In this document: in pieces, positions 1-64,000 of the stretch
Numbering within the stretch: the first letter of the stretch is position 1
How the letters are laid out: each line of letters opens with the position of its first letter
Assembly: GCA_009103225.1 (NCBI GenBank)
Contig: RHPI01003642.1
Location: 1,231,099-1,295,098, forward strand
DNA: 64,000 nucleotides
From: Chlorokybus atmophyticus
Lineage: Eukaryota; Plantae; Mesostigma and Chlorokybus algae
Direction: 5' to 3'
The notes under the pieces: generated by a model
Seen by the model: only the letters and a program-made list of their open reading frames with translations
The model's database searches: none
What the model was told of the DNA's origin: nothing
Made by a program: the position numbers and the translations under genes

Positions 1-1709
1 CTGCCTGCAGAGCTGCTGCGCAGGAGCTGCTGTCCAGGCTCGGTGCTTGAGTCCTCATCATCCCTGGATTTTGAAGCCGCTTGTTCACTGAGACTTGAGA
101 AGGATGTAGAGGCTCCGCCGTGTTCAGGTGACTCAGCTGCTTCATTGGAGACTTCTATACGACAGCACACGATACTACCGCGTTGCAGGCTGACAACAAC
201 AGCTACCTCAGCAGGTTTGACGCTAAATTCACCTCTATCTTTGGCCCCTGGTGACTGTGACCCAGTAACACCATCCTGCTGCAATGATGCAGCGTTTGCT
301 GCATCTGTGTTGGCGAGAAAGTCCCATACTGCTCCCAACGCCCAGCCGCCAGCTTGCACCACCTGTGCAACAACAGGGGGGCTGGCTGCTTCAGCTGCTT
401 CTTGTTCAGCTGGCTTGTCTAAAATTTTCGCTGGCTCCTCCTCAGCCTCTGTGCCTGCAGCAGCACCTGCACTTTTCGTCGCTTGTGGAATCAGCAAAGA
501 GATGATACCCTTCAGTAGCTGAATTTGTACATCGCTAACAGAAGCATCTATAGACTCGACATCCACGGTCACATTGGTCTGCTGTGCATCGGTCTGGTTT
601 GCCACCCGATGAGTGACACGCGCCCTCACTAGTGGGGCCCGTAACAATGGGTCTGCGCAGCGAGATTCAGTATGACATGATACAAATGGCACTAAAGTTG
701 TGCTGTTTACCTAGGAACTGGATCGAGTCGCCAGATTGAGACTTGTCAAGGCAAAGTGTGATGTTCTTGATTTGCAACACTTTTTGCAGCAGGTAGGTAT
801 CCGTATCCTGCGAAAATCAGACTGCTGTACTCCATGCCAAAAGCGCAGCTGCCCATCAGTGCACCATAGCACTTACCACGAATGCAGGTTCCCAGTCAGA
901 TCCTGCAGAGAAAACTTGCACAGCCTCGCAGGATAAGGTGGCTATAGCATCGTTAGCAGTGTACTTGACAACAAGATTGTTGACACGCAGTGTGATGTTG
1001 GAGAGGGCACGCTGCACTAAGCCACCAATCCAACCCACTACTGCAGCAGCGTCGCTCAAGTCGGAACCAGCTGTCGCCACAAAAGTTGTAAGCTTGTGAT
1101 ACGTTTGCTGCACAGTGGTCATGCTACCTCACACGAACAGGTTTCTTACAAGAACTTGCCAAAGGTGGATCGTCTAGACGCCCCTTTAACACTGTTTCCG
1201 GTGATGCGCTTGCATTGCTTGTGGAAGCTGTGACTTCATCTGGTGTGGCAGCAAAGACGCACTCCACGGTGTCCAGCACTACCTGTATCAGATTTGAGCT
1301 GACTGCACAAAAGCACGCCACAAGTTGCACAGTATAGGCAGCAATGCTTACTGCATCTTGAAACGTGTACCTCAATGGGTTCGGATGCCAGCCGAGTCCA
1401 CGGTATTTTGATGTGAAGCTCTCTGGCGAATGTCCTGACCACTCTTCCCGGAAAGTTTTGCAGAACCTCTGCATGAGTGTGGCTAGTATAGGCATGAGCT
1501 TCAATGCAAAAATTACGCGAAACCAACTCAAAGAGCTGCGCATGCATGAGCCGCCTGACCAAACAATGCTTACCGTCCAGGTTGAGCTCAAAGTTACGAA
1601 AGATGACTGAGCCTCCTGATATAGAGGCTCGGAAATCGGATCCGGCAGCGTCATCTGCGTTTTTGATGAACTTTCGTGCAAGTCGCAAAACAATCTGCAG
1701 CAGGTTCAT
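1..1709 (-). CDS. VPS13B: VPS13B-like lipid transfer protein, 5' exons (Chorein-N); gene continues beyond the window start
   Basis: Spliced reading: ATG at 1709 MNLLQIVLRLARKFIKN...FRNFELNLD|EVLQNFPGRVVRTFARELHIKIPWTRLASEPIE|VVLDTVECVF. GT-AG junctions at 1573/1469 and 1370/1283 are phase-consistent. Later exons GWIGGLVQRALSNITLRVNNLVVKY and LQKVLQIKNITLCLDKSQSG match recalled VPS13B motifs (LIRRVVNNVNIVINNLILKY; FSDCTVCLDKR). Confidence 0.85.
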
Positions 1710-2667
1710 TGCTCAGAGAGTTTGCTGCAAAATTGTGGCACAACCCCGACTTGCAAGCGCTTGTCCACACACTCCATGCTAAAGTGATTGATTAGTCCTA
1801 ACTCTGACGAGCAGCGGCACGCGTGCAGTCCTGTCATGATTACAGTCTGCATGCACAGAGTCAGACTAACGGCATAAGCCTTGCGCGTTACAGCTCACAC
1901 AACAACGCATTCGGCCAATGCTGAAGTTGCATGCAATCACAGACGATGCCAACATCAAGTGCAGAACCTACGAAGGAGCGCGACGTCAATGTCAATGAGT
2001 GTAGCAGCACAACAGCTGTGACGGTCATGCTGGCTGGCAGCTGTAATCATTAAGCTGACACCTGAACTCACCGGCGTGAGCAGGTAGCGTTCGACATTGC
2101 CCAACATCGAGTCATGCCCAACTTCCCCTGTTGCCGCAGCGGACTGCAGCAAAGCACTACGCCAATGCTACAGCTCCAACCCACACAGCGTTGCTAACGA
2201 CCCCATGTTTGCTCAACAAACAGCTGCTACCACCTCAGCGACAACGACAAGTAATACGATCTCAGCGCAATCAGTACGCTGGCTTCGACCAGTACAACCA
2301 ACCGCGACGCAGCTCACGACCTCACCGCCACCACCGCCGCTACCGCCGCGGTCGCTACCGCTGCAGCTGCTGCTTGCTACGCTGGGAGCCAAGCAGCGCT
2401 TTACACATGACTACCGTTCTTACGTCAACGTTCGTGACATTTTTCTGTAAGCAAGGCACTGGCGACTAACGTTTAAATAGGTGATGTCTCAAACCTAACG
2501 TGTGTAACCACCGCTGCTGTCAAGCTTGTTGTCAGCTCAGCTGTGCCTGCGTGTTGTTGTCTAAAGGCGGCAGCGAGGTAGGCGTTATGGGCGGGGACGT
2601 CAAGGTGTCGTAGCATGAGGGAGACTGGGTGCATCTCTTCGTGATTAGGGCTGCTGACAGGGCGCAA

Positions 2668-5305
2668 ATGGCGCGAGGCGGTGGGCTGCGGAGGCAGCAC
2701 GTCGGAGTCATGCTGCTCATCCTGGGCGTCTGCCTGCTGCCGTTCGTGCCCAGGCCAGCTTCCACGAAATTGGGTAGTGAAGACGATGGCCAACATCTTG
2801 CTGGGTAGGGGAATTGCTGTGATAGGTTTGGTTGTCGATTGCTGGCACAGCACTTGTCAAGTCATCAAGTGGCTACGACCAAGCACATCGATCTGCATGC
2901 AAGCTTTGCGTGTGCGTTAAGTTTGGTGGCTTCTTGCGTGTGCTCAGCAACAGCATTCCCCAACGCCTCGCTGCCAGTGAGGCACTGGGGTTGTGTTGAT
3001 AGTCAGTCCCAGACTGGTATGTTACTACTGCTCAAGCCCACTTAATGAAAGTAGTAGTTGACAATCTGGTTGTTGCATGGCAGCCTGCCACGTTTGCACC
3101 ACAGACTTGCTGATGATCTGCGGTCCCTGCTTGTGCGCACTTCCCCACCTCCCTCGCCACCACCATTTCCGCCACAAGCCCCGCCACCATCACCGCCGTT
3201 GAGTCCACCTCCACGGCCGCCACCCAGCTCGCCACCGCCACTGCCGCCACCACCCCCTCGGCCTCCTACACCACCACCACCATCACCGTCTCCACCACCG
3301 CAGAGGCCTCCACCACCGCAACCAACCACAGCAGCAACACCACTTGCTTCCTCAGACAGTTCCAGCCGAGCTGTCGCTGCTTCAACAAGGCCAGGAGTTC
3401 ATGTCATGTGCACAAGCAATGGTTCACCCTATCTCAACTGGCAGACACGCATCATGCATTACTCTTACCAGAAGGTGCGATTCTGCCGGGCGGTTGTTTG
3501 TGTTGCTGCACACAGCAAGCCGAGTGTGGTTGGGTGCGCATGCAGGTGGCAGCTGGCACACAGATGAAGTGGTTCACACGTGTCCTTCATCGGCAAACTG
3601 ACGATGAGCTAATGGCTGAATTGCATACAGTGAGTTGTTTATCTCTTGACCTGATGCATGTGAGGTTCCCGAAAAAGGGGAAGGGCCTTGCCCTATGCGC
3701 GCGCGCGCGCGTGTGTGGTGGTGGTNNNNNNNNNNNNNNNNNNNNNNNNNNNNNNNNNNNNNNNNNNNNNNNNNNNNNNNNNNNNNNNNNNNNNNNNNNN
3801 NNNNNNNNNNNNNNNNNNNNNNNNNNNNNNNNNNNNNNNNNNNNNNNNNNNNNNNNNNNNNNNNNNNNNNNNNNNNNNNNNNNNNNNNNNNNNNNNNNNN
3901 NNNNNNNNNNNNNNNNNNNNNNNNNNNNNNNNNNNNNNNNNNNNNNNNNNNNNNNNNNGGGGGGGAGGAGGGGGGCTATGCTTGTTGTGCTACCAGTGCA
4001 TGTCTGTCTTGCTTGCATACCGTTGTGTAACCCTGTAGGCTGATTTTCATGCACGGATGTTTGCGTCTTACATCTGTCCATGCAACAGTACCGTGTCGAC
4101 CCGTTGGACCCAAGTTGCGATATATGGTGTGCTTATCCAGGTATGACACACCCACAGTTTAGTCGTGACACATATTGCACACACTGCTTCAAGTGAGTAC
4201 TGCCTTATTCCAGTTGCAAGCAGACCCCAGGCTATCTTGGATTGGCTCCAGTCCGACGACGTCAAGAGCGATTGGATACTCACCATAGAGACGGACTACA
4301 TCTTTGTGGCGTGAGTGTCGTGTCTACCTGCTTCACGTGTACTGTGCCAGTGTCAAGCCAAGTAACATTGGTTCTGCTACAATCACTTAGTTGTTGACAT
4401 GTGCAGGCCTGTCAGCATACGTGCTGGCACTACCAGACCGCTTGGTTTTCCATACGGGTACATTGTTCCAAGTGCAAAAGAGGTTGTCGCTGTCATGCAG
4501 CACTATTACCCCACAGGTAAATATATGACAGATCACTGCATTGGTGCTTGGAGTCAAAACACCAGGTGCACTGCTACTCAACTTCAACTTGTTGCATTAT
4601 AGGCGATTTTCAGAAAATCCCAGGCACAGGCAACGCGCCTGTTCTTGCTCGCCATGAAGACTTGATGAAGGTAGTTATAAGAATCGACGATCTTGTTGCA
4701 GCTTCTCTCGAACAACGTGCTGATTGGCCGTCCGATTGTCAGATTGTGCCTATTTGGACAAATATGACAGCAAGCATTGAAGCCAACAAGCACGAGGCTG
4801 ATGTGCTAGGTTGGGTACGTGAGATGTATGCCTACTCGGTGGCAGCCGTTATGGCGGGCGTGGAGCATGATTTGCCCCTGGTTGGGCACCATTCTTTGAT
4901 GGTGCAGGTAAGCGTTGTCGTGTTGCATTTATGTGATAGGCTGTGCCACATGCATGGTTGTGCATGTCGACATTACACAGAAATACTTGATGCTCAAGTC
5001 TTTGCTTCAATGGGACGCAGCCTCCAGCGGACAGCGAGCTTCATGAAGCACCTTTGATGCACTACACATGGGGTAGCGTGGTCAAAGACGAGCAAGGCAA
5101 CAAGATATGGGAGTTTGACAAGCGTCAGTACTTGAGTGGACCCCCTCCTGGCAAGATACCTGAACCGCCAGAAAAAGCTGCGCCGCTGGTCAAGCTGCTG
5201 ATAAAGGAAATAAATGACGCCATAGAGCACCTGCCCCCTGCTCCGCCAGTAGTACCCGCCAAAGGGCCATTTAAAGTTCACAAGTCAAAACAGCCGAAGC
5301 CCTGA
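2668..5305 (+). CDS. HPAT: Hydroxyproline O-arabinosyltransferase (HPAT family) with signal anchor and Pro-rich stalk; multi-exon
   Basis: ATG 2668 MARGGGLRRQHVGVMLLILGVCLLPF (hydrophobic anchor). Motifs TSNGSPYLNWQTRIMHYSYQK, FTRVLHRQTDDELMAE, RVDPLDPSCD, IETDYIF, GTGNAP, LGWVREMYAYSVAA, MHYTWG and WEFDKRQY are characteristic of HPAT. Stop at 5305. Confidence 0.88.
3726..3958. other. Assembly gap (N run) within an HPAT intron
   Basis: Run of N flanked by simple repeats. The flanking exons join in phase (AELHT|YRVDP), so no coding sequence appears to be lost. Confidence 0.9.
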
Positions 5306-6433
5306 CCCATGTGTTGACTTGTGTGTGTGCGTGTGTGCGCGCGCTCGTATGGTTGCGCGCGTGTCTCTTTTCTGCCAATTCACTTAGAGCTCATCATGGT
5401 ACAATAGGGCATGATTATTGTTACCATTAGTAATAATAGACAGGTGTCAGTAACTCTCTCAAGAATGACTTTGCATGCACTGGGTATACATCAAATGCAG
5501 GACATGCATGCGCATGCACAACGAGTAGTTCAGTCAGCACGCAGCAACACATGCAAGGTGTCGTACAAATGACAATTAGTTGACCACCGGGCTACTACTA
5601 GCGCGCTAATCTACTGCCTCTACCCCGTTAGACATGCAGCAGTCAGTATGCAGTTGGTAATCACCTGCCCACATGGGCGTTGGTCAGTTGTTGGCGCTTT
5701 TGGTCACGCAGACAGCATGCACATTGGCGACCAGGACTCCCCCTCCCTCTCTCCCTGGCTCCGCCTCCTTCCTCGCCCTCTGCTAGCGACGCAGCAGGGT
5801 TTGCTGGGTTGTGTCGTAGTTGCGTTGCACTGCCGACGTCAGCAGTGCCTGGTCCAGTGCCCTCCGCACAGGTTGTGCTGTGTTCGGTTTGGGTGCTGGG
5901 CTGGTTAGGTGCTGGTTGGGGTTGGGTGGTGGGGTTGGTATGTACTGCGTCTGCTGCAAGCCTTTACAAGACGTGGCTGGGACGGCGGGGAGTTGGACGC
6001 ATTGTGCTGCGTACAACTTGAGCTATTCCGTCCACAGGAAGGCCTGTGAGTCGCGACATGAGCACAATTGTGTTTGTTTACAGACGGCAATTGAGTGCCT
6101 GACTCCGCACTACAACTTCTGGGGCATAACACTATGATGGTACGCAGCACCAGCGCTTGGTACAGCGCTTGGTACGAAGCGCTGTACCAAGCGCTCTTCG
6201 CTGACAGTATAGAGCACGCAACATGTGTGCACGTGTATGTGGTAGCGTCTTGTAAGGTTTTGTTCAGTGCAACGCTGTCATGGACACTGCATGCGTTGTC
6301 AAACCTTGCACTTCTGCTCATTGCATTGCCATAATACCACATGCACAAGTAATCAGGGCTTATGCTGGACAAACCCGAACCCCAGTCAAAATTGCAACAA
6401 ATTCACAAGCAACACGGCCAACACGTTGCTCTA

Positions 6434-8011
6434 CTACATGCCTCCTGTCCTTGGAGTTCTCGGCATGGCCTCACTGCCACTCCTCAACATCGGCACGTTC
6501 TCGTGCATGGCCACGTGCTGTATCGGCTGGTCGAACCCGATGCCGAGCTCCTCCATGAACTTCTTGTACGCCAGGATGGCGCACGCCCGCCGCGCGTACC
6601 GCTCGCCCATCAGCTGGAAGTTCATCTTGTGACGCTGGTAGATGCCTATCTTCATACGCCAAGAGTTCTCGATACCCTGTGGTTGATGAACAGAAGCACA
6701 CGGCGCCGCATTAGCTCTCTTTGCCTTAATCAAAGGTGCACCAAGGTACTCCAAGGAAAGGTGTCAAACACGCCATGCCAACATAACGCAACATTTGTCA
6801 AGCCCACCTGCACAGCAAGCGTGAAGTCCGGATGCCACCACGCGGAGTTTTTGGCAAGATAGTCCCGTATCTTTGCTCTTAGCGCATCCAACTTCTCTTC
6901 CGTGGTGATGGAGTTGATCTTGCGAGATACATACCCACATCAGACCAGCATCGTCATGCACAACTGTAGCCCCCATCCATGCACACACCAACCTGTAGCA
7001 GAATCTCATCCAGCTGGTTGGGACTCCGGTTGTAGTTGATGATGGGTTTTGTCCACAGCAGTTGGTTGGGATAGTACATCCGATCGCCCATGTCTTTCTC
7101 AAACAGCGTGTGCACAAGCCCAATCTCTTGCACCACAACCTGAGAAAGGAAACAATAGTGAGTATCATGTTGGGAAGAGTTGGTAGGTGTCGATACAGGT
7201 TGGTATACTTTGCAAGACGCACACGCTCACACAAGCACATGCATGCGTGTGGGCACGCACACACGCAGCACATATGCACGTGCACGCGCGCACACACACA
7301 CACAACTTACTGTGCCTTCCAGGCCCTCGACTTGCAGCCTGTCCCCAACGTCAAATGGGTGCACGCTGAAGAGGAACAGTATGCTCTCCACGACGGTGCG
7401 GATGGAGGGCCCGACCGTCACACCGATCAGAAACACCCACGAAGATATCGCCAACACGACGCGTGTCGTGTCAAAACCCAACGCAAACATCCTGCCAAGC
7501 ACAACTAGTCCATGAGACATGGTTTGTGTTATTGCGAGTGGTAGTGTTGGACTGTGTATCTGAGGGCACTCACCAAAGAAAGGCGCAAATCACAAGTGTG
7601 ATGATTTCCAACACTCTTCGCAACTGCGCTACAATAATCTGCAACAAGCACACCCAACGCACAATGTATATCAGTGCCATTGTATGTCTGAGACCACCAA
7701 TTTGAACTAGTTTACACACACACGCACACACACATGCGCACCTTTCTGTCGGAAAGCGTTCGTGCCAGGTGTAGCCTCTCCCGGTACACGTTGACGGCCC
7801 ACGCGGCAATGGCGTGCCGAGTGACTACTTGTTGGCCTGCTTCGTGCGTACGCTTGGACGTGGAGGGGGACTTGTCGAACAACTCCCACGCGCCGTCGAC
7901 GTGCTCCTGAGATATGTTAGCACGCTGGTGAGTAGCTGGTACACACAGAGACCCACACCCACACCCACATGCACACGCGCGCGCGCGCGTGCCTACCCTC
8001 CCGCTCTCACA

Positions 8012-8069
<58 letters not shown>

Positions 8070-10475
8070 NATGGACATGGCTCGGCGGGCGCAAGCGCAT
8101 ACGCGCGTTTGTACATGAGCCTGCATACGAACACACATGCATCTGTGCACCCCCACTCACCCCCACCCCCACCCCCACATACCCACCCACCCACCCACCC
8201 TCACTCACCTTCGGCAGGAACCTCGCCAGGTCCCCTTTCGTCACCTCCCTCCCGTTCCTCGCCACCTGCGCAAACAGTTTCCTGGCGGCTACTTTCGCCA
8301 GTTTCGCGCTGGTGATCTCCCGGAGCTGGCTCTGCGTGGCATCCGCCTCCCCATCCCCCGCATTGAGACCCTCTTCATCCTCGTCTTGAAGCAATGAGAC
8401 GTGCGTGCTCACGCCGCTCTTGCGGACGAACTTGATCAGGTCCTTCATGCCTGAGGGGAGACAATGTGAGGTGGGTGACGCAGTGGTGGTAGGGGGGGGG
8501 TTGTCGAACAACTTGTGCAGTAAGGTGTGTACCTCGCAGTGTGACGTTTGAAGAGGAGAGGGAGAATAGCTTGTTGAGGCTGATGGGCATGCTCGTGTTG
8601 GCATTTGCGGCATTGTTGGCCACGCTGTCTTTGTTGTTGTTGGCCGCATTGATGTTGTTGTTGTCACCATCCCCAACGGTGTTTTTTGTTGTTGACCCGC
8701 CTTTTTCGGTCTTGCTACCCGCACTCCTCATCACCACATTAGCATGTGTACCACCACCACTGCCACTGGTGCTAGCATCAATGTCGGTAGCAACAGAACC
8801 AGTGGCAACGATGTTGTTGTTGTTGTTGTTGTTTGGCTGCGGCTCGACAAGGTCTTCCGGTGTGATGTTGTTGAGTAGGTCCGGTGCGGATCTCACGCGG
8901 TCTCGTGTTCGGCTCTCTCTGACCACAGCCACGTGGGCCTTGTGGACGATCTGCTGGAAGGTGGTGATGTGGGGGTGATGAGGACTGTTGGTGCTACTGT
9001 TGTTGTCTGGTGCGACCAGAGGGGGCCCGGAGAGAGCCTCGAGCACGTACTGGTTGAACAGAGCCGCGTGGATGCGAGCAAAGTAGTTCTTGACGTGGAA
9101 ACGAGAAGCCAACCACTTGAGCACAAGTGTCTGCAGGGTGTTATGTCGGTGTGCGTGTGCGTGTGCGCGCATGTGGGTGCCTGTGCCTGTGCCTGTGCGT
9201 GTGCGTGTGCGTGCGTGCGTGCATGTGTGGATGCGTGTGTGCATATGGGTGTGGGTGTGTTACCTTAGCGACCAGGGCTGATGTGGCGATGAGTATGCAA
9301 AGTAGCACCCTCGTGCCGATGTGAAGCAGCCAGTGGTCGTACGGCACGTCGAGGAACGCCACCCACGCGACCAGCACCAGCAGCGTCCACAACACGTCCC
9401 GCGCGTTCGCACGGATCGCGTACGCAAAGTAAACAACCTTCTCGTCCAGAGAAAACTGCAGGCAAAAGGGGAGGGTATGGAACGCCAACATCACGGTAGC
9501 CAACAACAAGGACAAGGACAAGGACAACAATGACAACAACACCAATGACGTCGTGGATGACGAGACCAACAACTTGTTGTAGTAGTTGTTGTTGCTGTGG
9601 TTGTTGTCAAGCATCACCATCCAATAGAAGAACAACAACACCAACCTCACCTGTCTCTCTAGCACGTACATGACCAGCCTCACCGCCCTCCCCGCCCCCC
9701 ACCTCCCCCCGACCGCGATCGCGACGACGGCCTCCCATCGCCAGAGCGCCGCGCCCGCCAGCGCCGCGCGGGACAGGACGGGCAGGAGGAGGGAGGAGAG
9801 GAGGAGGAGGAGGAGGAGGAGGGAGAGGGCGAGGGGGAGGAGGAGGAGACAGAGGAGCTGGGGGAAGGGAGAGGAGAGGAGAAGAGTTGGGTGAATGTGA
9901 GACAAGTGTGTGTGCGTGTGCAAGTGCGTGAGTGTGCGCGTGTGCGTGTGTGCGCGTGCGTGCGCTTGCGTGTGTGCGAGTGTGTGCGTGTGCGCGTGTG
10001 TGTGTGTGTGTGTGTGTCTCTGCGTGTGTGCGTGTGTGTGCGTGTGCGCGCGTGTGTATGTGTGCGTGTGCGTGTGTGATTGCGCATATGTGTGCGCAAC
10101 TTTGCGCGTGTGCCTGCGCGAGTGCAAATGCGTATGTGATTGCGTCTGCATAAGTGAGAGAAGTTATTGAGCCATCAAGTGCTCTCGTAGATCGGATAGC
10201 ACGTACTTGTTTCCGTGTAACGAGTGGTTGTTGAGGCAGGTTTGCGCTTTCGTCCTCGTCTGCATTGCTGCAGCACACACACACATGCTCACCACCAAAA
10301 TTCACACGAACATCGCCCGTGTACTCCCACATGTGGAGTCAACGTGTGCATGCACCAACAACAACCAAGTACCTGCCGCGCTCCTCTTCGTCGGGCTCTT
10401 CGTCTGCTGCAGGAGGCGCCGATGATGGCGCCGCATCTCTGTTCGGCTCGCCGTTGCTCTTCTCAAGGGGCCTAA
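6434..10475 (-). CDS. MSL: MscS-like mechanosensitive ion channel, plant MSL4-10 type; 5' end unresolved (may extend to ~11.5 kb)
   Basis: Exons: LWRWEAVVAIAVGGRW...MYVLERQ|FSLDEKVVYFAYAIR; TLVLKWLASRFHVKNYFARIHAALFNQYVLEALSGPPL (cf. plant KVLASSFHVSTYFDRIQESLFNQYVIETLSGPPL); AWAVNVYRERLHLARTLSDRK; SILFLFSVHPFDVGDR; YYPNQLLWTKPIINYNRSP. Stop at 6434. Confidence 0.88.
8015..8070. repeat. (GA)n microsatellite in an MSL intron, ending in N
   Basis: Direct reading of the sequence. Confidence 0.95.
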
Positions 10476-13168
10476 CAATGAGTGGGTGTGAGGGGTGCTG
10501 TTACACACACACTTGCGTGAAGAAGCATGCACGTGGGTGAATAAATGCAATCAGCATGGTGCATCACTCGCTCGTGCCAAAGAGATGGATAACGGTGAAG
10601 TCTGAAGCGCCAATGGCTGTGAATGCGCACACACACACGCGCGGCATGTGCGCGAGCACGCGCGCACACACACACTGAAGTAGCAACCTCCACACTGGTC
10701 AAGCAGTGCGGTTATGGCGAGAACCCCAGTCCTTTATAGGCAGGTGAGTTGACTTATGCACATGTGAACGACCAGGACAAGATCAGGACCAGGCCATTCA
10801 CTGATTGCGTGAGTCACACTGGTAACAGCAGACTTATACGCTTGAAGTGGTGGTGTCAATGTGGTGACATTCATCGATGACAATTACCTGTAAGAAGGCA
10901 TCCTCAAGCTGTCATCCGCCAAGCCGCTCGGCCGCACTTTGGCCGGTTGTTTTCTGAACAGGTCATCCAGCCACGCAGCCATCCCCTGCAGCCTCATTGT
11001 TGCTGCTTGTCGTGAAACAAGCCTTTCAACTGTACACTACCACTGTTGACATGCTGCTCTGCACGTAGAGTTTTGGGGGGAATACTGGTCAGGGTGCCCA
11101 GACTGGGACGTTCATCATGCCGGCATGATGTTGATGATGGCAAAGTCTTGTAAGCCTACCAACGACAACCATCCACTTGAGTTAGACAAGCTCAGACTGC
11201 TGCTGCTGCTGCTTGGCCAGAGTAGATGGGGTTTATCTGGTTCACAACCCTCTGCGTAAAGCAGGCTTCCGCCTCAGGTGGATCGCCTATGAGGTGTTAC
11301 AGGTGTACTGAGCTTACACTAACCAGGCTACCTACCAGACCGCCACTATGAGCTGGTGTACTTACCCCTATGCTGATGAAGTAAGCTGGTGTTTGTCGTA
11401 GGCTATCAGCATGGCAGTGATAGTGGAACCAGCCAGCTGGCAGTGGCATAGCGTGTGCATGGGGATGCAACTCACTGGCAATCATTTCCAACCAACCGCA
11501 AGGCAGGCAGCGGAGTCACGTGAGGCAGCCGTCACGCCGTCACGACACGCAGAAGCGGTAATGCAGCCGTGACGCGAAGTCGTTGTGCTGCAAACATCTG
11601 TTCAAGACATGCGCAAATCATGTGACTTTGGAACGGTGAAAGAAGACCGCCATTACAGTCTACCCTCTCTACGGGGACCACACTTGTCTCCATCAAATTC
11701 GTTCTAGTAACGCAGTATTCTTGTCCCATATTTGAAGAATATTGCCACAGCACATGCAGTACAATGGTTCTTATAGTGCAGCAATCATATTGTACGATTA
11801 TTTATGAACAACATTTATACAAGGATATATGCTTGTTTAAAGACAAATCAAGTGCATATATTGCATTGACTCTATGCGTTACAAGAACCGCTCTACAACC
11901 ATTGCTGGTGTATGTGACATTTCCTTACGATAACGAATGTGCTTGTTTTTATGATGGGATAATTCTCACTTGTGTACGAGTGATACTCAATATTGGCAAA
12001 TGTTAAAGTACTGGTGCTTATAACGCAATTGTTCTGTTGACGGGCGTGACACAAACGCGGATAGACTGTATTGTCCACACAATGTCATACGGGAAAAGTA
12101 CCATTTACGAGTTGAATTGCAAATAGGGATTGAAGTTTCAATCCAAGTGTGTGTGATAATACTAGCATACGTACAAATACGTATGTCACAATATACAACG
12201 TATGTAGAATGCGGTATTGCTTACGATATGGATCGTGGTATGTCATACACGAACATGCGTGCACAGGCAGAGATGCATAGCAGGGCAAGCAGAGCACGCA
12301 ACAAGCAGAGGCATTCAATATCACACTCGGGGCCATCTTCTCGCTGCCCTAAGTGCTGCTATGTGTTGTGCAATGCAATGGGAGTGGGGTAGGAAGCAAT
12401 GGCTCAACCAATCAACTTTAGGGTGTAAGGCAGGGGTTAGGCCTGGAGTTGGGCGTGGGTAGGACAAGTAAGATGTGAGTGGTGCTGTGTTCTAGGCCCG
12501 TGCCCCCCGCCACCGCCACATTGTGGTGGTGGCTATTGCAAGACACGTTACATATACATTGTGTATACCCGTTAGCAGCCAAGGAGGAAACCAATCCATG
12601 ATACAATCCCATTCCATACTTGTTATAAGGTTGTTATAAGGTTTTACCTATCATGGTATATTGAAAGGTGCATGTTATTATTAAGCTGCAAGTGTTCATG
12701 GCACACCATTTGGGGCATACCATTTGTCGTATACTATTGTTGTCAGAAACAATACTGTAGCTTCTAACTCCATTGCACCAAAGGGCATGATGGGAATAGA
12801 TGGCGGTGACATGTGAGATTGTCGCAAAGGGCAATCCACGAAGCGCACCAACGCACCGATTCAATGCATAGGGAAGTGCAGTAGGAATGCATGCGCACAG
12901 CGTCCAGCTGAAGGTGACACCAATGACCCACCCAAAAGGTCTCGCAATATAGCCCGAGGCTAGCTTCTCCACCAACAATAACTTACTTTCGGGTGCAAGG
13001 AATGCGCGCTATCCACCAATGAAAGGTGTTGAATACCATGTGCCAACATGACTTCACGTTCCACAGACTCAAGTGCTCACACACCAATGACTTGCAAGAT
13101 TTGTTACAGATGACTCATGAGCAACACGGGCTGCACAGCACATGCAGTGTGCGTATGGCATGGCAGGT

Positions 13169-14237
13169 TCAACACCTCAACGGTATACAAGGCCAGAGTT
13201 TTGGCCGCATGGAGTCGCACAACTCATCAAACCGCGCGTTTAGTGTGGCCTCCACCGCAAGCACACGAGCTAGATCACCGCTGCTGTACTTGCCCTGTCT
13301 GTCGGTGATATCAAGTTGAGCAGCAGACCCGACTGCAACCCCTGCACAATAGCACTTATACCCATCAACCACATTGAACCACATTGGCAATAACGACCAC
13401 AGGGGCGGCTGCATGCATTGCAACAAACCAACCTGCAGGAGCATCCTGTGTGGATGCCTTGCGCCCTTTGCTTTTGCGCCGCCCTCGGCTGCCAGCTTCC
13501 CCACCGCCTGCGCGCTCAGCCCGCCGCGCACGCCTGCGCCGCTCTGTTGCAGCAAAGCGCGCCGCCCACTCATCTGTCAGCTCCAACTCGAACTCTTCGT
13601 CATCGAGGCCTTGTGCTAGGGAACTCATGTCTATGGCAACTGGCTGGAAATCGGCGGACTCTGCAGCTGTTTGGTAGTGCAACATCAGCAACAATGCATC
13701 AGCAACAGCGTAGCCGAGGTGAGTTACAGCTGCACAGCTCACACGACCAGGAGGAAGGATACAATCACACATCATGCTACCTGGCGGGCCTGCAGGTTCG
13801 CTGTCTGTAGTATTGTCCACGTGTGCATTGTTATTAGCATTGCCCCCATCATCTTGTTGGGCTAAGGCCGCTGCAGGATCAGCTTCAGCAGCTTCAGTCT
13901 GGGTATAGCTTTGCGGATCATGATCTTGCTGAACCGGGGCAGTGTCATGATAGGGATAGTACTGGAACGGCGGAGGCGGGTGTGACCCGCCATACCAGCC
14001 ATGAGAGGCATGCCATCTGCTGTGACTGGCAGCATAGTCATAAGGCGCGTAAGGTGGGTGCCAAGCGAAAGGGGTGCTAGGGTAAGGCGGAGGCCAGTAA
14101 GGCCTTGGCCGGCAGTGGTGGTAAGGGTACCACAGGTTAGCAGGGGGGTAGGCTGCGTAAGGTGAGGGTGCATGATGACCGGGACCTGGAGGTGGCCCGT
14201 AGTAAGGATAGGGTGCTCCTTGGTGTTGCCGTTCCAT
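13169..14237 (-). CDS. GEMIN8: GEMIN8-like SMN-complex subunit (3 exons)
   Basis: Exons 14237-13781, 13666-13433 and 13341-13169, with GT-AG phase-1 junctions. Tyr/Pro/His-rich N-terminus, central EFELELTDEWAARFAATERRR, and C-terminal KYSSGDLARVLAVEATLNARFDELCDSMRPKLWPCIPLRC, resembling the recalled Gemin8 end ([31 protein letters not shown]). Confidence 0.72.
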
Positions 14238-14511
14238 GTGGCAAACAACTGCGGGAAGACACACAGAGGTTGTCAGCCAGGCCATGCCAAAAAAACAATA
14301 CATGCCGCGCCATGCACCGATGCAAGGCATGCACGCGTGTGGCCCACAACTTGCAATCAGCTGAAACAGCAGAAGCATCAATATCTGGCTTGAGGGAGGC
14401 TGGATTATTGCTCAACAACCACAATGCAGTGGACATACGTGCGCATGTACGCAACAGCAGCAGCAACTTCCTGGTAGGCGGACATTTATCATGCATGCAT
14501 CCGCCACTTAC

Positions 14512-15582
14512 TCAAGTGTTTTGCGAGAACTTGTATGCGCAATTCGGGCACTCGTAAAATACTGTCTGCCCTTCATCAGCTGACCGCAACTGCCAGACAC
14601 ACAACAAATCTCACTTGCAATATCATGACATGGCAGTATACAGGACTTCTCAACATTTTTCTGCAAGTGAGAAACCTACCTGCAGAGTATAATACTCGAG
14701 CTCCGGATGGTTGCATTTGGGGCATGCCTCGTTCACCTGCACAGAGCAGGTCATGAACTGCAACGTGCAAGGCATCACGCGTAATGTGTGTGCAACACCA
14801 TGAAACAAACTGCATACCGTTGCGCGTTGCCTGTCCTTGCCGCCGGGTCCAGCGTTCTTGTCATAATCCACTTCAGCTTCCAGGGGCACCAGTGGTTCGA
14901 TGCCGTACTTGCGAATAAAGTCCTGCATGACACACAATGGTACGCGTTGCAGGCTCTTGAACCATCTGACGTATCAAGAACTACCAAGGTGCGAGGGATT
15001 CGTAACTATAGAAGTCAAGTAGTCTGGAAGATAGATTAGTCGAAGCACTGTGCACATGGCTTACCCTTGGCCCTGTTCGCCTGATGACTTGATGACCTTT
15101 GAACTCTGCAAGGCACTGTTGTCAGCAAAGCGGCGATGTCAGCAACATGCATTGAACAGTGACCCTAAATTGAGAATGAACGCGGCTTGCGGTGTAAACG
15201 CAGGATGTTGAAGTCACAATGCAAAGGCCGTTACCCTAAACTGGGGCATGCGTTTGCAATAGCACTGACTGCAAGCCGAGGCAAGCATGACAAACTCAAG
15301 CCGGAAATAGTACTGCACATGCATGAAGGTGCATGCAGCAACACGTGAAGCGTACAAAGCAAGTTCAATGCCAATTGCACAAATCATTGATACTGACAGT
15401 TTTAAACCTGAAATGGAGCGCTGGAAAGGACAGAGGGGGCATGCAGCTGCGGCGCCAGTGGCCGGCAAGCGCAGGAGGGTGCCGCAGTTGGGGCAGAAGA
15501 GGGCGGCGTGGCTGCTGCTGCGCTCTGCCTTGTCCTGCAGCCCAGACGACGGCGCCCTCCTCTTGGACAACGGAGCCAGCAT
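14512..15582 (-). CDS. RPA12: RNA polymerase I subunit RPA12 (two Zn ribbons)
   Basis: FCPNCGTLL...CPLC N-ribbon, then |[14 protein letters not shown]|[10 protein letters not shown]...RQRAT|[19 protein letters not shown]|[38 protein letters not shown] is the RPA12 TFIIS-like signature. The start codon is tentative. Confidence 0.92.
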
Positions 15583-15788
15583 CCCCCCAAACCCGACACG
15601 GCCGCCCGCGCCTCCGCCGCCGCCGCCGCCTTTGCCGCAGTGCACAAGATTGCTTACACCTTTCTCCAGTTTAGGGTTGAGGCCGTGTGATGGCTGTGGT
15701 GGGCGGAGGCGGTGGAGGAGCAGGGCTTTGCTGGTTAGGGCTTGGAGGGGACAGCCTGAGTGGGGTTGTTTTGTGCTCGTGATAGAGG
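15583..15788. promoter_or_regulatory. Probable bidirectional promoter/5' UTR region between RPA12 and the RING gene
   Basis: Two head-to-head start codons about 200 bp apart; GC-rich. No motif verified. Confidence 0.4.
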
Positions 15789-17510
15789 ATGAGCGTTTGT
15801 TCCATCTGCTTGGACACCATCCACGACGAGGCCTACCTAGACGGCTGCTTCCGTAAGCCAAAGAAACAGATTTGTTCGCACCAGATTATTCATGATTAAA
15901 CTGCATACAGTGCTCTTTTGTTTTTTGCTTGTCTGTTTCTTTCTGTTTCTTGTCTTTGCCTTATTTGTGAAACTCAAATTCACCCCTTCCCAGTCGTCCT
16001 GCTCAATTCGCACTGACATCGCTCTGTGTTGTGTGTTTTTTCCAGATTGTTTCTGCTTTGAGTGCATTCTGCGTTGGGCCCACACACAGCTGAATGCACA
16101 GGCTGAGAAAAGAGAGCCTCCCTCGTGTCCACTGTGCAAGGTATGCGCGTAGATGTACTCCAGTCTTGTGCGACTAGTTGTACAGGCAGCAGGCCTTAGA
16201 GGCGTTGTGTTTGTATCCAACTGTGTGTAACATACACACAAGTCCGCAGAATGTTGGTGTTTTTACTCCTCGGCTGATGTTTACATAATGCAGGCCGTGT
16301 ATACAAGCATAGTCCACGACTTTAAGCAGACTTCCTTCAAGCGTCTTTACGTGTCCACTGACGGCATCTTTGGGTACTTTTACTTGTTGGTTTGCTGTTT
16401 AATACTGTCTTCAGTTGGACTTGAAGTTGGCGTGCAGGATTGCAACCCACTGGTTGATATAACCAACAATATGCATGCATGTTGCAGGTATGTGTGCAGC
16501 GACTCGGGCTTCCAGCTGTCACCTGCGCACCTAAAAAGACGATCCGTGTATATAGCGCAGCTGGCCGGTGGGTGGGGTTTTTGTGACTTCCACATTATAG
16601 TCATGATGAAGAGCATAGCATGTGTGCGTGCGTGCGCATTGTGATGAATACAGCAGCATCTTCCACGTGTGTGCGTGCGTGTGCATTGTGATGCACAAAG
16701 CATCAACTTGCCTCACAGTAATTCATTGCGCGTTTGGATGCAGCCCTAACCTTTGTCATCATGCACAGTGGTCAGCCAACCTGGCATCATGATTGACTAG
16801 TAAAACTCCACAGGTGAGGGTGCGCGGCATCTACCAGGCGCCACGCGTCCTGATATCTGCATTGCCGTGAGCTCGACCGCATGGAAACAACAAGCTAGCG
16901 CTCGCTCCCGGCTGAGCGTACGTCCAGCGCCCGCTGCGCTGCGCGCGTCATGGCTGCGGACGTGGCTGAAGCGGGACTTGCAGGCCATCATGCAGGTGCA
17001 GTGAAGCACAGGCCGCTGTTACTGCATGTTTGGGGAAGCTGTTGTTGGGTTGGTGTATTGATGATAATGGCCCCGCAGGAAGAAGATGTTGACATGATTG
17101 TGCAACACGTTGCAGCATATGTCGAGCACTTGCAGATGAGGTATTAACCTGAATTCGGTCACACATTCATGCATGCACACATACGCGTACACGTGCACGC
17201 GCGCATGCAGGTGTGCGCGTGTGTGCACATATGCGAAGTTATTGTGGGGTTTTTTTCTTGTTCACCAGTGACGGTCTATGCATGCATGATTAGGGGCAAA
17301 GTTGTGGGCAGCAGCGAGTGGCTTCACATAATGGCGGAGACCGTGCAGCCGTTCATATTCGAGCACGCCGACACCTTTGCCGCGGAACTGGCGTTGTTTC
17401 TCTCCACAGGATTGGACATGGCAGCTTACGACCGCCTGTGCCTGTCCGATGCAACCAAAATACAGGTATCAAGCACGCAGCCGCTCAATAGCCAACCCTC
17501 GCAGAGCTGA
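15789..17510 (+). CDS. TOPORS-like C3HC4 RING E3 ligase; 3' end tentative
   Basis: MSVCSICLDTIHDEAYLDGCF|HCFCFECILRW...CPLCK|AVYTSIVHD (phase-consistent introns). C-terminal VQPFIFEHADTFAAELALFLSTGLDMAAYD resembles the TOPORS/plant RING PWI-like tail. Confidence 0.8.
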
Positions 17511-18261
17511 TGTTTACATGCCGGGCTGGCAAGTATTGTAAGGTGCTATTGTAACGTAGAAAGTACACTGTCAATGACCTAGCTGCTTACATGTACATAT
17601 GTAGACTTTCATCTGGTTGCTAGGAAGGTAGGTAGGTAGACAGCTGTGGTGACAGAGTTGGGTGATTGGTTCATTTGGTTGAGACCTCTGTACTACAGCA
17701 ATAGCCAGTTTGTGGTTGCAAAGGCCGGTGGTGGTGTCGTGTCGGTACAATGGATTGTCCATACTTGAATGACTGAAGCATACACTACTTGCACGAGTAT
17801 AAACACTGTATGTCATGTGCGTGTGTCATGCTTGTCATGCTTGTCAAATCAACCATCCAGTGCAGATGCATGCGCCACGCGCTTGCATCACAATCCAAGC
17901 ACATGACTATGTCCGGCATGCCAGCCACATCAGTCGGTTGTGTTACGACTGCGCGACTGCACAACAATACATATTCAGTGTGTAGTGGAGATTTATTCTA
18001 TTTATTTGACATGGCGTACAAAACACAGTCACCGCATAGACAACACAGTCATTGTCTTTGGCTAGCTACACCGACTAAGCCGCTACAACTTCAACTACAC
18101 AAAGGAAGACACGCATGCTCACAAGCATGAACATACGCGCATTCGAGTCTACACAACGCCTGAAGCCACAAAAAACCATTGCTGGCCTGTACACGTGCCA
18201 GCACGTCTTGAAAACAGGTAAGGTTGGGTTGCTGCGTTGTACCTCCTGTTGTTGTGTTTTG

Positions 18262-19776
18262 TCACTCTCTGTGGGGTCTCTGCGCAGGCTGATCACCGGG
18301 CGCCTTGACAATCAGCACTGCGCACGGGCTGTGATGCACGCAGTAGTCTGCAGTGCTGCCCAACATGAACCTGCAAGGATGGGGAGGAGGAGGTTCAATG
18401 GGCATGCATGTGTCCTACTATGCTAGCACGGAGTACACATGCATACGTGCATACGCATGCTTGCATACGCACAAGAACGTGCATGCTCACGCCCATGCAC
18501 TTGCATGCACATACGCGCACACGCGCCCCCCCGCGCGCGCGCGTGCGCGGGGGGGGGAAGGGGGGGCGCGCGCACGTGCTTGTGCGCAAGTGTGCAGCTT
18601 ACAACATGTGTACGCATGCGCATGCACATTCGTGCACACACCGACACTGAGACTCACACCTGGACAGGCGCCTACACATACACAAGAGTGTCTGCACGTT
18701 GAACCAACATGCACTGCCGCCACACGTACTTGGACACAGCGCCAAGCCCACGGCTGCCCATGACGAGGAGGTCGGCGTCGACGTCCTTGCATATATCGCA
18801 CAGCACGTCGCGGGGGTCCCCGCACCCAACACGCACCTCGCTAGCCACCTGCGTTACAGTATTAGTCTTAGGGTTGGGTTGGAAGAATTAAAAGTCGTAA
18901 TGTGGGTATGTGCCACAGCGTACGTCTGCTGAGGTGAGGGCGTTGGCGGCGGCGTTGGCTGTCACGCGCCCCACCTTCACGCTCTCCTCGTTCAAACGCT
19001 TGCGCCGCGCCGTCATCATGGACGGGTACCCATCTGAAAGCATGAAGCAACCCAATGGTGAGTCGAAAAGTCTCTCCAAATCACACAGAATAACCACTCA
19101 ACAGCCAACAAGGCTTGATGCTTTGGGCCTGTGTGCACAATGCAATAATGCTGCTAGCTGAACAAAAACTTAGAACAACACCCCCAAACTGTACGCTACT
19201 CCTCTTGAGTAGTGTTGCACCATGGCACGGCGGGTTGTCTATATATACGTGTTGCATTAACTTGTGAGTGACTAACCCAATACGATAAAGTCTTCAGCGT
19301 CTGCATGCTGGTAAGCGGCGTGGGCGACGATCACCCTGTCCACGCCACCGGGTCGCAGCACGTGACGGATGGCGTACCTGTTTCGTGGGCGTCCATTGAG
19401 TTTGTTGAGATCACGTTATTGCCAATCAGCGAGTGCATTCCATCAGCACTTAATCATGCAAAGTGCATGTGATATTGCGTAACAGCAGCAGCAGCAGCAA
19501 CAATAACAACAACAACAACAGCAACAGCAACAGCAACAGCAACAACAACAACAGCCACAACACTCACTTCAAGGCATAATCTGCTGAGGCGGATCCGTCT
19601 GCAGCCAGCACCACCGTGCGTTGTGCCTTGGCGGCCGCTCCCTTGTCCTTGTCCTTGTCCTTGGTCTTATCTGCCACGTCGTCGACGCCAGCGACAACAC
19701 TGCCACTCACCCCCACCTCCTCCTCCTTCAAGTCCAAGTTGGCCACCTCAGCGCCCACATCCGCAACGTCACCCAT
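18262..19776 (-). CDS. Universal stress protein A (USP) domain protein
   Basis: RTVVLAADGSASADYALK|YAIRHVLRPGGVDRVIVAHA ... VGCGDPRDVLCDICKDVDADLLVMGSRGLGAVSK|FMLGSTADYCVHHSPCAVLIVK. The G-x2-G-x9-GS ATP-binding motif is present. Confidence 0.9.
19485..19560. repeat. (CAA/CAG)n microsatellite in a USP intron
   Basis: Direct reading of the sequence. Confidence 0.9.
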
Positions 19777-22700
19777 GCCGCCACCAATGCTGTCGACCGA
19801 CACTGGACGCCTGCCGATGCACAAGGAGTAGCTGTACACCCTCACCACAGACAAACCCACTCAGGCTGAAGAGTCCCACACCGATATTATACCTGCACTA
19901 CGTTCACAACCACAACTACCCCAGCAGCTTGCCAATGATGCCGACACAACAACAGCGACAACGTAGCCCGCGACCTTCGCCTCGGGATGTTACAAGGCAG
20001 AAACGACTAAAGCGGACAGACGAATGCTGTGTGTCTAGTACTAGTACTACAAGTACTACTAGTACCCCTCAACAACCACACCGACAACGCTCACAACGCC
20101 GGCGACGGCTCTCTCCGAACGAATGATTGTTCTGACTCCTTTGCCTCCCTGCCCTGGGGGTGATGTGTGTCATCAAGTATGGTAGGCTACCATTGGTAGC
20201 TAATGGCCCCATCACCGCTGTGCGCATGGAGAGCAGTACACGGTGTCAACACTCTCAGCATGCTACGGGACTGACTCACTCATTGATGGGTTGCTCGACC
20301 TGGTGGTGTCGTCATGTCCCGCGCAGGTCGAGTGTCGCTTCGGTGGCGAGTCACGTGGGGGAAGCCGCGGCTCGACAGCACAGTGTTGTCATGTGACAGT
20401 TCCAATGAACTTAGCCTGACATCATTGGACTACTAGAGGGAGTTACCGGGCCGCGGTGTGATGCTGGGCCATGATGCCAGGTTGGAGGGTTCAAGTGCAG
20501 GTTTAACCGTTGAACTTGGCCGCTTCCGATGCTATGACTGGCTATACATTATAGACAGCCATGGTTGAATGCTTGTAGCCCTTTAAGGGTAATACCTTTT
20601 AACCTGCAATTAGGGCTGGGGCCTAACATTTACGTTCGGAACAATGTTATAATAGAAGAACATTCTTTGTGAGTGAGGTCGAAAAATTGCTTTTTACAAA
20701 TGAAACCCCCTTTAATAACGTTATTTGTTAGTTAATGTCAAATTGTTGAGACGATAACAAAACGTAATAGGTAGGGGGCCGTGCGTTAATACGCATGTTG
20801 TGCGCGTTGTGTCGTTATTTCAAATTCAGTTCAAGCAATCTCCATTACATAAGGCAAAGAGCACAAATCCGCAATGTGTTTACAACCAATGATGGTGACC
20901 GTGATATTCAATTGAGGTTGGGGTTGAGGTTTTAATTGAGATTGCAGTATCGTCTATGGTTAAATGTTGTAACTTTAACCATAATCGTAGACTCATTATA
21001 CACACATTTTCCGTCAGTAACTTTGTTCAGTATCTGTTCGTTATTGCATATGTAATGAAAACATACACTCATTTGTGTATGGTTACGAAATAATAGTACG
21101 TTAACAAATAATTAACAAGCTTGTTCCATTATTGTTATTTGTTTGTGTGAAAGCGTCAAATGTTTAATGCGCCCCACACATACCTGCAATGTAACCTCTT
21201 TCCATTATAAACGCACCTTGTTTGTTTAAAGACAAGACGTAAAAACACAATTGGACCACTGTTTGTTTCTGAAGAGTCAAATTGTATGAACTTGATTGTC
21301 ATTGGGGGTGATAAAGTGATGGCATGCATGCTTTGCAATAATTGCTATAGCATGCAATATGCGGTGGTTCCACAGGTTGGTGGTTGGCCGTTGGTGGGTT
21401 GAGTGGGTTGTTGGCAAGCTCAGAGGTGTGTGACTAGCGAGAGGTTTCGGCCAGCCCGTTGCAACCTTTTCTTGCTTATTTCTTCCTACGCGAGATCAGG
21501 CCTTGCCTGACAGACTTTGTGCATTCACAGCATGCTATGCACGTTGGTAAGAATGCATGCATACGCACGGCATGTTGTCAATGTGACATAGATAGACAAA
21601 CAGCGTTAACTACATGTAATAACACGGCTTATTTCATTTTAGCATCATACTGCATCCAATTGTACAATAAATGCATTATATCACATAACGCAATCGACTC
21701 AGAGAGTTAAGGCTTGTAGAATCAAATCGGCGAATATGTGATTGTATACATGGGCTTCATAAATATAAGACAACGCTGATGTTCGGCATGATTGTTATAA
21801 TAAGGTTATATGTCACATTTTATCGTAGTCCATACATGTGGGTCTTTGTTATCATGCTTGGTAGCCCCACTCAACAACGACACATCAGCATGATAACGTT
21901 ACTACATATGTGGTTATGTATACAACTGTCATCATATCAAGTCTGTATGTTTAAACATGTAATCGCTTACTATTAAGTTAATGGATTATGTTACAATTAT
22001 AAATCAGAAAATGGCCGACCTTTTATTTGATGGACACTATGTTAAATGTTTCGAGGATTTAACTCAGGAGTAGAGTGCCGTGTATCAGGCATGCAAAGCT
22101 TCACATATTTAAAAATTGCACGCTGCTTGCAGACTATTTAATCAACACATGAATAATAAGCAATGCATTATACGTATCCACGTGATATTTGTATAGCGAG
22201 TCATGAAACTTTTATTAAATTTTTACACTAACATATACTTATTAGTGTTAACACTCCAAATAACAGTTGTAATAACAATCATAAGACGCGGCTTACAAAA
22301 AAACAATTCTTTGCAATATTAATCAATGTTTATTATAAAACTTATTAATAATTGTAACATGCATATGCTGCACGTGTACAGTTGTTTAAACATGTCTATC
22401 ACAACATACACATTGAATGTGTAACATAGCGTATGTGGCATAGGTGGTGTCAATGCATAAGTTGTTTTACTATTTCTTATACTATTGTACATTCAATGTT
22501 TAATTCAAACATTGTATCGTGGTTAATCATACAACGTGGCCGCCAGGCTCACGAATTTATGAATTTTAAGCGAGTGTCACAGCCCACTCGACCACAAAAG
22601 AGTTGGTGCTTTTATGGTCGATTTGTGGTAACTTTAATGTACCTTCCCGTTACATCCCCCCCACGTAAGAACGCTGACGTCCACGGCAGCTGGCGCCCAT

Positions 22701-22840
22701 CAGCTGGGGAATCATCCCAGGGGTCTGATTTAGGGTCGGTCACCGGCCCCACCACCCAAGGACCGGCCAATCTAGGCCCATACCGGTCAACGCGCACATA
22801 GCGCACCGCTGCCGGCCCCACAGGTCGCATCGCCGCGATA

Positions 22841-25800
22841 GGGTAAAGTCGCCCTATTTCGTAATGTTTTGAGGTTATTTGGTAATAACTTCCGTTGTGC
22901 TGCTTTCGGGGCGGCAAACCTTTTATTAAACTGATAGAAGAGATTATTAGCTACGCAACGCATATCATTTTGGATTTTTGGGTGTTCCATAGCGCCCGTC
23001 CCACCCTCTCAAAGATTGGGGTGTAAGGGGTGATGCCTGTTTTGCGAAATTGCCTAATTTTATTAGTTGCTTTCGCAGGCAAAATGGTTGCATACAGCCC
23101 AACTGTGCCGTCAGCCACCTGCCTCATGCCGGGGCGGTTTGGCTGCATGCTTGCTGTGTTCTGCAGCACTTGACAATGGCTGCAGCCAAGTTGTGGCATG
23201 GCGCCGCCGCCCACTTTGGCGCCAAGTGTCATGCCTTGTGACGCCATAGCCAACACAGTGGTTGGGGGAGGTTGGCGATGTAATTGGCCGCAAGCAAGTA
23301 AAGGTGAGCAGTAGGTTGTGCGCGCCTTGCATGCATGCATCACTCATACACTCCCTTATACAAAGTAAAAAGTGTTATGTATGTACGGCATGGTGTCCTC
23401 ATGGTGTCCTATGTACAAAGTCTAGTTAGTCCTAAGGGTTGTTGCCTGGCACAGCTCTCCGCCTTGCCTTCTTCTCACGCCAGCGTTGTGCACCTTGTCT
23501 TGCTTCATGGCAGGGACGAAGGTTAAGTCCAAAGCGTGTGGCGAACAACATCTCCGCGCAGTCATGGAAGGGTTTGCCCAGTTGGTTCATGCACTCGACA
23601 GAGTCCCAGCAGTAGCGTAGCCAGATAGTATCCGCCTCTCTAGCAGTGCGCTCCCGTTGCTCTTTCTCTAGCCGCTTCCCCTCTTGAACAGCTTGTTTAG
23701 CCAGGTCCTTCTCTCTTTGTTTGCGCTCTCTTTCTTCTCTGGCTTGCTGTTGCTTGGCTGCTGCTTTTGCCTTCATTGCTGCTGTCCTCTGCGTTGCAAG
23801 TACGCTCAGCCGCCTTAGATGCTGCAATAGATGCTGCTTCTTCTGCCTTACGCTTGCGTGCCTCCTTCCTTGTCTGCACTGCTTCCTTGTCCACTGCTGC
23901 CCTTGCTTCCAACTCCTGCTCTCTCTCAAACGCCTGGTCGGCTGTCAACAGCTCAGCAGCCTTGATCAGACGTTTGCGAGGGGGTGGTGCAGCAGTGTGT
24001 GTTTCAACAGAAGCGGGAGCTCCTTCGGCTTGTTGAGGGTCAGCGGGGCTATCTCTTTCTCTGTTGATAGCGTGCAGCAAAGCTGACAGGCCAGGGGTCT
24101 CCTGACGCAAAGGGAAGTACTTGTCACATGCATGCTTGTTGGGTGGGATGATGCCGCATGCTCGAAACCCAGAGATGATGTTTGTAGCAGAGAGGCCCTG
24201 CAGGTATGGATGAGAAAGCAGGCTGAGGAACTCCCCCTCGCTGAGGTCTTTGTTGCTGTGTGTGTTCTGCCTCTCCCGGTAGACTTTCTTGTAGCATTCC
24301 TTGAATGTGTGAAAACACGACACATTGAGCACCTGGAGCATGTGCGTGGTATAAGGGGGTAGTACAAGGATGTGCAGTCCTGAATTGCGTGCGAACTCCA
24401 ACATGCTTGCATTGTACCTGCTGATGTGGCCGTCCACAATCAGCAGTGCAGGGTTCTCTGGGTTAACCCCACCAGGGCTGTGCATGCACAGGTGTCTGAT
24501 CCACTTCTTGAAGATGAGCGTGGTCATCCATGCGTTCTCTTAGGGATAGATTACTGCTCCGGGCACTTTAAACTTTTTGGTCTCGGCCGAAGCAGGTTGA
24601 TACACACCTTTGATAGTGCACAGTGGCGGTACGTTGAAGCCAGAACCAGTAACAGCTGCCACGATGGTCACGTGTTGTCTGCTGCTTGTTATCGCGCACT
24701 GAGCCCACTTGGCACCACTGCACATGCACACAAACATTGTTGAGTGATCCCCACCGTGTGCATGCAACAGTGCTCTCAATGTAGTTGCAAGCTTACCTTT
24801 GGCAGATGATGTGTGTGTTCCTGGCAGCACTGTCTGGTTCCACTCCCACCTCGTCTGCACTAATGATCCTCTCAGGCTTGTTGGTGAGCTGCAGGTCCAG
24901 CAATGTTGCTTCCAGCAGATCGTGGAAGCTTTGCACAGCTTGAGGGTTCAAGCATACACGCCTGGACTTGTCCTGCCTTGCGGGACACAAGTTTCCACCG
25001 AGCACACAGCCCATCAAACCACTTTTTGCCTGGACATTGCTGCTTCAACCCTCGTAGCCTTGGGTCTCCAGCAAAGCGCTTGGATACCTCCACGCATATC
25101 TCCCCCCAGGTGACACCACGTCCACAGTCATTCATAATCTTAGCCCAATCGGCAATGTCCCTCTCCTCTTCCTAGGTGAGTAGCAAACCAGCTCCAGCTT
25201 TCCTACACGAACAGGCATATGCATATCAGAATGGCAATGCATGTCACCGCAACTCTGCATGCTATTCACACAGCATGGCTCTTACTTGTACCTTGCAGAG
25301 TTCGCACCCTCTTTCACGTAGTTGTGCATAGTGGAGGACGCCATGCCCAAGCTGCTGGCTGCCTCAGCAACAGACATACAACCTCGATGCACAGCCTCAA
25401 CTGCCCGTGCAATACCTTCCTTCCTGCTGGCATGATCCTCGTAGGCCCCTTTGGCTGATGGCCCACTGATTCTCGCTTTTGCTCTTCTTGCTGCTCCCCT
25501 CTTAGCTTGCACACGTTTTCTCTACGGGGTAACAAGGTGTCAGCCAGCAACATGGTGGTATGATGGCCTCCAAGGTCAAGGGATGACGAGTGTGCACAAC
25601 ATGCACATCACCACAAATACCACTTACCCGTGCAGGCTTGCGTGCCATAGTTTCTAAAAATAGCCTAGACTCATCCTGTGTACCCTCAACGTGCAATGCA
25701 AGCTTCTACACACCATAATACTGCCTCCCAAGCGTGCACTCTTGTTACAGCGTGGTATATTAAGTAGCCTCAAATTTGAGCTAACGCAACGCATTACCCC

Positions 25801-26173
25801 CTACAATTTGAATAAGTGCCCCTCGCCACCGCCAAGAGCAGAACTTTGTAAACATGTTTGTTATATTATAAGCTTCCATAAGCAACAAACCCCACTTAAT
25901 TTAGCCATCAGATGCAAAAGTAACGTGCAACCAAACGTTTATGTGCATCTGGTTCAAAAATGTGATACCAATCTGCTAGGTTGAAATTTCATATCTCCCG
26001 CCCCAGATGGCCGTTTCAAGAGATTCAGGTTGCATTGATTAGGCCAGAATGGCCTCTTGCGTGGTGCCAAATGGCAGCTTGAATGCCAAATGGCCGCCAC
26101 ACCGGCCCAAAAGTCCGTAAACACCATTGACTAACGAAATAAAGGCTGGTTCTGAAATTAGGCAACTTTACCC
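22841..26173 (-). mobile_element. pogo/Tigger-type (DDE_1) DNA transposon, copy A, degenerate
   Basis: Imperfect 20-bp TIRs GGGTAAAGTCGCCCTATTTC / GGGTAAAGTTGCCTAATTTC, with TA on both sides (22839-40, 26174-75). Contains a transposase remnant. Confidence 0.9.
23432..25648 (-). pseudogene. pogo transposase A (HTH_psq, CENP-B HTH, DDE_1), disabled
   Basis: SADEVG...ENAWMT...LLIVDGH...LPPYTTHMLQVLN. In-frame TAG stops near 25172 and 24540, a frameshift near 24970 (relative to copy B), a second frameshift near 23790, and the third catalytic Asp replaced by Asn. Confidence 0.88.
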
Positions 26174-26232
26174 TAGGCAGGTCGCGCCCTGCCGCGCCGA
26201 CTGAACTGGTCAGTTCGGCGCGACTGCCATTA

Positions 26233-29200
26233 GGGTCAAGTCCCCTAATTTGGGAACGGCCCCTTATTTGGGGATTAGCCGTTTTTAGCTGATAGCTACC
26301 GGCCTGTGGAGTATTTGCCGGCCATATTATAGGTTTGGGCAGGTATGATTGATACGCGTCTAACGAGCCTTTAACATTGGCAAACGGATCAGCGTGGCGG
26401 GGGATTGAATTTCCAAAGTTGGTAAATTTTGTGGTTCAAACGGTGTAGTAACACCATGAAGTTTTCAACTTAATAACTCTGGCATGTGATATGCAAATTG
26501 GATGATTGTTTTTTTGTTGGGTTTGTATAGGGTATAGGACCTTATTCATCAAGTTTCATGCTATTCCGCGCGGAAATGCACTAGTTACAAAGTTCACACT
26601 TTTGGGGTGTAACGCAACGACACAACCAAAAAGTGAAGTTGGTGATTGTTGCCTTGGTGAGTGTTAGAACTGGTTTGGGCTCCGTGTATGTGTATGTATT
26701 GCAGTTTGCAATGCCTCATGCACTCACTAGTTGAGTGTTGGTGGCATTTCAGTTGTTTGCTAGCTGTAGGCTAAGGTGTGAGGGGGTGAGATAGTTTGAG
26801 TGAGGTGTGCTGGTGCAGAGGAGACAAGAGCAGTCAGAGAGTTGTACGCATTAGCTGTGTTGCAAAGGAGTTGTATACACTGCTACAAGGTCAGCTAGCC
26901 AGCTCAAGTCCTACCCTATGGTACAAAGCAGCACGCAAAAGGTGGGTGTGTTGCATTTGTCAGCCACTTTGTCATCACTGTGGCACAAGGCCACTCAGAC
27001 CACCCTGTTGCATCATGCTGTTGATACTGCAACTCTCAGGGTAAACGTGTCAAGGCCAAGACACCTCTGGCCAAGAAGAGAAGGAGAAGCCACAACAGCT
27101 ACAGCGGCATGCTGGAGGACATCCAGCGTGCTGTAGCCTCCATCAACCAGGGCTGTATGCGTGTTGCTGATGCTGTCAAGGACCTTGGCATCCCGGACAC
27201 CACCATGCGTCACTTCGTTGCACAACCACACACCATCCCCGAGTACAAGTGAGTTGAGGCTGTAGGTGCTGCTGTGCTGGTTCAGCAAGTCAAGACAAGT
27301 TAGTTAGTGACATGTGTATACAGGTTTGCTGGCGCTCCCACCATCTTTAGTGATGTTGAGGAGACTGGCCTAGCAGAGTTTGTCAAGGGTCGTAATGGGT
27401 GGGGTCGTGGCATGACGTGGACAGAGATTGGTATGGAAGCAGGCAAGAGGCTAGTAGGAGATGACAGAGCCAAACTGCTAAAGGGAGGGGTACTTGGGAA
27501 GAGGTGGTTCGCTGGCTTCAAGCGGAGGAAGCGGTTGGTCACCAGGAAGGCAGAGCCCCTCGACAAGTCCAGAAGAGTCTCCCTCAACAAACATGTCGTG
27601 TACCACTACTTCCAGCTGCTGGCTGAGCCTGTGCAGCAGCTGGGGGTTGGTCCGGATAGGATCATCAGCGTTGATGAAGTTGGCATCGAACCAGATACGG
27701 CCATGCAGAACCAGCGCATCATCTGCGAAAGGTAAACAAGTTAGTCATGCATTGGTTACACGCATACGCGCACACACACATGCGTTCAAACACAACATTA
27801 CTAACTTACATGTTTTGCACAGCGGGGCAAAGTGGGCACAAGCTGCAACTACAGGCAGCAGGGAGCACATCACCCTTATGTGTGCAGTCACCGGAGCTGG
27901 TGTCGCTGCCCCTCCCCTTGTCATTGTCAAGGGCCAACGCCTCACAGTGGATGCCAAGGACTTTGATGTACCTGGAGCAAGATTTGCAGCACAGGAGAAC
28001 GCATGGATGACAACGGAGATCTTCGAGTTGTGGATCAGGGAGTTGGTGAAGTGGTATCCCGGAGGAGTTAGCCCTTCCAACCCTGCACTGTTAGTGGTGG
28101 ACGGACATGTGAGCAGATGCAACTGCAGCATGATCCGCTATGCACAAGATAAGGGCCTCCACATCCTCATGCTGCCACCCCACACAACACATCGTCTTCA
28201 AGTGCTTGATGTCAGCTGCTTCCACCCCTTCAAGGAAGCATATAGGAAGGAGTATCGCCTGCGCCAGGAGACAAGATACAACTTTGACCTCAGTAGGAAG
28301 GAGTTCCTGAAGCTGCTGGTGAAGCCTTACTACGCTGGGTTGTCCCCTGCAAACATTATCGCTGACTTCCGGGCATGTGGACTCTTGCCCCTCAACACAC
28401 ATGCACTGGACAAGTACTTCACAGACAAGCAGCTGGCACCACCACCTCCTGGTCTGTTTGCTCTATTGAAGGCGATCGACAATGGCGATAAGGAGGATGA
28501 CAACAACAACACAGAGGATTGCAGCCCCAACACTGAAGCGCCAGCTAAACGAAAGCGTGGCATCAAAACTGCACACCTGCTGACCAGCAACGAGATAGCA
28601 GCAGGGATTGAGAGACAGGACCAAGCCAAGGTTGACAAGGCAGCAGCAGTGCAAGCACGCAAGGAGGCTGCCAAGCAGAAAAAGGAAGAAGCTGTGCATG
28701 ATGCAGCAGCAAAGGCAGAGAGGGTGCAAACAAAGAAGAAACAGGCTGCCTGAAAGAAGATGCTGGCTGAGAGAGAGAAAGCTGCCAAGACTCAAGCCAA
28801 GCAGGACGCAGAGAAGGAGTGACAGCAGGAGCAAGCACAGCAAAGGCAACAAGCACAACAAGCAGAGCAAACAGAACAACAGCAGCAAGAGAGAACTGCA
28901 AAGGAGGCAACCGAGCTGTGGATGCGCTACGAGTGGGCTCCCATGCAATGCAACAACCAATTGGGAGACCCCCTGTGGGACTATGCTGAGGGCTTCGCCG
29001 AGCGCCATCTCCGCCCAGACCCTGCCCCCCATGCACAGGCCAAGGAGGCGGGCCTCCGCTGGAGACAGTGGCCAAGGGAGCGACACATACACAAGAGACC
29101 ACCCCGCTAGAGTCCTAGACTTAGACAACTTTGTAGACCTAGTTTGCCTTGACTCACACACCCTGTACATACACATGCATGCATGCAAGACCTTTGTGCT

Positions 29201-29688
29201 CTGCTGTGCGCCTGATGCCACCCATACCCACACCGATGACGCCGCCGCCCGCTTGCTTGCAACCTTGCAACTGACACAAGGTTTCCCGCCAAGGCGGCGC
29301 AGCTTGGCGGGAACAAACCGCCTGCAAGCAATAGCCTGCACATCACACCCATCACAGCCTGCCCCCCAGCCTACTAGCTGGCTGCCGCCACTTCACAATG
29401 GCTGCGGCCAGCAGGTTGATGGCACTCAGGAATGGCTGACAGCGCCCATCAGCCTTTCTCGAGTCACCAAATTAGGGCACGCGCACCCTTGGGGTCAGAC
29501 CCTCTGCACCCCCTACTTTTGCGCGGTGTATCTGACACGATACCGCGCGAAAAATGTGAAAAAAAATATCACTGTGTAGCCTATAATTTCAGCTATCAGC
29601 AACTATACACATTACCGCCATCAACCCTATCAGTCAAGCACAATTTACTTAAAACCTCAAATTATCCCCAAAATAGGGGACTTGACCC
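26233..29688 (+). mobile_element. pogo/Tigger-type (DDE_1) DNA transposon, copy B
   Basis: TIRs GGGTCAAGTCCCCTAATTTGGG / GGGTCAAGTCCCCTATTTTGGG, with TA at 26231-32 and 29689-90. Confidence 0.92.
26918..29110 (+). pseudogene. pogo transposase B; catalytic core intact, two TGA stops in the C-terminal tail
   Basis: MVQSSTQK|GKRVKAK...GIPDTTMRH...EYK|RFAGAP...SVDEVG...ICER|GAKWAQ...LLVVDGH...LPPHTTHRLQVLD. TGA at 28751-53 and near 28820; the frame then continues as ...LWMRYEW...RWRQW to 29110. Confidence 0.85.
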
Positions 29689-29690
29689 TA

Positions 29691-32600
29691 ACAGTCGGAG
29701 AGCCAACGCTTTCCTGGCAGCATGAAAATCGCGGTATGTCGCCCGCATCATCGCAAAGTCGACGCGTGCTGCTTGATTTTGGAGTATGGCAGTCGACGTT
29801 GATTGCAATTTTGTCGATGACAGTGCGTTTGTGTTGTCATCGCTCGTGATCGCTGACAAGCGTGACAAGTCAATGTAAGTGTGTCGCGCAATCGACGTTC
29901 AGTGACGGTAGTTTGCATTAGTTTTGGACAGTCGCTGCTGCCAGTTGCTTCGGCTATGTGTTTCAAACTTTGTTTCTGGAGGGCTGAGTTTGTATGTATG
30001 CTTAGCGGCGGTAGTGTTGTGGGTGTGAGTGTAGGCGACGGTGATGTCCACCGCGGAGGCCTCTGAGGATGTCGCAGCTGGTGTGTCTGATGGTGTAGAT
30101 GTATGTACGCCGTCAGTGGGTGTGGATGGTGCTGCTCCTAATGGAGGCGTTGTGGGCGGGTCTGGTGGCATGGAAGACCACTCCAAGAACAAGTGGAAGA
30201 TGGAGCAGCAGCAGAGCGCTAAGCATGGGCGAGACATGCAGAAGGGATTTGTGGAGCAGCTGCGGAAGGACTGCAAGATGCCAGAGCAGACACATGCCAA
30301 TGTTATTTACCTGCTAGCGCTGACATGTGGACGCACGTGGCATATGGCTGATGATCGCAGAGGGGCAGTGTTGCAACCCTTGTGTCCTCATCATATGCCT
30401 GTCGCTGTGGGATCAGAGCCACTCGCCTCTCCCCCCGTCAACTACAGCCACATAGGTAGCCAGCCGGTGACTGATGTTGTGTTTGTGTGGTACGTGGCAT
30501 TAGCTGCTGAAGGCAGGGTGTGTACACAGCATGTGTGATTAGCTGACACGTGTTGAACTTATAGTCAGCGGCGGACTGCTGCTAGCAACAGCAAGAGAAC
30601 GTGGACCCCAACCGCCATAGAAGGCATAGTAGGCAGTCCAGTTATGGGAGGGAGCGACGTGGGTCTGCTGAGCGGCGCAGGAATGCAGTGGCAAGGCGAG
30701 AGGCTTTGGAGGGTTTGGGACTCCATGTGGATGATTCTTGGTCTGATTCTGGAGGTGATTGTGGTCGCGCTTACCGGATTTCTTAGTCATGCTGGCTAGG
30801 CTGTTAGTGGCAGGGTGTACATTAACATTGTGATCTTGTATCATTAAGTTAATGACATGTGTAGCAGCTGTTGCTGAACATGATTCTGATGTGAAGCACA
30901 TCATGCTTGTGGTTTGATTTGCTGTGTACTGTTGCTGAATGAGGCTGTTGCTGGCTTGTAGATGGTGACGCGGAGATTGACATGCCTTGTAATTCTCATG
31001 CTAGTGCATTTACGCCAGATCAGGTGTGTCATGCGTGTATCAACTGGCAAGCAATGCTCAGTGCAGTAGCAAGCAATGCAAATGGTATGGTTTGCAAACG
31101 CATGTGCGTATGCAGCGGTGAAAATCAAGGCCTAGACGCACTAGTGGGGTATGTATGTCCCCGTCTCCAGAGATGTTGCGTATGAAAGAGAAGCTCGCGT
31201 CATTGTTAATGCAAGTGGAGGATGCTGATGCTGTCAACCAAGACATTTCTCAAGAGTCAAAGGAGTTGCGGAGAGAGCTGCGTGCTGCTGATGAATGCAA
31301 TGCTGAGCTGCAGTCGAGCATATTAGCTTTGCAGCAGCAGGTGGATGGCTTTGATGGTGAAACACACAATCTCAAGCAAACAGTGAACATACAGTGATTT
31401 TGGATGTTGGCTGCACATGTTGTGTTGTTGTCACAGTCATGCACTACAACGCAGGTTACGATGCCAATACTAAGCACAGAACAGCACTTGGAGTGCCTGC
31501 CAGTACAGGTGTGTATGTAGCTTTTCACACCATAACTCGAAATAGCTGAAGTGAAGCACTGTTGGTGGCACAAGCCACAATGGTCAGTTACGGGATGATG
31601 CATGCGTTGAACTCATGCAGGATGTGCAATGTGCAGGCACAGAGATTCAGGACCTACAAGGAGATGCAGCTAAGTGTGCCAAGCGTGGAGCCACCTCCAC
31701 AACTTCCACCTCTCCCTCGCATGCATAGACCCTTGCTGCTCAGCACGCGCATCACAACACTCACAGAAGCAGAGGACCAGGCAATGGGCGAGTTGTTGCG
31801 TACACTGCATACCACTATGCTGCGGCATATGTGCAACAAGGACTTGCTGAAGATGCCACTCAAAGAGTGCATGTACGGTGCTGAGCAAGACCACCCAGTG
31901 CCGAGCACAGTGCACTACCTCCCTCTGCTACCTTGTAGCCCGGACAAGCCTGACAACCTGAGGCAGGCGCTGCTTGAAATGGCAAGGCACTTAGGCATAG
32001 ACAAGAGTACTCAGCACGTCATTGTGACGGGAGATCAGAAACCAGTTTACCTGATGCACCAGTTTAAGCGCTCTGAGCCAGGGTATTGGGACTGGCTTCT
32101 CCCATATCCAGGAGACTGGCATTGCATGTACAACATGATTCCCACCATCCTCCAGACTCTGTGGGACGCTGATATGGAGGAATGAGCAGTGGCTTGTGGC
32201 TTCCCTGCTGGACCTGCGTGACACATATTAGTGGAGGGCAAGAACTGGAAAAAACTGAATCTGTTCCTCCCGGGCTTGGTTGAGGGCTTGTACATTCCAT
32301 TGATTACCATTTCCAAGCTGCAAGCCCGAGAGACGCTTTGCTGCTGGACTTTGATACGCCAGTTGACAACGAAACAAGTATGAAGCACTTGCAAAACTTT
32401 GTGGCATATGGCAATCTCAGAGCAGAGCGAGACCCCACTTGGAACCTGTGGTGGCAACTTACAACACGCGATGGGTTCGCTTACCTGGCATTGTATTAGG
32501 CCTTGAGGACAGCTAACTGGCACCTGCGCACTGCAGCTATCAAGGGTCTTGCACCATTAGCTTTCGCATGGGACAAACCACACTACCAGAAGCTCATTCT

Positions 32601-35600
32601 CAGCACCTATGGGACTTGCAACACATGCCAATAGAGCTTGTGCAGCATTTGCAAGCTGGTGCTTTGTGGTGTCTGTCACTGGAACAGCCACAACGAGCCT
32701 TGCGAGTGACGAGGCACACAAGTCATTAATCAACAAGGCCCTGAAACTTTGCTTGAGCAGGCCCACGGAGGACTTCATGCGATGCAAGACGTCACATCCA
32801 CCATATAGAGCTGGTGTGGTGAAGGAAGTGGTTCATGTGCTGGACCCACGAGATGCCGCGCATATGACTATGGCCCCTAGCACTGCCCGCCACCATGGAG
32901 GCGCTCGAAGGAACATGGAAAAAGCATGCTGTCACTGCTGCACAATGCCAATGCTTTGGAATAGGAAGACCAAGAGTTGCAACACTTGGTAACCCACATA
33001 CCTGCCAGCGCAGTGGCTGCGGCAGACCTCGCACGACATCACATGCTGGGCCAAGACCAGTTTGACACATATGTTATAGATGTTCACTCCAAAGAGGTGC
33101 ACGGACACAAGATTGGACGGCGATTTGCTCTGAAGATCATGAGCAAGAAACATCAATAGCCGAAAAAGAGCAACACATCAGCAAAGGACAGGCGAAGGCA
33201 AACACTGATCTTCAAGAAACTGGCTCAGAGTGGTGGCAACGTCAACACATGTATTGCCAACTACACCGAGAATTCACATGCCTTGTTTGGTGATGACGGC
33301 GGAATGCGAAAAGGTGACAAGGCCAAGTTCTTGGTGGACTTGTACGAAGGATGCCCTCAGTCTCAGCTATCACAGTTCCCAAGTGGGGTGGAGTGCGTGA
33401 TTCTCGAGGGAATGTTCATCATCAACCGGAACCCACTTCAATCAGCACGCACATTTGAAGACTACCTTCACCAGACACTCATTGCATGGGTGCTCCCCCG
33501 TCTCCACTCAACTGCACTGCGCAGCTTTCACATTGTCTTCGATGACCCTGCACACTCCACAGGGGTCAAGTTGTCAATTTAGCAGCGCAGAGATGGTGGC
33601 ACCCAGCGTAGCCAGTGCGCATTGTGCAAAATGGATGAAATCCGTAGAAGCTGGCGAGGCCTGCTGAAAGATCGCTTACTAAAACGAAGCCTCTGCAACC
33701 TCATCACTGAATGGCTACCAAGGATGGCAGCCCCATACCTACGCGAGGGTCAAGAGTTAGTGATAGCTGGAGGCAGCGACACTCCTCACCTGAAGCACAA
33801 AGCAGTGGTCGTTGGAAGAGAAGGGGATGTCGCCTTCAGTGTGGCGGACGAGTACACATGCAATCATGCAGAGGCAGACTCCAGAGTCTGGTTGCACGCC
33901 TTCACATGACAGCACCAGTCAGTGCTTGTTCTCTCCCGACACTGACACCAGCCTCATAGGGTTGGGTGCAATTGAGCAAAATGCAAATGCGATGCAAAAG
34001 ACAGTGTACATGCAGTTGACTTCAAGCGGCAGCAGCAGCAGCAGCAGCAGGACTCCGTACCCAGACCTCACTGAGGTCTACACCCACCTCAACCGAGTTC
34101 TTCAATTGAGACTGGTGCCAACAGACCAGTGTGCAAAGTTCTTGCTCAGCTTCTACGCTGTGACTGACAGCGACTACACATCATACTTTGCCGGTATTTT
34201 CAAGCATTACTTTTTAACAGAGGTCATGAGCAAGGAATCAGTCTTCATCATAGGGGGTCAGACATCATGCAATGGGGATCTCACTCCAACATACCTTAGA
34301 TTGGTGGGCTGCGCCTACATTACGAAGCATAAGAACTGTTTCCCTTCCACCAGTAACGCCACTGCCCTATTCATGACACATGCGGTGCAAACGCTGTGGC
34401 TGACTCCATCTGCAGCCTCACACCATGGCTGCAACGAATTGCACAACAGATTTGGGACAAGACAGCAGACAACAAGGATGACATGCCCTCTGTCACAGCG
34501 TTGCTTCAACATTGCAAACGCTCGTCCTGGGTGATCGGTATGTGGTGGCAAATGTGCCAGCACACAATCACAGTTCCACCCTTGGAAGAACATGAATACA
34601 CACAAGAGCAAGGAGTGTTCAAGGCTGTTATGGACACGCAAGATGCCATGGCTGCAGCAAGAGGAAGGGCATCTCTAATCCTGCATGGTTGTTCATGCAA
34701 GAAGGCACAGTGCTGAGGCAAGCAATGCAAGTGCAGAAAGAGTGGACAGACATGCACAGCAGCATGCTCATGCATATACTGCGAGAACACCTGCGAGTCA
34801 ACGAACACACAGCATGAAGTCAACCCAGCCACATTCACCAACACAAAAGCAACGAACACTGAGCTAGACAGCACGTGGTCAGGGCAGGAGACTGATCTGC
34901 CCTCAAGCGACTCAGAGCTCCATGTCACAGCTGAGGAAGACACAGAGTGGCTACACACAACCTGTTGGACGCAGACCCCGCCCTGTGATTTGTGCATAGG
35001 CATTCAGCACATAATGCCCCATACAATATGTCTATATGGATATATGCATTACACTGTGCCCCACTGAGTGTAACGCTCTTTTGCAGCTAGTCATGCTTGA
35101 ACACGGACATGCTGGCAGCACGGTGCGCGCTAATAATGCACTGCATGCATGCCAATCCCCATGACATCACAGAGCATACAACTTGCAAAATATCATTTCA
35201 GGCAAGCAAATTCAACAGCGTACGCATACACACAGCCAACCTTAGGCAAAATAAGCCAAGCCACTTAAGAGCACGACTATACCTTCTACTCTACACTTAC
35301 CAGGTCTCATGCTAACAGTAACCTCCACGCCTGGAGGGAGAAGGACAGCCAGAGCGCGGATCAAGTTCGGCTGCGTTCCACCGCTATGCACCTCCTAATC
35401 CTCCATCGTCACCTGCTCGTACCGATCATTGCCCAACGGGATGACACCCCTCCAGCGACCACGGGACTGCACAGCCGCATCCCACAACCCCTCCGCCACA
35501 TCGCCTTGCATGCTGGCAGCGAGCGTAGCAACAAAATCAACGCCGCCGTCAACGCCACCCTCCGGCTCCACACCCACAGCCTGCTGGTCTGGCGCAGTCA

Positions 35601-36004
35601 TCCTTAGCGTCGCACGGTGCCAACAACTACCCCACCACCAGCAACAACCTCACCGCCTCGGTCGCCGCTGAGCTCACACAAACTCGCCACAACCACCCCG
35701 CTAACAACTAGCCCTAACACAAGCCAACAGCGATTGCGGCAACACGTCGATTCACGTCAACACTCGTCACAATGCGTCATCAAACGCTGACACAAAACTT
35801 TTTAAAGCCGTAAACAACGTCACTGTTAACGTCACAGCCTGCCGACTGACGACGCTGACAGCGACCCCAAAAGGCCGACATGAAAACCGCCTCTCACGAC
35901 CATCGACGCCAACAGCCATCGAGTCACCGTCAGCTAACATCGATGTGGCGCTACTCCCAGGCTGCAAGGATCTCAGGGGCAAGTTGCGTTGGCTCTCCGA
36001 CTGT
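29691..36004 (+). mobile_element. Academ (AcademX)-like DNA transposon, degenerate
   Basis: Perfect 19-bp TIR ACAGTCGGAGAGCCAACGC (29691-29709; reverse copy 35986-36004), flanked by TA on both sides. Encodes transposase, XPG/PIN-like and Cys-rich remnants. Confidence 0.8.
31640..34800 (+). pseudogene. Academ-type transposase + XPG/FEN-like nuclease + Cys8 finger, with many stops and frameshifts
   Basis: VHYLPLLP...VIVTGDQKP...LPYPGDWHCMYN; ALRTANWHLR; SDEAHKSLINK; VILEGMFII...FHIVFDDP; HAEADSRVWLH; SPDTDT; DSDYTSYFAG; QHCKRSSWVIGMW; CSCKKAQC*GKQCKCRKSGQTCTAACSCIYCEN. This domain order matches the established AcademX architecture. Confidence 0.78.
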
Positions 36005-37057
36005 TAAGCAAGTCGCGACCCATCGATAATGGTACTTATAAAGTGACTATTTACGATGTTAATGGATCGAGAAACAACGACCACAGAATTCGTGTGCAAG
36101 GCAGGAATCGAACCTAGGTCTCAAGCTCCGGTGACCAATGTCACAACCCACTCAACCACAAAAGACTTAATGCTTTTATGGTCGATTTGTGGTAATACAA
36201 TGTACCTTCCCGTTACAGCGAGAGATTGAAGAGTCACACGCACACGCACACGCGCACGCACGCACGCACGCACGCACGCGCACACACACACATACACACA
36301 CTGCACGCACGCACGCTGACTCTTAACCTCTCCATTTCTCTTTATATTCATGCCTCTTTGAGCAGGTGTGTTATTATTGCTACCGTCTATGGTGCACTGT
36401 GTGTGGCATGGTAGGAGTTGGGGCTGGGTGGAAATAGGTATGTGTAACAGCATGGTATTTGTTAGTTGCGACATGTGCGTGTCAATGTTAATGATGCTAT
36501 GTTGCGTTGTGGGTTTCTTAACACCTGTGTTTGGTTGATTACACTTAGTGTTGTCGTATTTGGTTGTGTATGTACTCTTTGCAGGTTGTGTGTTGGGTTT
36601 GTTTATTGACACGCGACATGCGTGCGTGAGTGACACGCATGCTAGCATACGCATCGTCACGTTGCATACCAATGCAATCGCAACTACACATACATATTCA
36701 CACACATGTGTGTGAGTATATGTGTGTACATATATATGCTTATTATGTGTACAGGTGTACTTAATAATGAGCCGAAGCTTGTACCACACGGAATCGCAAC
36801 TTATGAGTGACCACTACAGGAATATGGCCCTCGCAGTTGCACAGCCGACGGCCTAGAACTCAACACGTGGGCAGTCTGAAGGGCTCACCCTCGATATACG
36901 CATAACCTCGGTTGATGTTGGCCGTGTCCATTATAGACCGCACTCGTGACAGGTCGATTGCGCAGGGTCGCTATCAAAATTGCGACGCTCAGACGCAGCA
37001 CAAGATATCGCCTCAATAGATTTGTGCTTCAAGCAAGTAGCAGCGGCCTGGGTGGCG

Positions 37058-39602
37058 ATGGCGTTAGCGATGTCGTCGGCGTTGGCGTCATCGACATCAG
37101 TGCAGTTTACTCGTCCTGGTGGAAAGCCCACATCAAGGCAGAGGCCGCGGAGTACCCGCGCAGGCAGGCAGCAGAGGGGCTGCTTCTGCTGCACTGGTGA
37201 GTTGCTTAATTTGCGTCCGGCTCCAAGATTGACCGCTGTGCAAGCAATGGTCACTGTGGCTTCAGGAATGCACCGCGGCCGTTGTCGATGCTTTTCTTTC
37301 CGTATACTTTAAGCAGTGCTAATAGTCTGCGTTTGAGTATGGCCCTCAACGTGTCCAATACTTATTTAGCTACACTGATAAAAGCTCAACTCGATGTGTT
37401 GCTGATTTCAGGAACTCTAGCAAAGGTTCTTACAGAATAACTGCAAGCAGTTCCCTGTACTTGCTGTTGGGACACTGGTGGTTAGGTTAGCACCTCTGCC
37501 ACAAGCGCCAGCTGCTCAGCTAGTTGTCAAGGCATGAGCAACCCAGTATTTACCAACTCGTTTTTTTCGCCTGGCCGCAGTGCAACACAGCTCACTGAAG
37601 CTGGTTTTGCCAGTAGCAAAGCCAGCTTCAGTGAGCAGCAGTGTGCTACAGCTGGCTATCGGTACAGCCATGTAGTCGTCGTCTGCACGAGCTGTACTGC
37701 AATTGTTGACTGTTGCTTGCTATCTTCAACTTCAACAGTAGTCTCTGTGTCATTTGGCCGTTGTGTACGAATACGGTCAAAGTCCAGAAATCCTACTTCT
37801 CCAACAAAGTTTAGCAATCAACAGTGTAAGTGTGAAGTCGAACGCTAGCAAGCATTTGACATCTTGTTAATTGGCAGATTTTGGTCCCGACACTTTTGAG
37901 GAAAATGGACAGGCGAGCAGTGTGCAAGCCTCCCCTTTGCGAGACATCCCTGGGGAAGTTTCATCCAGTTCAGCAGGCCCACCTTCCACCTCAACAATGT
38001 TATCACCATCAACATCAGCATCACAGCAGCTGCGCCCCGCGCGAGGGAGCACCATGAGGGTTTCAGCTTCGCCTTCATCAGCAGCAGGAGCTATCCAAGA
38101 GCCAAGTGCATCGCAGCTTGTGCTTCCTCGGCGAAGGGGCCGGGCGGTGGATCCGTCTGAAGTGTCGAGTACTGGCGACTTGGATGATTTCAGCCTGCAG
38201 GAGAGCGACACTTTCTGGCCCGTGCAGGCGTATTATGTCGCGCGGTACATAGACACAAAGAGGGTGAGAAGGGAGCTGGGTTTGGCTGTGCCTGGGTCTG
38301 GTTGTGATGCAGGGTTGAACTCACTGTTTGCGTCTCGCGTTTGGGCAGCTTTTGGACAGAGTGTTTCCTGGCAGCAAAGTTTACAACAACGCCACCAACA
38401 GTTCCAGCATTGTAGTGGCCATTGATTATGACACTCCGGTAAGCAATATGTTATTTTTCGATGTTATGATAGAGCCTTTGCAACCAGCTTCAGCACTCAC
38501 AAACTGCCCGATTACGCAGATGGACGCAAGGAAGTACATGGTTGTGTATTCATATGGAGCCATTGTGGGCTTCAAGTTGACTTCACGTGAGATGCAGCGC
38601 TACATTGACTTAATTGGTGCATTTGGCGACACGGCTGGACTTGATAAGGATGTGGAAAGCTCCAAGGTTGAAGGTGAATGTTAGGAGAGTATTGTTGGCC
38701 TGTATGATTGGACAGTGTTACCAACACATTTCAATATGTGCAGAGTATCAGCTCGTTGTTCGCCCAGAGTTGCCGTCTTGGAGCAAGTACGACCCGCGCG
38801 CAGACTTCATGATCCTTCAAACGCTTGACATCAATAATGTCAGGATTATATCTAGTGTTCTGGCCCTCAGTGTTGCCCTCAACCACTATGAACGAAGGGT
38901 ACTTGCTCACAATGAGTTTCTGAACGTCAATGACATACTCAATCACAGCATGCATCGCAACTCACATCATAGATACTGACGGCGTGTGCGTGTTTGCAGG
39001 TCGAAGAGGTGTTGAACCGGTTTGGTGTTGTAAACAATGAGATGCAGTTGACCGGCACCTTCACATTGCAAAAGAAGCAAGTGTTTCAGTTGGTAGCAAC
39101 CATCAACAACGTGTTTACCGACGCCTTGCACAAGATCCGCGTCTTGGAAAGGTAAAATGAACGAGATGTCAAGAAATACGCAAGTGTTGGATGTGTGTGT
39201 GCGCGCATGCGTGCCTTTGACGTGATTACATCAACACAAGGGATTGATGTGTCTATGCTGGGCCAGGTCTGAAACTGCATGGAAATCAGCCAAGTACAGT
39301 GAAATTTGGGAGACATTGCGCGATGAGTTTGAGATCGAGAACCGTTATGACACAATGAAAGACAAGTTGGACCTTGTGCAGGTAGGCAGAGTACCTTGTG
39401 ACACAAGTGTCAGGTTGTTGTTGGCTTTAATCAGTTGTCTTGTGTGCTCAACCTCACTCATGTCGCTTTCCTGTTGGCAGTTGAACTTGAGGTTCTTCCT
39501 TGAGGTCATGCAGAACAAGAAGGCCGACTTTTTAGAGTGGATTATCATAGTTCTGATTGCAGTGGAGATCGGGCTGAGTGTATATCGCGACATCATAATG
39601 TA
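37058..39602 (+). CDS. RMND1/Sif2/DUF155 (RETARDED ROOT GROWTH-like) protein; start tentative
   Basis: QAYYVARYID; VVYSYGAIVGF; IISSVLALSVALNHYERR; SETAWKSAKYSEIWETLRDEFEIENRY; LNLRFFLEVMQNKKADFLEWIIIVLIAVEI (DUF155 C-terminal signature). Stop at 39602. Confidence 0.88.
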
Positions 39603-39821
39603 AGGTACACACAGCTAATCCTGGTTGAAGCCGGCAAGCAGCTTAGTTATGTAGATTAGGTGCACAGTGTATATCAGCAATTACACTACATTAGCTGCAA
39701 TACCAGCAACAGCTAAACCACTGAGCCTAGTCATAGTTGTTGACATGTAATTGGTGTGATGTGTACTTGTAAGTACGCTCTTGTGGCAAGCCAGCTCCAC
39801 CACATTGCTTTGTGGTGTTGG

Positions 39822-41784
39822 TCATTCAATGCCGCAATCCCCTACAACGACATTTGTCTGCGGATGTCCATTGCTTGATGCGGCTTGTTCCTCTGTGGCC
39901 GCATGACACAACAGTAAGTTTTCTGGTAGCATAGATGAGACACATCGGGCTAATGCTGTCCCACGGCGGTGAGAGGCACTTCCAACAAGCAGGTCAGTGT
40001 ATGTGCTCACCTATCCTCGTTAACACTTCCAAGCCTTCTACTACACGCCCAATAACCACATGCTTTCCTGTACAGCGAAAGGCATTCAAGACATTTTTGC
40101 TGTGCTTCAGTAGTCAACCTCCCGAGTTGGGATGTCACACATGTTGGCTCACCATCAAGCTGTGGAGCGGGCGCGAATGTGACATAAAACTGGCTGGTGT
40201 TGCTATTTTTTCCAGAGTTGGCCATGCCCACCACACCGGCAGCGTCATGCTTGTGCTTGAGTCCGCTCTTCTCGTCGTTGAACTTGGCACCATATATGCT
40301 GTCACCACCGCTGCCATCACCTACACACGACGACTGTGAGGGCAGGCCAACACTAACAGCCTCAACAACCCAACAACACGAGCGTGATTATGGAGACCTG
40401 AAAAGCAAGTGACACAAGTAAATACCTCGCACGATGTCGCCGCCCTGACACATAAACCCTTTGACAATGCGGTGCATGTGACAACCCCTGCGGTAGGGAC
40501 GCATTACATCGCATGCGAGTACATGAACACAAGTGCAAGTGCAAGTGCACTGTCTTACTTGTAGTGCAAAGGCTTGCCACTTTGTTTCCCAACACCCCGC
40601 TCGCCCGTGATTAGGCAGCGGAAGTTCTCCACAGCCTTGGGCACCTGCGTGAAGTGCATGTGAGCACCTCTGCATTCTGCAATTGGCATGTGCATGGCTA
40701 TGGCTGTGGCAGCTGTTGCAACATACAAGCTCACATCATCGCGCAGCTCGATGACGAGACGGCCCGCGCGCAATGGTGTTGGTTGACGTAGTAGCAAGGG
40801 TCCCTACAGTGTAGGCAGCGGGTGTGCGCATCACCAACCAGAACATCAAGCCTTACACGTCACGTCATTCGCAGAATAACCGCCATTGTGTCATACACGT
40901 GCGCATCCCTGTCACGCACTGACCTGGGCGCTTCGTGTTGGGTCGCTGTTGTAGGCGTCAACCAACATCTGAGCATCTGCACGTGTAGATGTTAAGAAGC
41001 AGCGCGAATGCTTATCCCAATTTCGAACAAGCATTGCTGCTTCTGGTGTCGCCAGCTGCTGGGCTTCTACTACTACTTGCTGGTGAACAGTTGTTGCTTT
41101 TATCACAGTGACTGACTTGATAATGGTGTGTTGAACATGTACTAATACCTTGTGAGTGTAAGTTATACGTGGTCTTGGCGACAACTGACAAGTCAGCGAT
41201 TAGTTTGTTGTATGCGCACAAAAGGATCAAGGTGCATGCGCGCAGACATGTTTGCGCACGTGCGTATGCTTGCGCACCTGTCCCGTCCTTGTGCATGTGC
41301 ATGTGTGCACGCGTTGGTGTACGTGTATGCGCATGCTCGTGCTTGGGTGTGTCATACATTGAGCACGAGGGGCGCATGCTTGCATATTGTAAGCATGCGC
41401 GCCTATATTGTGCGCATGCGTGCATATTGTAAGCATGCGAATGCGCGCCCATATTGCAAGCATGCGCATGCTTGCAATATGCACGCATGCGCATGCGCGC
41501 ACGCCTCTGCTTGGGTGTATTCGTGCATTTGCGTAGGCACATGTAGTTTCGTGTCTGTGTGCGTGCCTACATGCCTGCGTGTGGTGGAAACAAAGACGAA
41601 CTGCATACTCACACAGCTTCTTACCGTCATCGCTGAGGTCGTCCGGAGCGCCAGCACCCTCGCCTATCCCATAACGAGCGCCGCACTCGGCTAGAAACCC
41701 TACCGCGCGGGCGTACGCCGACTCCGCCTCCGCCGCCTCCGCCGCTGACCCCACGTCCACGTCCAGCCACACCCTCACTGGCAT
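39822..41784 (-). CDS. Cyclophilin-type peptidyl-prolyl isomerase with N-terminal insertion
   Basis: [12 protein letters not shown]...|[13 protein letters not shown]...|[10 protein letters not shown]|[17 protein letters not shown]...LHYK|[17 protein letters not shown]...[13 protein letters not shown]...[17 protein letters not shown]...|[11 protein letters not shown]...|VVVGDCGIE*. Confidence 0.92.
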
Positions 41785-44484
41785 TTTGCCAAACAATCCG
41801 CCTCAGTTCCAACAGCCAGATCCTACATGTCCTCGTCCTTTCGCATGTCTTCCTTCGTGTCCATCGCTGTGGGCATGTATTGGGAAAGGCGACGCTGGCG
41901 GGGAATGGGCGGCGGCCGGGTCGCTGAGCATGTAGCTGTGCGTGAACGACCGCTGAATGCTGTGAGTTGATGACCAGGCCTTACAGAAACACTCGTTGTC
42001 AAGCCAGAAAATTGGGCATCGACACATGGGCAATGCAAGGGTGAGCACTCTGGCTGTTATGCACAACACAGTAACGCAGAGTACGATCCAACCACGCTTG
42101 TCCGCACAATACCGAACTGCAATAACGCCTCATGGAAGGCACACATTCGAAGCAGCATTGAACATGTGTGTTTATATTCTAATTCTTTAAGTATAAAGTA
42201 AATGTTATGTTATTGGAGACCAATACGCTGTAACCTTGATGAGGTTGTACTGTATATATTAACATATATCATGTAACAATTGATTGAGTTTCATTGCGTT
42301 CATCTCATCATTGTGACGATCACGCTGTTCATTTTTACATTCCACATGAAGTTTTTTAAATGCACTTGTGTATTGCATTACGCGAGCTACATTGTTATTA
42401 TGCTGTGTATTTGGCTTGGCAAAGTCTGGTACATCTTGTCACGATGCTCGATGCTGCAATGATGGATGCTTTAGTCACGTTCATATGCGTTTAGAAACCT
42501 GCCACGCCGCGTCATGTGGACGAAGTTATCATGGACATATGACTTTTTGTGAAGCATGCACTTCACGGTTGCTCACCATCGCAACACATCATCACACACA
42601 TGTGACGATGATAAACACAACCATAACGGCAAGGCTCCTTTACCAGCAAACTGGAGGTTGGGCAGCATAAACAATTCGCATTGTAGCATAATTGTGATTC
42701 AAATATTAATCAATGGGCGATCGTTGTGGTTTAGCTCTGCTGCCTGCCATGCAAAACAGTGATGCCAATAGAGGGCGAGACTCTTAAACTCCTCACATGT
42801 TGGATGACTTTGAGCCACACGGAATGATGACCTGCCTGGAATGCAAAGCTCAGCTGCAGCGCTAGTCATCTAGGCAACTCGTCTCCCGCATGCAAAGGAG
42901 TGCTTTGCGTTGTGGGGTTGCCGTTGTTAACAAGTTGTTTGGCAGCACACCGAGCAGCCGCCAGCAGCATGGCTCAGCGCAGAAGCCCTGGTGGAGGCAA
43001 GCATTGTTGTAGCAAATAGTTGTAGCACGATTCAGAGATTACTACTGAGCAAGCTGGAGCGTGCTAAGCGAATGCTTTGATATGAAGTGTCGAAAGCAAG
43101 AAGCAGCTCGCGATTAGCAGATGAAAATGCATCTGAAACAGAAGCAGTCTTACAGCTTTCAACACTCATGTGCGCTCAGCGAGGCGCCAGCGGCTGCTAG
43201 TGCAACAGCAATGCGCCAATTCGCATGCACATTAGCATGAGAGTAGCTCACCCAAAGATATTCTTGTTTAATTGCCGCTCAAATTGGTAATGACATAATC
43301 GTAATGGTAATTCATGCACTAATGTGCTAATTGCTTAACATTCATTGATGTTGCTCGGTACACGGAACACGCAAAGCAATCAATCCAATTTTAGAATAAG
43401 AAGGCAACCACTTGAAGCCAAATTGAATGGGTGTGCATGTCAGCTTTTCAGCTCTTGCTCAATTGTATTAAGCCAGATTTGAAGTTACCTACTGTTGCAG
43501 TAGCGGATAGTCATCTCAATTGCTGGCAACAAAACAAATTCACACATGGATTGCTATATGCTGAGAGCATGTGTACAAGGACACTATGAGGGTGAGTTGT
43601 GGTGATGTGAACATGCAGTACAACTATCAGATGCACTTACGTTTATCACCTCATTGCTTTCATGCAAGCTGCGTTCGGATTTCGAGCATTGCTATTCCTC
43701 GCATCCTATACTCGCTTGTCATAGCAGAGCTGCTCGAGTGCAGGCCTTGTGGCAATAATTGTTGGGTAAGGACCCCTTCACATGTCGAACATTTGCACAA
43801 TCGTAAGAGATGTAATGCTTCATCTAGCAATCCTTGCTGTAATTGTGAAGGGTCTTGGTTGCAAAATTGCCTGCGTTTAATTACAAGAACGTCAAGGACT
43901 AGTACCGTTTGTTTATGACATAAACCAATTATTAATGAAGGCGCAAGGTGAGACTTGCTTGGTGTATTTGTAATGATACCTTGAGCATGCACTACTTGTG
44001 CCATGAATCCAATCGCATGTAAGGTGGCGAGTAAGCGCAAGAAGAATCACACAATCCCAAGCACATCCACCATGACATCGATCGCAACACAAAGGAGCAT
44101 TACACTTAGCACTCACTCTTAGCTCAACCAATATAAGCAAAAGCATGCACACATTCAAACTCAAGTACGGCATCAATGACTCACTCGAACGCTTGTACTT
44201 GAGCTGCCACTCACTCGGGCAACAATGGTGAGTGTTTGCATAACAGTGACTCACACTCGGATTGTTTGTGCTTGCGTTTGTTGGCAACGGTGAATGTACG
44301 CGTCCGGCCCCACAGTCTGTTGACAAAGCCTCTTCACAAACTTTGTCACACATATGAAATCCATCTACAAATTTGCGCTGCATGCACTGTCTCATTGCCC
44401 ATCATAGCCGAGCTGTAGCTCAAGCTAAGGTCTGGTCGTGGTCATTCCTGTTGCTATGCATATCCTCCTATCAGCTTTCAAGCT

Positions 44485-44488
<4 letters not shown>

Positions 44489-44534
<46 letters not shown>
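44489..44534. repeat. (TA)n microsatellite
   Basis: Direct reading of the sequence. Confidence 0.95.
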
Positions 44535-44536
<2 letters not shown>

Positions 44537-44729
44537 CTGGTTGCAGCTTACACAGAGGTTGGTGTGGGGTTCTTGAGTTGTAGGGCTGCTACTTGCACAG
44601 CTTGCCAGCGACCCATGCGTCATCGCCGGTGTTAAGCTGCGCTGTGCCGTAACATGTGGTGACATTCTCCCCACAACCCAAGAGCTTGCACACCTGCAGT
44701 CAGCAGAAGATGTGACACATTCGTGCGTG

Positions 44730-47684
44730 CGTTTGTGTGCTGTTGCGTGTGCTGTAAGTTGCGCACATTGCTGTAGCGGCGTTGTCGGTGTAGTATGCCC
44801 AGTACTTGCAGGCGAGGTTGGTCTTGCACTTGTGGCAGCAGGTGTCGGCGTTGGGCACATGCTTAATCAACTTGATTCGGGTCAGCGGGGGATAATGCCA
44901 CAGCCCTGTGGACACTGGCTTTGAACAGAAGGACTTGCACACCTTGGCACCGTCAAGACGCGTCTGAACAAGCACCGGATGAGTAAGTAAAGGCAAGGTG
45001 CAGGCACTCACACATACAATCACTCACGCACGGGCATGCACATACCTGTATGCATGGCAGCAGCCACACTGACAGCAACGGTAAAGTCCACGCACCTGTT
45101 CCTATAACCCATGTTGGCAGATGCAGCGATAGCCGCTAGTCACTGGCTGGCAACGGCCATAGGGGCCGCAAGGGTTGGGCTTAGGGCATATGTGTACTGT
45201 GCACATAGTCAATATAGGCTGGCAAGCCTTGAGAAAGTGGCATGCAGTCTCACATGCATGTATGCACACTTGCTGCAACCCCTCCACGTGTGCACTCACC
45301 AGGTGGAGGTGGGGTTGGTGGCGATGGCGGTGGTGGGGATGGAGGTCTTGGCGGTGGTGGGGATGGAGGTCTTGGCGGTTATGAGGACGGAGGTGATGGT
45401 GGTGGTGGGGATGGAGGTCTTGGCGGTGGTGGGGACGGAGGTGATGGCGGTGGTGGGGACGGAGGCGATGGCGGTGGTGGGGATGGAGGTCTTCGTGGTG
45501 GTGGGGATGGAGGTCTTGGCGGTGGTGGAGATGGCGGTGATGGCGGTGGTGGGGATGGCGGTGATGGCGGTGGTGGGGATGGCGGTGATGGCGGTGGTGG
45601 GGATGGAGGTGCTGGCGGTGGTGGGGACGGAGGTGATGATGGTGGTGGGGACGGAGGTGATGGCGGTGGTGGGGCTGGAGGTGAGGGTGGTGGGGGTGGT
45701 GGCAGTGGCTGCGCGAGCACAAGGATATGAATGAGTCAATTGCAGCAGTACCACTGGTTACGAACTACTGGCAGTAGTTACCAGTCCGTGGTATGAGCAA
45801 ATAGCAGCTTTACTACGCTTGGCTCATGTTGGGCATTAAGCCTACCTCACAGCCGAAGGCATTGGGGAACTCATTGCAGACGCAGCGCGGGCAGACGAGG
45901 TACGAGACGTCTACGACCTCAGCAGCATACTATCTTGCACCGCCTGCATCCGCTAGCAGTGTCTAAGCAGAAAGAGGTGCCAGCATCGACAAGGGTGCAG
46001 AGCCTATCGTAGTAAAGGAAGCCAACTCCGGTGTTGTAATTCGGCGGCTCTCTTGTGCGAGTGAAGCTGAAGCATTGATTGTGAACGGCACAGACGCCAC
46101 CAGGAGCAGGTGCAGGCGCGCTCTGTACGCCAATCCGTGAGACTGAGGTGTCAGCTGGCACCATTTGAGAGGTATCCAGCAGCAGAAACAAAACACTTCA
46201 AACGCACCTCACAAACTCCGGCGTGACACACGCCATCCGGGCACTGCGTCCCATCCCGCTTACCGAAACAAAACTCTGCACAAGGGATATTGAGACTCAA
46301 TCACACATAGCACAAGAGACACAAGGATGACACATGTACGCACGCATGTCCACACCTTGGACGATGATAGTGAAGGAGCAGGCAGTTTCGAGCACAGCGG
46401 ACCCCGAGCTGCGCTGGAAGGTCTCCTGCACGGTGAGGACAAGTCCTCTATCGGTGGCCGCGGGGTGAATGTGGCTGTGGTGTGGAGGGGTGAAGGCACC
46501 GCAACACCCGCAAGAGGGGCAATGTCAACAGCGCCGTCCGGGGTAGGCGTGATAGAGTAGAGAGGAGTTATGTCTGTGTCTGACGTGGCATCAATGCTGA
46601 GGTTGAGGACATCCGCCACGGGAACATTACACTGGACTCCCGTAGTTTCGTTTGTGCACTGAGGCGGGAGCGGGTTCTGAATGCTGCACACGGGTGGCTG
46701 CGCGGCCGGGCTCACGACCCCCACGATGAAGTCCAGCGCGTGCTTGGCGGGGGCGTTGCCGCCGATACGCTCCTCAATGATCACCTGCACGGCGTACAGC
46801 TCCCCAACAACAGTCCCGTCTGTGCGCCACGCGAGCTCGCACGAGGGGGATACTGTGAGCGTGTCGATTGCGCTTGGGTAACTGAGGAGATGCCGGACTC
46901 GAGTGACGTGGCACGCCGGCACGTGAACGAGTTCAGGTCTGGGTCAAGCAATGGCAGCTGGATGGTATTGTCCTGCCCCCGGCCGACCACCTGGACGATG
47001 GGCGGCGAGGTGGATACCACGCCACCGGTGTTGTTGTTGTTAATGTCGATGACGGTCTGCACGTTGAACTCGCCGTTTGGGGCGTGCCAAGCCTGCAGCA
47101 ATTGTGAATGAACACCGTGTACGGGCCCGGCCCACTGTAACTCTTTGAGATCTGCCACACGGCAAGTCAGTTTCGAGCGCGCATGCGCGCTTGTATAGGT
47201 GCACAAGCGCGCATGCGCGAAATGTGTGCCAGACCTGAGCCTGGCCTTCTACAACATCTCGCTGAGCATTTGTACCATCTGTGACAGAGAGTGTGAGGCT
47301 AGGGGAACGCAACCGGTCGCTAAAGGAGAGCAAGGTCGGCAGTTGTTGGCCAACTGCAGTGAGGGTGTCGGCGACGGAGGGCGGGTCGGCACTATACTTG
47401 GAGAAGCAGCTCAACCTCCAGCTCTAGGGTTGACATGAAACTGTTGTTGGGGTGATGTGACAGAGCAGCAATTGCACGCATGGCACTGCAATACATACCT
47501 GGTTGATGGTGATGGTGACATCGTAGGGGCCAGCGTTAGGGCTGGTGTCTTTTCAGCACCAGGACGTGAAGCTGTAGCGGAAATGGGTGGCTGGGCTGTG
47601 CAAGCATGCGTGGCCAGCGCGACAAGCACAACAAACCACCACCAGGCAGGGCGTCGGTGCTGCTGACGCCCTGCCTGGCCTCAT
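44730..47684 (-). pseudogene. Disabled mosaic secreted/cell-wall protein: HFRY/CCR N-terminal module, beta-rich domains, Cys-rich module, Ser-Pro stalk, EGF-like and PAN/apple-like domains
   Basis: ATHFRYSFTSWC* (TGA 47553-55); HNCCRL; DPDLNSFTCRRATSLESG; LYAVQVIIEE; CLDTASGCRRC...CPRCVC; (PPPPSPP)n; CPKPNPCGPYGRCQPVTSGYRCIC; CCHKCKTNLACKYWAY. Several frame changes are needed to join these. Confidence 0.65.
45300..45720 (-). repeat. Coding tandem repeat for extensin/pherophorin-like Ser-Pro(2-4) units
   Basis: ORF 45379-45720 translates to PPPPSPPSPPPPSPP...; GGTGGTGG-based imperfect repeats on the + strand. Confidence 0.85.
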
Positions 47685-48649
47685 CGTGCTCCTTCACTAC
47701 ACACAGGGACACAAAGTTAGCACAGTTACACCGTTTCCAGTTAGCAAACAGAAACGAGTAGTGACCACCTCTGGGAGCAATGTCTGGATGACAGCTGTCG
47801 CGTTCATATACAGCATGCGAGTATGCATGCGCGCACGCACATATACACATGCGTGCATGCACGAGAGCCCAGAGACCAGCTTACCTTAGCCAAGGCGGGC
47901 CAGGCCGCCAGCCTTCAGCTGGGCGAGAAAGGATGAGACTGGCAGTGAGGCTATGCCTGCCGCAGTTTACCTTCCCGCACGACTGAGAAAGCATTCGCCC
48001 CAGACTTGACATGGCAAGCTCAAGTTCTGTCTCTTGGGCAGCCGAGAAGCAAGCTGGCGCGTGCTGACCCTCCGTCGTTGCGCAGCTGACAGGACCGCTG
48101 CTGATGTGAAAGCCAGTCGCTGTCTCTCTCGACCGTGCTGCATTGACTAAGTCGCATACATAATGCTGACGGATGTGACAGCCCCCCGACTAACCAGAAT
48201 GTTGTACATGTTGCCAATGACATCTCAGGTGTCGCACCTGCCATCCGCGCCAATTCTGAGCTGTACTTTTGGAGTACAGCCCCACTTGAAGAAACCTATC
48301 CAATAGATAGGTATCTTCAATTTTAATGTACTCGTGCAGCAAAGGCCTGCCTCACACTGCTCAGCAGCGGTACCGGTAGGTAATACCTTCTGCTGAGCGT
48401 ACACTACCAGTACTCACTGCATTACACACTGTAGGAAGTACCTATTCAACGTCCACATCTAGAATGCATGGAGATTACATGATGACCTCCATCAGATGGA
48501 GTGTAGTGTACCTTAGGCCTTTGTCACCAGTGTCTTACAAGCCACGCAGCAATGCAAGATTCCCAGAAGGTCGCGTCATTTTCACCGTCGCCCTAAACAG
48601 CCGAAGCGAACTGGCCAATGCGTGTGCAAGCCGTGAAGCTCAGCACGCC

Positions 48650-49926
48650 TTCGTCGTTGAACTTGCTACCATATATATATGCTTTCACCACCACAGCTGC
48701 TGCCATCACCTACACATGATGACTGTGGTTGCAGAGCCAACACTAACAACAGGCTCAACAACCATTGACAAGAGTGTCACTTTCAAAACATGAAGTGCAA
48801 GTGCCACACACGTGGTCACCTTGCACGGTACGGTGCATGCGACAACCCCTGCGGTGAAAGGACATATACTGTGTAGTGTGAACGCGTGCATAGACAAGTG
48901 TCTTACTTGTACTGCAAAGGCTTGCCACATTTCCCACACTTCGGCACCTGCCAAGCACCATTGCTGCATTCTGCATGCAATGTTGGCGGTGATGGCTGCA
49001 ACTACTCACGTCATCACGCAGCTTGATGATGACACGGGCCGCGCGCAATGGCATTGGTTTGCAAAGTAGCAAGGGTCCCTACCGGCCTGCCAACCAGGAA
49101 TGGTGTGCTGTTTTTGTTTTTGGTTGACACGCACGCCTGCTGCATACACGTGATGAATAGCATGCCAACATTGAATCACAAGTGTGCGCATGTTCGTAGT
49201 CACACGCACTCACCTGAGCGCTTCGTGTTGGGTCGCTGTTGTAGGCGTCAATCAACATCTGTGCGGGCAAACACATAACACATCAAGCACAGCACGAATG
49301 CACACCCCAACTCGAGCATTACTGCTTTGGTGTTCAGCCCTTGAGCTTCTGCCTGCCAATCAGCATACGTTGCTGTTTCAAAGTGAGCGCATTGGTGATG
49401 GTATGTCGGGCATGCACCAATGCCTCGTGGGTGTAAAGTATATGCGTGGTCTCGGTGACCAGTGACAAGCCAGCGGCTGATTTGTTGTGTGCGCACAAGA
49501 CGTTGATAGAGGAGAGAGGTGCATGCTCGCAGACATGTGTACGCGCGCATGCATATGCGCACCTGTGCGTCCTGGTGCCTGTGCATGCTGGCTTACGTGG
49601 TTACGTGGGTGGGTGGGTGTCTGTATGCGCATGCGTGCAAGTCGCAAGCACGCAACCGCGCCCAGCTGGCTATGCGTGTGGTTAGCTGTGTCTGCGCATG
49701 GTGTTTGGCGTGTGCGTGCCTACGGGCCTGCGTACACATGTGTGGTGGGATTGCAAACGCAGCGCGTGAATGCACACAGCTTACCATCATCGCTCAGGTC
49801 GTCCGGAGCGCCAGCGCCCTCGCCTACCCCATAGCGAGCGCCGCACTCAGCCAGAACGCCTAGCGCGCGGGCATCCGCCTCGGCCGCTGACCCCACGTCC
49901 ACGTCCAGCCACACCCTCACTAACAT
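48650..49926 (-). pseudogene. Decayed duplicate of the cyclophilin gene, 3'-truncated
   Basis: Colinear exons and introns with 40.25-41.9 kb ([12 protein letters not shown]..., AARVIIKLRDD). The exon-2 acceptor is shifted 8 nt (frameshift), [14 protein letters not shown] is deleted, and homology stops after AAGTTCAACGACGAA near 48650. Confidence 0.88.
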
Positions 49927-51139
49927 AATGCCAAACAAACAAGCCCCCAATCCTGGAATGCAATCCCCGCAGCCAACTGCTACATGTCCTTGTGCTTGTG
50001 CTTGTGCTTGTGCTTGTGCTTGTGCTTGTGCTTGTGCTTGTCTTCCTCGTTGTCCATGGCTGTGATCATGTCTCGGCAACGGCGGCGCTGGCGGGGAAGG
50101 GCGGCGACCGGGTCGCTGAGCATGCAGCTGTGTGCGTGCGTAGCGTTGACAACTGCTCATCAGCCTGCAGTGCCTGAGAGTTGATGATTGGGTAGGCCCT
50201 TGTAAAGCACTCGTTGTCGAGCTAGGAAACTGGGCATTCATGCAAGTTCATTCAAGGGTGAGCACTTCGGCTATTTACAATGCACAACGTGAAAGGGCAG
50301 ACGCAAAATATAAGCTAAACTCGTTGCATGGTACTTGTTGACAACAGAACCTTGGTTGAGGCACAACCGGTTGAAAAAGCAATCAATAGTTGGGTGCTTT
50401 CTAATGCTTCATTTTCATAAGCACTACAATTTCGCCCATAAAATAAATGCTTTATGGTTGCAACACATGTGTTGTATTCTTATGTCTTGCAGGTAAGCCT
50501 TGGCTGCGGGTTATGTCTTGCAGGGAGAACACATACAGTGTGGGGTGTAAGTGCGCAAAGTAAGTGGTGCTGCGGTGCAGCTTGCGGGGTGATAAGTGAA
50601 GGAGCCTGAGGGCTGCGGTACTTGTGGTGATGGAGTTATAGGTGCAGGGAGAGAGTGGTAAGGGAAAACAAATTGTGTAGTCCCCCCTAAGCTTGGTATG
50701 AGATCGTGGTTACTCAACAAGCTCTCTGTCCAAGGATGAATGTGGACAAGCACACAGCAGTCATGTAAGTGTGTTCGTTTGTTATTCAAGTTTGCTAAGT
50801 AAAGCGAGTTTACGTGCTACAAGCACTCACCTAACAGCGAGCTTGTGGATGCCTACTGTAAGGGGGGAGTGCCCCTCCTCCCTATAATCCCCTACCCCAA
50901 CACCACCTCCAGCCACGCCGACGTCACCGCCGCTGCCGCTGCCATGGCAGCTCATCGAGCAAAAGATGATCTGGCTATGGCGGTCTGCACTCTCATGCCG
51001 ATATCAATATTACTTATCGTAACACTACATCAGGGCACTAACATTAGGTTAATGGCCCTAATATGGCTTAAATGGCTGTATAATCCCGTTGGGACCTATT
51101 TAATCTCAAACAAGGGCGGGGAACCTCTATGGAGGTAGC

Positions 51140-51645
51140 TGTCACGGACGATTAAGTAATAACGCCATAATGACCGCAACACACTTCGTGCTTTTGTGGC
51201 CTAGTGGTTTGTTACATTGGTCATCGAAGCTTGAGATCGAAAAGGTCCTGAGGTTGAAACCGCCTGCCGGTTAATTAAGAAGGATTTTTAAGAGATTTCG
51301 TCGTTATCAATCCATGATAGGTCGCGCGTCAATGCGCGACTTGCCGGACGGCAGTCGGACATTCTGATGCGTCGCGCGTACCTGGAGCCGCCGCTGTGTA
51401 GTACCGCGCAACTAGCCTGACGACAACCGACAGTCGGTCACCCAGCGGCGCAATGCGCGCTGCGACTGCTCAGTGATAATTGCAAAAAACGCTTCTACTG
51501 CTTACTGACGAGAAGCCCTGTAAAAACTCGCATATAATGAGGACATTAAATGCCTAAATGGGGGGAATGTCACGGACGACAAGTTAAAACGCCACAATGG
51601 CTGCAAAACACACTTCGTGCTTTTGTGGCCTACTGGTTTGTTACA
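51140..51645 (+). mobile_element. TRIM family 2 (506 bp, 77-78-bp LTRs)
   Basis: LTRs TGTCACGG...GTTACA at 51140-51216 and 51568-51645. Perfect TSD GTAGC (51135-39, 51646-50). PBS TGGTCATCGAAGC; PPT GGGGGGAA before the 3' LTR. Confidence 0.92.
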
Positions 51646-51809
51646 GTAGCACTCCGTTACATTCCCCCCACTTAGGTTTCAATGTCCTCATCAAAGGGTT
51701 TGCAAAGCCCCATCGTGAGTCAAGAAACAAAAGTAATGAGAGAACCAGGGCCGAAGCGGTAAAAATGTCTGCCATCACCCTTTTACCGTTCGCGTGTGGA
51801 CACAGTACT

Positions 51810-52400
51810 CCAGTACCCCCGAAGAGTTTTCTAGCATTTGGTAAGATTCCTTTTGGGCTCCCATGTATTGTGCTCAACACCATACCCTTTTTATTTCATT
51901 TAATAAAACGGCGCGCATCCGCGTCGAGGTTTACGGTAATTCAGGATTACTTCCACCTCATACTAAAAAGTATCGTCGCCATCCACTGCAGCGGGGGGTG
52001 GAGGAGGTTGAACCCGACCGTCAGAACGGTACGATTTTAGTACACTCACATGCAACACATTGTAAATGCGTATCGTCTTTGACAAGTTCAAACCATACGC
52101 GTGAGTGCCGACCCAATTAATCACTTTAAAAAGGGCCTATCCAGCGAGGGAAGAACTTGCGGGTGTGTGTCCGACACCGCGATCAGGGGGTAAGCCTGGC
52201 AACTCATCGGAGAATACGTATTGATACTTCTCAAGGATGTCCGCAACACCTTCCGTACTGCCTAGCACAAAGTCGTCAGACGACGTTAAGTGTACCAAAA
52301 AAGCCGGTGTGTTTTTACCGAATGCACGCTTCACTTGCAGTGCAATGTGAAGCGCGGGGTCAGTTTGCTTTGGGATCCCCACGCACAAGTGGCGGAACAT
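51810..52400 (-). pseudogene. pol remnants: protease-RT linker and integrase C-terminal chromodomain
   Basis: ILEKYQYVFSDELPGLPPDRGVGHT; HVSVLKSY...YEVEVILNYRKPRRG...K*KGYGVEHNTWEPKRNL..C...YW (chromodomain consensus with stops). Confidence 0.8.
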
Positions 52401-55400
52401 TGTTCATCAACTCGTGCTCGAGCATACGGATCACCATTTCCCTGCTTGCACGAGGAAGTGTGGCAGAATCCGTTTCATAGCCACCTCGAACCTTCTGTGC
52501 CCACGCCTCCCACGTTTCCTGACGAAGCTGAGGGTGGGTGTCAAGTAGAGCCTTACGCTCTAAGGCATACTTCTCAATAGCCCCGCGAATGACACTTTGT
52601 GTATCTATTGTAGCTTGTCCACTCTGAGTAGACTGGTTGGGAGAAGCTTCGCTATCTTGCGAAGCTTCATCCTTGTCACTCTCAATAAGCTTGTAGCTCT
52701 CACTCGTATCCGAGTTCCTCTATCATCATTCGCCGGCTCGTATGATGACGATGAGTCAGGGATGGCAAAGTACTTCTCACCTCCCTCTCCTTGGTTAGCC
52801 ATCTGCCCAAAGATATAAGCCATTAGCAAGTGCACAATACACAAATTGTGCACTGCAAAAAGTGGCAAATTTTCGTGCTTTTGTCTCGTCAAGTTTCGAA
52901 GGGTTTATGTAGAGTACACAGCTCCAAAAGGAGCTCTCCAAACAACTCTTAACTTGAATCAATCACTTTACAACAAACCGTACGCAATGCCCGCGACGGT
53001 TCATGAGCTGTGGCTGCTCAAAGTTCTTACTTTGTACAACCCAACTCCACTCATAGTTACAATTAACACACGGGGTGCCAAAACTTTGTTGAATCGACCT
53101 TACAGCCAATATCGTCAAGTTGTGAGTCTGGAATTTCATATTGGCTGCCCAAAAATTCTGGCGGCCTCACCGCGCTCACTGGCGGCAACGAGGCAACCGA
53201 TGTTGCCACCAAACTGCCCCCAAGGAAATCATCAGAAATAGATAAAAACCCGTACACCACCACAAATTCATGTGGTGGCTAGCACGCAATCTACAATATA
53301 ATAATAAATGTATGATCACTATGTTGTATGCTTGCATGCAATGCTTGAGGGAGGGGCCTGGATGGCTGCCTCCCTTCACACGATAACAAACTAGACTAGG
53401 ACAGGCAGGTTAGGCATGGCATGGCATGGCATGCTAGGCTAGGCTAAGCTAGGCTAGGCTAGGCATCAGCACTAGAGTTAGACCACAACGGTAAAAAAAT
53501 TGAAAATAATCAATAACTTCCATTAGTTGCCGTCGCCGCCGCTTCCGCCTGCCGCCTGCCGCCGCCCCTGCAATGCCTGTCGCCTGCCACCGCCCCTCCC
53601 ACATGCCCCTTGCCGCCCGTGCTCCCATCCCAATGAAAGGGGGGAGTGCCCCTCCTCCCTCTAATCCCCTATCCCAACCCCACCACCAGCAACGCTGACG
53701 CCACAGCCGCTGCCGCTGCTGCTGCCGCTGCCGTAGCAGCTGCCAGAGCAAAAGATGCTCTGGCTAGGCGTTCGCTGTGTTAGCAGCACCGCCATGCGGC
53801 TGATAACGGCATGAGACATGACTCTCATGCCGATATCAGTAGTGTTACTCATTGTGCAACACTACATTAGGTAATTAACACTAGGTTAATGACCCCAATA
53901 TGGCTTAATTATCTGTATAATCCCGTTGGGACCCTTACTTACTTTTAAATAAGGACGGGGAACCTCTATGGAGGTAGCGTTCCGTTAAATTCCCATTGTA
54001 ACAAGTGGGCTCCGACCACTAGGCTATAGTAGCAAAACACGCTACCATGAGTGAGGTTTGTCACAATTTATCCCAAATTGTGACATTCCTCCCCAATGTA
54101 ACCCATGGGTTTCTTATTATCCAATGAAACACTTATCAGCCCACGTCACCGTGGTCACGACCGTACCACGACCGGTTCGCCCGCGGCCTTTTGAGTCCGG
54201 CCATCCTTACCGCGCAACCTGCCATCACGGCGATCGCTCGCGCAGCCATAGGTCAAACTGGCTCGGCGCGCAGGTTGCGAACCTGTGCCCAGCCAAAGGC
54301 AAGCCGCTCTAAATGTTTTTTGCCCTTGTATTTGCCTCAATCCCCTACGGGAATTGAACCTAAAACGTCAAGCTGTGTTACCATTGTAAAGGGGGGAGTG
54401 CCCCTTCTCTCTCAAAACTCCAACCCCAACACCACTAGCCACGCCGACGCCGCTGCCGTGGCAGCTACCAGAGCAAAAGATGCTCTGGCTATGGCGCTCG
54501 CTGCGTTAGCGGCGCCGTCATGCGGCTGATATTGGCATGAGACATGACTCTCATGCCGATATGAGTGTTACTTATCGTAACACTACAATAGGGCATTAAC
54601 ACTAGATTAATGGCCTTAATATAGCTTAACTAGGTGTATAATCCCGTTGAGACCCTTATTTAATCCTAAATAAGGGCGGGGAACCTCTATGGAGGTAGCA
54701 CTCCCTTACACTTACAACCGTGATTCTGGTTGCGCAAGGCATACAAAAGTACCATGTTCGGCAGGGGAGAAAGCAGTTGGCAGGCAACGAGGCGGTGACC
54801 ACACCAGGAGGTTAACAAAACAATGCAAGAGAGAAATAGAGCACCAAGGGCAACAGCAGGGAAGGTATACAGCAAAGGAATTCGGGCCACAGCTCTTACA
54901 AGTTTAACTCTTACATAAGGCAGCATGCATGCATGCGGTTCGCCTAGTCTGATGGTAACTTTCGAAAGTCTTGGAAGGACCGCCGCAGCTTCCACGCCAG
55001 TTTGCTTACTTGCAACTTACCACCGACCAATTCCTTAAGGTTTGCTTGAGGAAGCTGTCGAAATCGGCCGCCGCCACTACTCTGCAGCTCATTGGCTGAC
55101 AGTTAAGAAGGTGTCGATGGGTCTTGTTACGCTGTCCAACACCTGGTGAACCGGATTGGCCGATCCTGATGCTAGTAAGAGCGCACAAGGAGTGCGAGGG
55201 AGTAGTGCGTGCCGAAGGTTATGATCGTGATCATCACCGTGACAGCTGTCGTGCAGGTAAGCCTCGGCTGCGGGTGATGTCTCGCAGGGAGAACACATAC
55301 AGTGTGGGGTGTCAGTGTGCAGAGCAATTGGTGCTGCGGTACAGCTTGCGGGGTGTTAAGTGCAGGAGGCTGAGGTTTGCGGTACTTGTGGTAATGGAGT

Positions 55401-58400
55401 AGTAAGTGCAGGAGAGAGTGGTAAGGGAAAAACAAATTGTTTAATCACCTAAGCTTAGTATGAGGTCGTGGTTACTCAACAAGCTCCCCCCCTGCCTAGT
55501 CATCGGTGTTCACGCGATGAGCTTGGCACTTGTGCCAGCGCCACGGCTAGCTTGCAAAAGAAGACGCCGCATTGGGATCGGTGGCAGCGAGGGTGACGCC
55601 GAGACTGAAAGTCTCATGCCAGCATTCCCAGCAATGTCATATTCCAGTAAAGGGCGACCGCAGCTAGTGCATGTCATGTTCCGAGCTCGTGGGTGAGGTG
55701 TGCGGAGCCCTTAAACGTCTGGCATATGACAAGAGAAGCACTTTTGTACATGGTCAACTTGAATGTTACCGAAGGGATCTCGCAGGGACTGGGTGCCTTG
55801 TGCGCATACTTGCATCACCTTGTACACGGTGCCGTAGTTGGCCGGATGGGTAGAGTCCAAGGTGTTGGTGGTCTGCTTCTTGCGGTAGACCTCCACTGCT
55901 TGCGTTGACTCCACTGCTTGCGTTGCGTGACGGATGCAAAAGGGTAGCAAAGGTTCCCTCCCAAACATTAGCTGAAGGAACGCAAGGCTGTTTGCCTCGT
56001 GCAGCGGTACCCGAGTGCGAGCCAAGGCCAAAAGTCCCAGTCTTCCTGCCGGTGGGTTACACAGCAGCAACGGAGAGCTTTCTTGACTGTCTACACCATT
56101 TTCTCTGCAACGCCATCAGCCTGCGGATGACCACGGCTAGTGCGGCGGTTATCAATGAGTGAGCGGTTGAGCAGATTGTCAAATTCCCCTTGGAACTCGG
56201 TGCCGTTGTCAGTAAGCAGCTCTGCGCGAGGCGCGAAGTCCTTTGAGAATGTGCTCCAAGTACGCCCGCATCACAGTGCATGTTGTCTTGTCTGGTAGAG
56301 GTATCAACTCCACCCACTTGCTGGAGTGCTCGATGGCAATAAGTATGTCTGTACGTTGCCGCGACGGATGATGGGCAGCTCTCCTGCCAGGTCCAAGCTC
56401 CAGCGGTAACCAAGCTCCATGATGGGCAAGGGATGCAGCCGAGAGTGGCGATGTCAGAAGCTTGCTTGGATGTGATTGCAAAACTTACACTGTCTCCATA
56501 CCTCCACAATGTTGCGTGCCAGTCCGTCCCACCAGTAGTTTCCACGCATAATTTTGGCAGTGCGCTTCATGCCAAAGTGCCCAAGCTGGTGATGCAAGTT
56601 GGCAATGATGGACGCTCGGCGGTTGGGTGGGGGGAACCTCCTTGCGCTGGCAATCGTTCATGATGCGCCAGAGGACATCGTTATCCCAAGTGTAGTTCTT
56701 GGCGCGATGCTGCGCGTGGTCGGTCATTTTGATGATGATGATGATCCAGCCCAGTAAATAAGGCTCATAACTATTGAGGATATTCCTACATCTAGGTCAG
56801 CCAATTAGCTTGCCCTCTGCATTGGGATAGCCGCTAGAGGATTCCAGGCGACTCAAGTTGAGAGGTCCAGGCGCGAGAAGGTTCCAAGGGCGTCGCAGAG
56901 TCCGGAGTTTGAAAACTTCCAGGCGCTGTAGTAGAATGATTGTATTCCGGTAGTTATTTGACTATTTGGCGCGTGCCATAGCTTGTTAAAAAGCTCATGA
57001 AGTTAGCTACTTGGAGCATATTGGAGTGCAAGTTAGGGCTAAGTGTACTAGATGCAGTAGCTTCTAGAGTAGCTTTTAGAGTATAAGCAAGTGTAGCTGG
57101 CGGGTATAAAACCCGTGGACATGATGGCAATAGATGGTCTTATATGGTCTCCTAACGCTGGTGTTGTGGCATGCACTTATGCATTTGTATGCTTGTTATT
57201 ATCCATCTCAACACTGTTGAGCTCAGCTGCATGGTGAGCTTATCGGTCCAGATGTCTCCTTCTTCTGCAGGGGTATGGTGGCCCTGAGTACTGGGTTGCG
57301 GGCCTCGGCGTGTATGCCGGCTGCTACCACTAACATGGCGTGAATTTGCGGGGCGTGTTGCCGTTGTATCGGGCGTCAATGGCAGTTGCTAGTAAGTTTG
57401 TCGCTGGTGAGAAGCCACTGCAGAGGCTGATGATCAGCGACCAACTCAAACTGATAGCCGAAGAGGAATGGGCGATAGAAATGGCCTTGACAGCTGCAAG
57501 CTACTCCCCTTCATAGCTGCTGTAATTGGCTTCCGCAGCGTTAATGCTCCAATCGGCGTAAGCAACGACTTGTTCCTTACCCTCGTTGTTCTTCTGGTAG
57601 AGCACCGCACCCAGCCCAAGCCCTTCATACTCCAGTCGGTGTGGAGTATGAAGGGCTTGCTTTAGTTAGGGCGTGCGAGTAATGGATCCGACTGTGGGTG
57701 GCTTTTCAGTGCCTCAAAGGCTTGATGCTCGGCTTCTCCCCATTGCCAAGGGATGGCTTTCTTCAGCATGTCATTGAGAGGTTTGGCCAACCTAGAGAAA
57801 TCGAGCACGAACCGACGGTAATAGTTGGCAGGACCAATAAAGGCGCAAACGCGAGATGTCCGTGGGTGTTGGCACCTTCAGCAATCCATCCACTTTTTTC
57901 TGCTGCACCATCACTCCATAAGGGGCGATATGGCGGCCGAGGTATGAAATTATGTCCGCAAAGAACGTGCACTTCTTATGGTGTGCCGTGAGCCCATGCT
58001 CTTTTAATCGGTGCAACACCTTGTTGATATGCTACAGGTGCGCTTCAGCGATGTGGCTGAAGCGCACCTGTAGATGAAAATGTTATCAATGTAGCCACCT
58101 GGATTTGTTCAGCCTATGAGAAGAGTGATGTCCATCACGCGTTGGAAGACAACAATTGTATTTTTCAATCTAAAAGGCATAACCTTCCACTGATGCAGTT
58201 TTTCGTGCCCCAAAAAGCGGTCTTGCACTTGTCCTTCCTTGATGCCGATCCGATAGAATCCGGAGCGCATGTCCAACATTGAAAGTACTTGCAGGTGCTA
58301 TTGTTGTCGAAGATCTCGTCGAGGGTATACATGCGGTAGCAATCCAGCACTGTGTGATTATAGAGGTTGGGAAATCGCCGCACATTTGTCGCTACATCCA

Positions 58401-59051
58401 CTGTCCTTGCTCATCCTTCTTCAAGGGCATGACAATGGCGGCTGCGTACTGTGTGGTGGGTGCTGCTTCCTCAATGAGTCCTGCGTCTAGCAGCTTCTTG
58501 CGGTTGGTTCCAATAAGCTGCATCTCAACCTTTGCCAACGGGTGTTGCTTGTGGAAGATGGCCCAGGTGTGTCGAAGTCCATAGTAGATTTATGCAAGTT
58601 GCACTTGCTCAGATCTTTGAGTGAATGATCAATCTGTGTCTTGTGCTCTTCAGGGAGGGACTTCCACTTGTCCTCGACATTGCCGAAGGCCATACAGCCA
58701 ACGCACCAACCGTCTTGCTCAGGTTCGTAGCTGTGAGGAACGTCAAGTGCTTCAAGCTCAACGCAGTGAACGGCTATGGAGACGAATGACGGGTCCATGA
58801 TTTCTGCTAGTTGCCAGCTGGTCACAATTGAGGAGATCCTCAAGCTCATCCCTCCCACTAAAGAGGTCGTCGATTTCTTCCAAGAGGCTGTCTCGCTCAG
58901 TATGTAGGTCGGGATTGCCCCTGGCAAAGGCAGCAAGCTTGGCTGCGGATTTGCCCCCAGCCTTGTTGCCATCGAGAGGGCCGGATATGCCCTTACCCTT
59001 CCTCTCGTCGTCGTCGTTGTTGTTGTTGTTGTTGTTGTTGTAGTCAGCGCT

Positions 59052-59410
59052 TGTAACCGGAATGTACATTTAATAACCACAAATTGACCTGCACCAAGTC
59101 TTTTATGGTTGAGTGGGTTGTGACATTGACCATCGGAGCTTGAGACCCGAGTTCGTCTCCTGCCTTGCACACGGATTCCGTGGTCGTTGTTTCTCGATCA
59201 ATTAACATCGTAAATGGTCACTTCATAAGTGCCATTACCAATGGGTCGAGACTTGCCTAATGGCAGTCGCGCCGACGTTCGGTTGGCGGTGCAAGACGCG
59301 ACCTGCCTGTCGCGATGCGACTTGTGGGGCCGGCAGCGGTGCGCTATGCGTTGACCGGTATGGGCCATTAGTTGGCCGGTGCTTGGCAGTGGGGCCGGTG
59401 ATCGACCCTA
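59052..59410 (+). mobile_element. Second, 3'-truncated copy of TRIM family 1 inside the gypsy element
   Basis: LTR 59052-59125 and internal sequence colinear with 36217-36007, 26230-26176 and 22840-22730 (reverse complement). No second LTR. Confidence 0.88.
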
Positions 59411-62400
59411 ACATGCCGCAGTGGTTGCAAAGGGCATCAGCGCGTGGCATCGGTCATACGCGCATGAAGTGCCCCTCTTTGCTGCACATGTGGCAGATTT
59501 GGGAGGGGTTATCCTCTACTAGCACGACGGCATGAGCAGCGTGCGTGTGTTTAGGTGGTGCAGAGGTGGAGGCCGAGCCGATGCCGCTGCTGCAATGTGC
59601 GAGGCCACCGGTTTCAAGTAGCCTGCTCTTGAACCAGATCCTCTTGCCAGTACACAGAGCGCATGTATGCCTGGTAAAGGGTGTAGTTGGCTTCGCCACA
59701 CAAGTCAGCCTTCACATGCTTGCGCAAGAGTGGTTCAAGGTGCTCCACATACAACCGTGCTTGATGATAGGGGTTGAGGAGAGGCATCTCGTTAATAATA
59801 AGGGTGGTGTCCTCAACCAGATTGACAATGCGCTCGTAGAAGGGACTGGCATCTCCTTTGGCTTCCTTCTTAGCTGGATGAGGTATGCATCCTCGTAATA
59901 ACGGGAAAGCGTTAGCTCGGTCGAAGGACCAAGTCCGCCCATGGTGAGAGTGCTGCCAGCTTGGAGAAGTCTTCTGCAGTTGGAGAATGACGAGCTGCGG
60001 GAGGTGCCGTGGCAGTAGAGTCTGCTGCCTTGGTGAGAGCATAAGCAGCGACAGCTACATTGCTGGCCATAAGCCTCATTAGCCTCGTCCTCCTGCGTGA
60101 CCAGAGGCATAAAAGGTCTGGTGGTGGCGGTGGTGCCCGAGGCACTGCTGCTAGTGTCAGTTTCCTCCGTGCAAGTGGATGGTGGCACTCGTAACGCGTA
60201 CAGCAGCTTGGGGCAGTGCACGTGAAGCACTCAGTCTGGCGCGAAGTAGTAGCTCGTCGTCAAGAAGCTCATGTGTAGAGGCAACCTCGTGCCGCACGGC
60301 TGATGCGACGTCATTCCTATACTCAGCAGCGAGGATGAGCTTCTGCTTGTCATCCCAGTTGTTCTGGGCTTGATCTTCACCGTTGAGACGATGGAGTTTA
60401 AGCGGCTGAGGCAGTATTCAATGAGATGAAGCATGCTGCTCCATTGAAGACCAGCCTTCCGCTGCCACTGCTGCCGTTGCTGCCTCGGTTGCCAATGGGG
60501 GCAACCACTTCCGGAGCTAAGGTCGCTGTGGAAAGGAGGTAGGAAGCTTGCAATGGCTGGTGGGTTATAGTTACCCACTTCTTCGTCTGGTATAGAGGGA
60601 GTCTGCTAGCGGGGTAGCTAAATCAGCTCGCCTCCAACCTCTAGATGTTCTAACTTGCCGGGTCCGTAGCTGAGTTCGTAACTCCTGAGACGCATGCACA
60701 CGCACGCAACGAACACGAACAAGGCAAAACAGACATCTTAAGTGATGACCAAGTGCTGTGGAGTAAGTTGCAAGTCAACAACCTCCTTGATTAAGATAAA
60801 TATGTGGACAAGAACACTGCAATCATGCAAGTGTGTTCATGTGTGATTGAAGTTTGCCCAGTACAGCCAGTTTACATGCTGCACTCACCTAACAGCAAGC
60901 TAGTGGATGCGTACAACCGTGATTGTGGTTGCGCAAGGCGTGCAAAAGTACCATGTTAGGCAGGGGAGCATGCGGTTGCAGGCAACGGGGTGGTGGCCAT
61001 GGCAGGAGGTTAAGGAAACAGTGTAAGAGAGAAATAAAGCATCAAAGGCAACATCTGGAAAAAAACGGTATACAACAAAGGGATTCGGACCACAGCTCTT
61101 ACACAAGGCAGGGTGCATGCACGCAGTTTGCTTGGTCTGATGGTGACATTTAAAAGTCTTGGAAGGACCGACGCCGCTGCCGCGCCAGTCCGTTCGCTAG
61201 GGTTTGCTTAAGGAAGCTGTTGATGTCGGCCGCCGCCACTACCCTGCTGCCTATTGGCTGATTTAAAGAGGTTTTAAATGGGTCTTGTCACGCTGTCCAA
61301 CACCTGGTGAACCGTTGTGGCCAAGTGTGATGCTGGTGGGGGCGCACAATGGGTGCGAGGGAGAAGTGCGTACCGAAGGTCATCACCGTGACACCTATAA
61401 CATTTACTCATATTTTATTATGTGCCTAATCATTTACATCCGGCACACTTACGCACTTTCATGCCGTGATGAACTACATCTGAGCGCCTTGAATTTATGT
61501 TGGATGAACTAGCTTGTCAAAAACAAAGCGCAAAGTATGGTGCAGTGGTAGATCCTGCCATAGTTTCAGCGCATTCATAAAGTGACATGTGCACGTGGTG
61601 AGGCGAACCCCGTTTATCTTTCGCACCGTCTACCACTTATATGCGCTAGCTTAAATTGTTGAAACCCATTTTGAAACATCGGCATCTTAACTACCATGCT
61701 ATAGCAGCAAAAGTCGCTGTCATCAAGGGAGTCACATATTCCATATGCCCCATCCCATAAATGTTACACAAGTTCACTACGTAAATTGCGTGTCATTTAG
61801 GTGTTGCATCATGCACTTGCAATGCAGAAAGAAACAGTGAACATGAGGATGTTACAAGGCAGCAAGAACGTTAATGCATGTGACTTACAACAGCAATAAT
61901 TATGGCAGGTGTTTTTACTGATGCTTATGAGTAGCAGTAGGTCAATCCACTCACTCACGTGATTATAAAGTAGTTAACATCTACAAATATGTCATGGCAA
62001 ACTCTCAAGCTTATATATGATAGGTGTGGAACAACTATATCAAAAAGTTTCGTATCATAATTATACATGCCACAAGATACAATCAAGTCTACAATTTCTT
62101 AAAACATCGCACACTCAATCTTGATGGCAAGCATTAAGTGTTAAACATATTTGGATGGTATTCCACACCAAATGAACGAATAGTTTTAGATCGTAATAAG
62201 ACACGCTATTTAGATCATTATATACATCAAGTCGACATAGCTGGGATGGGCGTGTTTTATGGAGCTGCGGGGATTGTGAGGGCTTGGGCTTTGGAGACGA
62301 AAGAGTGGCTCTTCTTTACACGCGTAAGTACACGAGTTGAACTTTGATCACCTACGGCAAGCAACTTGCTATCATCTTGGAATTAATGCAATGCAATATC

Positions 62401-62931
62401 ATTATAAAAAGGCATGACGAGTTGTACTTTGCATGCCACCAACACTCGGTGGACCTGCATGCGCATGCAAAGTTGCAAAAGAAAAGTTGTGCATATGCTT
62501 GAACACTTGCCATATTCGCGTCAGCCGTTGCAAAGTAGCGGCTTTTCTCTTTACGCAACCGGCTTAATGGCATGGAAACCGTCAACATCTTATGGACATG
62601 CACGTGACTTAAGCTTGCCACAGACAAAGTGTGGGTAAAAGCCAGATCATTTGCTGCTTTCATGCGCACATTTATGCTGTATGACTGTTTGCCATATTTA
62701 CCAATCACCCGTGTGACCTGCATTATGCAGGCCATACGGGTGATAGGCAATGCCGTTACAATCAGCATGTAAACATGTGCGCGCACGCAAGCAGCAGACA
62801 CTCTTAAGCGTCAAACGATAATCAAACACCCCGCAAGATCTGGTCGTCATCTGACAACTCTACAAGAGTTTAAATGTGAGATCGCATGTTTCGTGTACAA
62901 GTCACACATGCGTGAGTGTTATGCAAGCAGT

Positions 62932-63253
<322 letters not shown>

Positions 63254-63408
63254 TGCTGGAGTGTGTGTGTGCGTGTGTGTGTGCGTGCGTGCGTGCGTGC
63301 GTGCGTGCGTGTCACATGTGCTAGCATACACATTGTGCACTGTATTGGTAGTATCGATTGAATCTCAACTACTTTGCATGCGTGCGCGCGCGCGCGCGCA
63401 CACACGCA

Positions 63409-63440
<32 letters not shown>

Positions 63441-64000
63441 CACACTGTGTGAGCACATTATGCCATCGTTTCTTTGAATAAATGGATGGTTGCGTGTATG
63501 CAGGTGTCAGGAGTGTGTGCTGGTGGGTGCACATATTTGTGCATACCAAGGAGACGCATACATTACAACCCACACTCACTTTTGCGAAATATTTTTCATT
63601 TCAACCTTTCGTTATAATGATCACAAAAGTCAAGGCATTGCTGTTAACAAGGCCTGGAATACCGTAATAAAATTACAACCCAGGGCAATTGATGATTATC
63701 TTTGGGTGTCTCTACGGTATTGATCTCATGCCAAGGCCTGCATTGGGTGTTGTACACTATCGGGGAAGAGCGAGCACGATTATTATGCGTCCACCGAGGG
63801 AGGGCGGTGCGCCGTTTACAAAAAGTTACATCAAGGCAGCGAAAATGCAATCCCGTGCATGATGCCCAACTGTACCAGGTTGAACTGGTACAACTCATGC
63901 ACAGCCGCGAGAGTGGGGCACGCGAATCTCGCGCGGAGGCCGCACGACAGCCACGCAGGAAGCAGCCGGACACGCGCACGCACGTCCGAACACGGTTTAA

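Follow-up and report, generated by a model that had tools for sequence, protein, structure and literature searches.

Multicopy or Pol III-linked sequences can serve as safe landing sites for several mobile elements, including Dada (small RNA genes), Pokey (rDNA), Ty1/Ty3, and the Dictyostelium TRE, and in these systems one position of the target repeat has received many independent insertions. To our knowledge, almost nothing is known about target choice in Academ elements. TIR elements, pogo among them, prefer palindromic target motifs that reach past the TSD (Linheiro & Bergman 2012, PMC3276498), and target duplications of 3-4 bp are given for AcademX (Kojima 2020, as reported in PMC10045372). 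For TRIMs as targets of further insertions, PMC12628747 cites Witte et al. 2001.

Here we present a locus of the streptophyte alga Chlorokybus atmophyticus (contig RHPI01003642.1) at which one TRIM copy is split by three DNA transposons, namely, pogo A, pogo B, and a 6.3-kb element carrying DUF6589. Positions refer to the whole stretch of 64 kb that was analyzed (the window) and are collected in Table 1. The locus as it stands is a well-resolved nested insertion, and its two insertion spots, with a spacing of 57 bp once the TRIM is restored, are probably a local insertion hot spot. Pogo A lies at site 1, and pogo B and the third element lie at site 2.

Table 1. Positions of the split TRIM, its three inserts, and the second TRIM copy
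Feature	Position	Strand	Basis or remark
TSD, left copy, GCGAG	22570-22574	.	Read directly; same pentamer at 36218-36222
TRIM 3' LTR, 80 bp	22575-22654	-	90% identity to 36139-36217
TRIM internal, 3' side, starting with candidate PPT GGGGGGGA	22655-22838	-	22730-22833 is 88% identical to copy 2; covered by other-copy contigs, run X1
pogo A with two flanking TA	22839-26175 (body 22841-26173)	-	TIR TAGGGTAAAGTCGCC; DDE_1 ORF pieces 23700-24539
TRIM piece between insertion sites, 55 bp, hairpin	26176-26230	-	Weak match to copy 2
pogo B with two flanking TA	26231-29690 (body 26233-29688)	+	TIR TAGGGTCAAGTCCCC, 24/25; DDE_1 ORF 27482-28750
AcademX-type element	29692-36003	+	Perfect TIRs CAGTCGGAGAGCCAACGC, 18-21 nt; fragmented gene 31643-34962 with DUF6589 and 5'-nuclease region
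TTAA at right edge of third element, candidate 4-bp duplication	36004-36007	.	Left copy split by pogo B: T 26230 + TA ... TA + A 29691
TRIM internal, 5' side, PBS-like TGGTCACCGGAGC, B-box-like GGTTCGATTCC	36008-36138	-	35998-36217 is 84% identical to copy 2
TRIM 5' LTR	36139-36217	-	LTR comparison
TSD, right copy, GCGAG	36218-36222	.	Read directly
TRIM copy 2	59052-59411	+	Empty at both sites; without 3' LTR in the window

Structure of the split TRIM

The outer element shows the features of a TRIM: short direct LTRs, TG..CA ends, a 5-bp TSD, a length below about 1 kb, no coding capacity, and multiple copies, with a second copy in the window and many contigs with different flanks in one public sequencing run (X1). 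The original prediction had described 80-bp LTRs with a perfect GCGAG TSD and about 534 bp of TRIM, colinear with the copy at 59052, once the inserts are removed. Both descriptions were confirmed. The LTRs are identical at 72 of 80 positions, and GCGAG directly abuts the element on both sides. Excision of the three inserts restores exactly 534 bp, which are colinear with copy 2 (alignment to 59052-59430, 87% identity) as far as sense position 379. There the colinearity ends after CCCTAA, exactly at a TA, and no partner TIR for this break was found within the window.

The sense strand of the TRIM is the minus strand, as judged from the placement of the PBS-like sequence and the candidate PPT. 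The former, TGGTCACCGGAGC, lies just inside the 5' LTR (36125-36137, minus strand) and is a candidate PBS. The latter, GGGGGGGA, adjoins the 3' LTR (22655-22662, minus strand). The internal region on the 5' side contains a B-box-like sequence, GGTTCGATTCC. TFIIIC occupancy of the TRIM stays conjecture, because ARAGORN and Rfam found no full tRNA gene or Pol III element inside it.

Conceivably, insertions from different TRIM copies were threaded together during assembly via short high-copy TRIM pieces. N runs in the window mark a scaffolded assembly, high-depth contigs align with the TRIM pieces, and a linker of just 55 bp joins pogo A to pogo B. That linker is shorter than ordinary reads, however, no N lies inside 22575-36217, and the matching 5-bp TSD ties the outer flanks together, so we consider an artefact very improbable. 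The junction of pogo B with the third element has only TA-A in common and therefore needs spanning reads.

The inserted elements and their target duplications

Pogo A and pogo B both carry the hallmarks of pogo (Tc1/mariner superfamily), namely, a DDE_1-type transposase, TIRs, and a TA duplication. Matches to PF03184 (DDE_1) have E values of 1e-9 for pogo A and 1e-20 for pogo B, and the proteins share 55% identity, as related families. The ORF pieces upstream gave no Pfam match to an N-terminal CENP-B/Tc5-type helix-turn-helix in either element, a negative of little weight because both genes are fragmented. A protein search for further copies of pogo B returned distant relatives only (at most 32% identity). 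Movement of pogo A, the 55-bp piece, and pogo B together as a composite unit was ruled out, the piece being colinear TRIM in the correct order and orientation.

The third element had been called Academ-like. It was found by tblastn to be colinear over 31643-34962 with homologues of 1300-2200 aa, whose conserved C-terminal block folds, in a fold search, as an XRN/EXO1/FEN1/Rad2 nuclease; Foldseek placed XRN1/2 above EXO1, FEN1, and Rad2 for this block. Searches for an XPG domain by Pfam or by PDB sequence were blank or subthreshold, and the assignment was settled by the fold search only. The protein family thus joins DUF6589 to a FEN1/EXO1/XRN-fold nuclease, which supports an AcademX-type element. 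We infer that DUF6589 is the Academ transposase.

Each of the three inserts had been credited with one TA. Pogo A and pogo B are indeed flanked by TA; for the third element, TA is only one of three equally fitting readings. The junction at site 2 reads gccaT-TA-[pogo B]-TA-A-[CAGTCGG...CCGACTG]-TTAA-gcaag, and the duplication of the third element may be TTAA (4 bp, with pogo B inserted later), TAA (3 bp, with pogo B inserted earlier), or TA. From the junction letters, TTAA or TAA would fit as well as TA and would agree with the AcademX superfamily rule, and on such a reading the element no longer stands out as an Academ that duplicates TA. It would also place pogo B 0-1 bp from the insertion point of the third element.

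Target sites in the split copy and in other TRIM copies

Pogo A, pogo B, and the third element, the only pogo- or Academ-like elements recognized in the 64-kb window, use two neighboring TA sites out of its 2244, in keeping with the earlier statement that all three insertions fall within about 60 bp of TRIM. Between positions 225 and 344 of the restored TRIM (about 120 bp), there are two TAs only, both of them used. Site 2, CGCGACTGCCA-TTAA-GCAAGTCGCG, is a near-palindrome with TTAA in its spacer and has a palindrome score of 8/10, which is attained by 42 of the window's TA sites (top 2%); site 1 scores 4/10 and is not palindromic. The 55-bp piece that separates the sites has a DNA fold of -19 kcal/mol (z -3.9), with an outer stem GGCAG..CTGCC that is kept in copy 2. 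The motif RGCARGTCGCG, defined post hoc, is common to the target sites. The idea of target sites as mimics of pogo TIRs was dropped, since the resemblance is weak (rank 137 of 4487, top 3%).

Evidence on other copies comes from run X1, as contigs, without coverage of the split TRIM's unique flank. Where the split TRIM reads GATAGG at site 1, copy 2 and the high-depth contigs read GACAGG (CA, no TA), and TTAAG at site 2 corresponds to TTAGG (no TTAA) in the same sequences. Judged from these sequence differences, both used sites depend on changes private to the split copy. All contigs of other TRIM copies shown are empty at both sites, and one contig joins 22838 to 26174, the empty form of the pogo A site in other copies. 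A pogo B-like contig continues into 35 nt unlike the window's TRIM flank. A metagenome scan with the TRIM sequence beside site 2 gave one chance match without similarity to the window and no further copies.

The original prediction saw in the TRIM a possible landing pad and mobile safe harbour. On this view, hairpin recognition, open chromatin, or occupancy by Pol III/TFIIIC would draw DNA transposons to the family, which would spread landing pads while multiplying. This part found no support: the used sites are private, the other-copy contigs shown are empty, and the pogo B-like contig has a non-TRIM flank. With CA at site 1, the other copies offer a site that pogo cannot use, and at site 2 they have TTAG; the TRIM2 at 51140-51645 is empty, and the searches for tRNAs and Pol III RNA families came out negative. 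On the other side stand the outer hairpin stem conserved in copy 2, an A/B-box-like sequence near the PBS, and the break in copy 2 colinearity, which also falls exactly at a TA; moreover, pogo copy numbers look low, so that empty TRIM copies are compatible with strong enrichment. We find a role of the family as a whole distinctly doubtful. We have similarly little confidence that the TRIM inverted repeat, with TA/TTAA at its base beside RGCARGTCGCG, is a real hot spot for pogo/Academ transposases and that ageing copies, gaining TA by C-to-T decay, become preferred harbours.

Chance is a stronger competitor: insertions would gather harmlessly in repeat DNA, and a striking case would have been picked out afterwards. 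The window itself holds another multilevel nest, at 50483-55486, with three levels (TRIM2 in an LTR, which lies in a further LTR element), and nested loci are familiar in repeat DNA (PMC12628747). By rough estimates, such clustering has a probability of about 0.009 given three insertions in a TRIM with 26 TAs, and at least 5000 insertions in at most 25 Mb of repeats would lead one to expect about 0.3 or more such triples genome-wide. By equally rough estimates, however, the window-level probability is about 1e-6, and copy numbers in the hundreds would give fewer than 1e-4 expected triples. Both elements at site 2, in addition, entered within 0-1 bp. Uniform chance is unlikely because site 2 is palindromic (top 2%) and because the other ~50 kb of the window yielded no further TIR-bounded element whose ends resemble those of pogo or Academ. 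The rough estimates make a chance triple unlikely, except where DNA-transposon insertions number in the thousands and are crowded into the genome's repeat fraction, and chance stacking in general, though a more serious contender than the TRIM family, is in our view the less probable account.

A probable site-level hot spot and its relation to known systems

The best explanation, to which we give an even chance, is that the clustering is a property of this particular site and not of the TRIM family. The earlier suggestion of targeting or local preference is partly upheld by site 2, which is palindromic and was used twice within 0-1 bp, and by the improbability of a chance triple; site 1 is nonpalindromic. 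A local insertion preference at the TRIM sites is plausible. Its strength is not measurable, because there is one locus with three events only, and palindromy alone cannot explain two insertions at site 2, because about 2% of all TA sites are equally palindromic.

We infer site geometry as the cause of the clustering and, likewise, the order in which the elements entered. A copy of the high-copy 534-bp TRIM, old and mutated by then, would have taken three separate cut-and-paste insertions, the AcademX-type element and pogo B entering one TTAA/TA in the near-palindrome spacer and pogo A entering the next TA, 57 bp off, across the same internal hairpin. The scarcity of TA in the GC-rich core would steer insertions to the two available TAs, and the palindrome or hairpin, a type of geometry that DDE transposases favour, may contribute. 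The first insertion would have left a transposon end beside a TA, and dead repeat DNA would tolerate the insertions under selection. A true hot spot would provide a concrete sequence or structure with which to test pogo and Academ target choice in a streptophyte alga, and it would show how one mobile-element class can create landing sites for another.

Dada, Pokey, Ty1/Ty3, and TRE differ from the present case in that here one copy is occupied and the contigs of other copies are without the used sites. The palindromic motifs of TIR elements (Linheiro & Bergman 2012, PMC3276498) are matched by the TA duplication of pogo and by the TTAA of site 2, centred in an 8/10 palindrome; those motifs were derived from hundreds of insertions, whereas here there is a single such site and site 1 is nonpalindromic. 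AcademX, as presented in PMC10045372 (Kojima 2020), resembles the third element in its TIRs and in one large protein with a transposase-like region (DUF6589 in the third element) and an XPG/FEN-type nuclease, and TTAA or TAA fits the 3-4-bp rule; in the window copy, by contrast, the gene is fragmented, the duplication is obscured by pogo B, and a 2-bp TA fits equally well. Also similar are nested transposon insertions in repeat "graveyards", among them TRIMs that reportedly took up other elements (Witte et al. 2001, according to PMC12628747), since here, too, a small noncoding LTR element carries later insertions and a second nest lies in the window. What sets the present locus apart is that its later insertions are DNA transposons, three in all, which occupy two sites with a spacing of 57 bp, and that two of the three entered within 0-1 bp of each other.

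Structure of the nested TRIM and its inserts

The TRIM at 22575-36217 lies in minus-strand orientation. Its direct repeats (LTRs) are 80 bp long and 90% identical, with TG..CA ends, and the pentamer GCGAG immediately flanks both on the outside. TGGTCACCGGAGC lies in the internal region, separated by one base from the LTR that begins at 36139, and GGGGGGGA directly adjoins the other LTR. Excision of three inserts (pogo A, pogo B, and an Academ-like third element) restores exactly 534 bp, colinear with a second copy of the family (copy 2) at 87% identity as far as sense position 379. The two insertion points, site 1 (pogo A) and site 2 (shared by pogo B and the third element), are 57 bp apart in the restored TRIM. 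The original prediction described LTRs with a GCGAG TSD, three inserts at close sites, and about 534 bp colinear with copy 2, and was correct in each of these respects. The sequence TTGGTCA(C/T)CG(G/A)AGCTTGAGA adjoins the LTR in this TRIM family and in a second one (36100-36140 and 51216-51260), and a B-box-like GGTTCGATTCC follows the TTGGTCA-type sequence in the first. No Pol III gene or tRNA was called in the TRIM by ARAGORN or Rfam.

Coordinates of copy 2 and of the components of the two nests in the window
Feature	Position	Coding region or ends	Flanks or context
TRIM LTRs	22575-22654; 36139-36217		
pogo A	22841-26173	DDE_1, minus strand	TA on both sides
pogo B	26233-29688	DDE_1, plus strand	TA on both sides
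Third element, 6.3 kb	29692-36003	Perfect TIRs CAGTCGGAGAGCCAACGC	
TRIM copy 2	59052-59430		
TRIM family 2	51140-51645		TSD GTAGC; 11 bp from end of LTR C
LTR C, ~330 bp	Copies at 50857, 53636, 54388		LTR of element hosting TRIM family 2
Outermost element of second nest	50483-50724; 55247-55486	240-bp direct repeats	Encloses LTR C element

Pogo A and pogo B are two related families: their proteins are 55% identical, and their TIRs are similar. The sole Pfam match of the third element is DUF6589. Searching 1.84 billion proteins yielded 166 relatives, the long ones of which align colinearly with 31643-34962. Their conserved C-terminal block (A1) has no Pfam XPG match, and sequence comparison gave EXO1 matches only, all sub-threshold. 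The predicted structure of A1 (mean pLDDT 72, most of the core >90) matches XRN1/2, EXO1, FEN1, and Rad2 with a Foldseek probability of 1.0 and E-values of 2e-7 to about 2e-3. On this model, DUF6589 and the nuclease-fold block of the relatives correspond to the AcademX architecture, which consists of a transposase-like region and an XPG/FEN-type nuclease; AcademX elements generate 3-4 bp duplications (PMC10045372). An OTU cysteine-protease domain stands at the N-terminus of several long DUF6589 homologues (proteins P0055, P0065, and P0079 listed), and in most of the homologues the nuclease region is followed by a C-terminal tesmin/LIN54-type CXC domain.

At site 2 the sequence is gccaT-TA-[pogo B]-TA-A-[CAGTCGG...CCGACTG]-TTAA-gcaag, and three histories fit it: three TA duplications at a single TA; Academ insertion first, with a TTAA duplication, and pogo B later into the TA of the left TTAA; or pogo B first and Academ later, with a TAA duplication. 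The TTAA and TAA histories agree with the duplication lengths of the AcademX superfamily, and under them the seeming anomaly of an Academ element that duplicates TA disappears. The claim that each insert has one TA corresponds to one of the three histories.

Insertion sites and other copies of the family

Of the 26 TA dinucleotides in the restored TRIM, none but the two used ones lie between positions 225 and 344. The 55-bp piece between the sites forms a DNA hairpin (-19 kcal/mol, z -3.9) whose outer stem is preserved in copy 2. Site 2 lies within CGCGACTGCCA-TTAA-GCAAGTCGCG and has a palindrome score of 8/10, reached by 42 of the 2244 TA sites of the window; site 1 scores 4/10 and has no local palindrome. 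TIR transposons favor palindromic or hairpin target geometry (PMC3276498). RGCARGTCGCG, a pattern defined post hoc, follows both sites and has no other occurrence in the window. In a non-circular test, resemblance of the sites to the pogo TIRs ranked no higher than the top 3%.

Other copies were studied via contigs of one public DNA run, whose coverage excludes the window's unique flank. The k-mer depth in that run, which is not a copy number, was ~100-900 for TRIM parts, whereas pogo B had about 5 and pogo A 0-6; this depth, together with several differing flanks at the LTR edge among TRIM contigs, hints that the family is high-copy. In one high-depth contig 22838 is joined to 26174, a form that lacks pogo A, and three contigs pass from 26234 directly into CAAGTCGCGACCCATCGATGATGG, a form in which both pogo B and the Academ element are missing. 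At site 1 the empty-form contigs and copy 2 have GACAGG, and at site 2 they have TTAGG, so the site 1 TA and site 2 TTAA are private transitions of the 22575-36217 copy (CA to TA at 22839 and TTAG to TTAA at 36006). Deaminated methylcytosines would be expected to leave such changes, so that GC-rich repeats may acquire TA targets as they age. A pogo B-like contig (461 nt, 95.6% identical) continues for 35 nt past the pogo B end with sequence unlike the window's TRIM piece.

Colinearity of copy 2 ends exactly after CCCTAA (59400-59430). On the opposite strand, the TA at this end starts TAGGGTCGATCACC, among the most pogo-TIR-like TA sites of the window. Within the window no 3′ LTR follows the break, and no partner TIR does; the break could be a further insertion of >4.6 kb or a deletion.

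Chance, site preference, and nesting

The probability of the clustering is about 1e-6 given three hits among all TA sites of the window and about 0.009 given three hits inside the TRIM. Genome-wide, the expected number of such triples is 2e-7 to about 0.3, increasing with the number of insertions (100-5000) and with narrowing of the target to the repeat fraction. The Chlorokybus genome has a published size of 85 Mb and a repeat content of 31% (PMC7027972). Uniform chance is an unlikely cause of the clustering at this locus, which was selected after the fact. Nesting is common in the window, with a second nest of three levels at 50483-55486, where TRIM family 2 is embedded in an LTR of one element and that element is enclosed by another LTR-bounded one. 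An additional copy of the internal part of that nest's element lies at 60802-61391, and a diverged direct repeat pair (40272-42067 and 48651-50288) is 66-75% identical over about 1.7 kb. In the other ~50 kb of the window, no further TIR element is apparent whose ends resemble those of pogo or Academ. At 44481-44538, about 28 units form a perfect (TA)n tract, which has no transposon insertion despite its many TA sites.

The most likely explanation of the clustering is site-level preference plus tolerance. The GC-rich TRIM core presents few TAs, it has a palindromic or hairpin geometry of the kind that TIR transposases prefer, and after the first hit a transposon end would sit beside a TA. All insertions entered a dead, decayed repeat copy. 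The original prediction went further, proposing the TRIM as a landing pad or mobile safe harbour; across the family this is unsupported, because other copies lack the used sites, their contigs contain the empty form, the flank of the pogo B relative differs, and no Pol III gene was detected. Nor is family-wide targeting refuted: if pogo copies are few, even strong targeting would leave most TRIMs unoccupied. Nested insertions, including TRIMs as targets of later insertions, are already known (PMC12628747, citing Witte 2001); this locus is a clean new case in which, unusually, two elements entered at the same site.
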